Part shown: positions 1 to 64,000 of the stretch, one piece after another
Position numbering within the stretch: position 1 is the first letter of the stretch
How the letters are laid out: each line of letters begins with the position of its first letter
Source of the DNA: Candidatus Micrarchaeia archaeon
Lineage (GTDB): Archaea; Micrarchaeota; Micrarchaeia; CAILAH01
Direction of reading: 5' to 3'
Assembly (NCBI GenBank): GCA_038874595.1
Contig: JAVZCB010000005.1
Span: 17,594 to 81,593, forward strand
DNA length: 64,000 nt
Notes under the pieces: generated by a model
Told to the model about the DNA's origin: nothing
Seen by the model: the letters and a program-made list of their open reading frames with translations, nothing else
The model's database searches: none
Translations under genes and position numbers: made by a program

Positions 1-47
1 ACCTTCCCTTACATAATGGAAAAGCACCCAGCTGGCTTTTTGAGAAA

Positions 48-1085
48 ATGATTAAATTATCAGGGCTGATTGCGGAGCATATCATAGATGAATATGGAAG
101 CAAGGAATTTTTAAGGAGGATTTCTGACCCTTTTTTCTTCCAGGCGCTTGGCTGTGTGGTTGGGTTTGACTGGCATTCAAGCGGGCTTACAACCACAACG
201 TGCGGTGCACTAAAAGAGTATACAAAAGAAAAAGATATAGGAATCCACGTTGCTGGCGGGAAAGGAAAAGCTTCAAGAAAAACGCTTGATGAGATTGAAA
301 AGAGCGGAGCGGAAAATACTGAAAGATTAAAATATGCAAGCAGGATCATTGCAAAGATTGACAATTCGGCTGTACAGGATGGTTACCAGTTATACCACCA
401 TTGCATATTTTTTGATGATAATGGGGAGTATGCTGTGGTGCAGCAGGGACTGAAAGAGGACTCTGGCTATGCGCGCCGGTATCACTGGATTTCAGAGAAA
501 ATAAAGGATTTTGTAAATGAGCCGCACAGCGGTATTGCCGGGAACTTTGAGTGCGGTGTCCTTGATATGACCTCTAAGAACAATGAGAATGTAAGAAACA
601 CGTCAGTAGACCTGATTAATGATAACCCCATCCACCTGTACAAATATTTTGATAGGCAAAAAACACTCCTGGAATTCTGCAAGGAAGAAGAGGGTGATAC
701 CCTGAACATGAGAAAGGGGCATTGGATAAAGGGGTTTGACCTTACTGAAAAAGATAAACAGATATTAAGAAGGGCTTATGAATTGCAGCCGTCAAATTAT
801 GAGGAATTGATTATGATTGAAGGGATAGGGCCCAAAAAAATCAGGGCGCTGGCCCTAGTATCCGATCTTGTTTATGGGGCAAAAATAACGTGGAGGGACC
901 CTGTTAAATACTCGTTTGCGCATGGCGGTAAGGATGGGACACCGTTTCCGGTGGATAAAAAAACGTACAATACTACAATAAGCCTGCTGGAAAATGCACT
1001 CTATGGGGGAGGAGTTGAAAAATTAAAAACGAGGGAATGCATAAGAAAACTGCAGAATATTATTATTCCTAACCAACCCTGCTAA
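48..1085 (+). CDS. Conserved hypothetical protein with a helix-hairpin-helix-like motif; possibly DUF763-like
   Basis: 345-aa ORF; HhH-like segment IEGIGPKKIRALALVSDLVYG; family assignment is from memory and unverified. Confidence 0.45.
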   Translation: MIKLSGLIAEHIIDEYGSKEFLRRISDPFFFQALGCVVGFDWHSSGLTTTTCGALKEYTKEKDIGIHVAGGKGKASRKTLDEIEKSGAENTERLKYASRIIAKIDNSAVQDGYQLYHHCIFFDDNGEYAVVQQGLKEDSGYARRYHWISEKIKDFVNEPHSGIAGNFECGVLDMTSKNNENVRNTSVDLINDNPIHLYKYFDRQKTLLEFCKEEEGDTLNMRKGHWIKGFDLTEKDKQILRRAYELQPSNYEELIMIEGIGPKKIRALALVSDLVYGAKITWRDPVKYSFAHGGKDGTPFPVDKKTYNTTISLLENALYGGGVEKLKTRECIRKLQNIIIPNQPC

Positions 1086-1380
1086 TGAAAATAACAAGCT
1101 CCAGCATCTCATTTCTCTCCAGTCCTGTAAGAGTAATCCGGTTTTCATTTTGAATCACGTTGAACCCTTTTAATGAAAGCCCTATTATTAATGCAATTGT
1201 TGAATCCACTCTCTCTTCCAAATCCTTCTCTGATGCCTCTTTTAGGAAATTATGTATTTTTACATACTCCTTATAAAACACACTCCTGTTTGGGTCTATC
1301 TCTTTCCACTTACCGAACAGCATCCTCCTTTTTGCATTAATTGAAAAATGTGTTACTTTACAGCCGCGTAAATCAAGCAT
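1069..1380 (-). CDS. Hypothetical small protein (103 aa)
   Basis: ORF only; overlaps the 3' end of the preceding gene by 17 nt; no recognisable motif. Confidence 0.25.
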   Translation of the reverse strand: MLDLRGCKVTHFSINAKRRMLFGKWKEIDPNRSVFYKEYVKIHNFLKEASEKDLEERVDSTIALIIGLSLKGFNVIQNENRITLTGLERNEMLELVIFISRVG

Positions 1381-1442
1381 TGCACCACTGCTAAATTATG
1401 CCAGGGTTATGATTTTAAGCATTACCAAAATTATGTTATCTG

Positions 1443-2504
1443 ATGTATAAAATCAAGGAAAACCCGGAAGATTTTGTGGTTGATGAAATACTAAGCGATG
1501 GCACGTTTGTTTCTGAAAGCTATAAAAAAGATGGAGAAGGTAACGGTGCGTTTGTATGGGTCGGGGTAAAGAAGGTAAACTGGAACACAATTGACCTGGC
1601 AAGGGAGATTGCAAAAAGAATGGGTGTAAGCGAGAAAAGGGTAAACTATGGAGGGATAAAGGATAGGGTGGCTGTTGCATACCAGGTATTTTCAATAAAT
1701 ACACGGGAAAATTGCGAAGCAGCTAAGGAAACCATAAACCGCATAAAAGATGTTAAGGTTATTGGATGCTGGAGAAGCAACAGGTGGATTAAGAATGAGG
1801 ATTTTGTGGGGAACAGGTTTGAGATAACACTAAGGGAATGCGATACCGATTTTGGCAAAATAAAGAGAATTGATAAGTTCCCAAACTATTTTGGCGAGCA
1901 GAGGTTTGGCAGCATACGCCAAAACTCGCACGTTGTAGGGTTATACCTGCTCAAAGGAGATTATGATAGTGCGCTTAAAGAATACTTCTCTGGTGAGTTG
2001 GATATGAAAGAGAAGGAGATGTATGAGAAATCAAAAAGATATGGGGCAGAAAAATTCATCAAGACTTATTGGAGAGTTTTTAACCTGTGCCTGAGCGCGT
2101 TCCAGTCGCGTTTGTTTAACGAGGAAGTTGAGATGAGAATCCGTGACGGCAGGACAGGCGTGCTTAAAGGTGAGTACGCCTGCGGCAGGAACAAATTAGG
2201 GTTTGCGGATGTAGGTGTAGAGGGAAATGAATTTACTGTTGTGCAACTCGTTGGTGGTAAATGTATCGTAAATGAATACAAAAGCTCGCTGCTTCAAAAG
2301 TACAAGCTGGAAACTGAGGATTTCGAAAAAGCCGGCCTCAAGGGCGGGTGGAGAACGCTGTATGCGCCTATACTGTGGGAAGGAATAGAAAACATTTGTG
2401 AGGAGAAAAAAGGCAATACGGTTCGCTTAAAGTTTATGCTGCAAAAGGGGTCATATGCCACTGTTGCAATCAGATCGGTTATGGGGGATGAAATTTCCAT
2501 TTAA
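1443..2504 (+). CDS. truD: tRNA pseudouridine synthase, TruD/Pus7 family
   Basis: N-terminal PEDFVVDEI and GIKDRVAVAYQ motif (catalytic Asp context) typical of TruD. Confidence 0.75.
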   Translation: MYKIKENPEDFVVDEILSDGTFVSESYKKDGEGNGAFVWVGVKKVNWNTIDLAREIAKRMGVSEKRVNYGGIKDRVAVAYQVFSINTRENCEAAKETINRIKDVKVIGCWRSNRWIKNEDFVGNRFEITLRECDTDFGKIKRIDKFPNYFGEQRFGSIRQNSHVVGLYLLKGDYDSALKEYFSGELDMKEKEMYEKSKRYGAEKFIKTYWRVFNLCLSAFQSRLFNEEVEMRIRDGRTGVLKGEYACGRNKLGFADVGVEGNEFTVVQLVGGKCIVNEYKSSLLQKYKLETEDFEKAGLKGGWRTLYAPILWEGIENICEEKKGNTVRLKFMLQKGSYATVAIRSVMGDEISI

Positions 2505-2545
2505 AAATATTTATCCCCTTACTTCTGCTAATAAGAGGTGTTGTT

Positions 2546-2926
2546 ATGCCGAAAAAAACTCAAAAGGGAAAGGATACTGAAACTGCAAATGAAAAGGACA
2601 GCTACATACTGGGTGCGCTTGCATACCTGCTTGGGTTCCTGGCCATACTGCTGTATTTCATAAAGAAAGAGGACAGGTTTGTCAGGTTCCACTCAGTACA
2701 ATCCTTGGTGTTCTGTGTTGTGTGGTTTGTGGTGTTTGTGGTCCTGAGCATAATACTTACAGTTGTGTCAGTGGTTACTGCAGGTGTGGGCTCAATCCTC
2801 TCGCTGTGCATGTTCCCGCTTGTTCTTGTCGTGGTTGCTGTGGCGTTATACGCGGCTTGGAAAGCGTTCCAGGGTGAGATGTGGCACATGCCTGTCATTG
2901 GGGACTTTGCTGAGAAATATGCATAA
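2546..2926 (+). CDS. Small integral membrane protein
   Basis: 126 aa with several predicted TM helices and a charged N-terminus. Confidence 0.5.
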   Translation: MPKKTQKGKDTETANEKDSYILGALAYLLGFLAILLYFIKKEDRFVRFHSVQSLVFCVVWFVVFVVLSIILTVVSVVTAGVGSILSLCMFPLVLVVVAVALYAAWKAFQGEMWHMPVIGDFAEKYA

Positions 2927-2944
2927 TTTCTTTCTTTTTAATAC

Positions 2945-3322
2945 CTATTTTTTCTTTGTAAAATCATAACCGCATTCAGTACAGAATTTTGCCGCTGGGT
3001 CATTTGACATATGGCATTCAGGACATACCCTAAACCGCGGTACTGCCTCCCCGCCAGCAGTTGCACTTGCCTTTACAGATATCTCCTCTTTATCCCGGTC
3101 AAAAGCAGCCCAGTATATTATTTGGGCAAGGCCGAGCACGCTTATCATTATTATAACATTAGTTGCAAGCGACATCAGCCCACCGCATGAGAAAGGGCCA
3201 GTATCCTCACAGTTTGGGTCTAACTGCCCAACAAGCGCTGGGATATACATATAGAATAATATAAAAAGTGCCACTCCTAGGAAGAGATTCAAAAGACCAT
3301 AAAACAGCATCTGCCGGCCCAT
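2945..3322 (-). CDS. Membrane protein with C-terminal zinc-ribbon
   Basis: TM helices followed by CPEC...CTEC zinc-ribbon and a lysine tail. Confidence 0.5.
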   Translation of the reverse strand: MGRQMLFYGLLNLFLGVALFILFYMYIPALVGQLDPNCEDTGPFSCGGLMSLATNVIIMISVLGLAQIIYWAAFDRDKEEISVKASATAGGEAVPRFRVCPECHMSNDPAAKFCTECGYDFTKKK

Positions 3323-3436
3323 AAGCTAAAATATGCGCAAATAAATAAAAGCATAAAATATAGAGAAGAGATAACACCAAATCCAATGACAACCAAAACT
3401 AAAAGAGCAAATCAAAAAACAAAAAATATAGTTTGC

Positions 3437-3877
3437 TTATTTCTTTGCAGTCAAGAGGTATATCGCACCGCCTATAAACCCAAGTATGAGGTTAGTTATA
3501 AGCGAAATGAAGAACATCATCGCAACACCAATTATGCCTCCTGCTGCTGTAATACCTATTCCCATAACATCCTGTTGTGTGCCTATAGCCGTGCCAATGT
3601 TAAACAATGCAAGAAGCATCAACACGACAGTGCCGACGATTGCTGCCGTAAATGCATAAACTGCATTCTGCACTGCCAAGCCGCCCCAGTCACCGGCACG
3701 AATCTTACCTATGCTGCCAACTAGGTACCCACCAATTATAACCAGTAGTGGTGCAAGGAAGCAGTTACATACTGTAACCATTACCCCCAGGAAAGGAATC
3801 AGGCTAAGAATGCCAGGTATAACGCCCACCAATATCCCGAGCGCAACCCCTAATATTATTGAAGTGATAAAACCCAT
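3437..3877 (-). CDS. Glycine-rich integral membrane protein
   Basis: 146 aa, highly hydrophobic, G-rich TM helices. Confidence 0.45.
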   Translation of the reverse strand: MGFITSIILGVALGILVGVIPGILSLIPFLGVMVTVCNCFLAPLLVIIGGYLVGSIGKIRAGDWGGLAVQNAVYAFTAAIVGTVVLMLLALFNIGTAIGTQQDVMGIGITAAGGIIGVAMMFFISLITNLILGFIGGAIYLLTAKK

Positions 3878-3912
3878 ATCTACACCTCTTAAAGTATTTG
3901 GGGCGCATCTTT

Positions 3913-4623
3913 TTAATCATTCCTGCAACAATCCCAAAAGGCATTTACAAAAATGAACATGCAATAAGATAGAAACACAAATGCAATAGGGGATACAAAC
4001 ACGAGCCCTATAGCTGATAACAGTGCCGTAACGGAAGATAACACAAGAAGGAGCACAATTATATAGAACATACCTTTAATTGCATTTCTACTTATGAAAC
4101 GGAATGCGTTCTTGAGTGCATTTAGTGGTGTTGCTCCGGCCTTAACCATATACACCGGGGAGAATAGCATTACCACAAAAATAAACATCGCCACTGTTGA
4201 GGCTGCAATAGCAACCACTCCCGGTCCTGAACCTGCTGATTGTCCCGCTGCACTGTATGAAAACAGGAAATAAACAACAAGAAAGAAAAATGCAAGCACA
4301 AGTGAATCGTAGATAACTCTATAAAAATCCCTCACTTGCACATTAAGCAGCTCATGGTAAAATAATATGATAAGGATTGATATTGGCAGAAAAACTGAGT
4401 ATGAGAACGCGCTGAAATCCGGAAATAGCACCAGTGCACCTGCATATAAAAACGCAACGATAAGGGTAAGCACGGTATATTTTAGCAAAAGCACTGTGTT
4501 TGGTGCAATCCCATCATACCCTTTCTTGAAAGAGATGAAAACCTTTTCTGTGCCTTCAGAAAATTCAGATTTCACTTTTGTAAAAAACCCTTCCTTATTG
4601 CCCTTGCCTGCCATCCATATCAC
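3913..4623 (-). CDS. Integral membrane protein
   Basis: 236 aa with multiple TM helices; start overlaps the stop of the upstream Mre11-like gene by 4 nt. Confidence 0.5.
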   Translation of the reverse strand: MIWMAGKGNKEGFFTKVKSEFSEGTEKVFISFKKGYDGIAPNTVLLLKYTVLTLIVAFLYAGALVLFPDFSAFSYSVFLPISILIILFYHELLNVQVRDFYRVIYDSLVLAFFFLVVYFLFSYSAAGQSAGSGPGVVAIAASTVAMFIFVVMLFSPVYMVKAGATPLNALKNAFRFISRNAIKGMFYIIVLLLVLSSVTALLSAIGLVFVSPIAFVFLSYCMFIFVNAFWDCCRND

Positions 4624-5780
4624 TTTGCGTTATTATTAGCAGATGCATTAATAAAATACTGCATAAGTGACCTGTCATCTGCTTCGCACATCATTTCAAA
4701 TGCCTCCTCAATATTGCTAATTGCAATACCGCGCCGTGCCGCTGCCTCTTTCAATATGGTGATTCCCCGCTCGCGTATGGAGGTATTTGACGCAGTAATC
4801 TGTTGAATATCTCCGAAATGCATTTCCACAGGTTCAGATTCTCTGGATATGTTTACAAAAAGATGACACTTATCAGAGTATTGGTCGCGCAATGCACTTA
4901 TCTCAGGTTGCACAAAAGATGCTATGCTCCCTGTTATGTCAATGCGGACGATTGGATGGCTTGTTAGGTCAAGCTGGGCAAGCTTCTCTGCAATTGCCTG
5001 TTTTAATGAAATTCCCTCTTTTGCTTCCACTGTAAGATAAATGAAAGGGCGGGTCTGGATTGTTATGTATGTATATCTGCGGGTATTCGTATCATATATG
5101 TAAAAGCCTTTTTCCCTTTCTTCACGGCGAACCTGTGTCAGCACCGTGCTTCCTGGGATTAAAAGCAGCTTCCCCGCCTTCTCAAGTGAGTAATTCTTAT
5201 GTAAATGGCCATCAACGTAAAGCTCAAACCCTGGAGGCAGGTCATCCATCGTAAGGCCACTCTCGACCTGTGGCATCAGCTCCTTGAGATTTTGGTGGAA
5301 CATGAATATGTTGAATGCGCCTTCAACTGGCTTAGGCGCAAGGCGCTCCAGTGCAGCCTTTGCATATTCCTCGGGGACGCCCGCCATACCATACACTGCA
5401 ACCTTTTCACCATCCTTCTCAAAAATAACGTGACGCCCGTGGCAGCTTTCTGCAAGCCCTGCTTTTGTAAGTATGTCAACAGGGTTTGCAAACCCGTGCG
5501 GCCTGCGCTCGTGCGTCCCGTGTATCACGATTGCTTTCTTGTGCAGTTTCCTGAATACTTCGATTGCGCGGGCGATTACCTCCTGCTTTGGCGTGCGCGA
5601 GTCAAACAGGTCTCCTGCAACAATGAGCAGGTCTGCCTCATCCTGCGCCTTAAGCAATGCCTGCTCAGCCTGGATAAAGCTATCATCATAGAAACGGTCA
5701 TAGCCAAAATGGAAATCCCCTAAAATTGCAACCTTCACGTAATGATTAGGGAAATTGCATATAAAACGATTGCTGTACAA
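4620..5780 (-). CDS. mre11: Mre11/SbcD-family metallophosphoesterase (putative DNA repair nuclease)
   Basis: Phosphoesterase motifs GDFHFG, AGDLFD, HGTHE, GHLH in Mre11 order; no rad50 adjacent. Confidence 0.6.
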   Translation of the reverse strand: MYSNRFICNFPNHYVKVAILGDFHFGYDRFYDDSFIQAEQALLKAQDEADLLIVAGDLFDSRTPKQEVIARAIEVFRKLHKKAIVIHGTHERRPHGFANPVDILTKAGLAESCHGRHVIFEKDGEKVAVYGMAGVPEEYAKAALERLAPKPVEGAFNIFMFHQNLKELMPQVESGLTMDDLPPGFELYVDGHLHKNYSLEKAGKLLLIPGSTVLTQVRREEREKGFYIYDTNTRRYTYITIQTRPFIYLTVEAKEGISLKQAIAEKLAQLDLTSHPIVRIDITGSIASFVQPEISALRDQYSDKCHLFVNISRESEPVEMHFGDIQQITASNTSIRERGITILKEAAARRGIAISNIEEAFEMMCEADDRSLMQYFINASANNNAK

Positions 5781-5835
5781 CTGCCAGCGTTTTGCTTAAA
5801 AATATTCCGTGCAAAGTTAGTTTGAGTGGAGCATT

Positions 5836-6078
5836 ATGTCAAAACAGGAGCATATGAATTACCTAATGGGAATTGGCATCTCCGATGTAGATGCTGATAC
5901 TGTATATGACTGCATTGCCACACGTGAGGTGTGCACGTGGACAAGTGTAGATGCTGTGCCTGATGATACAGAGCAGAAGGTAAATGAATACCTCAAGCCG
6001 TATGGCCTGGAAGTAAAGATTATCCCTGTGGGTGTAAGCGGCAGGTATATTTGGGAAGTCAAGAAAACACGGGCTTAA
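5836..6078 (+). CDS. Hypothetical protein (80 aa)
   Basis: ORF with ATG start in an intergenic-sized gap; no recognisable motif. Confidence 0.35.
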   Translation: MSKQEHMNYLMGIGISDVDADTVYDCIATREVCTWTSVDAVPDDTEQKVNEYLKPYGLEVKIIPVGVSGRYIWEVKKTRA

Positions 6079-6135
6079 CAACCAAAACGGGTATTAACTG
6101 AGTTAAATGCGGTTTTTAATTTAACGCGGCTATTT

Positions 6136-6681
6136 ATGGGTATGTACGTTTACGAGCCATCAGATGACTCATACCTCCTTGCAGAGGCGCTAAAAGGAAT
6201 TAGGTGCAGGAGATTCCTGGATATGGGATGCGGCACTGGATTGCAGGCCATGTCTATAGGGAGTGCGGATGAGATTGTGTGCGCAGATATAAACAAGGAT
6301 GCTGTTGATTACGCAAGGGAAAATGTAAAAAGAAAGGATATCACAAAGATTGAGTTTGTAGTGAGTGATTTGTTTGAGAATATCGTAGGAAGGTTTGATG
6401 TTATTGCATTCAACACACCTTATCTTGATGAGGGTGAGCCGCGCGATTTTGCGTGGACACATATGCAGAACGGAAAGGATGTGATAGAGAGATTCATCAC
6501 TGAGAGCAAAGAACATCTTGAAAAGGACGGGCAGGTTTTTATAGTCATTTCAGATAGGGACTATGACCATTACAAAAAAATTGCTGAAGAAAACGGCTAT
6601 GCCTGGGAGAAGATACGTGAGAAAGCCCTTTTCTTTGAAAAGATATTTGTAATACGCCTGAGTATAAAACAGCAGTGGTGA
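6136..6681 (+). CDS. HemK/Mtq2-like SAM-dependent methyltransferase
   Basis: SAM-binding LDMGCGTG and NTPY (NPPY-like) motif. Confidence 0.6.
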   Translation: MGMYVYEPSDDSYLLAEALKGIRCRRFLDMGCGTGLQAMSIGSADEIVCADINKDAVDYARENVKRKDITKIEFVVSDLFENIVGRFDVIAFNTPYLDEGEPRDFAWTHMQNGKDVIERFITESKEHLEKDGQVFIVISDRDYDHYKKIAEENGYAWEKIREKALFFEKIFVIRLSIKQQW

Positions 6682-6685
6682 TATT

Positions 6686-7387
6686 ATGCGCATTGTGCTT
6701 GTTGAGCCCCTCTATGACATAAACGTTGGGAAGATATGCAGGGCAATGAAGAATTTTGGGTTCAAAGAGCTTTATATAGTAAACCCGCAGGCGCGGCTCG
6801 GGCATGAGGCTGAGAAGTATGCAAAGCACGCTTCAGATATCCTACGGAATGCAAGGGTAATGAGCACATTTGAGAACGCCGTTAAGGGATGCTACCCCGT
6901 GATAGGGACTACTGCTTCATTTGAGAAGGGAAGCCGAGAGCTTGTACGGCTTGAACCGCTCGGAAGCATTGCTATGATGGGCGGGCTGAAGCATGCAGCA
7001 ATCGTGTTCGGAAGAGAGGATATCGGGCTCAGCAGGGAACTCCTGCTAAAGTGTGACCTGGCGGTTTATATTGAGACAAGCGCAAACTACGAATCGCTCA
7101 ATTTATCAAATGCTGTGGCAATAGTGCTTTACATGCTTCGGCAGGATAAAAGAGTGATGGATGCGCCATTACTCCCAGACAGGAAAGTAATGAGAAAATT
7201 GATTGAATACGCTGGCTTGCTTGTTGACAGTGTTGAGGGGGAGTTAAAAAATGGGGAAAAGTGCAAACGCGCTTTAAAGAACATATTCGTGCGCAGCAAG
7301 CCCTCAGATGAGGAGGTCAGGTCTGTGATTTGCGTGCTTAGACGTATACTTAAGAAAGCCCGAAATAAAAAAACAGATACGTGCTAA
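6686..7387 (+). CDS. SpoU/TrmH-family RNA 2'-O-methyltransferase (TrmJ-like)
   Basis: N-terminus MRIVLVEP...NVGKICRAMKNFGF typical of SpoU-class methyltransferases. Confidence 0.65.
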   Translation: MRIVLVEPLYDINVGKICRAMKNFGFKELYIVNPQARLGHEAEKYAKHASDILRNARVMSTFENAVKGCYPVIGTTASFEKGSRELVRLEPLGSIAMMGGLKHAAIVFGREDIGLSRELLLKCDLAVYIETSANYESLNLSNAVAIVLYMLRQDKRVMDAPLLPDRKVMRKLIEYAGLLVDSVEGELKNGEKCKRALKNIFVRSKPSDEEVRSVICVLRRILKKARNKKTDTC

Positions 7388-7418
7388 GCCCGATGAAATA
7401 AGAATTAAAATGGCAATA

Positions 7419-8612
7419 TTATTCTTTATTCTCATCATCAACGTGGTAAAACTTCCTTTGTGGAAGTGCGCGCATGCAAGCCCTGAACTGCTCAAGCAGC
7501 TCTTCATCTACAATTTCTTTTTCCTTCCCGTCAATTATTGCCTGTTTCTTTGCAATGTATTCCTCTGAAGGGTATGGGGAGCTATACCATAAGCGGGCGT
7601 AATGTGCCGTATCCTCTGGCATCTTTGACGGGACTGAATTAAGCGCACCGAGCTCCGCGCCTGCAATGTCGTTTGGAAGTGCATTCTTGCGCGGGTAGAT
7701 GTGCACGTGCATCCTGTAATACTTGCTTGGGTGCACCGAGCTGTTCCTCAACTCACAGATAGGGGCATTATGAAATACCATATTGAAATTCATTACATAC
7801 CTGTAAAAATAAAGGAATGGGAATATGCCCCACGCAGGCTGTATTACAGAAATGCGGTCGTCCCGTACCTCAAGCTCAACAACAGATGATACTGGCTTCT
7901 TTGATATTATGATTATCTCGTCCGAGAATCTTGGAGCAAAAGGTGCACCTATATACACATCACTGTTTGAGAAAATCTTTCTTGAGCCATCCTGCTCTTC
8001 GTGTGCAACATACTGGTCATAAAGGTTGTTTCCTGTCAAAAAATAGTATTTCCTCGCAAGCTCAATCTCGTGCTTTATTTGTGAATATGGATGAATATAA
8101 TCGAGTATTGTAAACTGCGAATGTGGGTGCTGGCGGGATGCGCCGGCAAACGGCCCCCAATTTGTGAAAAACAAGTATGATTCAGCGCCCACACTGTATG
8201 CATAGTTTGCAAGGTCCCACATTGCCTCCATCATTGAGGTAAGGTCTTTTTGCTCGAGCTCTGATGGAAAAAGCCGATGCAATACTGGAGAGTCATCGTG
8301 ATTCTTCCTGAAAGGAGGATAGATTGTGACGAACTGGCCTATGCTCCAAGGGAAATAGTTTGGCACGCTTACCGCACCACCCTCGTGGTGCTTTCTTGGC
8401 TCTGGTGTATTGAGGTATGGATTGCAGAAATCGCAATTCTTCTCATACTGCACAAGCGTGCGCAAGGTATACATCCTTCGTTTTGCACGCTCTTCTGAAA
8501 TATACGCTGCAAAATCTGTTAAGGGGTCTATACGAAGAAACACCTTGGCAATCTTTTCGGCGCCGTTAAGATAGAGCTTCTGCTCGAGCACGCGCTCCTT
8601 AAGCTCCATCAT
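7419..8612 (-). CDS. GalT-like HIT-superfamily nucleotidyltransferase
   Basis: CDFCNP zinc-knuckle-like motif and HPHSQ (GalT HPHGQ-like) active-site motif. Confidence 0.5.
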   Translation of the reverse strand: MMELKERVLEQKLYLNGAEKIAKVFLRIDPLTDFAAYISEERAKRRMYTLRTLVQYEKNCDFCNPYLNTPEPRKHHEGGAVSVPNYFPWSIGQFVTIYPPFRKNHDDSPVLHRLFPSELEQKDLTSMMEAMWDLANYAYSVGAESYLFFTNWGPFAGASRQHPHSQFTILDYIHPYSQIKHEIELARKYYFLTGNNLYDQYVAHEEQDGSRKIFSNSDVYIGAPFAPRFSDEIIIISKKPVSSVVELEVRDDRISVIQPAWGIFPFLYFYRYVMNFNMVFHNAPICELRNSSVHPSKYYRMHVHIYPRKNALPNDIAGAELGALNSVPSKMPEDTAHYARLWYSSPYPSEEYIAKKQAIIDGKEKEIVDEELLEQFRACMRALPQRKFYHVDDENKE

Positions 8613-8645
8613 ATCCCCACGTAAATTAAAATAAGAAAATAAGGA

Positions 8646-9011
8646 TTATCTCCTTCTCTTAACAATCTTCATCTTTGAAGGAGTAAGAAGTATCTTCTCG
8701 TTGTCAATCCTTGCAATATCACCACGGATTTCCTTTGCATACTCCTTAAGCTTATCGATAACTGCTGTGAGCACCTTTTCATTCTTGAGCATTGGCGTGA
8801 TGTTCAAGAGAATGACATTCCCGTTGTTCAGCTCGGTCTTTATTTCTGCAAGCACAGCGGTATTCTCAAGCGCAACCGGCTTAACGTATGCGACCGCTTC
8901 TTCCTCCTCGGTAGCAAGGTTCTCAAGGTCTTCAGAATCAAGATATTCCTGTAGATTCATGTCCTTTCCGCCCAGTCCGAGTGCGTCAGTAAACTTCTGC
9001 AGTATACCCAT
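8646..9011 (-). CDS. SepF-like (DUF552) putative cell division protein
   Basis: About 120 aa with acidic linker and C-terminal alpha/beta domain; track start at 9026 is TTG, the first ATG is at 9011. Confidence 0.45.
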   Translation of the reverse strand: MGILQKFTDALGLGGKDMNLQEYLDSEDLENLATEEEEAVAYVKPVALENTAVLAEIKTELNNGNVILLNITPMLKNEKVLTAVIDKLKEYAKEIRGDIARIDNEKILLTPSKMKIVKRRR

Positions 9012-9026
9012 TGTACCACCTGTCAA

Positions 9027-9240
9027 CTATTTCTACAATAAATATTATAAATATGAATTAAACCTCACTTCATAAAAATAAATGAACCTGATTGCATGCA
9101 ATACGCGTGCTTGTTTTTTATGATGGGAGATTCTATATAAGCCTAGTTGTAGTTCTACTATTTTATGAATGAGAAAGAAATAGTGGAATTAAGTATTTAA
9201 AATATCGTGCGCTTAATCTGCTGCTTGTTTTGAGTGTGGT
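9027..9240. other. Candidate replication origin (oriC) region upstream of orc1/cdc6
   Basis: AT-rich 214-bp divergent intergenic region; perfect palindrome ATTGCATGCAAT; one AGTGGAA mini-ORB-like core near 9181. Confidence 0.35.
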
Positions 9241-10425
9241 ATGATGCTGACATTTGAGGAGCTGATGGAAAGGAGCGGTGTGTTTAAGGATATGAATATG
9301 CTTTCACCGCATTACATCCCAGATGTCCTGCCTCACAGGGAAGAAGAAATTGAAACCATAATGAAAACCGTTGCGCCTGCTCTTAAGAATACAAAACCAA
9401 AAAACATGTTCCTCTATGGCAAGACAGGTACCGGCAAAACTTGCTCAACCCGCCTAGTGATGGAAAAGTTCAATGCAATGAATAAGAATGCCATCATGAG
9501 ATATATGAACTGCAGGATTTATGATTCAAGGTACAAAATCATATTCAAGATAGTTAATGATGTATGCAAAGAAGATGCAAAAATGGGGTACCCTCTCTCA
9601 AAGCTTTACGAATCAATGCTGGAATGGGTTGAGCAGAACAACACGCACACCATAATTGTGCTTGATGAGATTGATATGGTTGATGATGTCGACGACCTGG
9701 TGTACACCATGACAAGGATAAATGATGAGCTTGAGCGCGGTAGTGTCTCAATAATAGGCATTTCAAACCGCTTACATTTCAAAGAAAAACTCGACCCGCG
9801 CAGCAAGAGCGCATTGTACGAGAAGGAAATCGTGTTCAGGCCTTACAATGCAACACAGCTGTACGAGATACTCAAGCAGCGGGCGGAAGGTGCCTTCATA
9901 AAGGAAGGTGTTGAAGACGCCGCTATAAGGCTCGCAGCCGCAGTTGCTGCACGAGAAACTGGCGATGCGAGATATGCTGTAAAGCTCCTGCACAAGGCCG
10001 GTGTAATAGCAAATGAAAATGGGGATTTGAAAGTTACTGAAAAGCACGTGGAAAATGCAAGAAAGAGCGTCGATGAGGATCTGGTTGTTGAGGCAATCAC
10101 CACCCTGCCACAGCACGAGCAGATTGCGCTGTATGGGATATCTTTATTGCAATTAAAAGGCAGCGCATATAAGAGGCTCGGTGAGGACGGCCAGGACATA
10201 TTCATGTCCGGAGAGGTATATGAAAGTTATGTAAAAGCGTGCAAAAGCCTTTCCGTAACCCCAAGAAGTGCGCGATGGTTCTCTGAATACTTAAATGATT
10301 TGGATATGCTTGGGCTGATTGCACTGACATCTTCAGGAAAGGGGACGCGTGGGCAAACGCGGTTTATTAAGCTGGCGTATGACCCTGCAAGGATAAAGGC
10401 CATTGTTGAGAAAATATTCAGCTGA
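9241..10425 (+). CDS. orc1: Orc1/Cdc6 replication initiator
   Basis: Walker A GKTGTGKT, AAA+ architecture, C-terminal winged helix; ATG start confirmed. Confidence 0.9.
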   Translation: MMLTFEELMERSGVFKDMNMLSPHYIPDVLPHREEEIETIMKTVAPALKNTKPKNMFLYGKTGTGKTCSTRLVMEKFNAMNKNAIMRYMNCRIYDSRYKIIFKIVNDVCKEDAKMGYPLSKLYESMLEWVEQNNTHTIIVLDEIDMVDDVDDLVYTMTRINDELERGSVSIIGISNRLHFKEKLDPRSKSALYEKEIVFRPYNATQLYEILKQRAEGAFIKEGVEDAAIRLAAAVAARETGDARYAVKLLHKAGVIANENGDLKVTEKHVENARKSVDEDLVVEAITTLPQHEQIALYGISLLQLKGSAYKRLGEDGQDIFMSGEVYESYVKACKSLSVTPRSARWFSEYLNDLDMLGLIALTSSGKGTRGQTRFIKLAYDPARIKAIVEKIFS

Positions 10426-10524
10426 TTTTTGATGACGTATACTACCCTATTACAAGCAGGCAATGCAAAAACTGAATAGTATCTAAGCACGAACATTTAA
10501 TTCAAGATTTTTTATATGTGTCTG

Positions 10525-11220
10525 CTAGCATTTAATTCCCGAAACAAAAAAGAAAGTTTTCCCTTTTATAAGCCATAATAACTGAGATAACAAATCGCTA
10601 TTTAGCACTGTTTCCGGTGAAATATGCAACACCCTGATGCTGTTTTGTTTGAACATCCCCCTAACTTCTTGAAGCGTATGATAGGACTCATAAGGGACTG
10701 CGTAGCGGTCGTAAACTGTTTGTTGTGATGCGCTCCCTTTAAGGATACAGCGGACAGGAAATGAATTTACAAAACCCATAATACGCTGGGGATTTTTGTT
10801 GAATGCGCTGTGGAGGAGCCATCGTACTGTACGGTAGTGTACCCGGCTATATTTGTTGTATAAACCGAGAATAATTCTACCGTTCGGCTTAAGATGCCTT
10901 GAGAGGCTTGAGACGCCGAGCGATACGTTTGGCGTATGATGAAGCACTCCACTGCATAATACAAAATCGAACTTTTTTCCTAAATTAAAGGTTAATATGT
11001 CATCACATACAAATTCAATATTGTCACTCACATCATGCTTTTTTGCCAACCTTTTTGCATAAGATAATTGTTTCTCGTTTATGTCAAGTGCAGTAACTCT
11101 TGCTCCGAGTTTTGCAAAATAAACCGCTTTTTCACCAGTACCGCAGCCTGCATCCAGCATTGTTTTTCCTTCCAGCTCAGTTTCATTCCTAAGCCCCCAT
11201 AACGAAACGAACTTGCGCAT
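10525..11220 (-). CDS. Class I SAM-dependent methyltransferase
   Basis: Motif I LDAGCGTGEKA and downstream methyltransferase fold motifs. Confidence 0.75.
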   Translation of the reverse strand: MRKFVSLWGLRNETELEGKTMLDAGCGTGEKAVYFAKLGARVTALDINEKQLSYAKRLAKKHDVSDNIEFVCDDILTFNLGKKFDFVLCSGVLHHTPNVSLGVSSLSRHLKPNGRIILGLYNKYSRVHYRTVRWLLHSAFNKNPQRIMGFVNSFPVRCILKGSASQQTVYDRYAVPYESYHTLQEVRGMFKQNSIRVLHISPETVLNSDLLSQLLWLIKGKTFFFVSGIKC

Positions 11221-11357
11221 CAGCTGCTTATGCCTTTTTGAAAAAGGATATATAAGGGGATAGGGATAAGATGAATAGAAAGAATATACCGAGCTGGCTA
11301 TTTGCGCATCCGAATATGATATTCAAACCACCTAAAAAATACAAAGAGTACAAAAAA

Positions 11358-12773
11358 TTACCTGACCTCACTTGGATATCCTTTATTTCTGCTTCTTGAT
11401 AATGCTGCATAGTCGCTCTGGCCTGCACGAAAGACACTGCCGTATGAGTCAAGCAGCTGCTCCTCAATCGATTGCGCACGCTTTATTGCACGCTCAACGT
11501 GTTCCTTTGAAATAAGTGATGCACCTTCAAATATTGCAATATCTCCCGCCATCTTTATGATGCCGCTAAGGTCACGAAGCCTTAATGTAAGACCGTCCTT
11601 TCCATCAATCTGCCTCGCGCGCAATTTTGATTCCTGTATTATGCGCATGCACGCATCATAAGATGCATGTGGTATCCTCCCATCTTTTGCAATCTCCTGC
11701 GCTATGAACTGTACCATTTTCTCGCGGTTTTTCTCGTTATCCGGCATAACCGTATTAAGCAGCACTTCATAACCAGAACCTATAATACGTGAGCGTAGGG
11801 GTGGAAGTATTGCGTGCACATCATTGATGTTAACTGCACCTACAAGAATGAAATCGCACGGCACGTTATCAACGCGAACAACCGCACCTGTGCTCGTTGA
11901 ATTCCTGCCTACTATCGGGAACTTTTTCTCCTGCATTGCTGTTAAAAGATACCTTTGTAACTCACCAAGCGTTGAAAGCTCATCAATGAACAGGACACCT
12001 TCGTGTGCTTCGTGTATTGCCCCGGGCACAACACGCTCGTGCGGCGGTATCCCAATATCCTTGTGGCCGCCGTACGGGTCGTGCCTTACATCACCAAGCA
12101 ATTCCGATTCTGACGCTCCTGTCGCCTGCACAAAAGTATTCCTGTCAAGATGGACCAGGATTTTTCTCTGCTGCTCACCACCTGCGCGCGTCCTGTTTTT
12201 GTATACCTTAACCTTTGTGCCCGCACGCTCATAGGTAAGCTCTTCCTCCTTGCCCTCAGGGGTTATGCGCTTCATCAGGACCTTATCATCGCGCGAGATG
12301 CGCGGCGCACTTGAGAACATATCTTCAATATTACGGTTTCTCCTATACTTTTCGGCACCGCAGTATAAGCATATGTTTGATTCCGGATCGCTTATTGTCC
12401 CGCATTTCCTGCATCTAAAGCCCAGCCTTTCAGAAACGTAGTATGGGGCATCGCGCGGGTCAATCAGCTTTGCCTTAAGTATTTCCTTTTTCTCACGTTC
12501 AATATCCTCTGCGGTTTTTATCTCAAGAATCGGCCTGTCAGGGTTCTCAAAATTGCTTAAAACAGCAATCTGCTGCGTAGGCTTTGGAAGTGCGGATGAA
12601 ATTGTGTTTGCAATAAAGCTCTTGCCAGTACCTGGTGGGCCAACCAAAAGCAGGTGCCTCCTCTGCTTCGCAACAATATGCGCTATTTCAAGAACGTGCT
12701 CCTGCCCAATCACCCTTTCAAGAGGGCTTTCAGGAATCTTTATTTCAGAAGTACTCTCAAAAGATAGAGGCAT
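11358..12773 (-). CDS. LonB-like AAA+ ATPase with zinc-ribbon insert and no protease domain
   Basis: VIGQE...GPPGTGKS, Walker B VLFIDEL, LRSRI...GYEV as in archaeal LonB; CxxC...CxxC insert; ends after the AAA+ module. Confidence 0.6.
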   Translation of the reverse strand: MPLSFESTSEIKIPESPLERVIGQEHVLEIAHIVAKQRRHLLLVGPPGTGKSFIANTISSALPKPTQQIAVLSNFENPDRPILEIKTAEDIEREKKEILKAKLIDPRDAPYYVSERLGFRCRKCGTISDPESNICLYCGAEKYRRNRNIEDMFSSAPRISRDDKVLMKRITPEGKEEELTYERAGTKVKVYKNRTRAGGEQQRKILVHLDRNTFVQATGASESELLGDVRHDPYGGHKDIGIPPHERVVPGAIHEAHEGVLFIDELSTLGELQRYLLTAMQEKKFPIVGRNSTSTGAVVRVDNVPCDFILVGAVNINDVHAILPPLRSRIIGSGYEVLLNTVMPDNEKNREKMVQFIAQEIAKDGRIPHASYDACMRIIQESKLRARQIDGKDGLTLRLRDLSGIIKMAGDIAIFEGASLISKEHVERAIKRAQSIEEQLLDSYGSVFRAGQSDYAALSRSRNKGYPSEVR

Positions 12774-12849
12774 ACGAAGTTAAGACCACACAATGTTTAA
12801 AAATACTTCTCAAAAGCAATTTTTACGACAAATGACGATGTGTTATGTT

Positions 12850-13497
12850 TCAATCTTTACGTCGTAAATTGTGCTTTTGGAGAATATCTGAAAGAAGTGA
12901 TACAAGGTAAAATCCAATAAATGCGCCTGCTATAAATCCCGTCAAGCCGCGAATCAGGTTTGTGCTCTCCCACATCCCAAGAAGTTGTGCTGTGCCATCT
13001 AGTCCCATAGGTATGAGCCCTACAAAGAGAAACAGCAGTGATGGCGTTTCTGGAATAAGCCTGCGGATATAAAGAAACGCAAGCCCTGCAAACACCATTC
13101 CTATATATAGCGCTGTATCCCGTGAGCATACAACAAACTTATACCCTATCATTCCATCTCGCTGCACCATCTCGGCCCTGTTTCTTCCTATTTGTGATAC
13201 TGAGTATGAGAATACACCATCCCATGCATGTGATGCCGGAGTAAACACGGTACGGACTATCGCGGTCCCGTTGTAATCATGAGGTATACATTCCCCAACA
13301 GACCACGTACCGCTTGCATTAAAAATGCAAAATGACCTGTAAATCCACTGGTGGCAGAGCGGCTCACCGGCAATATAAAGCCCTCTCGCAACATCTGAAT
13401 AGCCAAGATGGGCAGCTATAGGGCCGCCAAGTGTAAATGCAAGAAGTAAAAGTGAAAAAGACATGTACAATGTGAAGCTTAGCAGGAACTTATCCAT
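12850..13497 (-). CDS. Integral membrane protein (DUF2085-like)
   Basis: Cys pairs near the N-terminus, multiple TM helices, GLDGTAQ motif. Confidence 0.45.
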   Translation of the reverse strand: MDKFLLSFTLYMSFSLLLLAFTLGGPIAAHLGYSDVARGLYIAGEPLCHQWIYRSFCIFNASGTWSVGECIPHDYNGTAIVRTVFTPASHAWDGVFSYSVSQIGRNRAEMVQRDGMIGYKFVVCSRDTALYIGMVFAGLAFLYIRRLIPETPSLLFLFVGLIPMGLDGTAQLLGMWESTNLIRGLTGFIAGAFIGFYLVSLLSDILQKHNLRRKD

Positions 13498-13549
13498 TGG
13501 TCGTATATAATAGCAACAATTATTAAATTGTTAAAGCCTGAACTGAGGT

Positions 13550-14884
13550 ATGAGTAGTTTTCTCACAAGGTGTAAAGAGGCGCGTGATGAAATCAGCAAA
13601 ATGGAGGATGTGCTAATTGTTCATCATTACGATGCTGATGGGCTTAGCAGCGGCGCGCTCGTTGCGGCTGCACTTGAAAAGATGGGAAAAGCATACTCCC
13701 GCCTCTGCTTTAGAAAACTTACTCAGAAGGAGCTTGGGGAGATTGCACAAAGAAAGGAAAAGGATGTGATACTTGCTGATTTTGGAGGTAGCGTCCAGGA
13801 AGAGCTGGCCAAGATGGAAAAGAGGCGCGTTGTTATTATTGACCATCACATTTGTGAAGAAGGCCCAATACTTCAGGTTAATCCCAGGCTTTTTGGGATT
13901 GATGGATCTCGTGAAATGTCCGGCTCATCCACAGCGTATTTCACGTTTGGGTTTCCTGAGCTGTCACCAATAGGGATTGTTGGTGCGGTGGGGGATGTCC
14001 AGGCACCGCTGTATGGGTGGAACAGGAAAATGCTAGAAGAAGGAATTAAAGGCGGGTTCGTAAATGCTTACAATGACCTTTGCATGTTTGGGCGAATGAG
14101 CAGGCCGCTCGTGCCATTTCTACTTTACTCAACAGACCCGTTCGTACCTGGGCTGACCGGTAATGAGGGGAATGTTCTTGATTTCTATAATAAGCTGGAT
14201 ATACCCGTAAAAGATGCTGACGGTAAATGGAGGTCTTACATGGACCTAACTGAAGAGGAAAAGCTGCGCCTGCGCTCTGCACTCGTATCATACCTCTATG
14301 AGAAAGGATATAAGAGAACGGCGGCATCATTAATCAGGGAAGTGTACGAGCTGCTTACATATCCCAAAGGCACAGAGATGCGGGATGCGAGCGAATTCTC
14401 AACACTATTGAATGCCTGCGGCAGGCACAACGAGCCCGATGTTGGCGTGAACGTGCTACTTAAGGTGCAGGGCGCATATGAGCGTGCAGAAGCGCTGCTC
14501 GAGCACCACCGGAAGATGCTGCGTGAGGGTGTTGAATATGCTCAGAAAGTAATAGTTGATATTGGGCCGTTCTATTTTGTTGATGCGAGGGGAGTTATTG
14601 ATGATGGGATTATAGGTGTTGTTGCAGGGATGCTGTACAGCACCATATCTCCTGACAAGCCCGTGCTTGCGATTGCGCTTGATGCGGACGGGAAAATAAA
14701 GCTGAGCTCGCGCGGCACGCGCACGCTCGTTGAAAACGGCCTGAACCTAGGAAAAGCACTCGAGAAGGCATGCAGTGGAATAGGGGTTGGTGGTGGGCAC
14801 GATATTGCAGCTGGCGCAACCATTGAAGCAGACAAGCTGAATATATTTCTTGAGCGGTTTGGGAAAGAAATGCTTGTACAGTAG
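13550..14884 (+). CDS. DHH/DHHA1 phosphoesterase (RecJ-like/GAN-type nuclease)
   Basis: DHH motifs HHYDADG and IDHH; DHHA1 GGGH near the C-terminus. Confidence 0.7.
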   Translation: MSSFLTRCKEARDEISKMEDVLIVHHYDADGLSSGALVAAALEKMGKAYSRLCFRKLTQKELGEIAQRKEKDVILADFGGSVQEELAKMEKRRVVIIDHHICEEGPILQVNPRLFGIDGSREMSGSSTAYFTFGFPELSPIGIVGAVGDVQAPLYGWNRKMLEEGIKGGFVNAYNDLCMFGRMSRPLVPFLLYSTDPFVPGLTGNEGNVLDFYNKLDIPVKDADGKWRSYMDLTEEEKLRLRSALVSYLYEKGYKRTAASLIREVYELLTYPKGTEMRDASEFSTLLNACGRHNEPDVGVNVLLKVQGAYERAEALLEHHRKMLREGVEYAQKVIVDIGPFYFVDARGVIDDGIIGVVAGMLYSTISPDKPVLAIALDADGKIKLSSRGTRTLVENGLNLGKALEKACSGIGVGGGHDIAAGATIEADKLNIFLERFGKEMLVQ

Positions 14885-14891
14885 AATAACT

Positions 14892-14981
14892 CAAAAATAA
14901 TCCTGGAGCCCGCGCATCTTCTTGAATGGTACAAATAATGCAATAGGGCACAGCGGATAATTCAGAAATAATCCTGGAGCT
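14892..14981. repeat. Direct repeat duplicating the 3' end of rnhB (two ~19-bp copies, 71 bp apart)
   Basis: CAAAAATAATCCTGGAGC at ~14892-14910 and CAGAAATAATCCTGGAGC at ~14963-14981; second copy covers the rnhB stop codon. Confidence 0.5.
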
Positions 14982-15624
14982 TCTGCTGGTTCGCAAGGAT
15001 TGTTTCAACTGTGCTCCATCTCATTCTTACATACTCTTTTCCTTTGCCGGTGCGGAGCATCTCACGCACAGCAGCAACAGTTGATTCGTCTGATGGGTAA
15101 CCCGACTGGAAATTATAGCCGACCTCGTCACGGATCCTGTCTATCTCCCAATCACGGATTACCTTTGCCACAATCGATGCTGCACTAACAACCGGATAAT
15201 TAAAATCAGCCTTGTGCTCTGCCCTGATGTGCAACTTCCTTGTCATATGCCTTGCTATGCGGTGCGCAAAATTTTGCTCCGTCACATCTGGTGAGTCAAC
15301 GAGCACTTCGTGCGGCTCAAGCGGAAGCTCATCAAGCAGGTACGCTTCCTTCATCGCCTCAATCTCATTCAGTGAGAACCTCCTCATCAGCTCATTAAGC
15401 TCTTTTGCAGTGATTAGCACAAAAGAAGTGTAGAACTTCTTTCGTATTTCAGGAAAAAGCGATTCCCTTTCAGCACGCGTGAGCAGTTTTGAGTCTGCAA
15501 GCTCAAGCGATAAAAAATCCTCCTCTTCACCGCACACAAGAGCAATTGAAAGGGGACCGAGAACGGAGCCGCGCCCCGCCTCGTCAATTCCTGCAATCAT
15601 AAAACCAGAATATTTAAAGGGCAA
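14962..15624 (-). CDS. rnhB: Ribonuclease HII
   Basis: N-terminal IAGIDEAGRGSVLGPL catalytic motif. Confidence 0.9.
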   Translation of the reverse strand: MPFKYSGFMIAGIDEAGRGSVLGPLSIALVCGEEEDFLSLELADSKLLTRAERESLFPEIRKKFYTSFVLITAKELNELMRRFSLNEIEAMKEAYLLDELPLEPHEVLVDSPDVTEQNFAHRIARHMTRKLHIRAEHKADFNYPVVSAASIVAKVIRDWEIDRIRDEVGYNFQSGYPSDESTVAAVREMLRTGKGKEYVRMRWSTVETILANQQKLQDYF

Positions 15625-15874
15625 TGGATTTCTTATCTACAATAATGTAGTCAGACACTGCCATAACAGCATCATACGGCAATACTGTATGCCCCTGGTC
15701 ATCCTTCTGCATTTTTGATGCGAGCAAACTGTCAAAGCTTGCTTCCAGGACAAGTGTCTGTAGCTTACCTCCGGTCTCGGCAACCTTGATGTCAACGAGC
15801 CTACCGAGCTCCTCGCCATTGCTTGTTATTATTTTCTTTCCTGCCAATTGTTTCGCTAAAACATATTTCGGCAT
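15614..15874 (-). CDS. PRC-barrel domain protein
   Basis: 86 aa with ITSNGEELGRLVDI PRC-barrel-like motif. Confidence 0.55.
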   Translation of the reverse strand: MPKYVLAKQLAGKKIITSNGEELGRLVDIKVAETGGKLQTLVLEASFDSLLASKMQKDDQGHTVLPYDAVMAVSDYIIVDKKSIAL

Positions 15875-15978
15875 AAAACCACCAAACGATTAGACATACA
15901 CATAAAACTATTTAAATGTGTGCGCAAGAAAGACGTCACTGTCGAGTTTTATAAATATTTGTCGAACTTGTGGTGGGA

Positions 15979-18033
15979 TTAGCCAACGCTGCCTTCCGGA
16001 ATCCTCAGTGTCCTCACCGGTTTGCCTGCAACCAGGACTTTCCTACTGTCAACATAGAGCTCATAACTTTTTATAGAGAGGGCAATACCTTCAAATTCCT
16101 TAATCGTTATTTCATCACGCGGCTTCTGTAATATACCCTCAGCAACAACCTTATCACCTGGCCGTGAATGTGGCACACTCAGCACCTCAACCTCATCACC
16201 AGACATTGCAGCAAGCAGCATCCCTGCAGACTCAATACCACGTATCTTCGCCGGCTTGAGGTTTTTTACTATGATTACCTTCTTGCCAACAAGCTCTTCC
16301 GGCTTGTAATATGGTGCAAGGCCGGAGACAATCTGCCGTATGCCATCACCCATTGAAACTTTCTCAACGTACAACTTCTCTGCGTTCGGATGCTTGTCAA
16401 CTGAGATTATCTCGCCTATCTCAAGGTCCAGGTCTGCAAACGTTATAGGCTGTTGGGATAAAGATGAGGTTAAAGTTTTTTGCTGTTGCGCCTGCGCCAT
16501 TGCAGCAGCTACCTCTTTTTCATCAATCTTCCTGAAAACGGGCCTTGGCTCTCCTAATGCGTGTCCCGGCTTTAATGATAACACACCCAAATCATCCCAC
16601 CCGCGCCTTTCAATACCAAGCTGCTTGAATATTTCTTCGCTTGCGTGCGGGATGTAAGGCCATAACAGTATTGCAAGGTCCTTCGCTTGGTTTGCAAGGA
16701 TATAAAGAACTGTGGATGCGCGCACCTTATCCTCCTTAACTGCCTTCCACGGCGCGTTCTCCTGGAAATACTTGTTTGCACTGCTGGAGAATTCCATAAC
16801 TATACCTAGCGATTCCTTGATTCTCATCTGGTCAAGAAGAGAGGTTATGCGCTTGCACCTATCCTCTTGTGCTAAGATAAATGCCCTATCTTGCTCTGTA
16901 AGTGGGCCGTAAGGCACCTTCCCATCAAAATTATTCTTTATGAAAACGATTGTCCTGTTAATAAGGTTACCTGCATTTGCAACAAGCTCATTGTTGTTCT
17001 TCTCAGCAAGCACCTTCTCAGAAAAGTCACCATCCTCAAATGTTGAGACTTCGCCCAGGAGGCAATACCTAAAAGCATCTATACCAAACCGCTGGACAAC
17101 CCCAAACGGGTTAACTATATTCCCAAGGGATTTGCTCATCTTTTCGCCGTTAACTGTAATATAACCATGCACAAGAATAGATTTGGGCACAGGCAAGCCT
17201 GCTGAGAGTAACATTACTGGCCAGTAGATTGCATGGAACCTCAGTATGCCCTTCCCTATTACGTGCACGTCAGCAGGCCAGTATCTTGAAAACTTTACAT
17301 CATCAGAACCATACCCAACCCCTGTGAGGTACGTGCCAAGCGCATCAAACCACACATACATTATCTGGTTTGGGTCGCGCGGTACCGGGACGCCCCAGCC
17401 GCGTGCACGCTTCACTGAGCGTGATATGCTGAAATCCTGGAGGCCTTCCCGTATGAAATGAAGCATTTCATTCATTCTTGATTCTGGGATAACTTTCAGC
17501 TTCCCGCTAGTAATCATTTCCTCGAGCTGCTTCTGGTATTTGGATAACCTGAAAAAATAGTTCTCCTCCTCAACAACTTCTGGCGGTTTCTTGTGCTCAG
17601 GGCATAGGCCATTCTCAAGCTGGTGCTCTTCGTAAAACGCCTCGCACCCTACACAATAGAGGCCGCGATAATTCTTCTTGTAGATGTCACCTGATTTGGT
17701 GCACAATTCCCACATCTTCTGGACACCTTTTCGGTGCTCCGCACTCACAGATGTTCTCACAAAAGAATCATAAGACAGTCCCAACGTATCTGCAAGCTTC
17801 CTGAAACGCTCGGCGTTCTCGGCGCACAACTCTGCAGGTGTTATTCCCTTGGCTTCTGCGGCCTGTACATTCTTAAGGCTGTTCTCATCCGCACCTGTAA
17901 CAACGTATACATCATCACCGCGCAATTTATGGTAGCGCGCAAGCACGTCTGTCTGGATAAACTCAAGTGCGTGCCCAAGGTGTGGTGATGCATTAACGTA
18001 TGGGATTGCAGTTGTAATGTAATACTTTGCCAT
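15979..18033 (-). CDS. metG: Methionyl-tRNA synthetase with C-terminal tRNA-binding domain
   Basis: HLGH (HIGH-type) and KMSKS motifs, zinc knuckle CxxC, C-terminal EMAP-like domain. Confidence 0.92.
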   Translation of the reverse strand: MAKYYITTAIPYVNASPHLGHALEFIQTDVLARYHKLRGDDVYVVTGADENSLKNVQAAEAKGITPAELCAENAERFRKLADTLGLSYDSFVRTSVSAEHRKGVQKMWELCTKSGDIYKKNYRGLYCVGCEAFYEEHQLENGLCPEHKKPPEVVEEENYFFRLSKYQKQLEEMITSGKLKVIPESRMNEMLHFIREGLQDFSISRSVKRARGWGVPVPRDPNQIMYVWFDALGTYLTGVGYGSDDVKFSRYWPADVHVIGKGILRFHAIYWPVMLLSAGLPVPKSILVHGYITVNGEKMSKSLGNIVNPFGVVQRFGIDAFRYCLLGEVSTFEDGDFSEKVLAEKNNNELVANAGNLINRTIVFIKNNFDGKVPYGPLTEQDRAFILAQEDRCKRITSLLDQMRIKESLGIVMEFSSSANKYFQENAPWKAVKEDKVRASTVLYILANQAKDLAILLWPYIPHASEEIFKQLGIERRGWDDLGVLSLKPGHALGEPRPVFRKIDEKEVAAAMAQAQQQKTLTSSLSQQPITFADLDLEIGEIISVDKHPNAEKLYVEKVSMGDGIRQIVSGLAPYYKPEELVGKKVIIVKNLKPAKIRGIESAGMLLAAMSGDEVEVLSVPHSRPGDKVVAEGILQKPRDEITIKEFEGIALSIKSYELYVDSRKVLVAGKPVRTLRIPEGSVG

Positions 18034-18045
18034 TGCACACGCCCC

Positions 18046-19155
18046 CTAACATTTGATTTTGATTATTATCATTCCATCCTTGTACCGTGCATTCTTTTCA
18101 ATGTGCGAAAGTGCCTTGCTTATCTCATGCTCACTCCTGCCTTGCTTCTTAAGCTGGCGGACAAGATGTATCATCTGGTCTATATTATGATAATTCCTAT
18201 GTATGTAAGCTGCAGATGCGCGTGCGTTCCTCTCCTTAGTCTCAAGCCCGGCAAGCCGCTCTTTTACCTTTGCCAGTGCAAGCTTGCGGTGCTCTTCCGT
18301 TTCTGCTGCTCCTGCATCCGTATCATCTTCTGAAAGTGCTGGCTCGTATATCGTATCAACCATTTCAAGCACAGATTTGAATTTTATCTTTTCATACTCG
18401 CTGCTCTCATATTTCGTAAGATGCGCAACAGAATAATCCACCAGTTTGCCGTCCTTCTTGTATATGTAATAATTGCCCTCAGCACACACGCCCTTAATCA
18501 TATACAACAGGCGTTCCTTGTCTTCTGCGTTTGGCTCGCGCTCAGAGCGCGGGTCGATGCCGGCGCGCACAAATGCCTCCTCTAAGTATTTTGGCGCTAC
18601 CGCAACCTGTGACAGGATGCCTGCCATTAGTGTCTTCTTACCGTGGAGGGTAATGTGCCTCGGCTCAATAGAAAAAGGTGAAGTTTTTGATGGGGGAAAT
18701 AGGTATGGTACTCCCTTTCTCAGCTCTCTTCCACGCCAGCTTTCACGCCTGTAAATCACATCTATCACATTGTTATGGTCTGCATCACATAGGATTATGT
18801 TGCCGTTTGAGAATAGTTCAATAACGAGCTTATAATGCTTCCCATGCGAGGTTATGCTGAATATGAGTATGCGCTCAAACCCTGGCTGCTCTATGTTATC
18901 AATCACGCCGTTTGTGAGGCGCTTACGGAGTGCCATTATGAAGTTTGACGGCTGCTCTGGTGATGGGATTTCCCTCTTAGTTGAGGTTATATAATCCGGC
19001 AGCTGTATTAAGAGCGTAAACTTCCCATCTTCGTTTGAGACCTGGACCTTGAATAGCCTACTTGTCACCTGGTAAATCTTGCCTATCCTTGAGCCCATAA
19101 ACCTGCCGCTCATCTCCTTGGCAATATAGAAATACTCTAGGTCTGCAAGCTGCAT
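18046..19155 (-). CDS. NFACT-N (FbpA/Rqc2 N-terminal)-like domain protein
   Basis: N-terminal region with HGKHYKLVIELFSNGNIILCD resembles NFACT-N; only 369 aa, shorter than full-length NFACT. Confidence 0.45.
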   Translation of the reverse strand: MQLADLEYFYIAKEMSGRFMGSRIGKIYQVTSRLFKVQVSNEDGKFTLLIQLPDYITSTKREIPSPEQPSNFIMALRKRLTNGVIDNIEQPGFERILIFSITSHGKHYKLVIELFSNGNIILCDADHNNVIDVIYRRESWRGRELRKGVPYLFPPSKTSPFSIEPRHITLHGKKTLMAGILSQVAVAPKYLEEAFVRAGIDPRSEREPNAEDKERLLYMIKGVCAEGNYYIYKKDGKLVDYSVAHLTKYESSEYEKIKFKSVLEMVDTIYEPALSEDDTDAGAAETEEHRKLALAKVKERLAGLETKERNARASAAYIHRNYHNIDQMIHLVRQLKKQGRSEHEISKALSHIEKNARYKDGMIIIKIKC

Positions 19156-19206
19156 GAATAGGTTATATTAGTTATGTTTAAATAATGCGACCACTATTTT
19201 TATAGT

Positions 19207-19668
19207 ATGAGGTCTGGTGTGCAGGCCAGGGCCAGTGATAAGGCAGCGTTGGCCCTTATTAGCGAGCAGGAAAAACTTACTGGTGGCAAAGCCAGAGAGC
19301 AGAAAGGACTATTGGAGATTATCAATAGCGGCTTTAAGCGTATTACTGGATTCATAATAGATAGTCAAAGAAAAAAGGAGTCTATAGAACGGATAGATAA
19401 CAAGCTGGATAACTGTATGAAAAAGCTTGAGACGATTTATGAGAGCACGGGAAATCCGATACTAAGGAGGGCCGTTCTTGATTCAATTGAGAAAATTAAG
19501 GAGATATATTCACTGCACGTGCTTGAGATTGAAACTATGTATTCATCAAATGAAAAGATTGAGAATAAGCTCGTGTTTTACAAGGTTATGGAGAGCGATG
19601 CGATTGAAGATATGGATGATGTCGTTTCGCAGCTGAAAAAAATGCTTGTGAATCCTGAAAAAAGGTAA
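19207..19668 (+). CDS. Hypothetical coiled-coil protein
   Basis: 153 aa, charged and helical; no recognisable motif. Confidence 0.4.
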   Translation: MRSGVQARASDKAALALISEQEKLTGGKAREQKGLLEIINSGFKRITGFIIDSQRKKESIERIDNKLDNCMKKLETIYESTGNPILRRAVLDSIEKIKEIYSLHVLEIETMYSSNEKIENKLVFYKVMESDAIEDMDDVVSQLKKMLVNPEKR

Positions 19669-19716
19669 GCACAACTAATGACAACTAATGATAAAGAAAA
19701 TAAATACAGGTGTAAG

Positions 19717-19900
19717 TTAATCTTCGCATAGCACAAAAAAACTGCTGTGATAAGCGTGTGCTTGAGTGGTTGGCCTCATAAATCCTGAATAGATTAATCT
19801 TCACATAGCACAAAAAAACTGCTGTGATAAGCGTGTGCTTGAGTGGTTGGCCTCATAAATCCTGAATAGATTAATCTTCGCATAACACAAAAAAGCTGCA
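19717..19900. repeat. Tandem direct repeat, 77-bp unit, about 2.4 copies
   Basis: Units start at 19717, 19794 and 19871; copies 1 and 2 differ at one position; also a 10-bp tandem ACAACTAATG x2 at 19671-19690. Confidence 0.85.
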
Positions 19901-19910
19901 CCTGCCAGCA

Positions 19911-20921
19911 CTAAATAACCTTTATGTCTATTACATACTGGTCTGTATCAGGAGAATATGTGCGCACACGGCGCGTATATATTATTTCTGCCGGCCTGCC
20001 AAGCAAAGATAATGCTTCATCGCATAACTGCTTGACTGCACCTTTTTGTGCAAACCCGTAAACGTGGATTATACACCCATTCTTTGCAGTGTGTGATACA
20101 TAAGGCAAGAATGCAAGCGCATCTTTCGGGAGGGGCATTATTATCCTGTCAGCCCAGTCATTAAACTTCTTATCCTTGAGCACTTCCTTCACGTCACCCT
20201 GGACTGGGATTACCTTGCCTTCAACCTTGTTGAGCTTGACATTCTCAACCGCATACTTATGGCCTTCCGGATTCAATTCTATTGAGTATACGAGTATGCT
20301 CCGCTCTTTTGCTATTATAATGGGGAACGGTGCAACACCTGAAAACAACGCAAGGATATGCTCACCATCCCTTACTTGCTTGAGTATCCGCTCACGCTCG
20401 TGCGAAAGCCGGGGCGAAAAATATACCTTTGACACATCAACCTTGAACCTGCACTTACGTTCCTTGTGCACCGTCTCAGTCCTGTGCTCACCAGCAAGAT
20501 GCCTCAAACCGCGTACCCTATACTCACCGGCAATACCGCTATCCTTCGCAAAAACAGCCCTGACATTCTTATGCAGCCTTAAAATCTCACTGCCTATCTC
20601 CTTTTCCCTGGATTTCAAACTATCTGGTATTTCTATTATTGCAATGTCGCCTATTATGTCAAATGAGCGGATTTCCCTTATCCCAAGTGATTGTGCGATC
20701 GTTCTTGGCCTGCGCTCGCGTGGCTTGACTTGGGCCATTACAACTTCCTTACCTTTAAGATAAGGATGGTCTGCGGTTGAAAGTGGAAAATAGATATATG
20801 AGGAATCACTTTTTATCGTGTAATTGTTATCAAGAAGGTTAAGCTCAACAAGCTTTTTCCTTGTTAACTCTCCCTCCTTTTTTTCAACTTTCAGACATGG
20901 GATATCATTCATGGCCTGCAC
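19911..20921 (-). CDS. Trm5/Taw2-family (Met-10+ like) tRNA methyltransferase
   Basis: Class I methyltransferase core and family-typical C-terminal motifs. Confidence 0.75.
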   Translation of the reverse strand: MQAMNDIPCLKVEKKEGELTRKKLVELNLLDNNYTIKSDSSYIYFPLSTADHPYLKGKEVVMAQVKPRERRPRTIAQSLGIREIRSFDIIGDIAIIEIPDSLKSREKEIGSEILRLHKNVRAVFAKDSGIAGEYRVRGLRHLAGEHRTETVHKERKCRFKVDVSKVYFSPRLSHERERILKQVRDGEHILALFSGVAPFPIIIAKERSILVYSIELNPEGHKYAVENVKLNKVEGKVIPVQGDVKEVLKDKKFNDWADRIIMPLPKDALAFLPYVSHTAKNGCIIHVYGFAQKGAVKQLCDEALSLLGRPAEIIYTRRVRTYSPDTDQYVIDIKVI

Positions 20922-20993
20922 CCAAAACTTAAACCACGCCTCATAATTTATACGCTGCTAACCTTCCTGATGTTAAAAGCACTCAACCAACAC

Positions 20994-21374
20994 CTAAACC
21001 AAATCATCCACTGTCCTGTTGATTAGCTGTGCCTTTTCCAGTGAGATTGATGCATTATCTGACAGCTCGCCTACACGTATGAACAGCCAGCCAGCACGCG
21101 GTACACGCCACGCAACATATGCTGAAACACTCGTGGACTCTTCCCACTTCTTAAGGAGCTCATACTGCTCTTTACGCAGTGAGAGGCGCTTGCTGTTCCA
21201 CGCCTTGCACTCAAACACATACGCCTCCATCTTCCTGAATGCGAGAAGGTCCGGGGCGGTTGTGTACACTCCTGAGCCAGCTGCACGGACTACCATAAAG
21301 CCGCGCTGTGCAAGCAAATCTGCAAGCTCGCGCTCAAACCGCGCGCCTTTTGAGTATGAGTTTTTCAGGGACAT
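20994..21374 (-). CDS. hjc: Holliday junction resolvase Hjc
   Basis: GARFERELADLL...GF.VVRAAGSG...DLLA...ECK pattern characteristic of Hjc. Confidence 0.8.
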   Translation of the reverse strand: MSLKNSYSKGARFERELADLLAQRGFMVVRAAGSGVYTTAPDLLAFRKMEAYVFECKAWNSKRLSLRKEQYELLKKWEESTSVSAYVAWRVPRAGWLFIRVGELSDNASISLEKAQLINRTVDDLV

Positions 21375-21465
21375 ACAAGATAATTTAGGAAACTTAAAAT
21401 AAAAAGCAAATCAAAGGGAAATTCCTTTAACTAATCTAGCAATTACCAAAACCTTTTCTAATTTA

Positions 21466-22728
21466 TTATCCTGTGCTTGCCGAGTACTTCTTCTCAAGCA
21501 CCGGTTCTGCCTTGACAATCTCATCCCCTACTATATAAACCTCAAACTTCCCAATTTCTGGGACGCCGGCCTTTACCGTGCTTGGGAGAATGGCAGTGAC
21601 ATACATACTCCTTACATAATACTCCTTCCCACCTATCGGTATCGCAATGTTACCGGTTGATGCGTTGCACACCCTATACACTTCCACGGAGATGGGCGTG
21701 TAATTTATGCTTTGCAGCGCATTTGCAATTTTCTGCTCGTCACCTTCATAGTTAAACCTCATTTCAAGCATGGGCGGCGAGAAGGAGACGTTAACTGTAT
21801 TGTTTGTAACTTTCGCAACCACATCACTTATCTGCTCCTCCGTGTATGTATAGTTATCATAAAACACCAGCTTGTTAAACTGCACCACATAAAGGCCTGG
21901 AAGGTACTTCTTTATCTCATTAATCTGTGTTTTGTTAAATGTATCGGTTGCATACACTGTGGTATCGCTTACATAGTTGAACCTGATGTTTGTTGCATTA
22001 ATGGCTTTGAGGGATTCGTTGAGGGCATCGAGCGACCTGCGCACACCTTCCCTATCGTGCCACATAAAGTACATTCTTGCATAATGCTCCGGATATAACT
22101 TTAACGGGAGCACCGGCATATCTACAACTTCGGTGCGCGCAAGTGGGGTCAGCTTTGCGCCTACCACTTGCCCCTTATATATCTGGACAAGTGCGCTGAA
22201 GTACAGCTGCTCGCCCTTCGCGTACGGCTTTGCAACGTTAATCTTGCTCATTGGTATTGATGCCTTTACCTTGCTGCCGTTCTGAAGAGTAAAATCAAAT
22301 GCCTGGCTGCTGTTCACATACGCCTCCAGCAGCATTGTCACATTTTGGTCCAAGGACATCAGGTTCGATGCGACAGGCAGGGTATCATCCCCCGACGATA
22401 ATGTTACTGTGATATACTGTGGGTTTGACTGGTCCAGGTAAATGACCTTATTGCCCGCCTGCAACTGCTTCAGGTAAGCCATTGCTGCAGCATTCGGTCG
22501 CGTGAGCCGGATTACTGGAGAATATGAATTAACTACTAGCATAACGTTCCCCATCCCCACCGAAAGGCTCATCTCCTCTTCTTCAGGTAAGTTCTGGGTC
22601 TGGCTTGTCTGGCCACCGTTTCTAGGCTGGTGCATAAACCACGTAGCAAGTGTTGAAAGCACAAAGATAACTGCAACGAGTACTACGATTGCCTGTATTA
22701 TCTGCATGCGGGTCAGGCTAAGTTTCAT
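21466..22728 (-). CDS. Membrane-anchored extracellular protein
   Basis: N-terminal TM anchor from the ATG at 22728 (track start 22845 is likely upstream of the true start); many N-x-S/T sequons. Confidence 0.5.
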   Translation of the reverse strand: MKLSLTRMQIIQAIVVLVAVIFVLSTLATWFMHQPRNGGQTSQTQNLPEEEEMSLSVGMGNVMLVVNSYSPVIRLTRPNAAAMAYLKQLQAGNKVIYLDQSNPQYITVTLSSGDDTLPVASNLMSLDQNVTMLLEAYVNSSQAFDFTLQNGSKVKASIPMSKINVAKPYAKGEQLYFSALVQIYKGQVVGAKLTPLARTEVVDMPVLPLKLYPEHYARMYFMWHDREGVRRSLDALNESLKAINATNIRFNYVSDTTVYATDTFNKTQINEIKKYLPGLYVVQFNKLVFYDNYTYTEEQISDVVAKVTNNTVNVSFSPPMLEMRFNYEGDEQKIANALQSINYTPISVEVYRVCNASTGNIAIPIGGKEYYVRSMYVTAILPSTVKAGVPEIGKFEVYIVGDEIVKAEPVLEKKYSASTG

Positions 22729-22784
22729 GGGTTTGATTAAGGGGATAAAGTTTAAAGTGTTTTGGATTTGAATAGTGCCGGAAG

Positions 22785-23489
22785 GTGTTATGGATGGCAG
22801 TAGAGAAAGGTGATTTGGTAAAGATAGAGTATACTGCATATACAAAGAGCGGCGATGTCATTGACACGACTGATGCTGAGAAAGCAAAAAAAGGCGGGAT
22901 ATTTGACCCAAAGAAAAAATATGGCGCTGTGGTAATACATGCAGGCCATAACGATGTGCTGGAAGGTGTTGATGAGGGAATCATTGGGATGGAAGAAAAC
23001 GTGCCGAAGGAATTTGAGATCCCACCTGAAAAAGCGTTTGGAAAAAGAAACGAGGACCTGGTAAGGATAATCCCGCTCAAGCAGTTCAGGGAGGCAAATA
23101 TCAACCCTGTGCCAGGTCAGGTTATTAATATAGATAATACGCCCGCAACTATTAGGGCTGTGAACAGTGGTAGGGTGGTTGTGGATTTCAATCATCCATT
23201 GTCTGGGGTCCCGCTGAAGTATGAGGTTAAGGTGCTCAAGGATGCAAAATCGCTTCAGGATAAGGCGTTATTGCTTTCGGAGAAGTATGAGATGAAGGCA
23301 GATGTGAAGGTATCTGGAGATAATGTTTCAGTAGACCTTGGTGTGAGCATATTTGATGATAAGAGGGCGCGCGACTCTGCAGCGGTTGCACTTATTGCAC
23401 GCGAGCTGAAAGAGCACGGTGCAAAGAAAGTCCAGTTCAAGGGTGAATGGAAGCTTTCAGATGAAAGTGCCAACAAAAAAGAGCATTAA
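22785..23489 (+). CDS. FKBP-type peptidyl-prolyl cis-trans isomerase
   Basis: GDLVKIEYTAYTKSGDVIDTT FKBP signature with insert-in-flap and C-terminal domain. Confidence 0.8.
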   Translation: MLWMAVEKGDLVKIEYTAYTKSGDVIDTTDAEKAKKGGIFDPKKKYGAVVIHAGHNDVLEGVDEGIIGMEENVPKEFEIPPEKAFGKRNEDLVRIIPLKQFREANINPVPGQVINIDNTPATIRAVNSGRVVVDFNHPLSGVPLKYEVKVLKDAKSLQDKALLLSEKYEMKADVKVSGDNVSVDLGVSIFDDKRARDSAAVALIARELKEHGAKKVQFKGEWKLSDESANKKEH

Positions 23490-23512
23490 GCACTACTGCC
23501 ACGTTCCTGGAA

Positions 23513-24397
23513 TTAACGTGCTGACGTATTTAGAAACTTGAGCGCTTTCAATGCGCTCTTTTCCTTATCTTTTATCTCAAGCATTAAATCAAATTCTATC
23601 CCTTTTGTATGAGAGAGAAACTCTGCAAAATCCTTGATATCTATTGAATTCGCGTGCGTACCTGGCCTTGCACCGCGCTGCTGCGAGCAGTAATCACACA
23701 TTAACGGGCCGTCCGGTTCGGCCCACGTGTTCTCAGCAAGTAGCATTGCGTTGCGCACACTTTCACCATTATTATTCAAGGAATGGTGAAAACTATCAAA
23801 CAGCACTGGCACACCCGTAATGCTGTTAAGCCGCAGGCAGTCCTTCAATGAGAACTGATGGTCATCATTCTCAACCACAACGCGCTTGCGCACTGAGGCG
23901 GGGAGCGCCCTGTACCTTTCAGCGAACCTCTCAATCGCAGCGGCCTTATCTCCATAAATACCACCAACGTGGATTTGGATTTTTGCATCTCTTCCCAGGC
24001 ACATCAAATCAAGAACCTTGGCGTGGTATTCTAGCTCTGCAATGCTTCTCTTAACCACATCATCATCAAGTGCATTAATCAGGACAAACTGGTCCGGGTG
24101 CATTGAAATGCGTATCCCATTTTCCTTTATGAGCTTGCCTATACTCCTGAACTTCCTGGCAAACTTGCCTGCCCAGTCATATGTGCAGATGGGGTGTGAT
24201 GCAAACGGGATTAGGTCTGAGGAAATCCTGAAGAAAAGTAGGCCGTTTTCTACGTTGAATTGGAGTATCTTCTCGAGGCAGGCCAGATTATTTGTTATGT
24301 GTGTTTCCATGTTCTGCTCTGAGTACGACGCAAGCCTGAACGTGGTGTTTGAAGTGCATCCAATACCTCTGTTTATGCACGGGTATCCAATCCGCAT
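23513..24397 (-). CDS. uvdE: UV damage endonuclease UvdE
   Basis: MRIGYPCIN N-terminus and TIM-barrel UVDE-like motifs. Confidence 0.8.
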   Translation of the reverse strand: MRIGYPCINRGIGCTSNTTFRLASYSEQNMETHITNNLACLEKILQFNVENGLLFFRISSDLIPFASHPICTYDWAGKFARKFRSIGKLIKENGIRISMHPDQFVLINALDDDVVKRSIAELEYHAKVLDLMCLGRDAKIQIHVGGIYGDKAAAIERFAERYRALPASVRKRVVVENDDHQFSLKDCLRLNSITGVPVLFDSFHHSLNNNGESVRNAMLLAENTWAEPDGPLMCDYCSQQRGARPGTHANSIDIKDFAEFLSHTKGIEFDLMLEIKDKEKSALKALKFLNTSAR

Positions 24398-24531
24398 CAG
24401 AAAATTTCTGCTGCAACATTAAAAATAATTATTAGTTAACACCGTTACTACCAACAAGTGTGCTGTGTGCTGCTTATTGAGTTTTATTGAGATTCTTATT
24501 GATAATACCAAGTGCCTGCGCGCTTTTTTGC

Positions 24532-25221
24532 CTATCCTTTTATGACAGTGCCATTGTGCGGCCTACCACAAATGGCTTTCTCCACATCGGCCATATTTCT
24601 CCCGGTAACAAAGTGTGCTTCTATCCCGGAGCGGGCAAGCAGCTTGCAGGCCAGCACATCAAATATGAAATTCTCACCTGCTTTTCTTGAGTCTTTCACG
24701 GCTGCAAGCATAACAAGCTCATTTGAAGTCATCTTCTTGATTTTTTGTGCGTTGCTATCCTTCCGCGGGTCACCTGTATAAATCGCATCGACATTGCTTA
24801 TGTTAACTATCCTTTTTGAGCCCACACGCTCAGCAAGCAGGACTGCATCAGTATCGGTGGTGATACCTGGCAGTGTGCCCCCCATAACAACAAAATCGTT
24901 TGTAACAAGGGCCTGTGCGGCCTCATCAAACGTCTTTGGCAGTGTTTTGTATGCCTTCTCGTGCAGTGCTGCCAATATCAAGTATGCATTCTGCCACGTG
25001 CTCATTATGGCCGCCTGGTCTGCAAGAAACTCGTTGGGCGTAATCTTTCTCATTGCACGCGCGTAGGTGCGTGCTGCCGCGCCACCACCCGTCACTATAG
25101 CAAATTTGTACTTGTTTGAAAGCTTTAACAAAAGAGCAGCTATCCTTTTTATGTACTCAATATCTGGCTCGCCAGGGACAATAAGGCTACCACCTATCGA
25201 AAGTGTGATTACCGGCTTCAT
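24532..25221 (-). CDS. pyrH: Uridylate (UMP) kinase
   Basis: MKPVITLSIGGS and TGGGAAAR motifs; start placed at the internal ATG (25221) rather than track start 25257. Confidence 0.85.
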   Translation of the reverse strand: MKPVITLSIGGSLIVPGEPDIEYIKRIAALLLKLSNKYKFAIVTGGGAAARTYARAMRKITPNEFLADQAAIMSTWQNAYLILAALHEKAYKTLPKTFDEAAQALVTNDFVVMGGTLPGITTDTDAVLLAERVGSKRIVNISNVDAIYTGDPRKDSNAQKIKKMTSNELVMLAAVKDSRKAGENFIFDVLACKLLARSGIEAHFVTGRNMADVEKAICGRPHNGTVIKG

Positions 25222-25305
25222 GATAAGGTGTATGCAAATAATGTTAAAAATATGCAATCATGCAAAAGGACCGCATGCCTTAATGCTGGATTATGTTACA
25301 CCCAC

Positions 25306-25974
25306 TCAATAGCAAAAATGCCTCTTGAAGAGGTAATCTGCAATATTGTTGTTGCCGCACATGCGTGCTATATCAATTGCAGTATGCTGCCATTCATCCT
25401 CAAACAATATCCACGCGCCATTATTAACCAGCATCCTGGCTATGCGCATGCTACCGCTCGCTGATGCAAACATCAACGCCGTGGAGCCAGAGAAGTTGCG
25501 TGCATTGACATCCGCTCCTGCATCAATAAGCATCTTTGCAATTGTTACTTCGCTAAGTGATGCCGCCCACATCAGTGCGTTGTCGCCAAGCACTGTCGGC
25601 AGGTCAACCTGTGCGCCTGCATTGAGCAGATGGGATACAATCCTAATCCTGTTGCACATTGTAGCCAATACTATTACAGGTGTGCCCTCATCATCAACCA
25701 CGTTTGGGTTTGCACCGCTTTCAAGCAGTGCTTTGACCGCACCGCTGTCACCTTTCAGGGTAGCATAAATAAGTGCATAGCCGAGCTGTACGTCATGTCC
25801 CTGCTTGTAAATCCAATTTAAGTCAGGGATGAGCTTATTTATCTTGTTTGTCAAGGGCAGCATAGCATTTTTTCGAAAACTGTTTATCCTATGTGCCTTC
25901 TCTGCGGGGGACTGCGAAGGCTCAACAATAAAATCGCATGCCTGCACTGTTGCTGTTTTCATCTGGCTGATCAT
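25306..25974 (-). CDS. Ankyrin-repeat protein
   Basis: Multiple 33-residue ankyrin repeats with G-TPL..A...G motifs. Confidence 0.7.
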   Translation of the reverse strand: MISQMKTATVQACDFIVEPSQSPAEKAHRINSFRKNAMLPLTNKINKLIPDLNWIYKQGHDVQLGYALIYATLKGDSGAVKALLESGANPNVVDDEGTPVIVLATMCNRIRIVSHLLNAGAQVDLPTVLGDNALMWAASLSEVTIAKMLIDAGADVNARNFSGSTALMFASASGSMRIARMLVNNGAWILFEDEWQHTAIDIARMCGNNNIADYLFKRHFCY

Positions 25975-26334
25975 TTTGCCCCACTCAGTATATATTATTG
26001 TATTTCATACTTAAAAACATTTTGATAGCAGGAAAAGCTAAAACAGGTTAAAAATCATAAAAGCGCTTTTTTTGAAAATTATAGTGAATAGAAGCTTATA
26101 AAAGCGAATTGCGCTTTTATAATTGCTTTTTTGCTCAAACAGATTAACTAAGGTGTTTTTTGCCTCTAAAAAAACAAAGAAAAAGCGTTACCGCCTGAAA
26201 AGTTAAGATTAAATATGGGCATAAAATTTCCGCCTGAATTTTAAGCTTAAATAGAAATTGCTATAATGTATTGGTGCGGGGGGTTAAGTAAAATCGCATG
26301 CCTATGAGTTTTACTGCCTAAGCGGGGTGTTTTA

Positions 26335-29190
26335 ATGGGAGATTATCCAAAGGAGATAATTAAGCGTGATGGACGGAAAGTCCCTTTTGAAATTAACAGG
26401 ATGAAAAACTCAATAAAGAAGGCAATGATTGCTGAGAATTCTTACAAGGCCGATATGTTAGAGAAGGTTGTGGCAGATGCGCTCAAGAGCATAAACATGG
26501 TGTTTAAGGATAAAACCCCTACAGTTGAGGAGGTCCAGGATATAATTGAAGTCGCGCTCATGAAGAACAACCTGTTTAGGGTTGCCAAGTCATACATCAT
26601 ATATAGAAACGAGAAGACAAAGCTTCGGGAGGAAAAAAAGAAGATACTAAATAAGACTGAGCTTGATGAGGTTGACAAGAGGTTCAGTATAAATGCACTG
26701 CGCCTGCTTGCTGCGCGGTATCTCATAAAAGATGACAAGGATATGCCTGTTGAAACACCAAAGCAGATGTTCCAGCGTGTTGCGCTTGCAATGTCCCTAC
26801 CTGAGATATTTTATGATACTCGTGTATATTCCAAGGAGCCGAAGTTTATCATAAGAAAGGAGGATGCGGATATTGAGCTTGCTGAGTATGCACAGCGGCT
26901 TGATGACTATGATAATAAGTATAGCCTGAACGGCTACAAGATTAACAAATGGAATTTTAGCAGGATGATTGCACTGTACAGGGAGCTTGCGCAGGAGGGC
27001 AGGATGAAGATACGCTTTACCGAAGTGCTAAAAATGCTCGAAAGGGGAGAGTTTACGCGTGCAGCAATGATTGCACAGCGCGCGTTTGACCTTATGACAA
27101 GCAAGGATTTCATGCCAAACACACCAACATTGGTTAATGCTGGAAGGAAACTTGGAATGCTCTCCGCATGCTTTACGCTTGATGTTGAGGATGACTTGGA
27201 ATCAATTATGAAGCTGGCGCACGACTGCGCAATAATACACAAGAGCGGTGGCGGTACCGGAATGAATTTCTCAAAGCTACGGCCCGAGGGAGACATTGTA
27301 GCCTCAACAACCGGAGTGGCAAGCGGCCCAATCTCCTTTATGAGGATGATAGATGCCGTATCCGAGGTAATCAAGCAGGGCGGGGTTAGGAGAGCTGCAA
27401 ATATGGGTATCCTTGAGATATGGCACCCGGATATAGAAAAGTTTGTGACTGCAAAGGGGAAGGAGGGTGTTTTGGAAAATTTCAATATATCTGTTGGGAT
27501 AACCGCGGACTTTTGGCCGTACCTTGAGAGAGGGGAGGATTACCCGCTCAGGCATCCACGAACAAACGCTATCATAAGAAAGACTGACCCGAGAAAACTG
27601 TTCAACCTGATTGCATATAACGCCTGGGCGTCAGCTGACCCGGGTGTTCTCTTCTTTGACAATATCAACAAGAGAAACGTTATGAAACGGCTGCGCGGGG
27701 ATGTGCGCGTAACAAACCCGTGCGGTGAGGAGCCACTTTACCCGTATGAATCCTGCAACCTGGCGAGCATAAATGTAGGCAACTTTGTGGTGAAGAACGA
27801 TTCTGGTGAGTATGAGTTTGACTGGGAAGCGTATCACGAAACTATAAAATTTGTTGCACGTGTTCTTGACAATATAATAAGCATAAACAAGTATCCTATT
27901 GAGGATATAGATATCACCACAAAGAAATCAAGAAGGATTGGTGTTGGGCTGATGGGTGTTGCTGATGCGTTGTTCAAGCTGAAGATAAAATACAACAGCA
28001 AGGAAGGGTTCATCTTCTTAAAGAAGCTTGCAGAGCACCTCACATATTACACATACGATTCATCAAGCGAAACTGCCGTGGAAAGAGGTACTTTCCCGAT
28101 ATATGATGAGACCGATTATCCGAAAGGTGAGCTGCCTATCGAGGGGTACTATCATAAGGAGGAGTGGACGTGCGACTGGGATGCCCTTGTTGAAAAAATA
28201 AAGAGAAACGGCTTGAGAAACGCCATGGTCACAACTGCACCCCCAACGGGGTCGATTGGGATGATTGCAGATGCGAGCACTGGGATTGAGCCGGTGTTCT
28301 CACTTGCGTTCGAGAAGAGGGTTTCTGTGGGGTCTTTCTATTACACAAATGAGGTCTTTGAGGAAGAAATCAAGAAGCGCGGACTCTATTCAAGCGAGCT
28401 TGTCAAGAGTATCGTTGATAATTACGGGAGCATCCAGGGACTGCCGGATTCAGTGATGCCTAAAGATATAAAAGATGTATTTGTGACTGCGATGGATATT
28501 CACTGGGCAGACCACATAATGGCACAGGCTGTAATGCAAATGTGGATTACTGATAGCATCAGCAAGACAATTAACATGCCATCCAGCATTACTGTTGAGG
28601 ATGTTGAGCAGGCATATCTCATATCGCACGAGCTTGGCTGCAAAGGGATAACTATTTACAGAGATGAGTCCAAGAGCAGGCAGGTGCTTAACCTGAACGG
28701 TGAGAAGAAGGGGCAAAGAGTAGGAGCAAGAATAAGCGATTACACGTTGGGTGTTATAAGGTCGATAATGATCGAGAGACCGTATCTCTCTGATTACCTA
28801 AAACTCACTGGGGGCACCGCATCAAGCGCTGAAGCGGTTATTACTGCTCCGCTTAAAAGCGTTGTTGAGGGTGGGATTGTCCAAATGAGTGTTGCTGGCT
28901 CTGCTGAAAGCTCGGTAGTTACCTCTGTTGAGCCAATAGTAAATCCTGTTTTAAACAATGGGGAGTTAGGGGAAATAAACCCTGTCATAAAAAGCAATGA
29001 GGAAGTAATTGTTGGGAAAGAGCATACTAAAGTACGACTTCTAGCTGAATCTGCCGGGAATGTTGTACAAAACCATAAAGTGTCACAGAGTGTTCTCATA
29101 TGCCCGTCGTGCGATAGCACAAACGTTGCAAAAGAGTCTGGATGCATGTCTTGCAAAGATTGCGGGTGGAGCGCTTGCACCATTTCGTAA
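26335..29190 (+). CDS. nrdJ: Class II (adenosylcobalamin-dependent) ribonucleotide reductase with N-terminal ATP-cone
   Basis: ATP-cone IKRDGRKVPFE, conserved RNR catalytic core, C-terminal Cys-rich zinc-ribbon; no intein seen. Confidence 0.85.
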   Translation: MGDYPKEIIKRDGRKVPFEINRMKNSIKKAMIAENSYKADMLEKVVADALKSINMVFKDKTPTVEEVQDIIEVALMKNNLFRVAKSYIIYRNEKTKLREEKKKILNKTELDEVDKRFSINALRLLAARYLIKDDKDMPVETPKQMFQRVALAMSLPEIFYDTRVYSKEPKFIIRKEDADIELAEYAQRLDDYDNKYSLNGYKINKWNFSRMIALYRELAQEGRMKIRFTEVLKMLERGEFTRAAMIAQRAFDLMTSKDFMPNTPTLVNAGRKLGMLSACFTLDVEDDLESIMKLAHDCAIIHKSGGGTGMNFSKLRPEGDIVASTTGVASGPISFMRMIDAVSEVIKQGGVRRAANMGILEIWHPDIEKFVTAKGKEGVLENFNISVGITADFWPYLERGEDYPLRHPRTNAIIRKTDPRKLFNLIAYNAWASADPGVLFFDNINKRNVMKRLRGDVRVTNPCGEEPLYPYESCNLASINVGNFVVKNDSGEYEFDWEAYHETIKFVARVLDNIISINKYPIEDIDITTKKSRRIGVGLMGVADALFKLKIKYNSKEGFIFLKKLAEHLTYYTYDSSSETAVERGTFPIYDETDYPKGELPIEGYYHKEEWTCDWDALVEKIKRNGLRNAMVTTAPPTGSIGMIADASTGIEPVFSLAFEKRVSVGSFYYTNEVFEEEIKKRGLYSSELVKSIVDNYGSIQGLPDSVMPKDIKDVFVTAMDIHWADHIMAQAVMQMWITDSISKTINMPSSITVEDVEQAYLISHELGCKGITIYRDESKSRQVLNLNGEKKGQRVGARISDYTLGVIRSIMIERPYLSDYLKLTGGTASSAEAVITAPLKSVVEGGIVQMSVAGSAESSVVTSVEPIVNPVLNNGELGEINPVIKSNEEVIVGKEHTKVRLLAESAGNVVQNHKVSQSVLICPSCDSTNVAKESGCMSCKDCGWSACTIS

Positions 29191-29269
29191 GAAAGATGCA
29201 AGGAAATACCTGAATGCGGAAGCGTAATACAAGATATAAAAACATTACTAATGAAGTATTGATGGTGTT

Positions 29270-31405
29270 ATGGAATTAAAGTGGGTGCTACTATCCTTTA
29301 TGTTTATCTTATCGCTCATGGTTATTGTAAATGCTGCAGATTGTCCTACACCTATAAGCGCCCCGGGCACGTATGTTATGAGTGAAGATTATGCTGGCGC
29401 GCCTTATAGTGATCCGATTGTGGATGGAAAAGCGTGTGTAAAAATCACTTCAAGTGATGTCATATTTGACTGCAACAACCACTATATACACAACAATGGA
29501 ACTGCTGGATTAACTTATGGTATTCTGGTTGTCAGCAATTTACCAGTAACAAACGTAACAATAAAAAATTGCCGCGGGATTTATGATTATACCGATGGGA
29601 TATATTTTCACGAAACACAAAACTCGCGAATTGAAAAAGTAGTTTCAAATAATAACGGTAATGGTTTTGTGGTTAATGGTGGCCAAAACAATACTATTTT
29701 CAATAACACTGTGCACTCAAACGAATATGGGATTTCAATATTGAGCTCATCGAAGAATATTGTTGAGAAAAATTACATATATTCACAAAAAGAAGGGGTG
29801 ATTATAACCCTCTCAACAAAAAACACAGTCAAGGATAATAAAATCTATAATAACGTAATTAATGGGATATCCCTAACTTTGTTATCTATGTATAACAACC
29901 TCACAGGAAACACACTTGAGAACAATGGGATACGGGGAGTATATGCAGAACTTGCCTCACACCACAACTATGTCTACAATAATTCAGCAAAAGGAGGGAC
30001 ATGGGGATTTAGGTTTACCTCTTCCGGTAATACCACGCTTATAAAAAACACTGCTAGTGAAAGCATAGTAGGATTTCTTGTTGAGCAAAGCGAGAACTGC
30101 ACCCTAAAAAACAACATTGCCATAAGAAATTCTGATACTGGTTTTGCGGTGGGACAACTATCACACAGGACAAAGATGGAAAACAACACTGGCTATGGCT
30201 CGGATAATGGGCTTTATATTGATACAAGCAATAATGTGGTTGTTGACACGTTTACCACATACAACAACGATTTGTACGGGATATATATACTAGATTCTTA
30301 CGGGGCGCAGATTAAAAACGTGCACGTGTACAACAGCTCAACAGAGTTCTATGCAGAGTCAGGAGGTGTTACAACTTCCATTAGTGTTACAAACATCACG
30401 ATAGATAATCCAAACGGCGGGTTTGTCAACAAGACGGTCCTTAACATATTTGATACCATAAATAACGGTGAAGAGCTTGCAATTAAGTGGGTGAGGAACA
30501 CATATCCCCTACCACCCGGCAAATCTTCGTTTGAAGGCAAGTTCCTTAATATTAGCGGCGTTGCATCCATAAACAAGATAGAATGGCTCTGGACGCTGAG
30601 TGAATCCAGCGGGTACGATGAGGAATCGTTTGAGCTCGCAAAATATAGCGGCTCGGGATGGTCACGCGTAAGTGCAACTCTTGATATTGTACTGCATAAA
30701 ATGACTGTGTACAATTTACTGCCTGCGAGCATATACGGGATTCTTGGTAATGGTAGCACACTAAACTACACAATTGCGGACATATACCGCGCAAACGTAA
30801 CAAACAGGACAAGCCTGGCAAGATGGAGTGGTACTGGCGAGGCAGGGAGGGCAAATATTGAAGGAGGCAACATCAGCGACCTGAACTTAAGCTCAAGAAC
30901 ACTTACAGACAGATGGGCTGCTTTCTATGGTGATATTGTAGGTAGTATTTATCTTACAACCAATGCAGGAGGCCTTTCTAATTATGTTTATATGTGGAAC
31001 TGGGCGCCTGCATACGGTGGTACTGTATGCGCATCAACTAATTCATCGATGTTAAGCATAAATGTGACAGGCGCAAGCGGCAGGGATGTTGATGGTGCGT
31101 GGGGTTTTGGGGATGCGGCTGATAACGGGAGGAACACGTTTGTCGGGCTAGGGTGTGATATCTTGCTTGGAAGCGCAAACGTAACCGGTGCGGACTTTGC
31201 AGACACTGGTGCAGCTGGTGGTTTCAGGACGTGTGCACTCAAGACAAAAAAATCCCCTTCAAAAAGCAATATGCTGTTTTGTACGCGTATAGATGCAAAT
31301 GGTGCGGCCTTTGATAATACACCTGCAAACTTTGAGATTATTGTTCCTACTGCTTTTGGTAATGGTGTGTTTGAGACATACTATTTCTATGCTGCTTTTG
31401 ATTAA
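29270..31405 (+). CDS. Secreted right-handed beta-helix (PbH1) repeat protein
   Basis: N-terminal signal peptide; repeated N-x-I/V beta-helix rungs; many N-glycosylation sequons. Confidence 0.6.
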   Translation: MELKWVLLSFMFILSLMVIVNAADCPTPISAPGTYVMSEDYAGAPYSDPIVDGKACVKITSSDVIFDCNNHYIHNNGTAGLTYGILVVSNLPVTNVTIKNCRGIYDYTDGIYFHETQNSRIEKVVSNNNGNGFVVNGGQNNTIFNNTVHSNEYGISILSSSKNIVEKNYIYSQKEGVIITLSTKNTVKDNKIYNNVINGISLTLLSMYNNLTGNTLENNGIRGVYAELASHHNYVYNNSAKGGTWGFRFTSSGNTTLIKNTASESIVGFLVEQSENCTLKNNIAIRNSDTGFAVGQLSHRTKMENNTGYGSDNGLYIDTSNNVVVDTFTTYNNDLYGIYILDSYGAQIKNVHVYNSSTEFYAESGGVTTSISVTNITIDNPNGGFVNKTVLNIFDTINNGEELAIKWVRNTYPLPPGKSSFEGKFLNISGVASINKIEWLWTLSESSGYDEESFELAKYSGSGWSRVSATLDIVLHKMTVYNLLPASIYGILGNGSTLNYTIADIYRANVTNRTSLARWSGTGEAGRANIEGGNISDLNLSSRTLTDRWAAFYGDIVGSIYLTTNAGGLSNYVYMWNWAPAYGGTVCASTNSSMLSINVTGASGRDVDGAWGFGDAADNGRNTFVGLGCDILLGSANVTGADFADTGAAGGFRTCALKTKKSPSKSNMLFCTRIDANGAAFDNTPANFEIIVPTAFGNGVFETYYFYAAFD

Positions 31406-31533
31406 GCGCTGGCAATTAACAAGAATGCTTTGCATAGGTTATCTTCTTTTGACTTTAGGCAAATACTGGCAATTGGAAACCCACTTCCAAAAGCGCAATA
31501 TATACCCTTACCAAAATCACTAGTGGTGGTAAT

Positions 31534-31644
31534 ATGCGAATGGGTGTGGAAGGAATAAGAGTGAAAGACCTTGCAAAGATGCTCAGTGAGAAAGCGGATG
31601 TTGTGTTTGAGAGAAAGACGGGTGTTACTGCTGTGCTGATATGA
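31534..31644 (+). CDS. Possible small protein (36 aa)
   Basis: ATG preceded by GGTGGT about 6 nt upstream; below the ORF track size cutoff; no homology evidence. Confidence 0.2.
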   Translation: MRMGVEGIRVKDLAKMLSEKADVVFERKTGVTAVLI

Positions 31645-31699
31645 GCTGAGAGTGCCTGTAAAAAGATAAGCATATAGTATTTGCGAGGGAAAAGGGGTT

Positions 31700-32164
31700 A
31701 TGCCAAATGCGCTTGCGCACGTACTTGGTGGAGCGGTGGTTGGGGTACTACTGGCAGCAACAGCCGCGGGAAGTGTTGAGGAAAAGGTTCTTTGTGGCTT
31801 CATAGCAATTGGGGCTTCACTGCTCCCGGATATAGACCATCCACAGGGGACTGCAAGAAAAACGTACAGGAAAATTGGGTTGGGTGCAGGTGCAATATTA
31901 TCGTTTGTATTTTTGCTTTCAATTGGGGTAAGCTTGCCTGCTGCTATTTTTGGGGGAATTATAATGGGTATATTGCTCTTAGGGGTGAGCGAGCTTCTTA
32001 TTCCCAGGCATAGGGGGATTATACACTCCTGGAAGTTTGCATTACTGCTTGGGATTGTGGTGTATGCCGTACTACTCCTGCTTAATATAAAAAGCGCAAT
32101 TGTGCTTGCATTCGCATTCTTTACTGGATACATATCACACCTTATCCTGGATTATGCATTTTAG
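31700..32164 (+). CDS. Membrane-bound metal-dependent hydrolase (YdjM/DUF457-like)
   Basis: Small polytopic membrane protein with conserved DH and H residues. Confidence 0.5.
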   Translation: MPNALAHVLGGAVVGVLLAATAAGSVEEKVLCGFIAIGASLLPDIDHPQGTARKTYRKIGLGAGAILSFVFLLSIGVSLPAAIFGGIIMGILLLGVSELLIPRHRGIIHSWKFALLLGIVVYAVLLLLNIKSAIVLAFAFFTGYISHLILDYAF

Positions 32165-32220
32165 GGTGCATGCATTATTTTAGAGCTTTACCAATTATCA
32201 TAAGATGAGTGTATAGAGGA

Positions 32221-33978
32221 TTACTTTACGTGGTAATAGTAATTGCCAACCTCGCGCTGCTCGCGGTCGAGCACCGACCCTTCTTTGTTTATCTTTGGGC
32301 GCAGTGTCTCCTTATCCCTCCTAAGGGTTATGCCAAGCTCTTTGAGGAATGAGTTCATTGCATCAACCTTATCGAGGGGTGAAGATGCATTTCCACTAAT
32401 GGAAGGCTGGCCTGAAAACTGTATTAGCCTGCTCGCAATTGAATCAATGAACACGAGGTCGTGGTCAACCACAAGTGCAACCTTCTCCTTCTCGGAAATG
32501 TCACGCTTAATTATCGTGGAAAGGCGCATGCGCTGCTCAATATCAAGGAATGCCGATGGCTCGTCAAAGAGGTATATATCTGCATCAGCAGAGAGCGTAT
32601 ATGCAATCGCTAGCCTCTGCATCTCACCACCAGAGAGGTTGGGAACGCGCTTGAATAGCAAGTGCTCCAGCTCGAACTCCTTAATATACGACTGGTCTAT
32701 TTTGTTTTTAAGCAAGAACTCCTGTACCGTGCCTTCAAACCCAAGGTCAATGTATTGCGGCTTGTAAGACACAGTCAGGCCTGTGGGCGCATTGCCATTA
32801 TCTGGTTTCTCAACACCTGCAATAAGCTTTATGAATGTGGATTTGCCGATTGCGTTTGGCCCGACAATACCTATAACCTCACCACGCCGCGCGTCACCAC
32901 CTGAAACTTTGAGCTTGAACCTGCCCAGGGATTTTTCCATTGAGTCATATACAAACAGCACTTTCTTTGATACTTCTGATGTGGAGAACAGCTCAATGCG
33001 GAGGGCACGCTCCCTGAACCTGACATTCTCCTCGCGGAGGTACCCCTCCATAAACTCGTTTATGCCGGCCCGCGCATTCTTTATGCCGCTTACCACTCCA
33101 TAAACGCCCGGCTCGCCGTAAAGCACGTATGCATAATCTGCAAGATAATCAAGAAGTGCAAGGTCGTGCTCAACAACAATCACCGGTTTTGACTGTGAAA
33201 GAAATGCAATCTCGCGTGCCACGCGCATCCTTTCGTATATATCAAGGTATATGGACGGCTCATCAAAGAAATACAGGGATGCTTCCCTAAGCATTGCAGC
33301 TGCAATTGCCACTTTCTGCAGCTCGCCACCGCTCAAAGAGGAGAGCTTTGACTTAATAAACCCTCCCATATTAAGCCGGTCTGAGATTGAAGCGCGCTTG
33401 TTGCCACTGTCAAACTCTGCAAGCACCTCTTCAACAGTGCTGTTCGGAGCAAGGCGGGCAAGAAGCTCAACATTCTGGACCTTATAGCTGATTTTATACC
33501 CTCCAGATTTGACCTGCTCAAAATAGTTCTTTAGCTCCCTGTGTGCTGTTCTTGAGATCACCTCATCAATCGTGAGCTTTTTTGAGAAATCCATAAAGTT
33601 AGGGAGCAGCTTGGCAGACATAATTTCAAGTAATGTTGTCTTACCTATGCCGTTACGGCCAATAAGCGCCACTACACCTGACTGCTTAGGTAGTGCAAAG
33701 TTGTAAAGGCGAAAAGAGTTCACACCATACTGAAAGATAGGCTCGCCTGCCTCACCTGCAAGGTTTATTACGCGTATCGCTGAAACAGGGCATTTCTTTG
33801 GGCACAGGCCGCACCCGGTACACAGCACTTCATCTATTACAGGAAACCCCTTATCATCAATAACAATAGCATCTTTCCCCATCCTGACTGGGGGGCATAT
33901 GCTCCTGCATAAGTAACCACACTTCTCACGTATGCATTTTCCCCTGTCTATCACAGCTATCCTTCTTGGTGCTGGCAT
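32221..33978 (-). CDS. abce1: ABCE1 / RNase L inhibitor-like ribosome recycling ATPase
   Basis: N-terminal 4Fe-4S cysteine clusters followed by twin ABC ATPase domains. Confidence 0.9.
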   Translation of the reverse strand: MPAPRRIAVIDRGKCIREKCGYLCRSICPPVRMGKDAIVIDDKGFPVIDEVLCTGCGLCPKKCPVSAIRVINLAGEAGEPIFQYGVNSFRLYNFALPKQSGVVALIGRNGIGKTTLLEIMSAKLLPNFMDFSKKLTIDEVISRTAHRELKNYFEQVKSGGYKISYKVQNVELLARLAPNSTVEEVLAEFDSGNKRASISDRLNMGGFIKSKLSSLSGGELQKVAIAAAMLREASLYFFDEPSIYLDIYERMRVAREIAFLSQSKPVIVVEHDLALLDYLADYAYVLYGEPGVYGVVSGIKNARAGINEFMEGYLREENVRFRERALRIELFSTSEVSKKVLFVYDSMEKSLGRFKLKVSGGDARRGEVIGIVGPNAIGKSTFIKLIAGVEKPDNGNAPTGLTVSYKPQYIDLGFEGTVQEFLLKNKIDQSYIKEFELEHLLFKRVPNLSGGEMQRLAIAYTLSADADIYLFDEPSAFLDIEQRMRLSTIIKRDISEKEKVALVVDHDLVFIDSIASRLIQFSGQPSISGNASSPLDKVDAMNSFLKELGITLRRDKETLRPKINKEGSVLDREQREVGNYYYHVK

Positions 33979-34029
33979 GGTGGATATTAAGCTGGCAAGC
34001 TATTTATTAAATTTGCACATATTGTTTAC

Positions 34030-34584
34030 ATGGAGTTCTGCAAAGGATGTGATTATTCCTGCTGTGGTTATTATAGCATTCCACTAAGTGCAGTAGACAT
34101 ATTTATCATACTATCGCACGGGTGGAATGACTTCTTTTATGTTTGTGAAAAGGAGGTGGATGACGGTTACTGCTTCAGGATTAATGGCAAGTTATATGGG
34201 TTTATGATGAAAAGGCGCATACAGGGAGGGTGCGTTTTTATGAGGGAAGGTGGTGAATACGGCTGCGGCATACATCCATACAAGCCAAGCGTATGTGCAG
34301 TGTACCCTTTCGTGGTGGAAGAAGGCAAAATAAAAATGATGGATAACAGGATATGTGCAAAAGATAGAATACCAACTGAAAAAGACCTTGCAGAAGCACA
34401 GACATCTATAGAGGCATATAATTATGAGTGGGACCTTCATAAGAAGATTGCGGAAAGGTGGAACAAGTCTTTCCTGTCAAAGTACGGCTGGCCTGGCCTA
34501 ATCATTGGATATGTTATAATGCAGATGCTTATATGGAATATTGCAGTAAAATTAGGAAGATTAAAAGTAGATAATGCAAATTAA
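34030..34584 (+). CDS. YkgJ-family cysteine-cluster protein
   Basis: CKGCDYSCC (CxxCxxCC) motif near the N-terminus. Confidence 0.6.
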   Translation: MEFCKGCDYSCCGYYSIPLSAVDIFIILSHGWNDFFYVCEKEVDDGYCFRINGKLYGFMMKRRIQGGCVFMREGGEYGCGIHPYKPSVCAVYPFVVEEGKIKMMDNRICAKDRIPTEKDLAEAQTSIEAYNYEWDLHKKIAERWNKSFLSKYGWPGLIIGYVIMQMLIWNIAVKLGRLKVDNAN

Positions 34585-34597
34585 AACAGGTGCAATA

Positions 34598-35623
34598 ATG
34601 AGGGCGGATATCAACAGGAAAGAAGGTGTGGTTTCGCTTGTTCCGGAAACCGCTGAGGATTTATGGTGTACTTATAAATTAATAACGCCAGGCACGGTTG
34701 TAAAATCACACAGCACGAGGAAGTACAAGCCGCAGGGCAGCAATAGGGAGGAAAGGATAAGTGTTAATATTACCATTGAGGTTGAGAAGTGCGAGCTGCA
34801 CAAGGATTCCGGTAGGCTGCGGGCGACTGGCAAAATCCTGGAAATACGTCCTGAGGATATAGCGCCTGTTGGATCACATCATACAATTGAAATAGAAATC
34901 GGCGAGCAGGTCAGGATAATCAAGGAATGGAAGGATTTTGAGCTTGATATGCTGCGTGATGCTGTCAAGGCAAGCAGGAGAAATATCATAAGCATAGTCC
35001 TAATTGATTATGACAAGGCGATGTTTGCCTCGCTCAAGCAATATGGCATTGAATTCGGGCTTGAGCTGCATAATACCTCATCCAAAAAAGACAAGAATAT
35101 AGAGACAGGTGGCTTTTTCAGTGAGATTGCTGGCGAGCTTGAGAAGATTGAGGGCACAATAATTATTGGTGGGCCTGGGTTTGCAAAGGATAACTTTTAT
35201 GCATACTTAAAAAATGAAAAGCCGGACATTGCAAAACGCGTTAAAGTTGTTTCGGCATCAAACAATGAGCGCAGTGGTGTATATGAGCTGCTGAAGAGCG
35301 AGGAAATGCACCGCATACTTGAAAATGAGCAGATGCACACGGTGTTCAGGGATATTGAGAGGTTCTTAGGCAGTGCTGGCCGCGGTGATGGGCTTTCAGC
35401 ATATGGCAGGGAAGAGCTACTCAGGGCAGCTGAAAGCAGTGCTATTGACGTGCTGATTATACTTGACACAAACCTGTGGGGGGATGCTTTTTACGAAAAG
35501 CTTGTTGATGAGGTTAAGGCACACGGAGGCAACATACGCATCGTACCATCTGAAAGCCAGGCTGCAGAGCAGGTAAAGGCATTTGGCGGTGCAATTGCAC
35601 TGCTAAGGTATAAGATACAATAA
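34598..35623 (+). CDS. pelA: Pelota (Dom34 homolog), ribosome rescue factor
   Basis: MRADINRKEGVVSLVPE N-terminus and eRF1-like domains; start placed at the ATG at 34598 (track start 34574 overlaps the previous gene). Confidence 0.85.
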   Translation: MRADINRKEGVVSLVPETAEDLWCTYKLITPGTVVKSHSTRKYKPQGSNREERISVNITIEVEKCELHKDSGRLRATGKILEIRPEDIAPVGSHHTIEIEIGEQVRIIKEWKDFELDMLRDAVKASRRNIISIVLIDYDKAMFASLKQYGIEFGLELHNTSSKKDKNIETGGFFSEIAGELEKIEGTIIIGGPGFAKDNFYAYLKNEKPDIAKRVKVVSASNNERSGVYELLKSEEMHRILENEQMHTVFRDIERFLGSAGRGDGLSAYGREELLRAAESSAIDVLIILDTNLWGDAFYEKLVDEVKAHGGNIRIVPSESQAAEQVKAFGGAIALLRYKIQ

Positions 35624-35702
35624 AAACATAAAAGAGGAAAACGTGCCGCAGTTATAAAACCTACTTTTTGCTTATATGTTGGCCTGAAGGTATAAAGCAT
35701 AT

Positions 35703-36131
35703 TTAGTCATTTTTAATACCTTCAGTTGGCAGTTTGTGTGCTGAAAAGCCGCTTTCACCTTCAATATCCTTCTCTGTTCCCAGAAGAAGGACACCTGAAA
35801 GGACAAGCTCGCTCAACGCTGATGACATCGCCTGCACCACTGGGTCGGAAATGTCAAGCTTCTGATGGCGTATGAACTTCACAAAAAGAGGCTTCACCTC
35901 TTCCTCGGTGTAATGTGCCCTATTCCTATCAAACCTATCTCTACTTCTGTTCATCTCCCTAACCACGTGTTTCAAGAAGCCATCAATACTAAACGTAAGC
36001 AGCTTCTCCCCACCCGTGGTATACAGCTTAAGCTGGAACTTGTCCTGCGCACGAAGCCTTTCCGGCTGTGAGAACTTTCCATTGTTTACCTTGTGGTGTA
36101 TTACAAACGGGGACATCAAATCACTTAGCAT
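35703..36131 (-). CDS. Hypothetical protein (142 aa)
   Basis: ORF only. Confidence 0.35.
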   Translation of the reverse strand: MLSDLMSPFVIHHKVNNGKFSQPERLRAQDKFQLKLYTTGGEKLLTFSIDGFLKHVVREMNRSRDRFDRNRAHYTEEEVKPLFVKFIRHQKLDISDPVVQAMSSALSELVLSGVLLLGTEKDIEGESGFSAHKLPTEGIKND

Positions 36132-36217
36132 AGTTATTATTAATAAACTTTTCTATTCCTGGCAGTTGGTTTTTTGCCGCATTCTCAAATAAAAGCATTC
36201 ATATATAATATCCATCC

Positions 36218-37294
36218 ATGCGTATACATTTTATGATAAACGGTGTTGGGCAGGGACATGTATACAGGACACTTCCTATTATGAAACAGCTTGCAAAAAG
36301 GCATAAGATAACTGCTTCCTCATTTGGGGACGCCCTGCGCATACTTGAGGAAAACGGATACCCTGGTGCATACGAGCTAAAGCCATTCGGTGATGTTGTT
36401 GCACAAGGCTTTAAAGTAAACATAAAACAGAGCCTCCTGGATAATGCAAAAAAGCTTGGGCCGGGCCTCATAAAAAGGACAAGTGATATCATAACAGACT
36501 GCAGGGCAGATGTTGTGGTTGTAGATGGGTACCTGCTTGGGTTGTTCGTAGCAAAAATGCTCAGAAAAAGCACCGTAACAATCGCAAATTGCACAAAGCT
36601 GTGGTATGTGTTCCCAAAAATAAGCAATATCGTTGAAAGTGGCTCTGATATATTCTCAAAAAGTGTTGTTGACAGCTCCGATATAATAATCGTGCCTGAT
36701 TTCACGCCGCCGTTTGACTTCTCGCGTGATAACCTAAGTTATTTCGGCAGTGCCAGGAAGTTCCATTTTGTTGGGCCAACGTCACTTATTGCTGAGGACA
36801 AAAAAGGCAGGAGACCGCTTGTAAGTGTCGGTGGGACACGGATGCAGCATAAAAGCTTTGAGCATATCGCTGAGCTTCTTGATAAAATGGGGTACAACCC
36901 AATAATGGCAGATGGCCACCTAAGCGAGGAGGATATGGCTAGTGCTATTGCACAGGCACCGTTTGCTGTAGTCCACGGCGGCCATACAACCATCATGAAT
37001 GCTGTGAGCGCAAACACGCCGGTAATCTCAATCCCATTAAAGGGATATACTGAACGGGTGAACAATGCACAGGGTGCTGAAAGGGCCGGATGTGGTGTTG
37101 TGCTCGACCCTGAATTTATAGATTTGGATGTTTTGAAAATTGCAATAGGTAAAATTAGGTCAAACTACATAAGGGAAACAACAACCCTGTTCTCCCACAC
37201 TGCACACGCTATGGAAGGGCATAGAAAGGCCGCGGCGCTGATAGAGAAATTAGAGGAAAAAACGATACAAAAAAAGCGCCATAAAATATTCTAA
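36218..37294 (+). CDS. GT1-family glycosyltransferase
   Basis: N-terminal GVGQGHV and C-terminal HGGHTT...P...P nucleotide-sugar binding motif. Confidence 0.7.
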   Translation: MRIHFMINGVGQGHVYRTLPIMKQLAKRHKITASSFGDALRILEENGYPGAYELKPFGDVVAQGFKVNIKQSLLDNAKKLGPGLIKRTSDIITDCRADVVVVDGYLLGLFVAKMLRKSTVTIANCTKLWYVFPKISNIVESGSDIFSKSVVDSSDIIIVPDFTPPFDFSRDNLSYFGSARKFHFVGPTSLIAEDKKGRRPLVSVGGTRMQHKSFEHIAELLDKMGYNPIMADGHLSEEDMASAIAQAPFAVVHGGHTTIMNAVSANTPVISIPLKGYTERVNNAQGAERAGCGVVLDPEFIDLDVLKIAIGKIRSNYIRETTTLFSHTAHAMEGHRKAAALIEKLEEKTIQKKRHKIF

Positions 37295-38572
37295 CTAACT
37301 GCTTCTGGTTCTCTTGGCACCTGTCCTGCCGGTAATGCTCCCTGGTTTTGGTTTGAAAAATATCATCAGTAATGCCGCAAGCAGTGAAGCTGCACCCCCA
37401 AATATGAATGTTGCCTCTGGAGATACAACTTTCCAAAGGTATCCTGCAATAACGCTTGAAGGCAATGCTGCAATCCCGATAGCCATCTGGAACATGCCCA
37501 TTGCTGTGCCCCTTAAGTTTGTTGGGGAAAGGTCAGAAGCATACGCTTTCTGCACTCCTATAAATGCTGCTGTGGATATTCCATAAAGCACGAATAACAG
37601 CAACATCGCGCTTGTAGAATTAAGAATTGCAAAGCCGAACAGTATTGCAGCAAACACAACATAGGATATTATGAGAATTGCCCGCTTGCCTATCCTATCC
37701 GCATATTTACCAATCGGATATGAAAATGCCGCCTGGAATATGTTGTAAACGATATATAATAGTATTGAAATGAGCAGCCCTTCTGTGAGGCCGGCTTTCA
37801 TTATAAAAAACATATAGCTGAAATTTGCAAGTGTAAACACCGCTGTTATTCCGGTAAATACCAGCATATCACGCGGCAGCGCCTTCACAGCCGAAAGAAA
37901 ATTATACTCTTTGCCGGTTGGCTTAAACTTTGGCTCTTTCACGAGTACAAGAGGGATTACTGAAAGTATTGCAATAATCCCAGCAAATGCAATTATGAGA
38001 GAATACTCACTTAATGTGGGCTGGGTGAATACATACATTAGCAGAAGAAGAACTGCAACTGAACCAAAAATTGCACCTACCGTATCAAGTGCCTGGTGCA
38101 GTCCAAAGCCCGCACCGCTCTTATTAGGCAGGAACTGGCTTATCATTGCATCGCGCGGTGCATCACGCATGCCCTTGCCCACGCGCTCCAATGATGCCGC
38201 ACCAAGAGCAAGAAAGGGTGATGGTGCAAAAGCCAGGAAAAACTTGAACAAGGCGGAGGTTATATAACCTGCATAAACAAACACCTTTCTTTTACCTATC
38301 TTATCAGATATATACCCAAATAAAATCTTCAGAAAGCTTGTTATTGAATCCCTTATCCCCCCTACAAGCCCTATCAGGACGGAATCGCCACCAAGTGCTG
38401 CAAGGAAAAAAGGTAGTATGGGCATTATCATCTCACTGCTGAAATCGTTTAGGAAGCTGACTACACCAAGCAGTGTTATGTTCTTCACACCTTCTTTCTC
38501 TTTTTTAGGTACATTCGCTTTCTGATTCATAATACAAAATAAGATGAAAAAGCTTAAATTGTGCCATGGCAT
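37295..38572 (-). CDS. MFS transporter
   Basis: About 12 predicted TM helices and MFS signature loops. Confidence 0.8.
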   Translation of the reverse strand: MPWHNLSFFILFCIMNQKANVPKKEKEGVKNITLLGVVSFLNDFSSEMIMPILPFFLAALGGDSVLIGLVGGIRDSITSFLKILFGYISDKIGKRKVFVYAGYITSALFKFFLAFAPSPFLALGAASLERVGKGMRDAPRDAMISQFLPNKSGAGFGLHQALDTVGAIFGSVAVLLLLMYVFTQPTLSEYSLIIAFAGIIAILSVIPLVLVKEPKFKPTGKEYNFLSAVKALPRDMLVFTGITAVFTLANFSYMFFIMKAGLTEGLLISILLYIVYNIFQAAFSYPIGKYADRIGKRAILIISYVVFAAILFGFAILNSTSAMLLLFVLYGISTAAFIGVQKAYASDLSPTNLRGTAMGMFQMAIGIAALPSSVIAGYLWKVVSPEATFIFGGAASLLAALLMIFFKPKPGSITGRTGAKRTRSS

Positions 38573-38580
38573 TAATATTG

Positions 38581-38921
38581 TGAGCGGTTGGTGGGCAGCT
38601 TACGGTGCCTTTCTTTGGTGCAGCTTTCTTTAGAAAGCTGGGAACTTGATAAGCTCCTGTACACCAAAAGAAAGGTACTGAGGAAGGTCCACCCACGCAG
38701 AGCTCTGACTGCATTAATATTGCAGATGGGGGAACAGAAACGGTACCCTCCCCGCCTTATGGGATGAGGATAACGACTTCGGTGGGATAAGGGATGAAAC
38801 GGCCTCCTGTGCAGGGCTGTGAGCGTGCAAGCCCTTTCGGGCGCTTAGACAAATGCTGCCAAGATGAGCATATCCATAAGGAAGTGCATCTTACAGAAGG
38901 TGGCCTACAACCAGCCGCTCA
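38581..38921 (+). ncRNA. rnpB: RNase P RNA (candidate)
   Basis: 10-bp terminal helix UGAGCGGUUG (38581-38590) with CAGCCGCUCA (38912-38921); CR-I-like GAGGAAGGUCCACCC (38680-38694); CR-V-like ACAGAAGGUGGCCUA (38893-38907); these form a P4-like pairing with a bulged U. Confidence 0.7.
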
Positions 38922-38931
38922 TTAAAAATAA

Positions 38932-40395
38932 TCAGTGCTTTGCCTTCTCCAGCAATTTTATGGTCTCAAGCACCACTGAAATCCCTGAACCTGTACAGCC
39001 AAGGTCTACTGGAGGGATTGGCTTGTTTCTGTATGCTGTGCCTGCAATATCCAAATGTATCCATTTCGCTTTTGATATAAAACTGGAGAGGAATGCAGCG
39101 GCGGTTATTGCACCAGCCTCACCGGTGTTTGTAACATTTGCAATGTCTGCAAACTTACCTTTGTTCATCTCTGAGTACTCCTCCCATAAAGGCATCTGCC
39201 ATATTTCATCAAAACTTTCTGAGCTTGCCTTTTTCATCAAGCTGGCAAATTCATCATCGTTTGAAAACATGCCTATGGCATAGGAACCCAATGCAACAAC
39301 ACATGCACCTGTAAGCGTCGCAAGGTCTATCATGTAATCTGGCTTATACTTATCCTCTGCATATGCCAAAGTATCAGCCAGCACAAGCCTGCCCTCTGCA
39401 TCCGTGTTGAGTATCTCTATCGTCTTGCCATTGTATGCTCTTACGATATCACCGGGCTTTGCGGCACACCCTCCGGGCATATTCTCCGTACAGGGCATTA
39501 AGCCTATCACATTGATTTTTGGTTTCATCTCAGCCACGGCCTTCATTATACCTAGCACTGCACACGCACCGCTCTTATCAAATTTCATATCCTCCATACC
39601 TTTGCTTGGCTTAAGTGAGATGCCCCCGCTGTCAAATGTAAGGCCTTTACCTGCAATAACAACAGTTTTCTTTGCACCTGGGCACGTGTATTCCAGGATT
39701 GAAAGTGTCGGCTCCCTTCCACTTCCGCTCGCAACTGCAAGAAACGCATTCATCCCCATTTTCTGCATATCTTTCCTTGAAATAAGCTTGTACTTAAGTC
39801 CTGTGCGTGATGCGAGCTTTTTTGCTTCCGCTGCCATAAGCTGCGGTGTAGCGACGTTTGCCGGCTTGTTTGCAATGTCGCGCGCAAAATTTATTGACTC
39901 TGCAATTTTTCTCGCTTCATTTGCGGCTGCAACAAACTCCTTTTCTACATAAAGGAAAATGTGGTTAGGCGTAACACCATCTTCATCTTTATTGCTCCCA
40001 CCCTTCTCCCCTGTCTTGAATTCTTCGTATTTATGCACATTTACAAAAAGGGCATATGTGAGGTTCTTCAAGTGCAACTGCTCAAGGCCGCGCCCATCAA
40101 TCACCAGTGAAGGCGTACGAAGCGCCTTCGCAAGCCCAATCACGGCGCTTGGAATCCTGCGCGCATGCCTCGGCTTGAATTTTTCTTTCTCACCTAACCC
40201 AACAAAAATTATTCCATCTATGAAAGCGATTTCACCCACCTTTGCTAAAAATTTGTTCTCTGATAGCTTTTTTGCGTAATTACCATACCCCGTAGATATA
40301 GGTTCCGCTACACCCTTCCCACTAAAACATAACACTGCGTGCACTGGTCCCGATAAGTCTTTTTCAATAATCTCAACCTTAGGCTCCTTTACCAT
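38932..40395 (-). CDS. pepA: Leucyl aminopeptidase (M17 family)
   Basis: NTDAEGRLVLAD signature and M17 metal-binding residues. Confidence 0.85.
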   Translation of the reverse strand: MVKEPKVEIIEKDLSGPVHAVLCFSGKGVAEPISTGYGNYAKKLSENKFLAKVGEIAFIDGIIFVGLGEKEKFKPRHARRIPSAVIGLAKALRTPSLVIDGRGLEQLHLKNLTYALFVNVHKYEEFKTGEKGGSNKDEDGVTPNHIFLYVEKEFVAAANEARKIAESINFARDIANKPANVATPQLMAAEAKKLASRTGLKYKLISRKDMQKMGMNAFLAVASGSGREPTLSILEYTCPGAKKTVVIAGKGLTFDSGGISLKPSKGMEDMKFDKSGACAVLGIMKAVAEMKPKINVIGLMPCTENMPGGCAAKPGDIVRAYNGKTIEILNTDAEGRLVLADTLAYAEDKYKPDYMIDLATLTGACVVALGSYAIGMFSNDDEFASLMKKASSESFDEIWQMPLWEEYSEMNKGKFADIANVTNTGEAGAITAAAFLSSFISKAKWIHLDIAGTAYRNKPIPPVDLGCTGSGISVVLETIKLLEKAKH

Positions 40396-42482
40396 AGATA
40401 CACCTTTTTCTTCCTACTATTTATGTAAACTAATATAAAAGAAAATGCTACAAGCACACCTAAAACGGCACAAGCCTTTGCCACGTCCCCGCCAGGTATA
40501 CCATCTACATAAAACTTCTCTTCATGTTCCCGCTCTATACCTGCCTTATCAATCCAGACCACCGAAAGAACATGCTCGCCCGTTTCAAGTAAGGTGCCTT
40601 TATCATCTTTGACTTCCACCCCATCAACATAAACTGCATATGCGATGTAAGGTCCATATACAGCGAACTTGTACTCGCGGCCATCACTGCTCTCTTTTGC
40701 AACTGTGAGCACCGGCTCAAAAACTTCGTATGCCCCTTCGTATGTATACGTTTCAGTATAAAAGTTAGCCACCAATTTTAGCTTGTGGCTGCCTGGTGAT
40801 AAAGGTATGTTGTAATCGAGCACATAAGAAGGAGCTGAAGAATTGTCATAAAATACCTCTTTGCCATCTATATAAACTCTTATATTATATGTGGTGTTAC
40901 CAGTCACTTGAAAGGTTGCTGTAAACCTTCCAGTGCCATCAGAAGGGATTGATGTTGTTAATGATAAGTTATCTACTTTATAAATGGTGTTTGAATAAGC
41001 GGGAGTGCTGGTGGGCAACCGTATCACCTGGACGTGCACGCCATCATATACAAGGATAGAGTTTGTAAGCCCATCACTCAAATCAACTGTAACTTGTTTG
41101 GCTAACTGCGGAGATGCGTATACTTCATCTATACCCCTGTCCTTAACCACAGTAAGATTTTTTGGTGTTATCGAAACAAGCTTAAGTTCAGCTTTACGCT
41201 GGTCATATTTTGATAATATCGCGCTAAACTTCTTTGCCGTCTTTTGGCCGCTGCTAATGCTCAAAGGGATCTTATCAGAGCCAAAACTGTGGGATATCCA
41301 TACCGGGCAGTAATACTGGTAATTGTTTGAGAGCACCTGCGAAACCTTAAATGGAATAATCACATAATTCTTGCCTGGATGCACCAGCAAATTAATTGAA
41401 GAGTCATCAAACCTAATAATTTCAGCTTCGCTTTCACATGGCACTGCCTGGGCGCTAAAAAGCTGGTACTGCACGCTATCAATTTCAATAATGATTGCTC
41501 CATCATCCCCTGGGGCAAGCTGTGCTGGAAGTGTGTAAACTCGATAAGACGGTGTGAACTTGGTATAATTCAGGACAACGATGTCTTCGGTACTTCCACC
41601 AAGAGCGCCTCTACCTTCCCAGACCATATTCCCATATTCTGAGTGTGACATTGCGCGTGCCCTTTCAATCAGCTCTGCACTTGTATCATTGCTGAAATAC
41701 ATAGGTATATGTGTTGCATCTATATACCCCACCTCAAGCCATGTTGGGTCAACACCAACCCATTCACCTATATAAACTTCGGCCCATGAATGTAGCTGCC
41801 AACCATACTTTGGTGAATAAACATAACCCAATACAGAACGGGAAGGGTATCCTAGTGAACGGGCGAGAGCAATAAAAAGATTGGTAAATTCAACACATAC
41901 CCCTCGCGGGTTGGACATAACATCGCTTGAATTTCTGTTCTTTCCCATCTCATTTATATCATAAGAAACATAGCTGTTGACCCAAACTGCGAGCGCTGCT
42001 ATCTTATCTATGTCCTCCTTGTAGCCAGCAGTCACGGCGCGTGCTTGTTTGTGTATTTCAGGTGTGATTATTATGTGCTCTGTCCCAGCAAGATACTCCG
42101 CCCCTGCTTCTTTTGCAGAATAGCTGGTTGGAAGAGAGTGTACATACCTGCTAACAGAGCTAATATTTGCAGAGATAGAATATGAATAGCTCCTGAAACT
42201 TTTGTCGTAATATATCCGTACTACCTGATTTCCACCTTCTTTTGTTATTTTTGCCTCAGGCGGGATTGAAAGTGCCACGTGCTGATAACCAGTATCTTGC
42301 GGGACAGCTAGGTTGATGCTTAATCCATAAAGCTCCCCAGCAGTTGAGGATATCCTACCCTCACGAGAGAGCTGCGCAGTAAGCGAAGAGATTAGGGTGG
42401 GGTTGATATTTTCAAACTGTGCATTTGCAAGCTGGAATAAGAGCAATATGTACAACATTGCAAATGACACACTTCTTCTCAT
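40389..42482 (-). CDS. Secreted transglutaminase-like domain protein with C-terminal TM anchor
   Basis: Signal peptide; transglutaminase-like Cys-His-Asp core (GVCVEF, QLHSWAEVY, VGVDP); C-terminal TM plus KKK tail. Confidence 0.7.
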   Translation of the reverse strand: MRRSVSFAMLYILLLFQLANAQFENINPTLISSLTAQLSREGRISSTAGELYGLSINLAVPQDTGYQHVALSIPPEAKITKEGGNQVVRIYYDKSFRSYSYSISANISSVSRYVHSLPTSYSAKEAGAEYLAGTEHIIITPEIHKQARAVTAGYKEDIDKIAALAVWVNSYVSYDINEMGKNRNSSDVMSNPRGVCVEFTNLFIALARSLGYPSRSVLGYVYSPKYGWQLHSWAEVYIGEWVGVDPTWLEVGYIDATHIPMYFSNDTSAELIERARAMSHSEYGNMVWEGRGALGGSTEDIVVLNYTKFTPSYRVYTLPAQLAPGDDGAIIIEIDSVQYQLFSAQAVPCESEAEIIRFDDSSINLLVHPGKNYVIIPFKVSQVLSNNYQYYCPVWISHSFGSDKIPLSISSGQKTAKKFSAILSKYDQRKAELKLVSITPKNLTVVKDRGIDEVYASPQLAKQVTVDLSDGLTNSILVYDGVHVQVIRLPTSTPAYSNTIYKVDNLSLTTSIPSDGTGRFTATFQVTGNTTYNIRVYIDGKEVFYDNSSAPSYVLDYNIPLSPGSHKLKLVANFYTETYTYEGAYEVFEPVLTVAKESSDGREYKFAVYGPYIAYAVYVDGVEVKDDKGTLLETGEHVLSVVWIDKAGIEREHEEKFYVDGIPGGDVAKACAVLGVLVAFSFILVYINSRKKKVYLW

Positions 42483-42982
42483 ATGCGCACCCTTATGCGA
42501 TTGTTAATCTTGGTATTCTTATAGGCCCGCACTCTTAGCGACCTGCCCTTAGCTTTCAGAAAGCCAAGCGCATCATTAAGTATATTGTTATGGTCAAAAG
42601 CCAGCCTACTCTTGAGCGCTTCGTGTACCGGAAGCCACACGGCACATTGGGCATCGCTTCCCGGATGGAGGCGCACTTTTCTGGTCGTACAGTAAAATGC
42701 TACGCTTACTGTTCGGCGCGGGTCCCTTCTCGGAGAGGAATACACGCCTATGATACACTTTGGTATGACGCGGATGCCTGTCTCCTCATAAACCTCACGG
42801 ATAACACAATGCTCCATTGTTTCACTTTCTGATAAGTAGCCCCCTGGCAATGCAAACCAGCCCTTAAAAGGGGCAGCTTTCCTGCGTACCAAAAGCACCC
42901 TTTCACGATTAATAACAACACCGTCCGCTGCGATAGGCCTGTATACACGTGCATCCCTGATATTGCGATGGGTTGGGCTCAC
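42479..42982 (-). CDS. NUDIX hydrolase
   Basis: Nudix box GGYLSESETMEHCVIREVYEETGI. Confidence 0.75.
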   Translation of the reverse strand: MSPTHRNIRDARVYRPIAADGVVINRERVLLVRRKAAPFKGWFALPGGYLSESETMEHCVIREVYEETGIRVIPKCIIGVYSSPRRDPRRTVSVAFYCTTRKVRLHPGSDAQCAVWLPVHEALKSRLAFDHNNILNDALGFLKAKGRSLRVRAYKNTKINNRIRVRI

Positions 42983-44158
42983 CTAATCACTCTCGCTTTT
43001 TGTTGTTGCACCGAGCAGTTTCAGTTCATCATCCTCAAACCCAAAAAAATCAAGCGGCTTGCCCTCTTTCGCCATTATCTTTATCAAAGGCACATACTGC
43101 TCTGCATCCGTAAGGCTGCAATGGCATTTCTCAGCAATCTTCCTGCGGATTGACTTGCGCAGTGCGCGCTTCTCTGAGCTGATGCTCATTGAACGGAGGA
43201 ACTGCGGGAACTCGTACTTTGAAAACTTGTGATACTTATGCTCCTTAGACATTGCAACGCCTGCAAGCACAAGCGCATATGAGTATTTCTGGAGTTTCCA
43301 TACCTGCCTGTTAATCACCCTGCCATCAAACACATCGGCACGTGATAGGAAATTGTACGCGAGCGCAATCTCCTCTGGCTTCTCATATTCCACTGAAATG
43401 TTATTCTCAATCCATAATTTCATCAAGCCGTAATCCACTGTCGTGCCATCAAAAGAGCGCATTGCATCCTGGTAAGTCTCTGCCTTAAATAAGCTCTTCA
43501 CGCATTCAAATATGAGCCTATCACGGTCGCGTATTGATGATGGAGAATACGCGTGCAGGTCAATTATTGCAGAGCGCAAGTCGCCTCCAGAGCCGTCTGC
43601 TATCCTGTCAAGGATGTCGTCAGATACCGTAATGTCCTCCTCTTTTGCAATACGGGCGATTACTGAGCGCACAGTCCTTTTGTTGATATGCTTCATCTCA
43701 AGGAACTTGCACGCAGTACGTAATGGATATAACTTTTTGTCCCACGCATCGTTTGCTGTCAGGATAACTGGCTGTTTTGCGGCCTCAAGCACAGATGCTA
43801 TTGCCGATGCACCGCCACGGTCTGCCGTGCCCTGCAGTCCGTCTACCTCATCTATCAGGATAAGCTTGCGACGCGAGAACAGGCCTGCTGATGACGTTGC
43901 TGCACCCATTATGCGCTCAACGTTTTCCCTGTTGCGGGTATCCGAAGCGTTAAACTCAAGGATTTCCCAGCCCATCTCCGATGCAAGCGCATATGCGAGC
44001 GCTGTTTTCCCAACACCGGATGGGCCATAAACCAGAAGTGGCTTCTGCCTTTTGCCGCTTTCAATAAGCAATGCCCATTTCTTCACTTCCTCAACTACAT
44101 CACTGTTACCTGCAAACTCGGCAAGAGATTTTGGGGCGTGCTTCTGGTAAAGGTGCAT
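42983..44158 (-). CDS. rfcL: Replication factor C large subunit
   Basis: Walker A GPSGVGKT and archaeal RfcL domain order. Confidence 0.8.
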   Translation of the reverse strand: MHLYQKHAPKSLAEFAGNSDVVEEVKKWALLIESGKRQKPLLVYGPSGVGKTALAYALASEMGWEILEFNASDTRNRENVERIMGAATSSAGLFSRRKLILIDEVDGLQGTADRGGASAIASVLEAAKQPVILTANDAWDKKLYPLRTACKFLEMKHINKRTVRSVIARIAKEEDITVSDDILDRIADGSGGDLRSAIIDLHAYSPSSIRDRDRLIFECVKSLFKAETYQDAMRSFDGTTVDYGLMKLWIENNISVEYEKPEEIALAYNFLSRADVFDGRVINRQVWKLQKYSYALVLAGVAMSKEHKYHKFSKYEFPQFLRSMSISSEKRALRKSIRRKIAEKCHCSLTDAEQYVPLIKIMAKEGKPLDFFGFEDDELKLLGATTKSESD

Positions 44159-44261
44159 AAATTATATTAGGTATGGAATATTTTAATTATAGCAATAAAG
44201 CCGAAAAAGGCGGAAATGGCTTATTGCCGTTGCACGACCAACTCTGGAAATTGCCTCTCTA

Positions 44262-46808
44262 TCATTTGCTGCTTGGGGACCAGTACTTTTTTGTACGTAT
44301 AAACTGCTCGCGGGCATGCAGCAAATCAAGCGCCAGTGAACGCTCATCCTTATGCATTCTGGAAAGTATGCGTGCGGCTGTTTCAGTGCCTACACCGTAG
44401 GTTGATAGCGCAAGCAAGGCACGCTTACCATATGATATATAAAGAGATGAGCGCCGCATCAGCTCATCTTTTGGGAGTACCCTGCGCTCATTTTCTGGTG
44501 AAGGTGCCAGCAAAACGCTTGAGCACTTTGGGCATTTCTTTGGAAGGGAAGACACGTGGCCATAAAATACATTATTACAATGCGCACATACAAACTTGAA
44601 CGTTGTAGGCATCTTATCAAGAAGCACCATTGCAGCACTTTCAGGTATCTCAGGAAACAACACCTGTGAGCCTGACATATAATCTAGCACTTCCAATGCA
44701 AGCGCATCAAGCTTCCGGAGCACCTCAAACTCAAACCCTCCCTTCGCAGAAAGGAAATTCTCAATAAAAGCCTGGGCAGTGCCACAGTCACAATACCTGT
44801 ACATAAAGTAATCGTGCGCTTCCCTGTATGCAAGCGAAGCTGCCAGCTTTGAAATGTAATGTGGAGGGTATCGGCCGTGCTTTTCAGACAGGCCATAGTA
44901 ATATGCCTCCTGAGAGAAAAGATATGAGAACGTTGTGTTCTTATGAAGTGTTGCGGAGATCTCGTTATATACGTTTGTACCGGAAGCTATTTGAGCAAGC
45001 GAGTCTTTTGATACTGGATACGGGAGCCGTATGAAGACTGCGTATGGGGATGATTTTGCAACTGCTGCTGCACCAAAGTATGCTGTGAGCCTGCCTGCAA
45101 GCGCAAGTGCAAGCGCATTGTTTGCGGTGCTTCCAAGAAATGTATATATTATGAGCATATCAGCGAATGCACAAACCTTTGGCTTGGGGCCTACCCCTAT
45201 CCTGGCCCTAACATCAGATGTTATCTCCCTCTTAACAGGTATCTGCTCGCCTTCCCAGTCAGGTATTGCCAACACGTATGAAGGCGAATGCGCAACCTCA
45301 ACAGACTCTTCCCCAATGCTTAAAACACGCCACGGTGTACCGCGGGTTATAAACACGTCACCTTCGTTAAGGGAAAGCACAAACCTTTCATCGAGGTATC
45401 CTATGACATGGCCGTTGAAACTCATCTTATACTTGATGCTTGAAGGGATTGTGCTGAGCCGTGTAAAGTAAAACGCGCGCGTGTGTAGCGTTTTCCTTGC
45501 CATCCTCCCATCATAAAAAATAATGCCGTTCCTATGGAGTTCTGAAAGTAATATCCTGAAATCATCAAAAGTTATCGTGGAATAAATGGGTGTGGCCGAA
45601 ACGAGCTTGTCATATAGCTGAGTGTCCTCAGCATGCCTGCACATAAGAAGCTCTCCTGCAACTGCATGGCCAAGCACACCTAAAGAAGGGTAGATGATGT
45701 CCTCATCTTCAAGATGATGGGATTTTGCGCGATCGCTTATTACCTCTGCTTCATTGAAGTCAAACTCGTTATGTGTAATTATTATCCCGCGCGGGGTTCC
45801 TGTAATCGCGTGCCCGCTCCTGCCGATGCGCTGCAATGCCTTCCTAACCTGCTTTGGTGAGCCAATATGGATTACAAGGTTAACATCACCTATATCTATG
45901 CCCAACTCAAGCGAGGAGGTACAAACCAGGCCTCGCACCCTGTTCTGCTTGAAATCATCCTCTATTTTCTCGCGTTCCTCCTTGGAGAGCGAGCCGTGGT
46001 GGACACCTATGCTCGCTCCTTTTGAGATCAGGTGGGAGCCTATGAGCTCCGCCATATATCGAGTATTCGTAAAAATTAATGTCTTGCATTCTTCCAAATT
46101 ATCGTTTATGACGCGGCACATAAAATCCAGGCGGGCATCTTCTGTTTTTCCTGTAGCCCGGATTACTTGTATCTCTAGGTTATTTGATGGTGTCTCCTGA
46201 ACAAGCAACCAATTATCACGAAATACAAACCTTGCAGCAGAATCGGGGCTCTTAAGTGTTGCACTTATTGCAACAGTCTGAAAGGATGCGATTGAACGCA
46301 AACGTGTAAACGCAAGCGCGAGCTGTGCACCGCGCTTGCTGCCTATGAGCTCATGCAGTTCATCTACTATCACATACCGCAGGTTGCGCAAGTATGTGCG
46401 GAATGATTCCGTGCAGAGCATTGCCTGCAGTGTTTCAGGAGTAGTGATGAATATATGTGAAGGGTGCCGTGACTGGAACGAGCGCTCTTTCTGTGGTGTA
46501 TCACCGTGCCTTACAGACACACGAAAGCCGAGCTCACGCGACCAGCTGCGCACACGCTCAACCATATCCCTGTTAAGTGAGCGGAGCGGCGTAATGTAAA
46601 GCAATGTTATCGGGCTTGGCGCATCTGGAAACTTGCTCATATTATCCAGAAAAGGGAGTAATGCTGCCTCTGTCTTACCGGAACCTGTCGGTGCGATAAT
46701 AAGCGTATCTTTTCCAGAGGCAATGACTGGGATTGCCTTTCTCTGGATAGGTGTGTATGAACCAAACCTGCCCCTGAACAGTATATCAAGCTTTGGTGAA
46801 AGCATCAA
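44262..46808 (-). CDS. lhr: Lhr-like superfamily 2 helicase
   Basis: Motif I APTGSGKT, DExH helicase core, large C-terminal extension. Confidence 0.8.
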   Translation of the reverse strand: MMLSPKLDILFRGRFGSYTPIQRKAIPVIASGKDTLIIAPTGSGKTEAALLPFLDNMSKFPDAPSPITLLYITPLRSLNRDMVERVRSWSRELGFRVSVRHGDTPQKERSFQSRHPSHIFITTPETLQAMLCTESFRTYLRNLRYVIVDELHELIGSKRGAQLALAFTRLRSIASFQTVAISATLKSPDSAARFVFRDNWLLVQETPSNNLEIQVIRATGKTEDARLDFMCRVINDNLEECKTLIFTNTRYMAELIGSHLISKGASIGVHHGSLSKEEREKIEDDFKQNRVRGLVCTSSLELGIDIGDVNLVIHIGSPKQVRKALQRIGRSGHAITGTPRGIIITHNEFDFNEAEVISDRAKSHHLEDEDIIYPSLGVLGHAVAGELLMCRHAEDTQLYDKLVSATPIYSTITFDDFRILLSELHRNGIIFYDGRMARKTLHTRAFYFTRLSTIPSSIKYKMSFNGHVIGYLDERFVLSLNEGDVFITRGTPWRVLSIGEESVEVAHSPSYVLAIPDWEGEQIPVKREITSDVRARIGVGPKPKVCAFADMLIIYTFLGSTANNALALALAGRLTAYFGAAAVAKSSPYAVFIRLPYPVSKDSLAQIASGTNVYNEISATLHKNTTFSYLFSQEAYYYGLSEKHGRYPPHYISKLAASLAYREAHDYFMYRYCDCGTAQAFIENFLSAKGGFEFEVLRKLDALALEVLDYMSGSQVLFPEIPESAAMVLLDKMPTTFKFVCAHCNNVFYGHVSSLPKKCPKCSSVLLAPSPENERRVLPKDELMRRSSLYISYGKRALLALSTYGVGTETAARILSRMHKDERSLALDLLHAREQFIRTKKYWSPSSK

Positions 46809-46934
46809 TATTTTGAGGGTTTGCTGCTTAAAACGCTTTTCGGTTGTATGGGAATACTATCTTTGTCTCTGTGCCTTTAAAAAACGATTACTTAAAATAC
46901 ATTTCCATACCTATAATAGGCAATTGGTGGTTTA

Positions 46935-47954
46935 ATGCAAGATAAGCAATTTGAGCTGGGCGGTCAAACGCTCATCGCACTTGCGATTGCGCTTTTAGTT
47001 GGGCTAGGAGTAGGGTATTATATGTACGCCGCGCTTAACCCGCCAGCGCAAAGTAATGCAAACGCTATGTGCAATCTTGGCGCTGTCTCTGGGGAATATA
47101 AGCCGGACATGGCAAAAATAGATGAAATCAGCAAGTTGTTCCAGGATATAATCTACCTGCAGACGGGAAGTGAGCACAATGTAAACTATGTCAGCTATAA
47201 GGTAGATGGGGACCTTGTTGCCCTGGATTTCACTGTTGACGGCACATTCCCACAGACACTATACGCAACAAAAGACTTGAAGTATCTCCTTCAGCAGCCG
47301 ACAGATGTAAGCGTTCTGAAAGCGCAGGTTGATTCCGCAAAAAGGCAGGCCGAGGCCGAGCTTGAGGCCGCAAAACAGCCGCCACAGAAGAGTGATAAGC
47401 CTGTTGTGAAGCTGTTCGTGATGAGCTTCTGCCCGTACGGTAATGTCGCAGAGAACGCCTTTGTTGATGTGGTTACCCTGCTTGAAAACAAGATTGATTT
47501 TGAGCCGGTTTACATCATTTCAGGCTCAAACGGGGCGTATAACTCGCTTCACGGCCAGGCGGAGCTGAACCAAGATATAAGGGAGAAGATTATTTTTGAG
47601 ATGTACGGTGCCAAGAAATGGATGGAGTTCACGTATGATGTGAACCAGAACTGCACACTCCAGAACGTTGACTCCTGCTGGAAAGACGTCGCAGCGAGGC
47701 ATAATGTTGATGCAAAGGCTGTTGAAGAGGAGTACACAAAGAGCTTCAACAGAATTGCTGACGAAGAAGTTGCAAAAACCAACCAGTACGCTGTCACCGG
47801 CTCGCCAACAATTATCGTAAACGGCAAGATGTACAATGGGCCAAGAAGTTCTGAGGCGTTCAAGCAGTTTATATGCTCTGCATTCAGCACCGCACCCGAG
47901 GAATGCAGCAAAACGCTTTCAACACAGCAGGGCGTATCAACAGGCAGCTGCTGA
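46935..47954 (+). CDS. Membrane-anchored thioredoxin-fold (DsbA-like) protein, monothiol variant
   Basis: N-terminal TM anchor; FCPYG in place of CxxC; DsbA-like C-terminal GSPTIIVNGK. Confidence 0.45.
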   Translation: MQDKQFELGGQTLIALAIALLVGLGVGYYMYAALNPPAQSNANAMCNLGAVSGEYKPDMAKIDEISKLFQDIIYLQTGSEHNVNYVSYKVDGDLVALDFTVDGTFPQTLYATKDLKYLLQQPTDVSVLKAQVDSAKRQAEAELEAAKQPPQKSDKPVVKLFVMSFCPYGNVAENAFVDVVTLLENKIDFEPVYIISGSNGAYNSLHGQAELNQDIREKIIFEMYGAKKWMEFTYDVNQNCTLQNVDSCWKDVAARHNVDAKAVEEEYTKSFNRIADEEVAKTNQYAVTGSPTIIVNGKMYNGPRSSEAFKQFICSAFSTAPEECSKTLSTQQGVSTGSC

Positions 47955-48020
47955 TTTTTTTATTTATTTTCCTTTAATTTTTAGCAGGGTTTTTAATGGT
48001 TGGGTGGCCTAATTTTTGCA

Positions 48021-49265
48021 ATGAGGTTTTACCTTGAGACGTATGGGTGCACGCTGAACCAGCACGATTCCGCTTTGATGAGAGAGCTACTCCTGAAAAA
48101 TGGGATGGAAGAAAGCGATGAAGAAAGTGCGGATGTTGTAATAATCAATACCTGCGGGGTAAAGGATGCAACGGAAAAGAGGATCATTGAAAGGCTGAAG
48201 GGTATAGGAAAACCGCTCGTTGTTGGGGGATGCATTGCAGCTGCGGATGAGCGGTTGGTCAGGAGGTTTGCGCCACGTGCCACTATTATAGGAACGCGAA
48301 GCATACAAAAAATATGTGATGCCGTTAATGATGCAATGCGCTGGGGATGCGGTAGGTACTGCGAGCCTGGGGATAAGTTTGCACTCACATATACGTTTGG
48401 CGCGCCCATTGCAAGCATTGCCGTTTCTGATGGGTGCACAAGCGCGTGCACATATTGCTTTACAAAGCTTGCAAGGCCGGGGCTGAGGAGCATGCGGCCG
48501 GGAGAAATAGTTAGGAGGATTAGGCTTGCGGGAGAAGCCGGCGTGAAGGAGCTGCGCCTAACATCGCAGGATATGGGCGCATACGGCCTGGATATTGGCA
48601 CTTCGCTCACACGATTGCTCAAGCAGATTGCCGAGATTGATAATCTTAATCTCAAAATACGTATTGGAATGATTAACCCAAAGCACCTGAAAGAGCAGAT
48701 GGAAATCATTGATATAATAATGGAAAATAGCTGCTTCTACAAGTTCTTCCATGTGCCTGCACAGAGCGGGTCGGATAATGTGCTTAAGCTTATGAGAAGG
48801 GAAAACACTGTTGATGAATACCTTGAAATAATAAGAGAAATACGGAGGGACAGGTTTGCAAATGTGATGAATGATATTATTGTAGGGTTCCCTGGCGAAA
48901 GTGATGAGGATTTTGAAATGAGCATTGAGCTGGCAAAAAAGGTGCAGGCGGATACAACAAACGTGTCAAAATTCAGTGCACGGCCAGGTACTGAGGCCTC
49001 ACGGATGAAACAAATAGATAGAAGGAAAATAAAAAATAGAAGCAGTATAATGAGCACGCTTTGTGACCTGATATCACTTGAGAGAAACAGGGTATGGGTC
49101 GGGAAAGAGTGTGATGTGGTATTGCTTGAGAAAATAAAAGGGACTGTTGGAAGGAATAGCTATTACAAGCAGGTTGTTACGGAAGGTAAAATTGGAGATA
49201 CTATAAGGTGTAGGATTACATCCGCTGGCGCTGCTTACATTAAAGGGGAGGCAATAAACAAATAA
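48021..49265 (+). CDS. MiaB-like radical SAM methylthiotransferase (MtaB/CDKAL1-type)
   Basis: MTTase N-domain YLETYGC, radical SAM CTSACTYC, C-terminal TRAM; track start 48000 is TTG, first ATG at 48021. Confidence 0.8.
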   Translation: MRFYLETYGCTLNQHDSALMRELLLKNGMEESDEESADVVIINTCGVKDATEKRIIERLKGIGKPLVVGGCIAAADERLVRRFAPRATIIGTRSIQKICDAVNDAMRWGCGRYCEPGDKFALTYTFGAPIASIAVSDGCTSACTYCFTKLARPGLRSMRPGEIVRRIRLAGEAGVKELRLTSQDMGAYGLDIGTSLTRLLKQIAEIDNLNLKIRIGMINPKHLKEQMEIIDIIMENSCFYKFFHVPAQSGSDNVLKLMRRENTVDEYLEIIREIRRDRFANVMNDIIVGFPGESDEDFEMSIELAKKVQADTTNVSKFSARPGTEASRMKQIDRRKIKNRSSIMSTLCDLISLERNRVWVGKECDVVLLEKIKGTVGRNSYYKQVVTEGKIGDTIRCRITSAGAAYIKGEAINK

Positions 49266-49285
49266 GAAAATAGGATAAGCCAACA

Positions 49286-50491
49286 CTAATACTTGTCTAC
49301 CTGTGATGTTACGAAGTCTATATCTGCTATTTTTACTTCGTGTGCCTTGCCATTTGCTGAAATGACATTAAATGCGTGGCCAACGCTGTAAACGCCTTCC
49401 TCTGCTTTATTGCCATTCACCGTTACTGTCACATAAACTGATGTGTTCGGTGCCGAGCCAATAAATGCGGTACCGAGCTCAACCACAATATCTTTATCTA
49501 CTCCCTGCTTTGAGTTTTCACCTACCACAACCTGGCGCCCGTCAACCTGCATGGTTATCTTGACAGCTGTCCTGGTGCACAAATCAGACGGTGCGCCCGC
49601 TGACTGGTAAAGGTCATTCCCAAACTCAACAGGAACGATGGCGAGCTCTTCCGAGCCGATTTTAACAGTATATCCATTCTTACCTATTCTGACGTCTTCT
49701 TTTGTTATCGTGTACTCTGGCGCAACGATTTTAAGGTCTGCGACAAGCACGTTACCTTCAACATCCCACGGCTCAATGCCCTTTGACTTGAGCTCAACCT
49801 TGAATTGGCCTACCTCGAGATTGTACGTGCCGCTCTCACCAAGGATTGCGCGCTTTTTATCGCCGCCGGCACTTACGGAAACGAGCGCCCTGCTCGTGAA
49901 ATAGAGCTTATCAGTTGCCTGGTCAACGAGCTTTACGCCTGTGCCGTTCACAACCTCGCTCTTACCGCGGGGTATGACGATAACATCGCCAGTATCGCTT
50001 GTAAGTATAAGGTCGCCACTGTTTGCTGACAGGGATGTGGTGTATTCCTTGTTTCCAATCTTGACCTTACTGCCTGCCTCAACAACCTCCTGTGTACCGC
50101 CGATGCTAAGCTTCAATAGCACACGGGACTCGTTTGGAGATTTGCATACTGGGCCAGTATCCTGCACAGCATCTAATGATGTATCAGATGCATCTTGACT
50201 TACCGTTGCATCTTCGTATGAAGCATCAATCCCCGGAAGCCCGTGGTCGCGCACAGTGCCAGCATCAACTTGCTGCACCTGGCCGGTATCTTCCTGGACC
50301 TGCCAATTGGACAAATCTGTCTCACCCTCACAACCACTGTGCAAAACGGATGTGCCAAGCATCATTAAACCTACTGCTGCAACCTTTACTTTCTTGAAGG
50401 CGCTAACTTTTTTCTTCATGTGTTGCTGGTTGTACTCTGACTTCTGCTGGTTTTGCATAGTATCAGCGGATTTCTTCTCCATAATAATCAT
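49286..50491 (-). CDS. Secreted hypothetical protein, possible lipoprotein
   Basis: Basic N-terminus, hydrophobic helix, then LHSGC; acidic Ser/Thr-rich region. Confidence 0.45.
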   Translation of the reverse strand: MIIMEKKSADTMQNQQKSEYNQQHMKKKVSAFKKVKVAAVGLMMLGTSVLHSGCEGETDLSNWQVQEDTGQVQQVDAGTVRDHGLPGIDASYEDATVSQDASDTSLDAVQDTGPVCKSPNESRVLLKLSIGGTQEVVEAGSKVKIGNKEYTTSLSANSGDLILTSDTGDVIVIPRGKSEVVNGTGVKLVDQATDKLYFTSRALVSVSAGGDKKRAILGESGTYNLEVGQFKVELKSKGIEPWDVEGNVLVADLKIVAPEYTITKEDVRIGKNGYTVKIGSEELAIVPVEFGNDLYQSAGAPSDLCTRTAVKITMQVDGRQVVVGENSKQGVDKDIVVELGTAFIGSAPNTSVYVTVTVNGNKAEEGVYSVGHAFNVISANGKAHEVKIADIDFVTSQVDKY

Positions 50492-50611
50492 AACCTCCTT
50501 CGTTGTTAGGAAATGCAGAGGTTTATAAACGTTTCCATATGGCAGGCAAATGCACGTGGGGGCGTACTGCTAGCTTGCATAACTTATAAGATTTCAAGAT
50601 ATAAACTGCTC

Positions 50612-51589
50612 ATGGACGAGGCAAGATACGTCCCCTGGACGGAAAAATACAGGCCTGCAAAGGTAAGTGAGATTGTTGGGCAGGCAGAGATAGTTGAACG
50701 GCTCGGGGCGTATGTGCGCGAGAAAAATATGCCTAACCTGCTGTTTGCAGGGCCGGCAGGTGTCGGGAAGACCACCGCGGCAATTGCGCTTGCGCGCGAG
50801 CTTTACGGTGAAGGTTACAAGGAAAGTTTCCTTGAGCTTAATGCGAGTGATGAGCGCGGGATAGATGTGGTTAGAGGCAAAATCAAAGATTTTGCAAGGT
50901 CTGTTCCGATCGCGGATGTCCCATTCAAAATAATATTCCTTGATGAGGCAGATGCACTCACACCTGATGCGCAGAACGCGCTCAGGAGGACTATGGAGAT
51001 GTACGCTGGTGCAACTAGGTTTATACTCTCTTGCAACTATTCATCAAAGATAATTGAGCCTATACAAAGCAGGTGTGCCATGTTCAGGTTTACCCAGCTG
51101 AAAAACGAGGATATCGAGAAAATGATTCATCACATTTCAAAATCTGAGGGAATATCCCTTACAAAAGAGGCTGTGGATGCGCTTGTTGAAGTTGGGGAAG
51201 GGGATATGAGAAAGACCATTAACCTGTTGCAGAGCGCGTCTCTCCATTCAAAGAAGATTACTGAGAAGCAGGTTTACGGGCTTGCCGCAAAGGCAAAACC
51301 AAAAGAAATATCCGAAATAATTGAGAAAGCATATAATGGTGAGTTCAGCGAGGCAAGAAAGATGCTTGAAAAGGTAATGATAAATTATGGGATGAGCGGG
51401 CAAGATGTGCTTGACCAGATATATTCAGAAGTTGTAAAAATGAATATTCCTGATACTGCAAAGGTAAGGCTTGTCGACAGGATAGGAGAGTACAACTTCA
51501 GGCTGTCTGAAGGTGCAGATGAGAGGATACAGATTACTGCATTGCTCGCCCAGATCTCGCTTGAAGGCCGTATGAAAGGAGGGGTTTAG
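50612..51589 (+). CDS. rfcS: Replication factor C small subunit
   Basis: WTEKYRP, Walker A GPAGVGKT, DEAD-like Walker B, SRC motif; start placed at ATG 50612; no intein. Confidence 0.88.
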   Translation: MDEARYVPWTEKYRPAKVSEIVGQAEIVERLGAYVREKNMPNLLFAGPAGVGKTTAAIALARELYGEGYKESFLELNASDERGIDVVRGKIKDFARSVPIADVPFKIIFLDEADALTPDAQNALRRTMEMYAGATRFILSCNYSSKIIEPIQSRCAMFRFTQLKNEDIEKMIHHISKSEGISLTKEAVDALVEVGEGDMRKTINLLQSASLHSKKITEKQVYGLAAKAKPKEISEIIEKAYNGEFSEARKMLEKVMINYGMSGQDVLDQIYSEVVKMNIPDTAKVRLVDRIGEYNFRLSEGADERIQITALLAQISLEGRMKGGV

Positions 51590-52150
51590 ATGGATAAGAT
51601 GTTTTTGCTTACTATCATTGCTCTTGTTGGTGTTGCGATACTGACAAGTGGGTGTATAAAGCCGCAAGACGGTTCTGACACGATGACCTTTGAGAAATCC
51701 ATATTGGACGATGCGAGGGCAAGATACCCTGGCGCGGACATAATCGAAATAGAAGGCAGCGAAGAAATTAGCGGTATTAAGGTTACAAATGTGCGCGTCA
51801 CATTCGCTTCCGATACAATTTGCCCGTCACGGCTCAGGCTCAGGTATAAGCAGCCGTTCGGGTATGAGACGGGCGTGCCTATATATATCGTAAAAGACTG
51901 CCGTGTCACGTGCACAGAAAACTGCATAATCACAGGGCCTGAAGAGGCAATCATAGCTGCGCACACACTGCCCGAATCAGAGCAGGTAAATGAATTCATT
52001 GGAGATGGTACCGGTATTAAAGCGCATGCGAAATTTTCTGATGATGTGTGGACAGTAACGTTCAATAGGGCAAGAGATGGTGCAATAATGGAGGTTGCGC
52101 TTACAGCAAAGAACCCACGTATATTAAAAGCTCAGCTCCTTGAGAAATAG
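51590..52150 (+). CDS. Secreted hypothetical protein, possible lipoprotein
   Basis: Signal peptide ending LTSGC; ATG immediately follows the rfcS stop. Confidence 0.45.
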   Translation: MDKMFLLTIIALVGVAILTSGCIKPQDGSDTMTFEKSILDDARARYPGADIIEIEGSEEISGIKVTNVRVTFASDTICPSRLRLRYKQPFGYETGVPIYIVKDCRVTCTENCIITGPEEAIIAAHTLPESEQVNEFIGDGTGIKAHAKFSDDVWTVTFNRARDGAIMEVALTAKNPRILKAQLLEK

Positions 52151-52186
52151 GGCTAAGAGCATTTGCAGTTAAGCACACACTAAACG

Positions 52187-54142
52187 TTACTGCCAGGGCT
52201 TCTTCCTAAATAGCTGCTTTACCCCAAGCACAAGCAGTGCTATAATCAAAATAACAAACAGCACTGTTGCCACGCTCACAAGCGTTAGGTAGTTTGTATC
52301 CTCTGCACTTTTTGTCTCTGATTTGAGCTTAGCCAGCGCCTCATCAGCATACTGCTTTGCAAGGGCTGGGTCATCATAAAGCATCTTACGCGCCCTCAGT
52401 ATCAGCTCCTCCGCGTCCGTTGTGTTGACTGATGAAGATATTGAAGAGTTCCTTATTGAATTGAGCAAAGCATCCGCTTCTGTAATGCTGGTATTGGCCG
52501 CATAAAACGCAGCTTTCTTTTTCTGGAGTTGTGATTGTGCATCGTTGAGCTTCTCAAGCAGCTCAGTAAGCTTTGCATACGCTGTATCAAGCTCAAAATT
52601 ATCGATATCGCTCCCCACCGTGCCAAGCAGATATTCGATGCGCTCGGTATCTGCTGGTACCTTAAACCTTATGAGGTCCTCTTTAATTGAGGAATAGAGT
52701 GCATCCGCATTCTCAAGCTGTTCCTTGTAATTTTCTATGCGCTTGTTTTCAACCTCCTGTCCAATACCCTGCACCTTAGAAAGTGATGCATACCTAACTT
52801 CAAGCTCCTTTAGTAGGATGTTTGCATTCACATAATCCTCATTTTCAATATACCTGTTAACCTTCTTTATATCCAGAAGTATCTTGTTTGCCGCATACTG
52901 CAACGAGCCGGATAAGTTCTTTGAGAGGGCAGTTGTACTATCAAACAAGTCTGCACTGCGGTTTTTCAAACGCTCCGAAACGAGAGGGCCTGCAAAAGAT
53001 AAGTCACCATCGAGCTGCGGCTCAATCCCTTTCAATGTTGAGTATGCTTCATCATACTTGCCTTTGCTTATTAAATCTGATGCATTGCCTAAGTGCTTAT
53101 TATAGAAACTGCACCTGTCTATAACCTGTAAGTTAAGACTGTTTGCAACTGCAAATATATCACATACCTTGTTTACTTTTGAATATATCCCGTCATATAT
53201 TGGTGTTACGTCCTCAGGCCCGAGCAAGCTTGTTTTATTAAGGAAAAATACCAATAGCGAGTTATTCTTATAATCTGTTACATAAAGTAAACCGTTTGAG
53301 GTTGATATCCCGGAAACCTGGCCGAATTTGTAAGATGGAGCCCCAATCGAGTACAAAATGCGCCCATCTTCGCGCAGCAACACCTCTATTGATACCCTGT
53401 CCCCTTGTACAACATAAATGTAATCATCATCAACTGCAATCTCTTGCGGCCTTGAAAGTGTGCTAGTGCTTCCGCGCCCATAGGATTTTAAGTATGTTGA
53501 TTCATCAGCGAACACCGCTATGCGGTTGTTATACGTATCCGCTATGTACAGCGTGCCGTTGTATACACACATCCCTCTTGGGGAATTGAATATTGCATCA
53601 CCAATGCCAAGATATGTCCAGCTTATGCTGCTTCTGTAAGAATACTTGTTTGCTTCATATTCCTTAAGCACGTTCACCTGCCCTTTCTCGCTGTCAAGAA
53701 CATATATAGTATTTTCAAAGGCAGCTATTGCAGCCGGCCCTGCGGGCTTATAGGATTCGCTGTCTCCCCTGAACTTGAGCTCACCGGTCCCCTTGTCAAA
53801 CTTGAACACGCGGCCTCCCCTATCAAGCACATATACATAATTTTTATCAGCCCATGCGCTGACAACTGCTGCCATATAATCCTGCTCACCGGGTGTATCA
53901 GAGCCGTATACCTTGCTAACGCGCAGCTTACCCGTCGGGTCAATGTAATACTTTGTTAGGAGACGGTAGTTGTCATACCATATGTAAAGGTATGGTCCGT
54001 CAGCAAACACTCCTGATACGTGCAGGTCCTCACGCAAAGTATACTTATCTTTGAGCTCAAATCTTGCAGCCCATACCATTGTTGACAACAAAAGCAACAA
54101 GGATATGGATAATACTGTAAAGCCCATTCTTGAATTTGCCAT
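52187..54142 (-). CDS. NHL-repeat beta-propeller surface protein with coiled-coil and C-terminal TM anchor
   Basis: Signal peptide; repeated NHL-like blades (YVLD, LYIADTYNNRIAVF, LYVTDYKNNSLLVF); C-terminal TM plus basic tail. Confidence 0.6.
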   Translation of the reverse strand: MANSRMGFTVLSISLLLLLSTMVWAARFELKDKYTLREDLHVSGVFADGPYLYIWYDNYRLLTKYYIDPTGKLRVSKVYGSDTPGEQDYMAAVVSAWADKNYVYVLDRGGRVFKFDKGTGELKFRGDSESYKPAGPAAIAAFENTIYVLDSEKGQVNVLKEYEANKYSYRSSISWTYLGIGDAIFNSPRGMCVYNGTLYIADTYNNRIAVFADESTYLKSYGRGSTSTLSRPQEIAVDDDYIYVVQGDRVSIEVLLREDGRILYSIGAPSYKFGQVSGISTSNGLLYVTDYKNNSLLVFFLNKTSLLGPEDVTPIYDGIYSKVNKVCDIFAVANSLNLQVIDRCSFYNKHLGNASDLISKGKYDEAYSTLKGIEPQLDGDLSFAGPLVSERLKNRSADLFDSTTALSKNLSGSLQYAANKILLDIKKVNRYIENEDYVNANILLKELEVRYASLSKVQGIGQEVENKRIENYKEQLENADALYSSIKEDLIRFKVPADTERIEYLLGTVGSDIDNFELDTAYAKLTELLEKLNDAQSQLQKKKAAFYAANTSITEADALLNSIRNSSISSSVNTTDAEELILRARKMLYDDPALAKQYADEALAKLKSETKSAEDTNYLTLVSVATVLFVILIIALLVLGVKQLFRKKPWQ

Positions 54143-54163
54143 AACATCACATCATATCATAAG

Positions 54164-55951
54164 CTATCCTAACCGCTGCCTTGTTATCCTGAGTATGTGC
54201 ATCAGCAGGGAAATTTCGTTTTCTGAGAGCACATTATTATACTTTTCTAAGTAGAGGTCGGCATCCTTTTTTGGAACATATGTGTATAATGTCTTGCCAT
54301 ATACAACCTCTTTCCCAAAAGTAATCCCATCAATTGAGATTGCAACCTCTGCACCCGCTGTGGCCTCATCAAGCGAGGCCTTATCCTCCTGTATAGATTT
54401 TATCTTGCCCAATAAGTTGCCGTTCTCATCTATAACGCCAACATCCGGCCGTATCTTCCCGACCATCACTTTGACACCAAACACTGCCGGCTTGCTTGTC
54501 CTGAAACAGCAGCCTGGGATTACGTGCATCTGTGCAACTGGCTGGAGCTTATCAATCACATTGCGCTTCTCCTCCGCCTCAACCTCTTCTTTCCATTTAG
54601 AAAATTCTTCTATAAGCCGGTAGATTACTCCCTCCTCAAAAATCTTAACCTTGCACTCGCGAGCATACTGCTCAACATCACGCGGTACCTTAACATTGAA
54701 TGCCAGTATTGCCCTATCAATTTTCCTTTGAATGCTGACTGCTGCACAATCCGCCACATCCTTGCGTGAGACTGCACCTATCCCCACACTGCGCACTTTT
54801 ATGCGTGCCCCCGAGAGCAGGCGGATTGCAGCTTCAAGCGAGCCTAACGTATCTGCCCGGACAGTAACACCCTCACCTTCACTGAAAGAAAGGACTGAAG
54901 TAACCTCTTTCCGTAACTCATCAATCGCAGAATCATCACTGCCCTTAACTACAATAAGCGTTGAGCCCGGTATTGCACCTTCAATGTCGGGAGCCGCAAT
55001 CTTAATCCCGGCGGCAGCACTTACAACACATACGCTTGAGAATTTATCTTTCGGGTCGCGCATCTCATCAAGCGGTTTTGGCCGGAGCATTGCACGGATA
55101 TGCGTAACCTTATGTCCATCCAGTGTTGCAAACGCGATGTAGTCATTCACACGTATCGTCCCGTCATAAAGGATTGCATCAAGCGTCTTGCCAAGGCCGG
55201 GCACTTCCTTGACTTCTATTATGCTCGCGCGCCCAGGCGATGCCTGGTCTATATGCAACCGGTTCTCAAGGAACTTCTGCGCAAGCCCTGTGAGCATAAT
55301 CAGTATTTCAGCTATGCCTTCCTGTGTTTTTGCACTCACCGGCACAATCGCAACTTCTTTTGTGAAATCTGTTACACGGTCAAACCGCTCTGAATTAAAA
55401 CCAAACTCGGCAAGCTTTGACACGGTATCATAAATCCGTGAATCAAGGCCGTCCTGCACAGGTTTTTGCTGGCGTGGCAGTGATTCAAGAAAAGAGCTTG
55501 TCTTCTGTGGTTTCCACCCACTAATCAGATCAATCTTGTTGAGTGCCACAATAAAAGGCGTCTTGTACTCCTTTAGTATGTTTATCGCCTCAGCGGTCTG
55601 TGGCTGGAACCCCTGTGACGCGTCAACAACCAGCACTGCAATGTCCGCGATTGAGCCGCCGCGCCTGCGCAAGCTCGTAAACGCCTCGTGCCCGGGCGTA
55701 TCTATGAAAAGCAGGCCGGGGATAGTAATCTTAAGCTTCATCGTCTCGATAAGCGTGCCACCAATACTTTTCAGGACATCTGCAGGCACTTCGCTTGCAC
55801 CGATATGCTGTGTGATTGCCCCCTTCTCCCTTTTGTGAACACTTGTATTCCTGATAGAGTCCAGCAGCATCGTCTTGCCGTGGTCAACGTGGCCCATTAC
55901 AACTACAATGGGTTGCCTGATGAATGCCATATTTCTCATCGTTGTATTCAT
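54164..55951 (-). CDS. infB: Translation initiation factor aIF5B (IF2 homolog)
   Basis: G1 motif GHVDHGKT, DTPGH, NKID, C-terminal beta-barrel domains; no intein. Confidence 0.9.
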   Translation of the reverse strand: MNTTMRNMAFIRQPIVVVMGHVDHGKTMLLDSIRNTSVHKREKGAITQHIGASEVPADVLKSIGGTLIETMKLKITIPGLLFIDTPGHEAFTSLRRRGGSIADIAVLVVDASQGFQPQTAEAINILKEYKTPFIVALNKIDLISGWKPQKTSSFLESLPRQQKPVQDGLDSRIYDTVSKLAEFGFNSERFDRVTDFTKEVAIVPVSAKTQEGIAEILIMLTGLAQKFLENRLHIDQASPGRASIIEVKEVPGLGKTLDAILYDGTIRVNDYIAFATLDGHKVTHIRAMLRPKPLDEMRDPKDKFSSVCVVSAAAGIKIAAPDIEGAIPGSTLIVVKGSDDSAIDELRKEVTSVLSFSEGEGVTVRADTLGSLEAAIRLLSGARIKVRSVGIGAVSRKDVADCAAVSIQRKIDRAILAFNVKVPRDVEQYARECKVKIFEEGVIYRLIEEFSKWKEEVEAEEKRNVIDKLQPVAQMHVIPGCCFRTSKPAVFGVKVMVGKIRPDVGVIDENGNLLGKIKSIQEDKASLDEATAGAEVAISIDGITFGKEVVYGKTLYTYVPKKDADLYLEKYNNVLSENEISLLMHILRITRQRLG

Positions 55952-55978
55952 TCAAAATACAAAGCTTTTTAATTTTCG

Positions 55979-56695
55979 GTGAGATGTAATTCTGTGAGCG
56001 ATGAGATTGAATTTATAGATGTGGCTCTTCTTGAGAAGATTGATGCTGAGACGACTGTTGAGGGGTTTGGCTCAAAAATCAGCAGTACATTCTTTGAGGC
56101 GGCAAACCTGCTGGGCACCCTAAAAATAAAGGGCCTTATCGAGATACATTCCGCGATTGGGAACAGCCCGGTGCTCCTCACCGAGAAAGGAAAATTGCTG
56201 CTGAAAGATTTTGAGGCCAACGCGGAGGCAGAGATTGGCAAGATTGACCTGGCAGTGCTTGGGAGTGTGCGCGGTGGGCTGCGCGATCCAAAGAAAGTCG
56301 AGGCAGCGTTAAACATCAACGGGAAGGATATCGCATATTCCATATACAGGCTTGCAAAGAAAGGATATCTTGAATACAAAGTTAGGAATGGCAGTGTTGA
56401 GCTTGTTCTTACAACACGCGGGTTTGAGGAGGAGAATCCGACCGTAAAGGAGCATGCAAACAGGGTAATTGCAAAAACCGAGCTTGCAAGGCCTGTTGTA
56501 AAAGCTCCTGGGGAGGTACGAAACAAGACTGCTGAGGAACTGGCTGCCGAGGAGTTTGTTGTTGAAAGTGGGGATGCTAGAAAGGAGAGTATGGCACTGT
56601 CAAAAATGATGTATTATATTGATAGGTATAAGTGGTATGGTGTGCTTGCACTTATAGCTGCAGCTGCGGTGCTCCTTCTTGTTTTCTGGAAGTGA
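55979..56695 (+). CDS. Hypothetical membrane-anchored protein with two winged-helix-like repeats
   Basis: GTG start; two internally similar about 70-aa segments; C-terminal TM helix. Confidence 0.4.
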   Translation: MRCNSVSDEIEFIDVALLEKIDAETTVEGFGSKISSTFFEAANLLGTLKIKGLIEIHSAIGNSPVLLTEKGKLLLKDFEANAEAEIGKIDLAVLGSVRGGLRDPKKVEAALNINGKDIAYSIYRLAKKGYLEYKVRNGSVELVLTTRGFEEENPTVKEHANRVIAKTELARPVVKAPGEVRNKTAEELAAEEFVVESGDARKESMALSKMMYYIDRYKWYGVLALIAAAAVLLLVFWK

Positions 56696-57314
56696 TGCTA
56701 TGGGGATGGTTGATGACCTCGGGCTGTTTTCAAAAGCAGGCATAACACTCCCTAGATATGAATTTGTGCCTATTGGGCATAGGCCTGTGTTATTCAGTGC
56801 TGAAAAGTTTGTAATCAAAGCTGTTGGGAAAAACATTGTACACAAGACAGATATTGGTGCAATAAAAATGAACGTGGATAAGGAGAGTGTTGAGCTTGAG
56901 ATTAGGCGGATGCGCAACAAGCTTGAAAAGCTCAGGCCAGAGGGGTTTCTGATACAGGAGCAGGTGCCAAAAGGTATTGAGGTTATAATTGGTGCAAAGC
57001 GGGATTTGCAGTTCGGTGATGTTGTGCTGTTTGGAGTTGGTGGGGTTTATGTTGAGTTATATAAGGACGTGTCTGTAAGGCTATGCCCCGTATCTGACAC
57101 GGATGCACTTGAGATGATTAATGAGACAAAAGCAGGGCACTTGCTTGAAGGGTTCCGGGGAAGGCCGTCGATTGATAAGTGTATGGTTGCTGGTATAATA
57201 AAGAAGGTGTGCGCGGTGATGCACCGCAACCCGGACATAAAGGAGATTGACCTGAACCCGGTCGTGCTTTACCCGACCAGCTACTCTGCCGTCGATGTGA
57301 GAGTGATAAGATGA
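56679..57314 (+). CDS. NDP-forming acetyl-CoA synthetase (ACD), beta subunit (ATP-grasp)
   Basis: ATP-grasp motifs KAVGKNIVHKTDIGAI and IEVIIGAKRD; stop overlaps the alpha-subunit ATG (ATGA); likely true start ATG near 56700. Confidence 0.7.
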   Translation: MFSGSDAMGMVDDLGLFSKAGITLPRYEFVPIGHRPVLFSAEKFVIKAVGKNIVHKTDIGAIKMNVDKESVELEIRRMRNKLEKLRPEGFLIQEQVPKGIEVIIGAKRDLQFGDVVLFGVGGVYVELYKDVSVRLCPVSDTDALEMINETKAGHLLEGFRGRPSIDKCMVAGIIKKVCAVMHRNPDIKEIDLNPVVLYPTSYSAVDVRVIR

Positions 57315-58777
57315 ATAAAAATAAGCGCGCACCGGCAGATAAGGAAAACAGTATGGTGCGGGATAACCAAAACCTGAACATGCGTGCAGTAATTGAGCCG
57401 AGCAGTATTGTAGTTATTGGTGCATCAAGAAACCCATCAAAGGTTGGGTATGCCGTGCTCAAGAACCTTATCACGAGTGGGTTTAATGGCTGGCTTTATG
57501 CCGTAAATCCGAACGCTGATAACATACTTGGTGTGAGATGTTACAAGAGCATCAAGGAACTCCCTCAGAAAGTTGACTGTGCAATAATAGCTGTGCCTGC
57601 AGAAAACGTAAATGAGATAATCGAGGAATGCGGCAGAAAGGGGGTTCGTGGAGCAATTGTGATTTCCGGCGGGTTCAAGGAAGTTGGGGAAGTGAAGCGT
57701 GAGTTGGAGCTCACAAAAATATGCAGAAAATATGGCATTGCAATGATAGGGCCGAACTGTCTCGGGATAGTAAATAGGAAAAAGCACGTTGACAGCATAT
57801 TCCTCCCAACATATAAGATGAAGAGGCCGCAGCTCGGGAAGATTAGTTTCGTGACACAGAGCGGTGCCGTCGGCTCAACAATACTCGACCTTATAGGGGA
57901 GTCAAACATAGGTGTCTCAAAATTCATATCGTACGGTAATGCTGCTGTCATTGATGAGAGTGATTTGCTGCGCTATCTGCGTGAGGATGCTGACACATCG
58001 GTTGTGGTTATGTATATCGAAGGTGTAAAGGACGGCAGGAAGTTTTATAGGGAGCTTAAGGAAACATGCGCAGTCAAGCCGGTTGTTGTCTTAAAGGCAG
58101 GAAAAGGTGCGTTGGCTGCAGGTGCGGCAAAATCACATACTGGTGCGCTTGCAGGTGATTACAAGATTTTCCAGGCAATGCTGAAACAAGCGGGTGCGGT
58201 TGAGGCGACAAACCTGCCGGAGTTATTCAACTTATCAAAGATATTCCTACAGCCATTGCCCAAAGGGGATAGGATGTTCGTGCTCACGAACGGTGGTGGC
58301 GATGGTGTGCTCGCAGTGGATGCAATCGAAAGGAACGGGTTGAAACTGGCACAACTGAGCGGGAAAATGCGTGCAAAACTGCGGAGGATTCTGCCAAAGC
58401 ATGTTGTTGTTGGCAACCCGTTTGACCTAACAGGCGATGCGGACAGCACGAGGTACAGGACCGTGCTTGAAGAGGCAGTAAAAGAGGAGGGCATCGATGC
58501 AATCATTGCAATAACACTGTTTCAAACGGCCGGCCTTGGCTCTGAGGTCGTCAATGAGATTATAAGCGCCGATATCAAAACGGATAAAACGATTGTATCT
58601 GTTGCAACTGGTGGTGAGTATACGCGCCTCCTCCTCAGCATAATAGAATCTTCCGGAATACCTGCGTATGGGTCGCCAAGCGAAGCTGTTGATTCAATCG
58701 CAAAGGCGTTATGGTATTATAAGAAGAGGGGTGTGGGCCGCGGGACAGTACAAAGCGCTGGAGACGGCAGCGTGTGA
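57311..58777 (+). CDS. NDP-forming acetyl-CoA synthetase (ACD), alpha subunit
   Basis: CoA-binding VIGASRNPSKVGY and catalytic-His loop GKGALAAGAAKSHTGALAG. Confidence 0.8.
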   Translation: MNKNKRAPADKENSMVRDNQNLNMRAVIEPSSIVVIGASRNPSKVGYAVLKNLITSGFNGWLYAVNPNADNILGVRCYKSIKELPQKVDCAIIAVPAENVNEIIEECGRKGVRGAIVISGGFKEVGEVKRELELTKICRKYGIAMIGPNCLGIVNRKKHVDSIFLPTYKMKRPQLGKISFVTQSGAVGSTILDLIGESNIGVSKFISYGNAAVIDESDLLRYLREDADTSVVVMYIEGVKDGRKFYRELKETCAVKPVVVLKAGKGALAAGAAKSHTGALAGDYKIFQAMLKQAGAVEATNLPELFNLSKIFLQPLPKGDRMFVLTNGGGDGVLAVDAIERNGLKLAQLSGKMRAKLRRILPKHVVVGNPFDLTGDADSTRYRTVLEEAVKEEGIDAIIAITLFQTAGLGSEVVNEIISADIKTDKTIVSVATGGEYTRLLLSIIESSGIPAYGSPSEAVDSIAKALWYYKKRGVGRGTVQSAGDGSV

Positions 58778-59700
58778 GCAGTATGATAGCCCAGCTAAAC
58801 AGTATTGTCCTGCTTTTTCTCCTTTATTTAAACATCAAGCTCATACGGAAATATATTGATACCGATGATGCAAATTATGTCATTGCATTCGCTGTACTTC
58901 TCTTCTTGTTCTTCAACCTATGGTTGGGAGCGTATGCGGAAATACTCGGCAGGTTCCAGCAGCAGTTCACAATTGCTATGAACGCGTTGCCAATGATAAT
59001 TGTAATTGTGCTTGTGTGGCTTGAAGGAAAAAGGAAAAAGGAAGAGCGGGAAAGAAGGAAAACGCGCGAGTTCTTCTCAAAGTATGTTTCAGAGAAGATT
59101 GTAGACACTCTCCTCAAGGAAAAACAACTTGAGCTTGGCGGTGAGAAGCATCAAGTAACTGTTCTTTTCACGGATGTGCGCGGGTTTACTGCAATGTCTG
59201 AGAGGCTTGACCCGAAGCAGGTCGTTGAAGTGCTTAACGGGCACTTTGATATAATCAATGAGGAAATATTCAGAGAAAATGGTACCGTGCTCAAGTATAT
59301 CGGAGACTCTGCAATGGCTGTGTTTAATGCCCCTATCTTGCAGAAAGACCATGCTGAAAAGGCTGTGCGGGCGTGCATAGCCGTGCAAAAAAGGATGAAA
59401 GAATACTCATCTACAGTTAAAGGTAAAATGAATATTGATTTTGCAATTGGTATAGGGATAAATAGCGGTGAAGCGGTTGTCGGCAATATCGGCTCACACA
59501 AGTATATGGATTATACGGTCATAGGAGATGCCGTGAACACGGCGTCGCGGTTAAATGGCATTGCAAAAGCTGGTGAGATAGTCGTGAGTGAGAGCACATA
59601 CGAGCTCATTAAAGACAAGTTCAGGTTTAGCAAACCAGAGGAGGTTCCAGTTAAAGGGAAGGTGCTTCCAGTCAAGGTTTATAGGGTGCTTTATGAATAG
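58774..59700 (+). CDS. Membrane-anchored class III nucleotidyl (adenylyl) cyclase
   Basis: N-terminal TM helices; CHD domain with metal-binding Asp in FTDVRGFT and IGD, substrate Lys in KYIGD, transition-state GDAVNTASRL; start overlaps the ACD alpha stop. Confidence 0.75.
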   Translation: MSSMIAQLNSIVLLFLLYLNIKLIRKYIDTDDANYVIAFAVLLFLFFNLWLGAYAEILGRFQQQFTIAMNALPMIIVIVLVWLEGKRKKEERERRKTREFFSKYVSEKIVDTLLKEKQLELGGEKHQVTVLFTDVRGFTAMSERLDPKQVVEVLNGHFDIINEEIFRENGTVLKYIGDSAMAVFNAPILQKDHAEKAVRACIAVQKRMKEYSSTVKGKMNIDFAIGIGINSGEAVVGNIGSHKYMDYTVIGDAVNTASRLNGIAKAGEIVVSESTYELIKDKFRFSKPEEVPVKGKVLPVKVYRVLYE

Positions 59701-59709
59701 GGTGGATAT

Positions 59710-60288
59710 ATGAAGGGACAGGTTGAGTTTAAAGAAGAAAAAGTTAGCATTGCTGATTACGCATATGCGTATGTAATGTCCCAAAAAAGCATCCTGAAGA
59801 TAATTAACGCAAAAGAGTGGAAAATATCTGTTGTACTGGCCGTGATTGCGCTTATTGTTGTGGCCTTACCTGCAAGGCAGCCGCTGTCGCTATTTGATTA
59901 TGCCTACAATTTTGCACTTATAGGTGGTGGCCTGGTTATTATAAACGCTCTCGTTTCTGGAATTATATACGCACTCTTTAAGAGAAAGTTTGCACACTGC
60001 TTCTTCTCCATGCTAAAGCTTGCCTCAACAACACTTATCATAAATGCTATTTTATTACTGCTACTTTACGTGGTTGGGCTGCCGTTCGGTGCGAGCCAGA
60101 CACTGCTGGCTGCAGCCGCTACGCTAATTTCAACATATTATTTTGCAGTGTTGCTTGCGATCATCGCCGGGTATGCTACGGATGCATCTGATACGCTGGA
60201 TGAAAAAATAAGAAAACATATTGTTGAGATAGCAACACTGTTGCTGTGGTATGCTTTCACATTCTACCTGCTGCCACTCACACTCTAA
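59710..60288 (+). CDS. Integral membrane protein
   Basis: 192 aa, short soluble N-terminus then 4-5 TM helices; 10 nt downstream of the cyclase. Confidence 0.5.
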   Translation: MKGQVEFKEEKVSIADYAYAYVMSQKSILKIINAKEWKISVVLAVIALIVVALPARQPLSLFDYAYNFALIGGGLVIINALVSGIIYALFKRKFAHCFFSMLKLASTTLIINAILLLLLYVVGLPFGASQTLLAAAATLISTYYFAVLLAIIAGYATDASDTLDEKIRKHIVEIATLLLWYAFTFYLLPLTL

Positions 60289-60327
60289 AAAAATAAAAAA
60301 AGATGTGCCTGCACTGGCGTTACCTTA

Positions 60328-61140
60328 TTAATCTGTGCTTGCAAGGAAGCTCCACCACGGCCTTTTCTCATTTATTATGGTGCCGTTGACCGCATCCACA
60401 GACATCTCAACATCCATATCTGCATCAAACAGCCAGAGCAGTTTTGCACGGCGCGTCGCATTTATTGCATATTGAGGTATACCATTGGCAACGCGAAGCT
60501 CTACTGATTTCATCTCCCTTATGCGTGTTTTTTGGGAAATCTCTGATGGGAGCACGCGTATTGCAACGCTGGATGCGTGGAGCGTGCCGTTCTCTATGCG
60601 GAGGTTCTCGCGCGTGCGCACCCTTACTCCTGCATCATTTATTATTACACCGTCATCTTTTTCTGCGGCCTCTAACCACATATCGCGGTTGTTGGCACGG
60701 ACCCTGACGCGTAAAGTTTCATTAATTGCGAGTGGGACATCCTCAAGGATTGCCGACCTGTTTGATGCTATTATGCGCACCAACATTCCCTGCGGCACAT
60801 CAATCGTGCCGTTCTTGCGGGACTCTATTATGGCGTGCACCTGCTCGGATATGCCGCTCCTGTTGCGCTCCTGCTCCCTCGCCTGCACTGCTTCGGTTGG
60901 TGTGCCAGTCCCGTTCCCGTCCTTCTCCCTTGTTGCCTGCTGCTGCTCGGTGCGGACTCTCTCCTGCTCTTCGATACCGGTACCCTTGCCTGTGCTTGCC
61001 TCATTCTGTTCTCGGATTTCATTCTGAATTTCGTTTTGTGCATTGCTTTTTGCAGCGCCTGAACTTGATATTGCAAGCACTGGGTAAATTGTCAAAAGTG
61101 AAAAAATGCAGATGGCCAACAAGTAATTTTTCAGGTTCAT
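60328..61140 (-). CDS. Secreted hypothetical protein
   Basis: Signal peptide, Gln/Glu-rich low-complexity region, several N-x-T sequons. Confidence 0.45.
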   Translation of the reverse strand: MNLKNYLLAICIFSLLTIYPVLAISSSGAAKSNAQNEIQNEIREQNEASTGKGTGIEEQERVRTEQQQATREKDGNGTGTPTEAVQAREQERNRSGISEQVHAIIESRKNGTIDVPQGMLVRIIASNRSAILEDVPLAINETLRVRVRANNRDMWLEAAEKDDGVIINDAGVRVRTRENLRIENGTLHASSVAIRVLPSEISQKTRIREMKSVELRVANGIPQYAINATRRAKLLWLFDADMDVEMSVDAVNGTIINEKRPWWSFLASTD

Positions 61141-61234
61141 ATCATCACCACTTTGCTATGATTATCTAAATATACGCATATTCATATATATATGTGCAGC
61201 CGCACATTGCATAAGCTAATTGCTTTTTGCCTGC

Positions 61235-62365
61235 TCAGATGTGGTTTTTGCTGCTTGTGCGTATGGCAACATAAAGGAGCATTACAAATGCAAGAACAAC
61301 CGCTGCTGTGCCGCACCCTTGCGGCCTTGGCGCTATATCTGTTGATGTTGAGCTTGTTTGTGAGAGCGGCTCGGATATCTGGTTTATAGTTACCATAGCA
61401 TACAAGCTGAGCCCGTCTGTGTGCACTTCATATATGTAATACCCGTCAATTTCTGAAACTGTTGGGGTTAGCACTTCAACCCTGCCGTCATCAGTATAGC
61501 GGAGTATTACCACTTCACCGGAGACCTGCTCTTTTGGCACTTTAAACCTGAGCGTTGCCGATTTTATATTTACACCATCAAGAAGATTATGCATGTTTAC
61601 CTCGATTGCATCCAAAGCCGAATACCCCGCCGTATTATTATATCTGAGTTGTATCGCCTGCTTGAATTTCTCACGCACTTGGTCATTTAGCTCGGCTCTT
61701 TGCGCATTAATTAATGAGTTCTCATTAACAGAATCTAAATCCGCTGCAATCTCAACACCGAGACCGCTATCAAGAGTGCCTGTAATTGAGAGTATGCCAT
61801 CCTGCAAAGTAAGATGCCCATCCTCCTCATTCACAACTGTACCCCCAAGCGACACTGTTAAGCCTTTGGATGGGTGTTCTTCAAAAGCAATTTTAGGAAT
61901 AGGGTCACAAAAACCAAAAGATTTTGATTTGTCCCCAAGCTTGAATGTACAGCCATCTTTATCACAGGTTGAATATATCTTTGCACCGCGTATGCTACAG
62001 GAGACTGTATGCTCATCGCTGTTGGCACATTTGCACTCTGCACCTGAAATGCTCTTGCACATAATCTGGACAAGAGTTGAGGATGGCTGAATTCTGCCTA
62101 TATCTGTTTCCTCGCCTAATAGTTTTGCCTTACAGGAGTTACCGTCACAGGACACTATAAGGTCCTCTTTTAGGTCTATAACGCAAACCGCACCTCCTTG
62201 CGCTGGCCTGCACGCACAGGATGCGTGGAGCCGTGACTCGCATACCTTTTCAAGCACAAGCGTATTGTTGGACGCTGATGCGGGTATGCATTCCACCTGC
62301 ACGGCGTTAGCTAACGTTGCAAACATTACGAGTGCAACCAGAAAATATTGGATGTTTTGTTGCAT
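61235..62365 (-). CDS. Cysteine-rich secreted protein with C-terminal TM anchor
   Basis: Signal peptide, Cys-rich N-terminal module, C-terminal hydrophobic helix. Confidence 0.5.
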   Translation of the reverse strand: MQQNIQYFLVALVMFATLANAVQVECIPASASNNTLVLEKVCESRLHASCACRPAQGGAVCVIDLKEDLIVSCDGNSCKAKLLGEETDIGRIQPSSTLVQIMCKSISGAECKCANSDEHTVSCSIRGAKIYSTCDKDGCTFKLGDKSKSFGFCDPIPKIAFEEHPSKGLTVSLGGTVVNEEDGHLTLQDGILSITGTLDSGLGVEIAADLDSVNENSLINAQRAELNDQVREKFKQAIQLRYNNTAGYSALDAIEVNMHNLLDGVNIKSATLRFKVPKEQVSGEVVILRYTDDGRVEVLTPTVSEIDGYYIYEVHTDGLSLYAMVTINQISEPLSQTSSTSTDIAPRPQGCGTAAVVLAFVMLLYVAIRTSSKNHI

Positions 62366-62421
62366 AGCCTTAAATAGAGAAGTTTTTATTAAAAAGTTGT
62401 CTATAAAATGAAGGGGGTACC

Positions 62422-62877
62422 ATGCAAAAATTCCATAAAAGAAACTGTGAAAGGAAAAAGAGCCGTTTACCTAATCTTGAGCCAAAGGTTGAGCAGGCGG
62501 TAGGAAATACTAGGCAAAAAGACCTAGATGCAATTCTCCTGAGAGCGGCTGCTGAAAATAATTATGAAAAAGTGGTCAAAGCTGTCCTGGCAGGAGCCAA
62601 TATAAACGCACAGGATGAAGACGGGAATACGCCGCTTATGCACGCCGCATCTAACTTGCGTGAAGATATAGCAAGGTTCCTTCTTGAAAATGGTGCGGAT
62701 ATCAACATCAAGAACAAATACAATAATACTGCCTTAAAGATTGCAAAAGGGTTCTGCAGCAGAAAGGTTATTGCGCTGATTAAAATGTATAAAAAAAGCG
62801 CCTCCAATAAAGCTGCTAATCTTAAGAAAAATGAGTGCAAAAACACAAAAACGGAGGGGTTTTTAGAACCAACCTAA
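62422..62877 (+). CDS. Ankyrin-repeat protein
   Basis: Ankyrin consensus DGNTPLMHAASNLREDIARFLLENGADIN. Confidence 0.65.
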   Translation: MQKFHKRNCERKKSRLPNLEPKVEQAVGNTRQKDLDAILLRAAAENNYEKVVKAVLAGANINAQDEDGNTPLMHAASNLREDIARFLLENGADINIKNKYNNTALKIAKGFCSRKVIALIKMYKKSASNKAANLKKNECKNTKTEGFLEPT

Positions 62878-62895
62878 CTTTGTGTACTCATAAAA

Positions 62896-63012
62896 TGGAC
62901 TCGCGGGGATTTGAACCCCGAGCCTCCACCTTATCCTTCTGCTTTTTGGAAGAGAAAGGGGTCTCCCTGCCTCTCTTGCGAAGGTGGCGTCATGCCGTTA
63001 GACCACGAGCCC
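62896..63012 (-). tRNA. tRNA-Ala (anticodon CGC) with about 45-nt intron
   Basis: Hand-folded cloverleaf: acceptor GGGCUCG/CGAGUCC with G3:U70, T-arm CGGGG-UUCAAAU-CCCCG, anticodon loop UUCGCA[intron]A, discriminator A; T-run follows the 3' end. Confidence 0.8.
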
Positions 63013-63039
63013 AATCCAGATAAGGGTTTTAGGGCGTGT

Positions 63040-63052
63040 TAAATATAAATAG
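63040..63052 (-). promoter_or_regulatory. Putative TATA box of the tRNA-Ala promoter
   Basis: TTTATATT on the minus strand about 30 nt upstream of the tRNA 5' end. Confidence 0.4.
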
Positions 63053-63055
63053 TTA

Positions 63056-63161
63056 GGCGCAGCAGGTTGCAGCGGGTTAAAAATCAGAACTTACAAGCCT
63101 TAAAACAGCGAATGAGATGCCTGCCAGGCGCAGCGGGTTGCAGCGGGTTAAAAATCAGAAC
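63056..63161. repeat. Two 35-bp direct repeats downstream of tfe, each with an oligo-T tract on the minus strand
   Basis: Copies at 63056-63090 and 63127-63161 differ at one position; second copy overlaps the tfe stop; internal tandem GCAGCGGGTT x2. Confidence 0.7.
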
Positions 63162-63622
63162 GTAGAGGCGCGCGCACGCGCATCGCGCTCATTTGCCTCA
63201 ATTGTTGAGCCGCACTTATAACACCTGAAGGAGCAATCAGTCGCGGTATCAAAGTCATACCCTTCCTTGCAGCCACTGCAATAAAATGCGGGGGTATGAG
63301 TCTCAACAACATCCGCCTTAATTACGGTATCACAGTTGTAGTTATTGAGGAATTCTTTTAGCTTGGCCTCTTTAAGCGTCCAGATGTATGTATATTTGCC
63401 AGTATCATCGTCGAAGCTCCTCTTATACTCTATGAGATTGTGGTTAAACAGCTTGTTAAGTACTGCCCTTATCCTTGAAGGCTTGACCTTTATCTGCTTG
63501 GAGATGTATTCTGCAGAAACAGGCTTGTTCAAATATGGGAGTACAACTATGAATAGCTCTCCAAAATGAAGTATTGCCTTATTTTTTATATCAACGTTAC
63601 GGGAGATATATTTTGAAATCAT
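63155..63622 (-). CDS. tfe: Transcription factor E (TFIIE-alpha homolog)
   Basis: N-terminal winged helix and C-terminal zinc ribbon FYCSGC...FRCYKCG. Confidence 0.7.
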   Translation of the reverse strand: MISKYISRNVDIKNKAILHFGELFIVVLPYLNKPVSAEYISKQIKVKPSRIRAVLNKLFNHNLIEYKRSFDDDTGKYTYIWTLKEAKLKEFLNNYNCDTVIKADVVETHTPAFYCSGCKEGYDFDTATDCSFRCYKCGSTIEANERDARARASTF

Positions 63623-63781
63623 ATTATCACGCTCAAGAGGGACTCAGCATAAATATTATATATTTTGTTATTTATATACATTTCTACTCCTCTACGAATG
63701 AAACCCTCCCGCAAATCAGAACGGGTACCAATAACATTTCACTAAAATAATATAAAATTATCTTAGATTTTACATCTATAT

Positions 63782-64000
63782 TTAAATCCTATCCAAATTT
63801 GCCGAACATATGAAGGGCCTAAAATACCTATGTATATTCTGAACATCACGCTCGTGCCATCTCTCAAACAACGGGTGGCTCTTAACAACCCCCTGCGCAA
63901 GGTCTATTATCCAAAGCTCGCCATTCCGGGCGCACAGCACGTTGTATTCGCTTAAATCAGCGTGAGTAAAGCCGTTTTTGTACATTTTTTCCACCGCATT
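63782..64000 (-). CDS. RIO-type serine/threonine kinase (C-terminal part; gene continues beyond window end)
   Basis: HADLSEYNVL and IIDLAQGV motifs; frame remains open to the window edge. Confidence 0.6.
   Translation of the reverse strand, partial: NAVEKMYKNGFTHADLSEYNVLCARNGELWIIDLAQGVVKSHPLFERWHERDVQNIHRYFRPFICSANLDRI

Follow-up and report, generated by a model that had tools for sequence, protein, structure and literature searches.

A divergent Mre11 orthologue of Micrarchaeota and the membrane-protein genes that follow it in one subclade

Rad50, the ATPase partner of Mre11, is classically encoded in the same operon as the nuclease. The active site of Pyrococcus furiosus Mre11 is formed by D8, H10, D49, N84, H85, H173, H206 and H208, which are seven metal ligands and the catalytic histidine; the asparagine of motif III binds the second metal in canonical Mre11. 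The archaeal enzymes of known structure (P. furiosus, 1ii7 and 4hd0; M. jannaschii, 3av0 and 4tug) are built in the order nuclease, cap, flexible linker and C-terminal helices. Bacterial SbcD belongs to the same superfamily and has the same nuclease and cap architecture. The MPE nuclease (6nvo), which partners the Lhr-core helicase in bacteria, is a metallophosphoesterase that stands alone and needs no Rad50.

Full-text literature searches for Micrarchaeota or DPANN archaea together with Rad50 and Mre11 returned no dedicated analysis, and the published information comes from supplementary gene tables. The cultured Micrarchaeon Mia14 has one SbcD and two SbcC/Rad50-type ATPases (arCOG00368) (PMC5498576 Suppl. 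Data 4). Among 29 Micrarchaeota MAGs, Mre11 is annotated in 27 and Rad50 in 17, leaving 12 with no annotated Rad50 (PMC5864196 Table S8). Some annotation pipelines label the Micrarchaeota proteins 'SbcCD nuclease subunit'.

The locus described here lies in a 64,000-nucleotide stretch of a Micrarchaeia contig (the window). The longest minus-strand ORF of the locus (4620-5780) encodes a calcineurin-like phosphoesterase, the top matches of which are Mre11 proteins. The GTG at 5738 is most likely the true start of the gene, and the TTG at 5780, which falls within the promoter region around TTTTATAT, an over-extension; the length from the GTG agrees with the NCBI and Logan gene calls. The short distance between TTTTATAT and the GTG implies a leaderless mRNA, and archaeal promoter geometry makes this box the likely promoter of a leaderless transcript of mre11 and the first two of three hydrophobic ORFs, called mA, mB and mC, that follow on the same strand (Table 1). 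A scan for promoters and terminators of the bacterial type, which is uninformative for an archaeon, gave 0 terminators and promoter-like sites at chance level.

Table 1. Features of the mre11 locus (positions in the window)
Feature	Position	Strand	Description	Basis or remark
TATA-like box TTTTATAT	5759..5766	-	~25 nt upstream of GTG 5738	direct reading of sequence
Mre11 orthologue	4620..5738	-	372 aa from GTG 5738	Pfam Metallophos, PDB/NCBIfam matches, AF2 model, family alignment
mA	3913..4623	-	6-TM protein; 236 aa with GTG 4623 as start, 233 aa with ATG 4614	
mB	3437..3877	-	146 aa, glycine-rich, ~4 TM	35 nt after mA
mB-mC spacer	3323..3436	-	114 nt, AT-rich, two T6 runs, TATA-like TTTTATTTATTT	direct reading of sequence
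mC	2945..3322	-	125 aa, 2 TM, C-terminal zinc ribbon	Pfam Zn_Ribbon_1/DZR, orthologue alignment

The assignment of the protein to the Mre11 family, proposed in an earlier note on this DNA, is borne out by the Pfam Metallophos domain, by the best PDB and NCBIfam matches and by the fold. A profile of 44 family members finds the Mre11 structures of P. furiosus, human, Chaetomium, M. jannaschii and S. pombe at E-values of 1e-29 to 1e-17, and bacterial SbcD only at about 6e-4; the single sequence also matches P. furiosus, M. jannaschii and human Mre11 in a phmmer search of the PDB. In NCBIfam three Mre11 equivalogs rank on top, followed by TIGR00583 (mre11), ahead of sbcd, YfcE and PdeM. By both the PDB profile search and this ranking, the protein is nearer to genuine Mre11 proteins than to SbcD or to other members of the metallophosphoesterases. 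The curated equivalog cut-offs are nevertheless missed by a wide distance (Mre11_Sulfo, 86.5 bits against 500; Mre11_Pyroc, 72.2 against 600; Mre11_Halo, 48.7 against 550; TIGR00583, 33.9 against 435), and identity to the solved structures is just 21-23%. Since the NCBIfam Mre11 models are lineage-specific, these low scores exclude the protein from the equivalogs of those lineages and not from the Mre11 family.

The AlphaFold2 model (pLDDT 89) leads to the same assignment, every top Foldseek match being an Mre11. Structures comprising the nuclease and the cap are matched at E-values of 1e-19 to 1e-15, and those of P. furiosus and M. jannaschii align over 326-347 columns with a TM-score of 0.70-0.76 on target length. 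The alignments are longer, 393-400 columns, with chains that include the Rad50-binding region (3av0_A, 5dny). For SbcD the Foldseek match is weaker (4e-14 against 2e-19 for Mre11), as is the profile match (6e-4 against 1e-29). The capping domain is present in the model as a beta/alpha domain at residues ~232-297, and the HMMER alignment to Mre11 continues through it (RPFI motif). It is followed by a disordered, low-confidence linker at residues ~301-312 and by C-terminal helices (residues 308-371; SVRExGxxILK...EELFxLL), which in both the alignment and the model occupy the position expected of the Rad50-binding domain. These helices are conserved throughout the family, including the subclade in which mre11 is linked to membrane-protein genes, and a profile of this region found no significant match to the solved Rad50-binding domains in the PDB. 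The view that the gene is atypical for canonical Mre11 is not supported: profile and fold both place the protein among the archaeal and eukaryal Mre11 proteins, and it keeps the cap and the C-terminal helices.

Two other kinds of assignment were considered and rejected. The match to MPE is marginal (E 0.009 over ~50 residues), and MPE is a protein of ~215 aa with neither a cap nor a C-terminal domain. An Lhr-type helicase is encoded in the window at 44262-46808, and about a dozen other Micrarchaeota loci have one no more than 10 kb from their mre11-like gene; however, the helicase of this locus is 39 kb away, and the two genes are never adjacent or co-oriented, so Lhr was discarded as an operon partner in a pairing of the Lhr-MPE type. 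A defence system was likewise discarded, as PADLOC gave only a marginal PDC-S10 match for the nuclease and none for the membrane proteins. Micrarchaeota thus have one Mre11 orthologue, present in single copy (arCOG00397), and this protein is it. The gene is of a known kind and encodes an ordinary though divergent form of the nuclease that repairs DNA double-strand breaks, here in a tiny archaeal symbiont.

The motif residues of the protein are D8, H10, D43, T75, H76, H148, H178 and H180. The family alignment shows no variation in the metal ligands D8, H10, D43, H148, H178 and H180 or in the catalytic His76, so that six of the seven ligands are kept and one, T75 in the position of P. furiosus N84, is altered. 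The claim that all phosphoesterase motifs are present was therefore right for motifs I, II, IV, V and VI and for the catalytic histidine of motif III, and wrong for the motif III asparagine, which is replaced by threonine: the motif reads GTHE, whereas canonical Mre11 has GNHD. Of 88 family members, 87 have GTH(E/D), and the alignment of 44 sequences shows it without exception. The single member that keeps GNHE (L053) is the most divergent one, which indicates that the change from Asn to Thr is derived and was subsequently fixed. With this substitution the canonical two-metal chemistry cannot be assumed, and the phylum-wide change may have altered the metal chemistry of the enzyme.

A stronger reading of the substitution is that the protein is an Mre11-derived phosphoesterase of shifted chemistry or role and no longer a canonical nuclease; it could be a single-metal enzyme, could prefer another metal or substrate, or could have a mainly structural role. 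The derived and fixed state of the motif and the equivalog scores far under their cut-offs (86 bits versus 500) speak for it. The invariance of all the other metal ligands and of His76 would, on the other hand, be unexpected for an inactive scaffold, threonine can still position a metal-bound water, and the protein has the fold of Mre11 with its domains in the same order. Low scores are also to be expected for a fast-evolving DPANN lineage against equivalogs built for Sulfolobales, Pyrococcus and Halobacteria. This reading is considered quite unlikely.

The earlier note was correct that no rad50, herA or nurA is found nearby. A domain scan of window ORFs of at least 220 aa detected no Rad50, HerA or NurA domain, none of the three was found in the contig past either window end, and the 71-kb contig as a whole yielded no Rad50. 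A 903-aa gene just past the window start was examined as a hidden Rad50 and proved to encode a repetitive, propeller-like surface protein; the far end of the contig encodes RIO1 and TFIIE, not Rad50. The same separation prevails in the phylum. The Mre11 family occurs in at least 501 GTDB species genomes, and in 94 Micrarchaeota loci from ~85 distinct genomes no Rad50-like gene lies within 10 kb of mre11; in the loci scanned for this feature, that range contains no ORF of at least 500 aa with an N-terminal Walker A motif. Motif scanning of every ORF in the collected mre11 loci also found no Rad50-like protein. The mre11 gene of this locus differs from its archaeal counterparts in not forming an operon with rad50 or with herA and nurA. 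Since Rad50-type ATPases are tabulated for most Micrarchaeota, rad50 is probably encoded elsewhere in this genome.

The three small membrane-protein genes on the same strand, the last of them with a zinc ribbon, are as the earlier note described them. The mA protein carries the conserved motifs LILLFHHE and PIYMVKAGA. By fold comparison it is a helical bundle like those of CysZ and the choline transporter-like proteins (SLC44, yeast PNS1), with which it shares 8-11% identity, and it is far smaller than the latter. Searches with 10 orthologues at E-values up to 5 gave no consistent match to Pfam EI24/CysZ, Choline_transpo, DUF975 and similar families, and there was no NCBIfam match. It has the look of a transporter for small solutes, not of a DNA-handling partner. 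In mC the zinc ribbon (CPEC...CTEC, that is, CPxC...CxxC; Pfam Zn_Ribbon_1, E 6e-6) is cytoplasmic, and the orthologue alignment shows two further conserved cysteines in the loop between the TM helices.

The overlap of the mre11 stop with the start of the first membrane gene is confirmed as a 4-nt overlap (AAGTGA) if the GTG start of mA is used; the alternative ATG start lies 5 nt past the stop. Co-transcription is plausible for mA and mB, in view of this -4/+5 nt junction and of the GAGGTG, resembling a Shine-Dalgarno sequence, just ahead of the mB ATG in the 35-nt mA-mB spacer. It is doubtful for mC, which is separated by 114 nt containing T6 runs and a TATA-like string. Oligo-T is an archaeal termination signal, and both T6 runs sit directly after the mB stop; TTTTATTTATTT is found ~20-30 nt ahead of the mC ATG, and the mB-mC spacer varies from 33 to 505 nt in orthologous loci. 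Read in this way, mC is probably a transcription unit of its own with its own promoter. One might extend this to the whole cassette and regard the arrangement as functionally meaningless, with internal promoters driving the membrane ORFs separately from mre11. The upstream signals of mC and the abundance of TATA-like strings in an AT-rich genome fit such a view, but the junction between mre11 and mA leaves no room for a promoter and a Shine-Dalgarno-like GAGGTG is typical of internal operon genes, which makes it most improbable.

The membrane cassette was found in 12 non-redundant loci, which form one monophyletic subclade; it is always present there and nowhere else. Linkage of mre11 to membrane genes is conserved in all 12 subclade loci and absent in ~78 of the 94 Micrarchaeota loci, which have no membrane gene downstream of mre11; outside the subclade the downstream genes vary. 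Every locus with an Mre11 identity of at least 49% carries mA directly downstream. The stop and start codons of mre11 and mA overlap as ATGA in five of 10 subclade species, with a gap of at most 23 nt in the others, so the junction has kept within -4 to +23 nt even though Mre11 identity has fallen to 49%. The mA family has only 7 representatives in 1.84 billion proteins, and every homologue that searches of genomes and metagenomes recovered is located behind mre11. This constant junction and the lack of an mA homologue elsewhere are more than packing alone predicts. The mC gene is present in every subclade locus long enough to include it, and mB is missing from three (L009, L016 and L094).

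It may be asked whether Mre11 and the cassette form a functional module in the subclade, such as a nuclease that the cassette proteins anchor at the membrane and that acts on incoming or host-derived DNA, or a link between the breakdown of DNA and the traffic of solutes or nucleotides in a symbiont unable to make nucleotides. The linkage of mre11 and mA is strict in both directions, the confinement of the mA family to the clade implies that cassette and linkage arose together, and the cytoplasmic zinc ribbon of mC could bind nucleic acid or protein. Synteny in the subclade extends past the cassette, however (SepF, SpoU-MTS, TruD, DUF763, RadA), and the linkage may thus be a legacy of recent shared descent. 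Unrelated genes often abut here: the window has 34 same-strand gene pairs, of which 12 abut or overlap, and in one locus (L010) ThiI overlaps mre11. With about one third of same-strand neighbours so arranged, overlap alone is weak evidence of shared function. In addition, mA resembles small-solute transporters and not DNA channels, the partner-binding C-terminal region of Mre11 is unaltered in the subclade, mB is dispensable and mC probably has its own promoter. A functional module is thus unlikely. The fuller version, in which a membrane-associated module with three clade-specific proteins couples DNA-end processing or degradation to the envelope, for instance on host DNA, and in which the Asn-to-Thr change separately shifts the metal chemistry, is decidedly improbable.

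The locus is probably best explained as a micrarchaeal Mre11 whose Rad50 is encoded elsewhere, the co-transcription with downstream genes being a product of gene packing and the membrane proteins no replacement for Rad50. Mre11 would dimerise and process DNA ends together with the unlinked ATPase, which it would bind through its conserved C-terminal helices. In one Micrarchaeia subclade a lineage-specific cassette, consisting of mA, usually mB, and mC, lies directly downstream; mre11, mA and mB would share a single leaderless mRNA, with mC probably under its own promoter. Their co-transcription would most likely follow from tight gene packing in this very compact genome, and not from a machine that joins nuclease and membrane. 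Against this explanation count the lack of a Rad50 find for the subclade and for this genome within its 71-kb contig, the 12 MAGs with no annotated Rad50, the constancy of the mre11/mA junction, the threonine of motif III and the dissimilarity in sequence of the C-terminal region to solved Rad50-binding domains. The earlier note's suggestion that the membrane proteins stand in place of rad50 is not supported, in view of the unlinked state of mre11, which is the rule across the 94 loci, of the Rad50-type ATPases published for the phylum and of the transporter-like character of mA. On this explanation the membrane proteins do not replace Rad50, and nothing shows such a replacement.

For annotation, Mre11 is accordingly a suitable name for the proteins entered in Micrarchaeota MAGs as 'Metallophosphoesterase family protein', and where no rad50 adjoins the gene it would be wrong to conclude that the Mre11-Rad50 system has been lost. 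The threonine that replaces a metal-binding asparagine across nearly the whole phylum amounts to an experiment by nature on the active site of Mre11. The mre11-mA operon is strictly conserved in one subclade; if the coupling proves to be functional, no earlier Mre11 would have had such a tie to the membrane, and the case would be relevant to the handling of DNA by host-dependent DPANN archaea.

On its sequence, predicted fold and domain order, the window phosphoesterase is an Mre11 with one metal ligand changed. Its Pfam matches are Metallophos and Metallophos_2 only. The best NCBIfam matches are three archaeal Mre11 equivalogs followed by TIGR00583 (mre11), whose lineage-specific cut-offs are not reached, all scores lying far below them (the best, 86.5 bits against a cut-off of 500). 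A phmmer search of the PDB was headed by P. furiosus Mre11, which aligns through the nuclease and capping domains at E 6e-16; the M. jannaschii, human and fungal proteins follow. A 44-member family profile matches archaeal and eukaryal Mre11 at E values from 1e-29 to 1e-17 and bacterial SbcD at about 6e-4, and an SbcD identity was rejected on this difference. In the AlphaFold2 model (pLDDT 89.3) the nuclease domain is followed by a capping domain of beta/alpha type, and a linker of low confidence (residues 301-312) leads to four helices at the C-terminus. The top 45 Foldseek matches of the model in the PDB are all Mre11; the alignments span 393-400 columns with 3av0_A and 5dny, chains in which the Rad50-binding region is present, and about 345 with nuclease-plus-cap crystals. 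The model thus predicts helices where the Rad50-binding ones that the earlier note had left to be looked for would lie, and their family-wide pattern, SVRExGxxILK...EELFxLL, is retained in the window protein as SIRERGITILK...IEEAFEMM. By most tests the protein is archaeal Mre11, the exceptions being the equivalog cut-offs and one motif residue. It clusters with canonical Mre11, and the suggestion that it is atypical was not borne out.

The protein database contains 543 relatives, the best 120 of which are all of the Mre11 type, the organism-named ones nearly all labelled Micrarchaeota. When each GTDB species was represented by a single genome, relatives were found in at least 501 genomes, almost all labelled Micrarchaeota and a few Iainarchaeum or Marsarchaeota. 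As the earlier note had stated, rad50, herA and nurA are not nearby: their domains are absent from the scanned window ORFs of at least 220 aa and from the few kilobases of contig past either window end. In 90 family loci, taken with flanks of at most 10 kb, the only ORF of at least 500 aa with an N-terminal Walker A motif is a Lon-type ATPase, and the Rad50/SMC-head motif GxNGxGKS occurs only in one small ABC ATPase. Separation of mre11 from rad50 is therefore the norm across the phylum and not peculiar to this locus; most of the loci have no membrane gene downstream, and the proposal that membrane proteins stand here instead of rad50 is not supported. The cultured Micrarchaeon Mia14 has one arCOG00397 (SbcD/Mre11) protein, two arCOG00368 (SbcC/Rad50-type) ATPases and three HerA, with no NurA listed (Golyshina et al. 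2017, PMC5498576, Suppl. Data 4). By our count of the rows of a published table, Mre11 is annotated in 27 of 29 Micrarchaeota MAGs and the Rad50 ATPase in 17 of 29, and the nearly complete ARMAN-2 has two Rad50 ATPases (Chen et al. 2018, PMC5864196, Table S8). These tables of other Micrarchaeota suggest that the rad50 of the window genome is probably encoded elsewhere.

The window genome is archaeal and of DPANN type, with archaeal RNase P RNA, Orc1/Cdc6, SepF, RFC and aIF2-type genes. UvdE, RNase HII, a RecJ/GAN-like DHH protein and RFC subunits indicate that this small genome retains a fair set of DNA-repair genes. SepF and Orc1/Cdc6 are separated by a 214-nt AT-rich spacer, 3.5 kb from mre11, which could be a replication origin; a repeat search found no clear ORB elements there, only weak 10-17-nt repeats. 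The 397-aa and 80-aa genes keep their positions in related genomes (family loci L001 and L004). The acetyl-CoA synthetase genes run with 4-nt overlaps into a gene whose 308-aa product carries an adenylate/guanylate cyclase catalytic domain, and in several distant Micrarchaeota (L006-L008, L010) the same synthetase genes adjoin the mre11-like gene. The tRNA probably contains an intron, and such introns are common in DPANN archaea. About a dozen other Micrarchaeota loci (L052, L063, L069-L071, L075, L076, L079, L081, L083, L086, L089) have an Lhr-like ORF of 900-930 aa on the strand opposite the mre11-like gene, at a distance of 4-8 kb. In bacteria the partner of Lhr is a metallophosphoesterase nuclease (MPE); that identity was rejected for the window protein by the PDB phmmer comparison.

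Features of the window discussed in the text
Feature	Position	Strand	Remark
DUF4870 (MamF/MmsF-like) membrane protein	2546-2926	+	converges on mC; position kept in L004, L005
mC, 125 aa	2945-3322	-	fourth of four consecutive ORFs
mB, 146 aa	3437-3877	-	third of four
mA, 236 aa	3913-4623	-	second of four
Phosphoesterase ORF (longest form)	4620-5780	-	first of four consecutive minus-strand ORFs
80-aa protein	5836-6078	+	divergent from mre11; no Pfam match
397-aa protein beside SepF	7419-8612	-	no Pfam match
SepF	8646-9026	-	divergent from Orc1/Cdc6
Orc1/Cdc6	9241-10425	+	divergent from SepF
UvdE UV-damage endonuclease	23513-24397	-	
Lhr-type DEAD/DEAH helicase	44262-46808	-	WH_Lhr, DEAD_assoc domains
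ADP-forming acetyl-CoA synthetase subunits (ATP-grasp; CoA-binding/ligase) and 308-aa cyclase-domain protein	55979-59700	+	
tRNA, 117-nt span	62896-63012	-	Rfam match; no ARAGORN call

Public gene calls for mre11 begin at GTG 5738, giving 372 aa (100% identical). The element TTTTATAT at 5766-5759 lies about 25 nt upstream, the spacing of a TATA box that serves a leaderless archaeal mRNA, and TTG 5780 falls within this promoter region; mre11 was therefore set at 4620-5738. The mA gene starts at a GTG overlapping the mre11 stop (AAGTGA), the overlap described in the earlier note, or at an ATG 5 nt further. The mB gene begins 35 nt after mA, its ATG immediately preceded by GAGGTG. In the 114-nt AT-rich spacer between mB and mC, two T6 runs stand at the start and a TATA-like string at the end, which suggests that mC probably has a separate transcript. 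The postulated co-transcription thus fits mA and mB, but probably not mC. Pfam, NCBIfam and PADLOC gave no match for the three proteins besides the zinc ribbon of mC. The 6-TM mA looks like a solute transporter; mB is glycine-rich, with four TM helices and two invariant Asp. As had been noted, mB and mC are small membrane proteins on the same strand, one with a zinc ribbon: mC has two TM helices, two invariant Cys in the loop joining them and a C-terminal cytoplasmic ribbon, CPxC...CxxC (Zn_Ribbon_1, E 6e-6). Counting the DUF4870 gene, four small membrane-protein genes lie in a short stretch at mC.

HMMs built from the three proteins of four genomes were searched against all loci. The mA gene immediately follows mre11 in all loci with at least 49% Mre11 identity to the query (L001-L005, L009, L011-L016) and in none below that value. 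Every sufficiently long mA locus has mC; L009 and L016 have no mB. In 5 of 10 species mre11 and mA overlap as ATGA, and the remaining species have gaps no longer than 23 nt between the two genes. Beyond this group the gene that follows mre11 varies and does not encode a 6-TM protein (transglutaminase-like protein, convergent genes, small soluble ORFs); in L010 it is a ThiI gene on the upstream side that overlaps mre11. With mA as the query, a scan of JGI metagenomes gave just four loci, and mre11 directly precedes mA in each; 3 relatives came from a word-indexed search and 7 from an exhaustive HMMER comparison with 1.84 billion representative proteins. The 12 membrane-linked loci group as one clade without other members when 88 family members are placed in a neighbour-joining tree. 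These findings indicate a single, recent, clade-specific acquisition of the cassette, which is still attached to mre11. The linkage, whose conservation the earlier note had made decisive, is thus conserved, yet confined to one small subclade. The members of this subclade also lack a 20-28-residue insertion (consensus about GKKW.AK...GRE; columns ~101-132 of family alignment A1, between motifs II and III) carried by other Micrarchaeota members, and this is its second defining trait.

Strict conservation of the mre11-mA pair in both directions, with the overlapping junction retained down to 49% Mre11 identity, is what would be expected if Mre11 and the membrane proteins formed a true membrane-coupled module. 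Such a module is unlikely, since synteny in the subclade extends past the cassette on both sides (SepF, SpoU-MTS, TruD, DUF763, RadA) and 12 of the 34 same-strand neighbour pairs in the window abut or overlap, unrelated genes among them. Moreover, mB is dispensable, mC is apparently transcribed separately, mA resembles a solute transporter, and the C-terminal part through which Mre11 presumably binds its partner is the same in the subclade. Genome compaction would account for the co-transcription of mre11 with membrane genes, and we favour it, with reasonable confidence, as the most likely explanation.

The one deviating motif residue is Thr75, which replaces the metal-2-binding Asn of P. furiosus Mre11 (N84). 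The earlier note had credited the protein with all phosphoesterase motifs; this holds for the other metal ligands and catalytic residues, but motif III reads GTHE, not GNHD. In the 44-sequence family alignment D8, H10, D43, H76, H148, H178 and H180 are invariant, and Thr75 too; across the wider family motif III is GTHE in 81 of 88 members, GTHD in 6 and GNHE in one. Because the sole GNHE carrier, L053 (957-2123), has the lowest identity to the query of all members (33.5%), the Asn-to-Thr change looks derived, having arisen early within the Micrarchaeota lineage and then become fixed. We know of no characterised Mre11 that carries the same substitution; this change and the linkage of the membrane cassette in one subclade are two minor unreported features. 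Since the remaining catalytic residues are all invariant, the Micrarchaeota Mre11 is probably still active, with an altered second metal site.

Follow-up and report, generated by a model that had tools for sequence, protein, structure and literature searches.

The short AT-rich gap in front of orc1/cdc6 at this locus raises the question of whether it holds a chromosomal replication origin, as the initial annotation had proposed, or signals of a different kind. Micrarchaeota are DPANN archaea with genomes of ~1 Mb, and a specialist would expect Orc1 boxes to be found near orc1. In the searchable literature we found no description of a replication origin or an Orc1 recognition sequence for Micrarchaeota, nor did we find an origin mapped by experiment in any DPANN archaeon; the rotation of complete DPANN genomes to orc1 is a convention only. 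We analyzed a stretch of 64 kb of DNA (referred to below as the window) and compared it with 93 related loci, which together with the window amount to 544 kb and were searched on both strands. The features of the locus discussed below are collected in Table 1.

Table 1. Features of the sepF-orc1 locus, in coordinates of the window
Feature	Position	Strand	Description
sepF (cell-division protein SepF)	8646-9011	-	Pfam PF04472, 3.4e-12; divergent from orc1
sepF-orc1 intergenic spacer	9012-9240	.	229 bp; GC 0.31 versus ~0.44 for the window
Weak third box-like site	9022-9031	+	GTCAACTATT, 8/10; in sepF leader or transcription-start region
Putative sepF TATA/BRE region	9037-9054	-	ATATTTATAATATTTATT on the minus strand; -27 to -44 from the ATG
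Imperfect palindrome, 72 nt	9061-9132	.	Arms 73% complementary; center ATTGCATGCAAT; lineage-specific
Left Orc1-box-like element	9153-9162	+	TTCTACTATT, 9/10 to TTCCACTATT
Spacer between boxes	9163-9178	.	16 bp, TTATGAATGAGAAAGA; loosely conserved TTAYGnnTGAAAA (alignment A4)
Right Orc1-box-like element	9179-9188	-	AATAGTGGAA on plus = TTCCACTATT on minus, 10/10
Putative orc1 core promoter	9189-9202	+	TTAAG (BRE-like) and TATTTAAAA (TATA-like)
orc1 leader, conserved	9208-9240	+	TGCGCTTAAT..TGCTTGTTTT and degenerate Shine-Dalgarno (alignments A3, A4)
orc1/cdc6	9241-10425	+	Pfam Cdc6_lid, Cdc6_C (winged helix) and AAA matches

The spacer adjoins a predicted Orc1-1-type initiator gene

The Orc1 protein of the window is a 100% match to a protein in 'Candidatus Micrarchaeia' MAGs, and its close homologues are Micrarchaeota without exception. 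Among proteins of solved structure it is closest to two initiators that bind ORBs, S. solfataricus Orc1-1 (2qby_A, 7e-72) and A. pernix ORC1 (2v1u_A, 2e-67), each of which was crystallized on ORB DNA, and we assign the gene product, as judged by its sequence, to the Orc1-1 type of initiator. Scores against Orc1-3 (1e-29) and the Orc2 type (4e-17) were far weaker, and the recognition-helix arginine and the basic wing are kept. In relatives, the start of orc1 aligns to the second ATG of the window gene, at 9244 (alignments A3/A4). A second orc1 paralogue, which, if it had a clearer ORB cluster, would have refuted the proposal according to the initial annotation, was absent from the 64-kb window when this was searched by tblastn with Orc1 as the query.

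The divergent layout of sepF and orc1 is kept across Micrarchaeota loci. We place the sepF start at ATG 9011, which is preceded by a GGTGG Shine-Dalgarno sequence (the complement of 9016-9020) and agrees with the gene calls in the sister strains L093 and L094, where the same 121-aa sepF was annotated; a start at TTG 9026 was rejected on these grounds. The earlier description of an AT-rich non-coding gap upstream of a genuine orc1/cdc6 therefore stands, but its bounds (9027-9240, 214 bp) have to be extended to 9012-9240. Only two other non-coding stretches of at least 200 bp in the window are likewise unexplained, and 9025-9084, within the spacer, is the second least stable 60-bp duplex segment of the window. 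A search of the spacer against Rfam gave no match even at E<=1, and neither an RNA family nor an RNA structure was found.

Genes for replication and repair functions lie in the vicinity of orc1, namely those for a RecJ/GAN-like DHH protein, RNase HII, Hjc and ribonucleotide reductase. We note that a 471-aa AAA+ protein with Mg-chelatase, MCM and LonB-lid-like matches is encoded at 11358-12773 (minus strand) and that the RecJ/GAN-like protein, of DHH-CID-DHHA1 architecture, is encoded at 13550-14884 (plus strand); both genes are syntenic near orc1 in the close relatives that cover the region (L007-L010, L093 and L094). Together with RNase HII and Hjc, which are encoded further along the window, the AAA+ and DHH genes make up a replication and repair neighborhood.

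Several features elsewhere in the window were noted. An archaeal RNase P RNA (RF00373, 91 bits; 38583-38919, plus strand) fills an otherwise unexplained 359-bp gap. A 117-nt tRNA match (Rfam RF00005; 62896-63012, minus strand) that was missed by ARAGORN probably contains an intron, and beside it, at 63055-63169, are two 44-nt direct repeats (AGGCGCAGCrGGTTGCAGCGGGTTAAAAATCAGAAC...) with a spacing of 71 nt. Further, a 77-bp tandem repeat (19717-19899; 2.4 copies, 96-99% identity) occupies the convergent gap between a 153-aa ORF and trm5. The copy number of this repeat varies between strains, with 3.4 copies in L093, and the L094 contig ends exactly there; no RNA-fold signal, Rfam match or Orc1-box was detected in it.

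The palindrome and the AT-rich center are neutral filler

The perfect 12-bp palindrome ATTGCATGCAAT, one of the features on which the proposal of an origin was based, is indeed present at 9091-9102. However, palindromes of this kind are expected by chance: perfect palindromes of at least 12 bp number 21 in the window versus 16.3 in shuffles. A sister-strain contig in NCBI reaches only ~6.4 kb and ~0.9 kb beyond the two ends of the window. L093 and L094 have an identical Orc1 protein and differ from the window by 0.19% at the DNA level over 19.6 kb; their spacer departs from that of the window at only three positions (9087, 9098 and 9104), and the palindrome is destroyed, reading ATTGCATCCAAT. 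In L001, L007, L095 and L096, the whole of 9061-9132 is unalignable. Relatives at 79-92% Orc1 identity carry shorter, unrelated sequence in place of the 72-nt segment, and in L001 (88% identity) the AT-rich center is replaced by sequence of ~53% GC. Because the palindrome occurs at chance frequency, is broken by SNPs in sister strains and gives way to unrelated sequence in relatives, we read it as a chance or neutral feature, and we rejected it as a functional element given its frequency, its lack of conservation and its position in an SNP hotspot between strains. We conclude that the 12-bp palindrome and the AT-rich center are neutral, fast-evolving filler.

The 72-nt imperfect palindrome around it folds, as DNA, only modestly better than shuffles (z = -2.7). 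The possibility that this segment is a MITE or another repeat was considered and rejected, as no further copy was found in the window or in the 90-odd loci. We also note that the three spacer SNPs fall within 18 bp at the center of the quasi-palindrome, where ~0.03 would be expected at the background divergence of 0.19%; this clustering could reflect relaxed constraint or hairpin-templated mutation.

AGTGGAA belongs to a 10-bp box with an inverted partner

The AGTGGAA element, at 9182-9188, had been likened to the ORB core. As a bare 7-mer it does not stand out, with 11 occurrences in the window versus 7.6 expected (13 of 100 shuffles reach 11), and both AGTGGAA and the extended form AATAGTGGAAY with up to two mismatches occur at chance frequency window-wide. 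It sits within the 10-mer AATAGTGGAA, read below on the other strand as TTCCACTATT and referred to as the box. The statement that only one ORB-like element could be found proved to be wrong: a partner, TTCTACTATT, which matches the box at nine of ten positions, lies upstream of it in inverted orientation, and the two are 26 bp apart from start to start. The third box-like site listed in Table 1 is probably due to chance; sites matching at eight or more positions occur at 0.26 per 229 bp window-wide, and this one decays in L095 and L096. Likewise, a run of five such sites between 9022 and 9615 is insignificant, as 101 of 300 shuffles reach a maximum of at least five per 600 bp. The remaining sites in the 64-kb window that match at nine or more positions number four and are all within coding regions, and the box is found at no other promoter among the ~61 genes of the window. 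Because the box sites elsewhere in the window are all in coding sequence, we conclude that it does not act as a general motif for a regulon.

The box is exclusive to orc1 across several lineages

In the 544 kb searched, the exact box occurs 13 times, against a chance expectation of ~1, and all 13 copies are located 11-83 bp upstream of an orc1 start. The carriers are the clade of the window (L093/L094, L007, L001, L095 and L096; Orc1 identity 79-100%), L026, L045/L054 and L057, which represent at least four deeply diverged Micrarchaeota lineages, with pairwise Orc1 identities of 46-59%. The box follows orc1 and not sepF, since L026 carries it without a sepF gene upstream and in L045 sepF is ~640 bp away. 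A further cluster of box-like sites, in L021 (5321-5403), was judged to be due to chance, as it lies within a 746-aa coding region.

Within the clade of the window, both arms of the inverted pair can be followed, with a spacing of 25-26 bp from start to start (alignment A4). The two arms match the box at ten and ten positions in L001 and L095, at nine and ten in the window and L096, and at eight and ten in L007. The footprint of conservation comprises the arms and the BRE/TATA element; conservation is loose in the sequence that separates the arms, and the center upstream of them cannot be aligned. In L008 (80%) and L009 (75%), the left arm is deleted and the right arm degraded while the promoter is kept, and among the loci compared many other Micrarchaeota are without the box. 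Its loss in L008 and L009 and its absence from many relatives imply that the box pair is dispensable or replaceable. The homologous spacers range from 58 to 330 bp overall and measure 58-120 bp in many relatives.

These results show that the box is a deeply conserved cis-element, exclusive to orc1 in the DNA examined. What had been noted as AGTGGAA thus holds up as part of a conserved, ORB-like, orc1-linked box, and not as a 7-mer in its own right. It follows that we regard it as very improbable that the spacer is an ordinary AT-rich divergent promoter gap in which the palindrome and AGTGGAA both arose by chance. The chance frequency of the palindrome and the bare 7-mer, the lack of an RNA family or structure and the free evolution of the center would all be as expected of such a gap, but it would account neither for a 10-mer that is exclusive to orc1 in several lineages nor for the arm-specific conservation of the inverted pair. 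Because of this exclusive multi-lineage association with orc1 and the conservation of the arms, we exclude chance as the origin of the box but not as that of the palindrome.

Several loci have other elements upstream of orc1. In L032 (2335-2396), the sepF-orc1 spacer contains at least five alternating copies of CAAATGC/GCATTTG, and in L025 (2277-2375) it contains at least six AAACGGCGG-like copies at a spacing of ~11 bp (Orc1 identity ~48% in each case). These clusters could be lineage-specific sites for an initiator or regulator; TTTGCAT/ATGCAAA was rejected as a motif common to Micrarchaeota spacers, as it was unenriched in a k-mer test. In L026, a very AT-rich intergenic region of ~500 bp (1785-2280) upstream of orc1 contains A-tracts and one exact box, with a 16-nt inverted repeat, TCAAAACAGTGTGGGA / TCCCGCTCTGTTTTGA, on either side of the box, and looks more origin-like than the spacer of the window. 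Further, in L056-L090, which belong to other archaeal lineages (Orc1 identity 36-41%), which are more distant, k-mers such as GTTCCATAGGA and TTTCGAGTGGA show strong enrichment in front of orc1 and probably serve there as ORB-like boxes.

The inverted boxes overlap the putative orc1 core promoter

The right box directly abuts TTAAG-TATTTAAAA, which shows little or no variation among the window, L001, L007, L095, L096, L008 and L009 and which we infer to be the BRE/TATA of orc1. Comparable A/T boxes are located at -25 to -45 from other genes of the window, and the ribonucleotide reductase gene is preceded by two copies of a TTAAGnTTAAATA-type element like that of orc1. A second conserved block of the spacer, 9012-9058, corresponds to the Shine-Dalgarno sequence, leader and TATA-like region of sepF. 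The putative sepF TATA/BRE within it is conserved in the same loci as that of orc1, and its position matches that of the A/T boxes upstream of other window genes, which suggests a promoter element. We conclude that the spacer is a compact bidirectional promoter region, the sole conserved non-promoter element of which is the inverted box pair.

Outside the clade of the window, in L045, L054 and L057, the box is found between the TATA-like element and the start codon, where L097 has a 7/10 relic. An initiator-type box that overlaps the orc1 core promoter, as predicted from sequence, is thus conserved across relatives, and in every lineage with the box a protein bound to it would be expected to collide with the orc1 pre-initiation complex.

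We propose Orc1 itself as this protein because the TTCCA(C/G)T half of the ORB/mini-ORB core recurs in the box and the adjacent gene is of the Orc1-1 type; adjacency and partial motif resemblance are thus what point to the binder. In our proposal, Orc1 monomers would bind both 10-bp boxes in the orc1 promoter, and box-bound Orc1 would occlude TFB, TBP and RNA polymerase there, leading to autorepression. We estimate the probability that Orc1 binds the boxes and acts at its own promoter at roughly 60%, and autorepression would be the most economical mechanism. Box-bound Orc1 could also nucleate a very compact origin, for which the adjacent promoter DNA, easily melted, would be used.

Alternatively, the inverted boxes might be the operator of some other DNA-binding protein, such as a cell-cycle transcription factor that controls orc1, with Orc1 not binding at all. 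Operators of archaeal repressors are typically inverted repeats across a core promoter, as here; the dyad and the G-string that mark canonical ORBs are missing from the box; and its loss is compatible with the retention of orc1 and the orc1 promoter. However, in the DNA examined the box is seen at orc1 alone, and autoregulation is a more economical explanation than a dedicated factor that would have only one target; arms centered 25-26 bp apart are widely spaced for a simple dimeric operator; and TTCCAC matches the half of ORBs that is contacted by the winged helix. On balance, we consider an operator for another factor unlikely and favor binding by Orc1.

The ribonucleotide reductase gene mentioned above (class II-like; 26335-29190) is itself preceded by a divergent gap of 360 bp and 32% GC (25975-26334). 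This gap contains two direct copies of CCGCCTGAAnnnTTAAGnTTAAATA (26190-26253) and an inverted repeat, AATCATAAAAGCGC/GCGCTTTTATAATT (26053-26124), and an exact 15-nt repeat, TAAAATCGCATGCCT, occurs at 25929 and 26289. The arrangement looks like tandem promoters with an upstream regulator site; the Orc1-box is absent from 25975-26334.

The spacer lacks the features of a canonical ORB-type origin

The spacer could still be the chromosomal origin (oriC), with the boxes serving as ORBs, AT-rich 9022-9090 as the unwinding element and MCM loaded there. The predicted initiator belongs to a class whose origin is usually adjacent: Orc1-1-class origins usually adjoin the orc1-1 gene, and Orc1-1 sites are broadly conserved (PMC3607249; PMC4640148). 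Further points in favor of oriC are the conserved ORB-like box pair, the rarity of unexplained stretches of such length in the window together with the low duplex stability of this one, the replication and repair genes in the neighborhood, the different short-repeat clusters in the same spacer in L032 and L025 and the ~500-bp AT-rich region upstream of orc1 in L026.

These points have to be set against the architecture of the spacer. The search for ORB and mini-ORB motifs that the initial annotation had suggested revealed no cluster: the canonical mini-ORB, TCCAGTGGAAA, with up to two mismatches has no occurrence in 9012-9240 and fewer window-wide than in shuffles, the G-string 3' of the core is absent, with flanks that are A/T-rich or variable at both boxes, and what was found are two half-ORB boxes. 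Two good boxes (10/10 and 9/10) fall short of the working criterion of more than four mini-ORBs per intergenic region in Thermococcales (PMC4640148), and the run of five weaker sites does not make up for this, given its insignificance in shuffles. In the minimal haloarchaeal oriC1, the unwinding element lies between inverted ORBs (PMC3936714), whereas here the boxes are 16 bp apart without an unwinding element between them, and the low-stability segment 9025-9084 is not enclosed by the pair and extends over the putative sepF promoter.

The comparison with relatives gives a mixed picture: the box is conserved in four deep lineages, and other observations count against oriC. The AT-rich center is conserved neither in sequence nor in length nor in composition (being GC-richer in L001 and variable between strains), the homologous spacers are often as short as 58-120 bp, and L008 and L009 no longer have the box pair. 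Nor is there a long intergenic region within 10 kb on either side of orc1 in L091, which comes from a 1.18-Mb record, or in L092, for which a contig of 167 kb was read and whose Orc1 is also found on a 1.17-Mb contig. GC skew, another check suggested at the outset, tracks gene strand in the window (r = 0.82) and, with the strand effect removed, has no breakpoint at 9 kb, a result that carries almost no power in a 64-kb fragment.

Overall, we conclude that the spacer is not a canonical ORB-type oriC by the features tested (ORB cluster, dyad core, G-string and flanked unwinding element). Of the points that bear on an origin upstream of orc1/cdc6, the adjacency to an Orc1-1-type gene, the conserved ORB-like box and the low-stability DNA were borne out; the ORB cluster, the flanked unwinding element and a conserved AT-rich center were not. 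Origin function of the spacer is possible, and we give oriC somewhat less than an even chance. Much the same tentative weight attaches to the boxes being the core of an unusually compact origin, which overlaps with their being an Orc1-binding operator and does not exclude it. A more specific version, which we think rather doubtful, is an ultra-compact, promoter-embedded Micrarchaeota origin of ~200 bp, in which recognition would depend entirely on the inverted half-ORB pair at the orc1 core promoter and the melting DNA would be provided by the divergent sepF and orc1 promoters. If this were true, replication initiation, orc1 autoregulation and sepF expression would be physically coupled.

Discussion

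The results correct the cue with which the analysis began, in that the inverted box pair is the actual signal of the spacer and the palindrome is irrelevant to it. The conserved 10-bp candidate Orc1 box provides a concrete, testable motif for an unstudied phylum and a handle for asking whether reduced genomes keep the classic origin of ORBs and unwinding element or a minimal one embedded in a promoter.

Compared with the ORBs of oriC1-type origins (Sulfolobus, Pyrococcus, Aeropyrum and haloarchaeal), the boxes described here are likewise short, conserved and arranged as an inverted pair immediately upstream of an Orc1-1-type gene. In the Pyrococcus mini-ORB, TTCCAGTGGAACT, the TTCC and GAA cores are essential, and the dyad core is TTCC-N3-GGAA(A) (PMC1904270). 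The box has TTCCA(C/G)T / AGTGGAACT, or AGTGGAA(C)T, in common with this element, and the L001 box matches it at 9 of 13 positions. However, TTCCACTATT is a half-site, with ATT where GGAA/GAA would be expected. Unlike oriC1-type ORBs, the boxes are present in two copies and not in a cluster, their arms stand 16 bp apart and do not flank an AT-rich unwinding element, and they are embedded in the putative core promoter and missing from many relatives. The locus also resembles a compact origin of ~200 bp with two inverted boxes, in that AT-rich DNA lies beside the cognate cdc6/orc1 gene; it differs from such an origin in that the AT-rich DNA is outside the pair, coincides with the putative sepF promoter and is unconserved in composition in L001.

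The bacterial counterpart of the mechanism that we favor is provided by the DnaA boxes in the dnaA promoter, which serve autoregulation of the initiator; to our knowledge, Orc1 autoregulation via promoter boxes has been demonstrated in no archaeon. In Sulfolobus, Orc1/Cdc6 proteins have binding sites away from origins and transcriptional roles (PMC3607249). The likeness of the present locus to both the DnaA-box/dnaA arrangement and the non-origin binding of Orc1 in Sulfolobus is that the candidate boxes overlap the core promoter of the initiator's own gene, at a position relative to the TATA element that has been kept or re-created in several lineages. It differs from DnaA-box autoregulation in that Orc1 is here a putative binder, proposed from the company and the partial motif of the boxes.

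What the first reader, a model, noticed from the sequence alone, without database searches (positions are those of the whole stretch)
11358..12773. LonB-like AAA+ ATPase without a protease domain, carrying a zinc-ribbon insert
The N-terminal and Walker B regions match archaeal LonB closely, but the protein ends after the AAA+ module. The region between Walker A and B, which holds the membrane hairpin in LonB, here carries a CxxC...CxxC zinc ribbon and a charged segment. No protease-domain gene is adjacent. This may be a soluble Lon-derived ATPase with a non-proteolytic role.
Basis: partly seen in the sequence, partly recalled or inferred. Interest (0 to 1): 0.55.

Follow-up and report, generated by a model that had tools for sequence, protein, structure and literature searches.

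The report
Protease-less soluble LonB-like ATPase
This gene encodes an intact, strongly conserved archaeal motor protein that descends from the membrane protease LonB. It has lost both the membrane anchor and the protease. It belongs to a catalogued but never characterised family that is usually encoded next to the primase-like protein DnaG.

Summary
ORF 11358-12773 (-) encodes a 471-aa protein with a complete LonB-type AAA+ module. T. onnurineus LonB (3K1J) matches at E 2.7e-90, about 50% identical over the core. In place of LonB's transmembrane hairpin there is a 124-aa basic insert with an invariant C4 zinc ribbon. There is no S16 protease domain, only a 27-aa tail.

It is not a fragment. 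The downstream gap is 137 bp. No protease domain occurs in any frame of the 64-kb window. dN/dS against a close orthologue is about 0.02. At least 591 species genomes encode relatives.

It is not new as a family. The orthologues are Swiss-Prot "Putative lon protease homolog" (T. acidophilum Q9HLX6, T. volcanium P58275) and Picrophilus "Protease La homolog type 2". I found no functional study of them.

Two features came out of this work:
- **DnaG linkage.** Archaeal dnaG lies directly upstream, often overlapping, in about 20 of 23 non-Micrarchaeota loci and about 11 of 54 Micrarchaeota loci. It is not adjacent in this window.
- **Conserved C-terminal tripeptide.** It is G-Y-x or M-F-x in Thermoplasmatota, which resembles HbYX, and [E/D]-[V/I]-x in Micrarchaeota.

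Most likely this is a cytosolic ring unfoldase or remodeller that works with partners in trans. Interest is moderate.

The parts
11358..12773 (-). Complete CDS (471 aa plus TAA stop) of the protease-less, zinc-ribbon LonB-like AAA+ ATPase. The product is identical to MEM3364616.1/MEM4332183.1 (Ca. Micrarchaeia MAG).
   Evidence: dN/dS ~0.02 against the L092 orthologue
12513..12773 (-). Residues 1-87: the first part of the AAA+ alpha/beta domain. It aligns to TonLonB residues 25-108.
12618..12641 (-). Walker A motif, GPPGTGKS (residues 45-52).
   Evidence: G45, P47, G48, G50 and K51 are invariant
12141..12512 (-). Residues 88-211: the family-specific basic insert (helix, C4 zinc ribbon, helix, antiparallel beta-sheet). 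It sits at the point where LonB carries its transmembrane hairpin.
12360..12413 (-). C4 zinc ribbon, CRKCGTISDPESNICLYC (residues 121-138).
   Evidence: four invariant Cys; Pfam Zn_ribbon_3 E 6e-4
11442..12140 (-). Residues 212-444: the rest of the LonB-type AAA+ module. About 50% identical to TonLonB residues 157-386.
12066..12095 (-). Pore-loop-1 motif, GDVRHDPYGG (residues 227-236), with invariant Y234. LonB has GDVRHDPFQSGG here.
11979..11996 (-). Walker B motif, VLFIDE (residues 260-265).
   Evidence: D264 and E265 are invariant
11478..11663 (-). LonB-type AAA+ lid domain (residues 371-432), including the sensor-2 LTLRLR motif.
   Evidence: Pfam PF20436; R398 invariant among 30 Micrarchaeota members, R400 invariant in both alignments
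11361..11441 (-). Residues 445-471: low-confidence helix followed by a disordered C-terminal tail ending ...GYPSEVR. Across Micrarchaeota the terminal tripeptide is conserved as [E/D]-[V/I]-x.
   Evidence: pLDDT < 50 at residues 461-471; tail statistics
12796..12805 (-). TATA-like box TATTTTTAAA, centred about 27 nt upstream of the ATG. This suggests the gene has its own promoter and a leaderless or short-leader mRNA.
   Evidence: read directly from the sequence; inference from the usual spacing of archaeal promoters
11334..11357 (-). Two T6 tracts directly after the stop codon (11352-11357 and 11334-11339). They look like an archaeal oligo-T terminator.
   Evidence: read directly from the sequence; inference

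Best explanation
The gene encodes a functional cytosolic paralogue of the membrane protease LonB. It belongs to the Swiss-Prot "Putative lon protease homolog" family (T. acidophilum Q9HLX6).

**Shown:**
- It keeps the whole LonB AAA+ motor: Walker A and B, the pore-loop aromatic residue, the conserved asparagine, arginine and LTLRLR motifs that I read as sensor 1, arginine finger and sensor 2, and the LonB lid.
- It has swapped the transmembrane hairpin for a basic C4 zinc-ribbon/beta-sheet module at the same insertion point.
- It has lost the S16 protease domain. It ends in a short flexible tail with a conserved last tripeptide.

**Inferred:**
- It forms a hexameric ring that uses ATP to thread and unfold or remodel polypeptides.
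- The six zinc-ribbon modules on the entry face replace membrane tethering as the element that selects clients or partners.
- The tails on the exit face dock a partner supplied in trans.
- Across Thermoplasmatota, a Thorarchaeota-like contig and part of Micrarchaeota, the gene sits directly downstream of archaeal dnaG and often overlaps it. The client or partner is therefore most likely DnaG-containing machinery (primosome or exosome cap).
- In this genome the pair has been separated, and the gene appears to be transcribed on its own.
For: **Motor identity**
- E 2.7e-90 to TonLonB, with all catalytic motifs invariant across the family.
- Structural match of TM 0.87-0.88 to 4zpx.

**Soluble and protease-less**
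-.

**A real, selected gene**
- dN/dS about 0.02, with the insert included (dN 0.042, dS 1.6).
- At least 591 relatives among species genomes.
- Synteny with Ca. Micrarchaeum contigs.

**Single origin**
- All zinc-ribbon proteins form one clade, separate from TM-type LonB, in a crude neighbour-joining tree.

**DnaG linkage**
- T. acidophilum: genes at 8673-10019 and 10001-11482 overlap.
- Aciduliprofundum, another Thermoplasmatota genome and a Thorarchaeota-like contig show the same pair.
- Gugararchaeum shows it too.
- Counts: about 20 of 23 non-Micrarchaeota loci, and about 11 of 54 Micrarchaeota loci plus 4 convergent.
- The upstream gene in T. acidophilum is Ta0097, DnaG (PMC7325993).

**Tail**
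- Conserved terminal tripeptide with a variable last residue.
- Predicted disordered.

**Expression**
- A "protease Lon homolog" (CSP5_1716) is detected alongside LonB (CSP5_1287) in the Cuniculiplasma proteome (PMC7285479). I did not verify that it is the orthologue.
Against: - No biochemical data exist for any member.
- Hexamer formation, polypeptide threading and the location of the insert on the entry face are inferred from LonB, not shown.
- In this window dnaG is absent from all 64 kb, and about three quarters of Micrarchaeota loci lack the adjacency. The DnaG link is ancestral context, not a local operon.
- The insert is basic in Micrarchaeota (median net charge +7). A zinc ribbon next to a primase gene fits a nucleic-acid substrate equally well.
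- The insert has no recognisable fold relative, so its binding specificity is unknown.
Confidence: 0.5

Rival explanations
1. Lon-derived proteasomal ATPase. The ring docks on the 20S proteasome alpha-ring through its C-terminal tails and feeds unfolded proteins into it. It would be a third class of archaeal proteasome activator, beside PAN and Cdc48.
For: **Tail motif**
- Of 120 listed Thermoplasmatota members, 107 have a penultimate Tyr and 101 end in G-Y-x, after an acidic stretch.
- Methanomassiliicoccales end in M-F-x.
- The conserved -1 residue with a variable last residue is the HbYX pattern, and the opposite of PDZ-type ligands.

**Tail position**
- The tail follows the AAA+ lid directly, as in PAN, and is predicted disordered.

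**Phyletic hint**
- Thermoplasma lacks PAN (recalled from the literature: Ruepp 2000; Barthelme & Sauer 2012).
Against: - The window protein and 128 Micrarchaeota-type family members end in [E/D]-[V/I]-x, without Tyr or Phe at -1.
- The residue before Tyr is Gly, not hydrophobic, in most Thermoplasmatota.
- No proteasome gene lies near the ATPase gene in the neighbourhoods I examined, nor in the window or the loci held at the time.
- I could not establish that Micrarchaeota have a 20S proteasome.
- The conserved neighbour is DnaG, not psmA or psmB.
Confidence: 0.15
2. Nucleic-acid motor partnered with DnaG. The ring translocates on DNA or RNA, either as a primase-helicase-like pair or as an RNA feeder for the DnaG-capped exosome. 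The zinc ribbon would supply the zinc-binding domain that I recall archaeal DnaG lacks.
For: - The overlapping dnaG-ATPase gene pair is conserved across phyla.
- The insert is a basic C4 zinc ribbon.
- Toprim primases recurrently pair with ring motors and zinc-binding domains (T7 gp4, bacterial DnaG-DnaB; recalled knowledge).
- The nearest non-Lon fold and sequence relatives are MCM, RuvB and ComM helicases and RuvBL, which also has an insert between Walker A and B.
- In the window, the neighbours include orc1/cdc6, a RecJ/GAN-like gene and RNase HII.
Against: - The translocation loop is nearly identical to that of the protein-threading LonB (GDVRHDPY versus GDVRHDPF).
- The core is about 50% identical to LonB, against only 14-19% identity to the listed MCM, ComM, RuvBL and BchI structures (22-23% over a short RuvB match).
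- Insert charge is not conserved: +1 in Thermoplasma and Picrophilus, -7 in the Thorarchaeota member.
- The replication neighbours in the window are on other strands or transcription units.
Confidence: 0.2
3. Split Lon protease. The S16 protease domain is encoded elsewhere and assembles with this ATPase in trans.
For: Stand-alone S16-domain proteins exist in Micrarchaeota. In two genomes one lies 1-2 kb downstream of the ATPase gene (L025 9573-11369 and L032 8412-10229).
Against: - Those two proteins have an N-terminal signal/TM segment and a C-terminal TM segment, so I infer the protease domain is extracytoplasmic.
- They occur in 2 of 91 loci only.
- There is none in the window.
- Thermoplasmatales also keep a full-length LonB alongside this paralogue (PMC7285479).
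Confidence: 0.05
4. Truncated, decaying or mis-assembled lonB gene.
For: None, beyond the missing domains.
Against: - Hundreds of orthologues of 440-520 aa share the same architecture.
- dN/dS is about 0.02.
- All ATPase motifs are invariant.
- The identical protein occurs on two contigs of independent assemblies.
Confidence: 0.01

Closest known systems
Swiss-Prot "Putative lon protease homolog": T. acidophilum Q9HLX6 (the gene after dnaG Ta0097) and T. volcanium P58275. Also Picrophilus Q6L1E9, "Protease La homolog type 2".
   Same: - The architecture is the same end to end: LonB AAA+ module, C4 zinc-ribbon insert, no TM segment and no protease.
- Identity is 51-52% over the full length.
- They fall in the same clade.
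   Different: - Thermoplasmatota members have a tail about 20-40 aa longer. It carries a PYxYWN motif and ends in G-Y-x, against [E/D]-[V/I]-x here.
- They lie immediately downstream of dnaG, which this gene does not.
- I found no published function for any of them.
Archaeal LonB protease (T. onnurineus, PDB 3K1J/4ZPX; TIGR00764; MEROPS S16)
   Same: - The AAA+ module is about 50% identical, with the same motifs, pore loop and lid.
- The insertion point between Walker A and Walker B is the same.
   Different: - The transmembrane hairpin is replaced by a soluble zinc-ribbon module.
- The whole Ser-Lys protease domain is absent.
- The TIGR00764 score is below the cut-off.
ClpX (analogy of mechanism only)
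   Same: It is an AAA+ ring unfoldase without a protease of its own. It carries a C4 zinc-binding module for substrate or adaptor recognition, and it docks on a separately encoded peptidase (recalled knowledge).
   Different: - It belongs to a different AAA+ clade.
- The ClpX zinc domain is N-terminal, not an internal insert.
- ClpX docks through IGF loops, not through a C-terminal tail.
PAN, Cdc48/VAT and Mpa proteasomal ATPases (HbYX or GQYL tails)
   Same: They have a flexible tail directly after the AAA+ lid. The penultimate residue is conserved and the last residue is variable. Thermoplasmatota orthologues end in G-Y-x or M-F-x.
   Different: - The ATPase is LonB-type, not classical AAA, and has no coiled-coil/OB or double-psi-barrel N-domain.
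- The window protein ends in E-V-R, so it has no aromatic residue at -1.
- No binding data exist.
MtaLonC (PDB 4FW9) and other protease-less TM-type LonB-like ATPases seen here (P0167, P0157)
   Same: They are Lon-family AAA+ modules with altered domain complements.
   Different: - LonC keeps the protease domain (solved structures are of the protease) and, as I recall, has a degenerate ATPase.
- The TM-type truncated proteins form a separate clade in the tree and keep the hairpin.

Membership tests
Archaeal LonB protease (TIGR00764 / MEROPS S16) | LonB-type AAA+ module with Walker A and B, pore loop, sensor and arginine-finger motifs, and LonB lid | tested here: met
Archaeal LonB protease (TIGR00764 / MEROPS S16) | Transmembrane hairpin inserted between Walker A and Walker B | tested here: not met
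   The maximum 19-residue hydropathy in the insert is -0.09. All zinc-ribbon relatives lack TM segments, whereas most LonB-type hits with an intact N-terminal part have them.
Archaeal LonB protease (TIGR00764 / MEROPS S16) | C-terminal S16 protease domain with a Ser-Lys dyad | tested here: not met
   There is no Lon_C hit. The best-scoring TIGR00764 stretch stops at profile position 403 of 608, and the score of 368.6 is below the 516.6 cut-off. The protease HMM finds nothing in six frames.
"Putative lon protease homolog" family (Q9HLX6 type) | Protein of about 440-520 aa with a LonB AAA+ module, an invariant C4 zinc ribbon in the Walker A-B insert, no TM segment and no protease | tested here: met
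   52% identity to P0420 (Q9HLX6) over the full length; same clade
"Putative lon protease homolog" family (Q9HLX6 type) | Gene immediately downstream of archaeal dnaG. This is typical, and it was defined in this work. | tested here: not met
   There is no DnaG in the 64-kb window. It is met in about 20 of 23 non-Micrarchaeota loci and about 11 of 54 Micrarchaeota loci.
Proteasome-activating ATPases (PAN / Cdc48 / Mpa) | C-terminal HbYX (hydrophobic-Tyr-any) or GQYL motif | tested here: not met
   The window protein ends in S-E-V-R. Micrarchaeota members end in [E/D]-[V/I]-x. Thermoplasmatota orthologues end in G-Y-x or M-F-x.
Proteasome-activating ATPases (PAN / Cdc48 / Mpa) | Physical docking on the 20S alpha-ring and gate opening | not testable with these tools
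   This needs binding and peptidase-stimulation assays, or multimer modelling.
Ring helicases coupled to Toprim primases (DnaB / gp4-like) | Genomic or physical coupling to a DnaG-type primase | tested here: inconclusive
   The coupling is conserved in relatives but absent here. The ATPase is AAA+ LonB-type, not the RecA-type of DnaB and gp4 (their type recalled).
Ring helicases coupled to Toprim primases (DnaB / gp4-like) | Nucleic-acid-dependent NTPase and unwinding activity | not testable with these tools
   Biochemistry is required.
Defence-system Lon-like or AAA proteins (BrxL and others) | Match to a PADLOC model over the protein | tested here: not met
   There are only short generic AAA hits (RtcR, mad8, IetA; <= 36 bits).

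The most novel reading that the evidence does not exclude
The Q9HLX6-type family is a previously unrecognised, Lon-derived class of archaeal proteasome-docking unfoldase that is coupled to DnaG. On this reading, its zinc-ribbon face engages DnaG-containing nucleic-acid machinery (primosome or exosome cap). Its C-terminal tails (G-Y-x / M-F-x, or [E/D]-[V/I]-x in Micrarchaeota) plug into the 20S alpha-ring. This would link turnover of replication or RNA-decay complexes to proteolysis in PAN-less archaea.
Probability: 0.12. Interest if true: 0.8.

Novelty: new member of a known kind. Interest (0 to 1): 0.45.

Why it matters
- **AAA+ evolution.** It shows a Lon motor freed from both its membrane anchor and its protease. 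It is kept under strong selection even in the very small genomes of DPANN archaea, which argues for a housekeeping role that nobody has defined.
- **Testable leads.** The conserved dnaG linkage and the docking-type tail give two concrete hypotheses for a family that has sat unannotated in model archaea such as Thermoplasma acidophilum since 2000.
- **What a result would mean.** If the tail binds the 20S proteasome, the family would be a third kind of archaeal proteasomal ATPase. If the ring works with DnaG on nucleic acids, it would bear on the disputed role of archaeal DnaG as primase or as exosome subunit.

Tried and rejected
**Hidden or frameshifted protease domain.** Rejected. A six-frame HMM search of the window and all loci found nothing relevant, and the downstream gap is 137 bp.

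**Protease encoded next door in relatives.** Only two exported S16 proteins turned up. I rejected them as cytosolic partners.

**Operon partner in the window.** The flanking genes are a DUF2085 membrane protein and a SAM methyltransferase. That order is conserved only among close Ca. Micrarchaeum relatives, not across the family.

**Defence-system membership.** PADLOC gave only generic AAA hits.

**Proteasome, PAN or Cdc48 genes.**
- None appeared in the Pfam scans of the window's large ORFs across the 64 kb.
This is uninformative, because only the neighbourhood of one gene was sampled.
- I could not determine whether Micrarchaeota encode a 20S proteasome or PAN.

**Literature.**
Three Micrarchaeota genome papers were also searched for proteasome and Lon terms.
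- I found no paper on Ta0098/Q9HLX6, on a DnaG-Lon gene pair, or on HbYX-like tails in Lon-like ATPases.
- The library lacks most subscription journals, so absence there is weak evidence.

- The afdb50 fold library was not installed.
Full report
**1. The observation**

The ORF at 11358..12773 on the minus strand is real and encodes 471 aa.

The sequence searches agree on what it is:
- Pfam reports only AAA+ families, the LonB-specific lid (PF20436, residues 371-432) and a weak zinc ribbon at 119-140. There is no Lon_C/S16 hit.
- The NCBIfam LonB model TIGR00764 scores 368.6 bits, below its 516.6 cut-off. The best-scoring stretch ends at profile position 403 of 608, so the protease part is unmatched.
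- The best solved relative is Thermococcus onnurineus LonB (3k1j, E 2.7e-90). It matches in two blocks, query 3-87 and query 212-444, which leaves residues 88-211 as an insert.
- An AlphaFold model (pLDDT 81.4) superposes on the TonLon ATPase domain with TM 0.87-0.88.

The insert itself looks like this:
- It is 124 aa long, 41% charged and has net charge +7.
- It has no hydrophobic stretch.
- Its four cysteines (C121, C124, C135, C138) are invariant in every alignment I made.

A profile built from the protease domains of 32 full-length LonBs finds no protease domain in any of the six frames of the window. Only 137 bp separate the stop codon from the next gene.

**2. It is a gene, not a remnant**

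- The exact protein is recorded on two contigs (accessions MEM3364616.1 and MEM4332183.1, Ca. Micrarchaeia archaeon).
- Against the 94%-identical orthologue, dN is 0.042 and dS is 2.18. The insert is as constrained as the motor.
- Gene order is conserved with Ca. Micrarchaeum contigs: NFACT, MetRS, PRC, RNase HII, GAN-like, DUF2085, this gene, methyltransferase, Orc1/Cdc6, SepF.
- A TATA-like box lies about 27 nt upstream of the ATG, and two T6 tracts follow the stop. This suggests an independent, leaderless transcript (inference).

**3. The family**

- The first homology search returned more than a hundred proteins of 448-499 aa, those that carry a name being from Micrarchaeota, at 53-94% identity.
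- An exhaustive search of 50%-identity representatives split the relatives cleanly. One group has a zinc ribbon, no TM segment and no catalytic-serine motif, and measures about 440-520 aa. The other group is LonB-like with a TM hairpin.
- Cluster look-ups showed that the zinc-ribbon group reaches well beyond DPANN. It includes Aciduliprofundum boonei, a Korarchaeota MAG and Thorarchaeota.
- A second search added the Thermoplasmatota. These include the Swiss-Prot entries "Putative lon protease homolog" of T. acidophilum (Q9HLX6) and T. volcanium (P58275), and Picrophilus "Protease La homolog type 2".
- A scan of one genome per GTDB species found at least 591 relatives. The best 80 were about 58 Micrarchaeota plus DHVE2, Methanomassiliicoccales and other Thermoplasmatota, and a few oddly labelled MAGs.
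- In a crude neighbour-joining tree of the AAA+ core, without bootstrap, all zinc-ribbon proteins form one clade apart from TM-type LonB. The main Micrarchaeota group sits next to the Thermoplasmatota.

So the architecture arose once. The window protein is an ordinary member of a catalogued but uncharacterised family. I found no functional study within the limits of the held library. A Cuniculiplasma proteome lists a "protease Lon homolog" beside LonB, which is probably this paralogue. If so, it is expressed and coexists with full-length LonB in Thermoplasmatales (PMC7285479).

**4. What the motor says**

- These are invariant or nearly so across the family: Walker A (GPPGTGKS), Walker B (VLFIDE), N315, LRSRI and LTLRLR. 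I read the last three as sensor 1, arginine finger and sensor 2.
- The pore-loop-1 segment GDVRHDPYGG differs from LonB's GDVRHDPFQSGG by little more than Tyr for Phe.
- The simplest reading is that the protein still does what the LonB ATPase does. That is, it forms a ring and threads polypeptides. This is inference, as no member has been assayed.
- The insert sits where LonB's membrane anchor emerges. From my recollection of the TonLon structure paper (Cha et al. 2010), that is the face of substrate entry.
- The insert is basic in Micrarchaeota (median net charge +7). It is not basic in Thermoplasma or in the Thorarchaeota member.

**5. Two features not in the original finding**

*DnaG linkage.* The gene is immediately preceded, on the same strand and often with overlapping stop and start, by the archaeal DnaG (Toprim) gene in:
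- T. acidophilum;
- Aciduliprofundum, another Thermoplasmatota genome and a Thorarchaeota-like contig;
- Ca. Gugararchaeum.

I built a DnaG profile from those neighbours and counted. The adjacency holds in about 20 of 23 non-Micrarchaeota loci. It holds in about 11 of 54 Micrarchaeota loci with enough upstream sequence, plus 4 in convergent orientation. The T. acidophilum upstream gene is Ta0097, DnaG (PMC7325993). A small Toprim protein and a PF1765-like gene often precede dnaG. A pair kept adjacent across phyla argues for functional coupling. In this window, however, dnaG is nowhere in the 64 kb.

*C-terminal tail.* After the lid comes a 27-50-aa segment that is predicted to be poorly ordered, with pLDDT below 50 at the end. 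Its last three residues are conserved by lineage:
- In 120 Thermoplasmatota members, 107 have Tyr at -1 and 101 end in G-Y-x after an acidic patch.
- Methanomassiliicoccales end in M-F-x.
- In 128 Micrarchaeota-type members, position -2 is E or D in 96 and position -1 is V or I in 97, while the last residue varies.
- The window protein ends ...GYPSEVR.

A conserved -1 residue with a free last residue is the signature of the HbYX tails that dock PAN, Cdc48 and Rpt subunits into 20S alpha-ring pockets (recalled: Smith et al. 2007). Thermoplasma is known to lack PAN (recalled). This makes a proteasome partner conceivable, mainly for the Thermoplasmatota branch. I could not test it. I also could not establish whether Micrarchaeota have a 20S proteasome at all.

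**6. Alternatives**

- *Nucleic-acid motor with DnaG.* This would be a primase-helicase-like pair or an exosome feeder. The operon, the zinc ribbon and the basic insert support it. The motor's near-identity to a protein translocase undercuts it.
- *Split Lon.* This is unlikely. The only S16 proteins found near the gene (L025 and L032) carry a signal/TM segment and a C-terminal anchor, so I infer they are exported.
- *Artefact or pseudogene.* This is excluded (section 2).
- *Defence-system membership.* There is no support for it.

**7. Verdict**

The finding is accurate. The "soluble Lon-derived ATPase" reading is right, and "non-proteolytic" remains open. The gene is a new member of a known, uncharacterised family rather than a new kind of thing. 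Its interest lies in the family-level leads, namely the DnaG linkage and the docking-type tail. These are directly testable in Thermoplasma acidophilum proteins that are easy to handle.

**Caveats**
- Taxon labels come from record titles, and a few are probably mis-binned (for example "Lachnospiraceae" and "Methanobacteriaceae").
- The DnaG and protease profiles are home-made from a few sequences.
- The adjacency counts use stop-to-stop ORFs.
- The tree is a distance tree without support values.

Noticed in passing
window 9023-9240 (spacer upstream of orc1/cdc6 at 9241-10425): This AT-rich intergenic region has three copies of an AGAAATAGTnGA-like element in inverted orientation (9023-9034, 9150-9163, 9176-9191). 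They resemble mini-ORB boxes, so this is a candidate replication origin about 2 kb from the ATPase gene.
   Followed up: partly
L025 9573-11369; L032 8412-10229 (Ca. Fermentimicrarchaeum limneticum CP058998): These ORFs encode proteins of about 580 aa with an N-terminal signal/TM segment, an S16 Lon-protease domain (DGPSGG ... GKK) and a C-terminal TM anchor. They look like exported, ATPase-less Lon-protease-domain proteins of Micrarchaeota. They lie 1-2 kb downstream of the ATPase gene in just these two genomes.
   Followed up: partly
P0167 (L005/L006 6001-7224, Micrarchaeota MAG); P0157 (Polycladomyces); P0143, P0161, P0175, P0182: This is a second, separate clade of LonB-like AAA+ proteins. 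They keep the TM hairpin but also lack a protease domain (about 400-440 aa). No protease gene is adjacent in L005/L006.
   Followed up: partly
P0145, P0148, P0155 (P0148 cluster on 2.8-3.8 Mb contigs): These LonB-like AAA+ proteins have an N-terminal extension of 220-360 aa (a HEAT_2 hit in P0145; P0145 and P0148 also have a TM hairpin) and no C-terminal protease. Taxonomy and function are unknown.
   Followed up: no
L003 13298-13922, L004 7998-8246, L010 3759-4491, and cluster analysis of L012-L091: Upstream of the ATPase there is a recurrent cluster: a PF1765-like (PF02594) gene, then a small Toprim protein of about 140 aa (found in 15 loci), then dnaG. In addition, a dCMP/cytidine deaminase gene follows the ATPase in L001 and L009.
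   Followed up: partly
window 25306-25974 (-): An ankyrin-repeat protein (222 aa) is encoded in a DPANN archaeal genome.
   Followed up: no
window 58774-59700 (+): A class III adenylate/guanylate cyclase domain protein (308 aa) follows an ADP-forming acetyl-CoA-synthetase-like pair (56679-58777).
   Followed up: no
window 18046-19155 (-): An NFACT-N (RqcH/Rqc2-like) protein of 369 aa lies next to MetRS. It matches the N-terminal and middle domains only.
   Followed up: no
window 38932-44158 (-): A same-strand run of genes encodes an M17 leucyl aminopeptidase, a 697-aa transglutaminase-core protein, a NUDIX hydrolase and an RFC-like AAA+ subunit. A second RFC subunit lies at 50513-51589.
   Followed up: no
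window 29270-31405 (+) and 52187-54142 (-): Two large proteins with domains typical of surface proteins are encoded here. One is a right-handed beta-helix/NosD protein (711 aa) and the other is an NHL-repeat protein (651 aa).
   Followed up: no

Follow-up and report, generated by a model that had tools for sequence, protein, structure and literature searches.

What is the 77-bp tandem repeat that lies between two convergent genes in the compact genome of an uncultivated archaeon of the Micrarchaeia: a set of small RNA genes, a regulatory element, an error of assembly, or DNA that has multiplied by chance? The repeat occupies most of the 242-bp gap at 19669–19910, between two convergent stop codons, in the window (the whole 64-kb stretch of DNA that was analysed). 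A first-pass annotation, made from the letters of the DNA, proposed tandem copies of a small C/D-box-like RNA and named recent duplication by replication slippage as the alternative. The second proposal fits the results far better. The array is very probably a neutral, young, lineage-specific minisatellite (VNTR) that arose by replication slippage or unequal recombination.

Structure of the array

Tandem Repeats Finder places the array at 19717–19899, with a period of 77, 2.4 copies, 96% matches, no indels and a score of 345. A repeat search agrees, and both reproduce the first description of about 2.4 copies with one mismatch between full copies. Full copy 1 (19717–19793) and full copy 2 (19794–19870) are identical at 76 of 77 positions (99%); the sole mismatch is at unit position 10, which is G in copy 1 and A in copy 2. 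Both contain an A7 tract. Partial copy 3 (19871–19899) covers unit positions 1–29, with an A6 tract and two mismatches (93%), and adjoins 11 bp of unique sequence followed by the stop codon of the downstream gene. The copies are direct and head-to-tail (no strand is assigned to them or to the two 10-bp features below), and the array has 40% GC. Within the 64 kb, a 50-nt core of the unit matches nothing but the two full copies, with 0 expected in shuffles.

Two shorter features accompany the repeat. A perfect 10-bp tandem duplication, ACAACTAATG (2.1 copies, 19671–19691, Tandem Repeats Finder), stands upstream of the array, as first noticed. It directly follows the stop codon of the upstream ORF and is identical in the other strain, L001. 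A perfect 10-bp palindrome, AGATTAATCT, bridges the unit-to-unit junctions at 19791–19800 and again at 19868–19877; it shows no sign of function.

Some familiar classes of sequence were ruled out from this structure. A coding role is excluded by the intergenic position, by a period that is not divisible by 3 and by the lack of any ORF across the array. The entire 77-bp period repeats, without unique spacers, which excludes a CRISPR array. A MITE or other mobile element was excluded by the lack of terminal inverted repeats at the array ends and of further copies in the window, the relatives' loci and the collections searched.

Flanking genes and genome context

The array lies between the stops of a forward-transcribed gene (19207–19668) and a reverse-transcribed gene (19911–20912), which bears out the convergent arrangement first reported. 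The downstream gene encodes a Trm5/TYW2-family tRNA methyltransferase (hereafter Trm5; 333 aa in public assemblies) with Trm5_N, TYW2_N_2 and TRM5-TYW2 methyltransferase domains in Pfam. The upstream gene encodes a 153-aa protein that has no Pfam domain; its sequence and position are conserved within Micrarchaeia. The ORF found in the same place in L005 (5047–5517, − strand, E=5e-55) is 61% identical to it, and that in L006 (5067–5495, − strand) 25%. The proteins of the flanking genes are identical to ones from a MAG that bears the name Candidatus Micrarchaeia archaeon. Because the same-position ORFs of these two related MAGs align along its length, the 153-aa ORF is, by sequence comparison, a real gene. 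The word-indexed database returned the identical protein alone, which shows how readily such a small family is overlooked; the homologs were found via synteny instead. A further scan for loci related to the small ORF gave the same two and nothing more.

Gene order is kept in five relatives: Hjc, Trm5, the convergent small ORF, an NFACT-N protein and MetRS. A protein of about 415–420 aa without a Pfam domain (21466–22845, − strand; 420 aa in public assemblies) is kept between the Hjc and FKBP genes in all five of these syntenic relatives.

The genome is compact, with a median intergenic gap of 48 bp in the window. Convergent gaps are at most 99 bp in 12 of 14 cases, and the one other long convergent gap besides that of the array holds a tRNA. 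The longest intergenic gaps in the window are two divergent ones of about 355–360 bp (5781–6135 and 25975–26334); neither has an RNA gene or Rfam match.

The window holds an RNase P RNA of archaeal type and a tRNA with an intron. The RNase P RNA (38583–38919, + strand) is 337 nt long against a 288-position model, with an insertion of 67 nt where the model has 4 nt and another of 28 nt near the 3′ end. The Rfam match of the tRNA (62896–63012, − strand) spans 117 nt, and the tRNA therefore has a long intron; a TTTATAT box lies about 30 nt upstream. ARAGORN detected no tRNAs in the window, including this one. Among the protein-coding genes are those for an adenylate/guanylate cyclase catalytic-domain protein (58774–59700, + strand, E=1.9e-33) and an ankyrin-repeat protein (25306–25974, − strand), both of which seem unusual for a small DPANN genome.

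Variation within the species

A second strain, L001 (GCA_038891275.1), carries the same 77-bp tandem structure. Its flanks are 99.8% identical to those of the window, with 22 substitutions in about 12.2 kb (0.18%). Its array has 3.3 copies where the window has 2.4; both are short-read MAG assemblies and the exact number is uncertain. The alleles also differ within the copies. In the window the poly-A tract is 7, 7 and 6 nt long by copy, unit position 10 is G, A and G, and positions 10 and 15 of the last partial copy are G and A. In L001 the poly-A tract is 6, 7, 6 and 10 nt long, unit position 10 is G, G, A and A, and positions 10 and 15 of the last partial copy are A and G. The A10 tract is found in both L001 and L015. 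The contig L004 (from run SRR30574052) has a single mismatch to the window over 4 kb, and this lies inside the last partial copy. Part of the difference between 2.4 and 3.3 copies could be an assembly effect, since short-read assembly can merge tandem repeats or get their number wrong. Real allelic differences are nevertheless favoured by the distinct patterns of SNPs and poly-A lengths and by the flank-specific variants.

Outside the array, L001 and the window differ by a single indel over about 12 kb: L001 has 11 additional bp, TTATTGAGTTC, at about 24484. It falls within another tandem repeat (24473–24502, period about 10–12, 2.7 copies), located between the UvdE and amino-acid-kinase genes. 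Because each indel sits in a tandem repeat, slippage at such repeats would explain all the indels that separate the two strains.

The tandem structure is also found in Logan contig junctions from two sequencing runs. Four Logan contigs run up to the locus, two per side, and all four end inside the array. Junctions of flank and unit appear in contigs from both runs; the junction between units, AATAGA|TTAATC, is present in the right-hand ones. Logan assemblies use k=31, so that breaks of this kind need at least two copies with identical stretches of at least 31 nt. The tandem structure is accordingly real.

Absence from relatives and public collections

The repeat is missing from related genomes. 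Stop-to-stop spacers at this locus in the five syntenic relatives, whose Trm5 proteins are 59–74% identical to that of the window, measure 14, 19, 2, 67 and 25 bp, and none contains a repeat. Searches with blastn-short and nhmmer found no trace of the 77-bp unit in these five loci or in the rest of the window. The GTDB species representatives, JGI metagenomes and IMG/VR contain no exact match to 22–27-mers taken from three places in the unit. Given the strain differences and this absence, the array is a recent, species-specific gain that is still changing. The first-pass annotation had named copy-number variation between strains and lack of conservation of the unit elsewhere as observations that would speak against an RNA gene; both were made (2.4 versus 3.3 copies; the unit in 0 of 5 relatives).

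Possible sources of the unit were also considered. A dispersed repeat, MITE or viral origin was rejected, as copies are lacking in the window, the relatives' loci, the GTDB species representatives, JGI metagenomes and IMG/VR. Derivation from the 3′ end of the upstream ORF (TTCGCA..GC..AAAAAAA..TGCT..GTGA, then ATCCTGAA) was rejected because the alignment scores 23, against 24–26 at unrelated sites in the window. The left and right parts of the spacer were rejected as decayed copies of the unit, their gapped local scores being those of random expectation (p about 0.5).

Origin of the array

The array is a fresh instance of a well-known kind of sequence, the ordinary hypervariable tandem repeat, and nothing in it points to an RNA gene, to coding or to regulation. 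Its origin as a VNTR is supported by the near-identical copies, the strain variability, the confinement of indels to tandem repeats, the nearby 10-bp duplication, the Logan contig breaks, the absence of the unit elsewhere and the lack of any RNA-gene signal (see below). Slippage, which the first-pass annotation had offered as its alternative, is supported by the strain-variable copies and the absence from relatives. The ancestral junction was probably very short, as in the relatives (2–67 bp), and would then have gained about 100 bp of untraceable origin. A 77-bp segment of the gained sequence would have been duplicated head-to-tail through replication slippage or unequal recombination. Whole units are probably still being gained and lost and the A/T homopolymer is still changing length, so that close strains differ in allele. 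The array itself is most likely selectively neutral non-coding DNA.

Prokaryotic minisatellites, or VNTR loci (period about 10–100 bp, used in MLVA typing), have the same properties. Like them, the array is intergenic and consists of head-to-tail, near-identical copies with a partial copy at the end. Its unit number differs between strains that are 99.8% identical, and a homopolymer within the unit changes length. Related species lack it, and short-read assemblies break at it. Unlike typical VNTR loci, it belongs to an uncultivated DPANN host (Micrarchaeia) with a very compact genome. The comparison extends to two or three alleles so far, with copy numbers taken from short-read assemblies.

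As a minisatellite, the array may serve as a strain-typing marker for this Micrarchaeia population, since its alleles differ where the strains are otherwise 99.8% identical. It would also explain why short-read assemblies break at this locus, and copy numbers in such assemblies should be regarded as unreliable. The array further suggests that slippage-type duplication adds intergenic DNA even to highly streamlined DPANN genomes.

Oligo-T runs and a possible cis-acting role

Archaeal RNA polymerase terminates at oligo-T tracts. On the − strand, a T6 run (19889–19894), which is a T10 run in L001, starts some 17 nt past the Trm5 stop, and each full unit reiterates the same tract as a T7 run (19735–19741 and 19812–19818). 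Given the known oligo-T termination of archaea, these runs may be called terminator-like with respect to Trm5. As a by-product of unit duplication, Trm5 transcription would meet up to three terminator-like signals. On the + strand there is no oligo-T run before 20043 and none inside the array.

The array might accordingly be read as a selected cis element, either with repeated oligo-T terminators and added spacer DNA that insulate the convergent transcription units against collision and antisense read-through, or with AGATTAATCT as a repeated protein-binding site. We regard this as unlikely. A T7 run on the Trm5 strand in each full unit, a first run about 17–22 nt past the Trm5 stop and a perfect palindrome at each unit junction would all suit such an element, as would the relatives' near lack of a spacer, by which their gene terminators must sit inside the opposing gene. 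However, those same five relatives manage with 2–67 bp and lack the element. Strains differ freely in copy number and T-run length, which speaks against constraint. The array provides no + strand terminator, and Trm5 would therefore be left unprotected from antisense read-through. By our own estimate (77 × 4^-5), about 7% of 77-mers would contain a 10-bp palindrome by chance. The T6–T10 runs do resemble archaeal oligo-T intrinsic terminators in lying on the Trm5 coding strand about 17 nt past the stop and in recurring per unit. They differ from an organised terminator array in that their reiteration is a consequence of the 77-bp duplication, and they are predicted from sequence. Some lineage-specific function is conceivable, given the unusual length of the spacer in a compact genome where a tRNA occupies the one other long convergent gap of the window.

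Small RNA candidates

The RNA proposal came from two motifs on the + strand. Each full unit contains a putative box C, GTGATAA, and a putative box D, CTGA (19747–19753 with 19785–19788 in copy 1; 19824–19830 with 19862–19865 in copy 2). This part of the first-pass annotation stands, but the spacing of about 35 nt given for the pair is corrected to 31 nt (GCGTGTGCTTGAGTGGTTGGCCTCATAAATC), for a core of 42 nt. Box D, CUGA, is exact in both full copies. Box C, GUGAUAA, has one mismatch to RUGAUGA, with A replacing the conserved G6. In this arrangement the putative guide is GGCCUCAUAAAUC.

Archaeal C/D sRNAs have been described as about 50 nt (PMC6009581) or 50–70 nt long (PMC7994747), with terminal RUGAUGA and CUGA boxes, less conserved central C′ and D′ boxes and two unstructured guides (PMC6009581, PMC7994747). 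Their guides pair with about 8–12 nt of the target, and methylation occurs 5 nt upstream of D or D′ (PMC6009581, PMC7994747).

Measured against this architecture, it is highly improbable that each unit is a C/D-box-like guide RNA gene, with GUGAUAA as C and CUGA as D, that directs 2′-O-methylation from the + strand, its RNA either transcribed alone or cut out of the small ORF's 3′ UTR. The setting is permissive. The host is archaeal (RNase P RNA, intron-containing tRNA), which makes C/D machinery plausible; the motif pair is present in both full copies. With no + strand oligo-T before 20043, transcription that runs on past the small ORF would include the array. The spacer is long by the standard of this genome, in which other long gaps hold RNA genes. 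Architecture and length speak against the proposal. The core is 42 nt against about 50–70 nt, and because the C–D gap is 31 nt there is no room for D′/C′ boxes and two guides. Canonical and relaxed scans found no acceptable D′/C′ pair with 10–13-nt guide spacing in the unit, and canonical and relaxed dual-guide patterns gave 0 matches anywhere in the window. Box C is degenerate at G6, and a terminal stem is impossible between the box-flanking AAACTGCT and ATAGATTA.

The covariance-model search suggested at the outset gave no match of any Rfam C/D family to the array, even at E<=10. Pairing of the putative guides with the window's tRNA and RNase P RNA reached runs of 6–9, no better than shuffled guides. 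Neither the whole spacer nor single units, in three phases and on both strands, folded better than dinucleotide shuffles (z-scores −0.6 to +0.9), and a structured RNA on either strand was rejected at this shuffle level. By direct reading, the RNase P RNA, the tRNA and the small ORF each have a TTTAWA-type TATA box at a distance of 27–30 nt upstream; the 77-bp unit, read in the same way, has none. A scan of 28 proteins of the window, which spans 64 kb of the genome, turned up no component of a C/D RNP. Neither the five syntenic relatives, nor any collection searched, nor the rest of the window contains the unit. One-mismatch C boxes are common by chance: 4.6% of random 77-mers drawn from the window have one with CUGA 25–45 nt further on, and loose C...D pairs occur at 46 sites window-wide. 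Both motif pairs were judged to be chance motifs.

The likeness of the unit to archaeal box C/D sRNAs is limited to a CUGA downstream of a one-mismatch RUGAUGA heptamer, on the same strand and in an archaeal intergenic region. Unlike those RNAs, it combines a 42-nt core with no C′/D′ boxes at 10–13-nt spacing and no terminal stem, it has no detected target complementarity in the tRNA or RNase P RNA, no covariance-model match and no conservation, and it is tandemly duplicated in strain-variable number. The proposed C/D gene fails on architecture and length, a defining feature, has no independent evidence in its favour, and is not supported. A looser version, in which the array encodes a newly arisen, species-specific small RNA, such as an atypical single-guide 42-nt C/D-like species released from a read-through 3′ UTR of the small ORF, has a very slim chance of being correct. 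If true, it would mean that a guide RNA gene had arisen de novo and been amplified in a DPANN archaeon.

Several sub-threshold Rfam matches were set aside. Those beside the array are noise: algC at the end of the ORF, snoZ152 at 20000–20034, inside Trm5, and CrcZ, which lies on the A-rich spacer before the array and extends only 13 nt into copy 1. A weak sR17 C/D match at 38760–38812 comes from the RNase P RNA, whose K-turn region (GAUGA...GAUGAAACG) it hits, and is not a C/D sRNA.

A possible assembly artefact

That the repeat is a mis-joined or duplicated sequence created during MAG assembly is extremely improbable. In its favour, short-read assemblers are weak on tandem repeats, the Logan contigs break here and the MAGs differ in copy number. 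Against it, flank-to-unit junctions recur in two independent MAGs and two independent Logan assemblies, the right-hand contigs hold the unit-to-unit junction and break as only at least two long identical copies would make them at k=31, and the copies carry distinguishing SNPs and poly-A variants.

A candidate replication origin

The array was also compared with a replication origin. An Orc1/Cdc6 gene (9241–10425, + strand) lies about 9.3 kb from the array and has its own 214-bp upstream gap. The array is unlikely to be an origin with ORB repeats, as orc1/cdc6 is not adjacent to it and it consists of direct tandem copies with 40% GC. The gap upstream of Orc1/Cdc6 (9027–9240, 214 bp) is unusually long for this genome and contains the short inverted repeats TAGTTCTACTATTT/AAATAGTGGAATTA and TCAACTATTTCT/AGAAATAGTGGA, the left arm of the latter beginning at 9023, 4 bp before the gap. 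On these features, 9027–9240 is a candidate replication origin.
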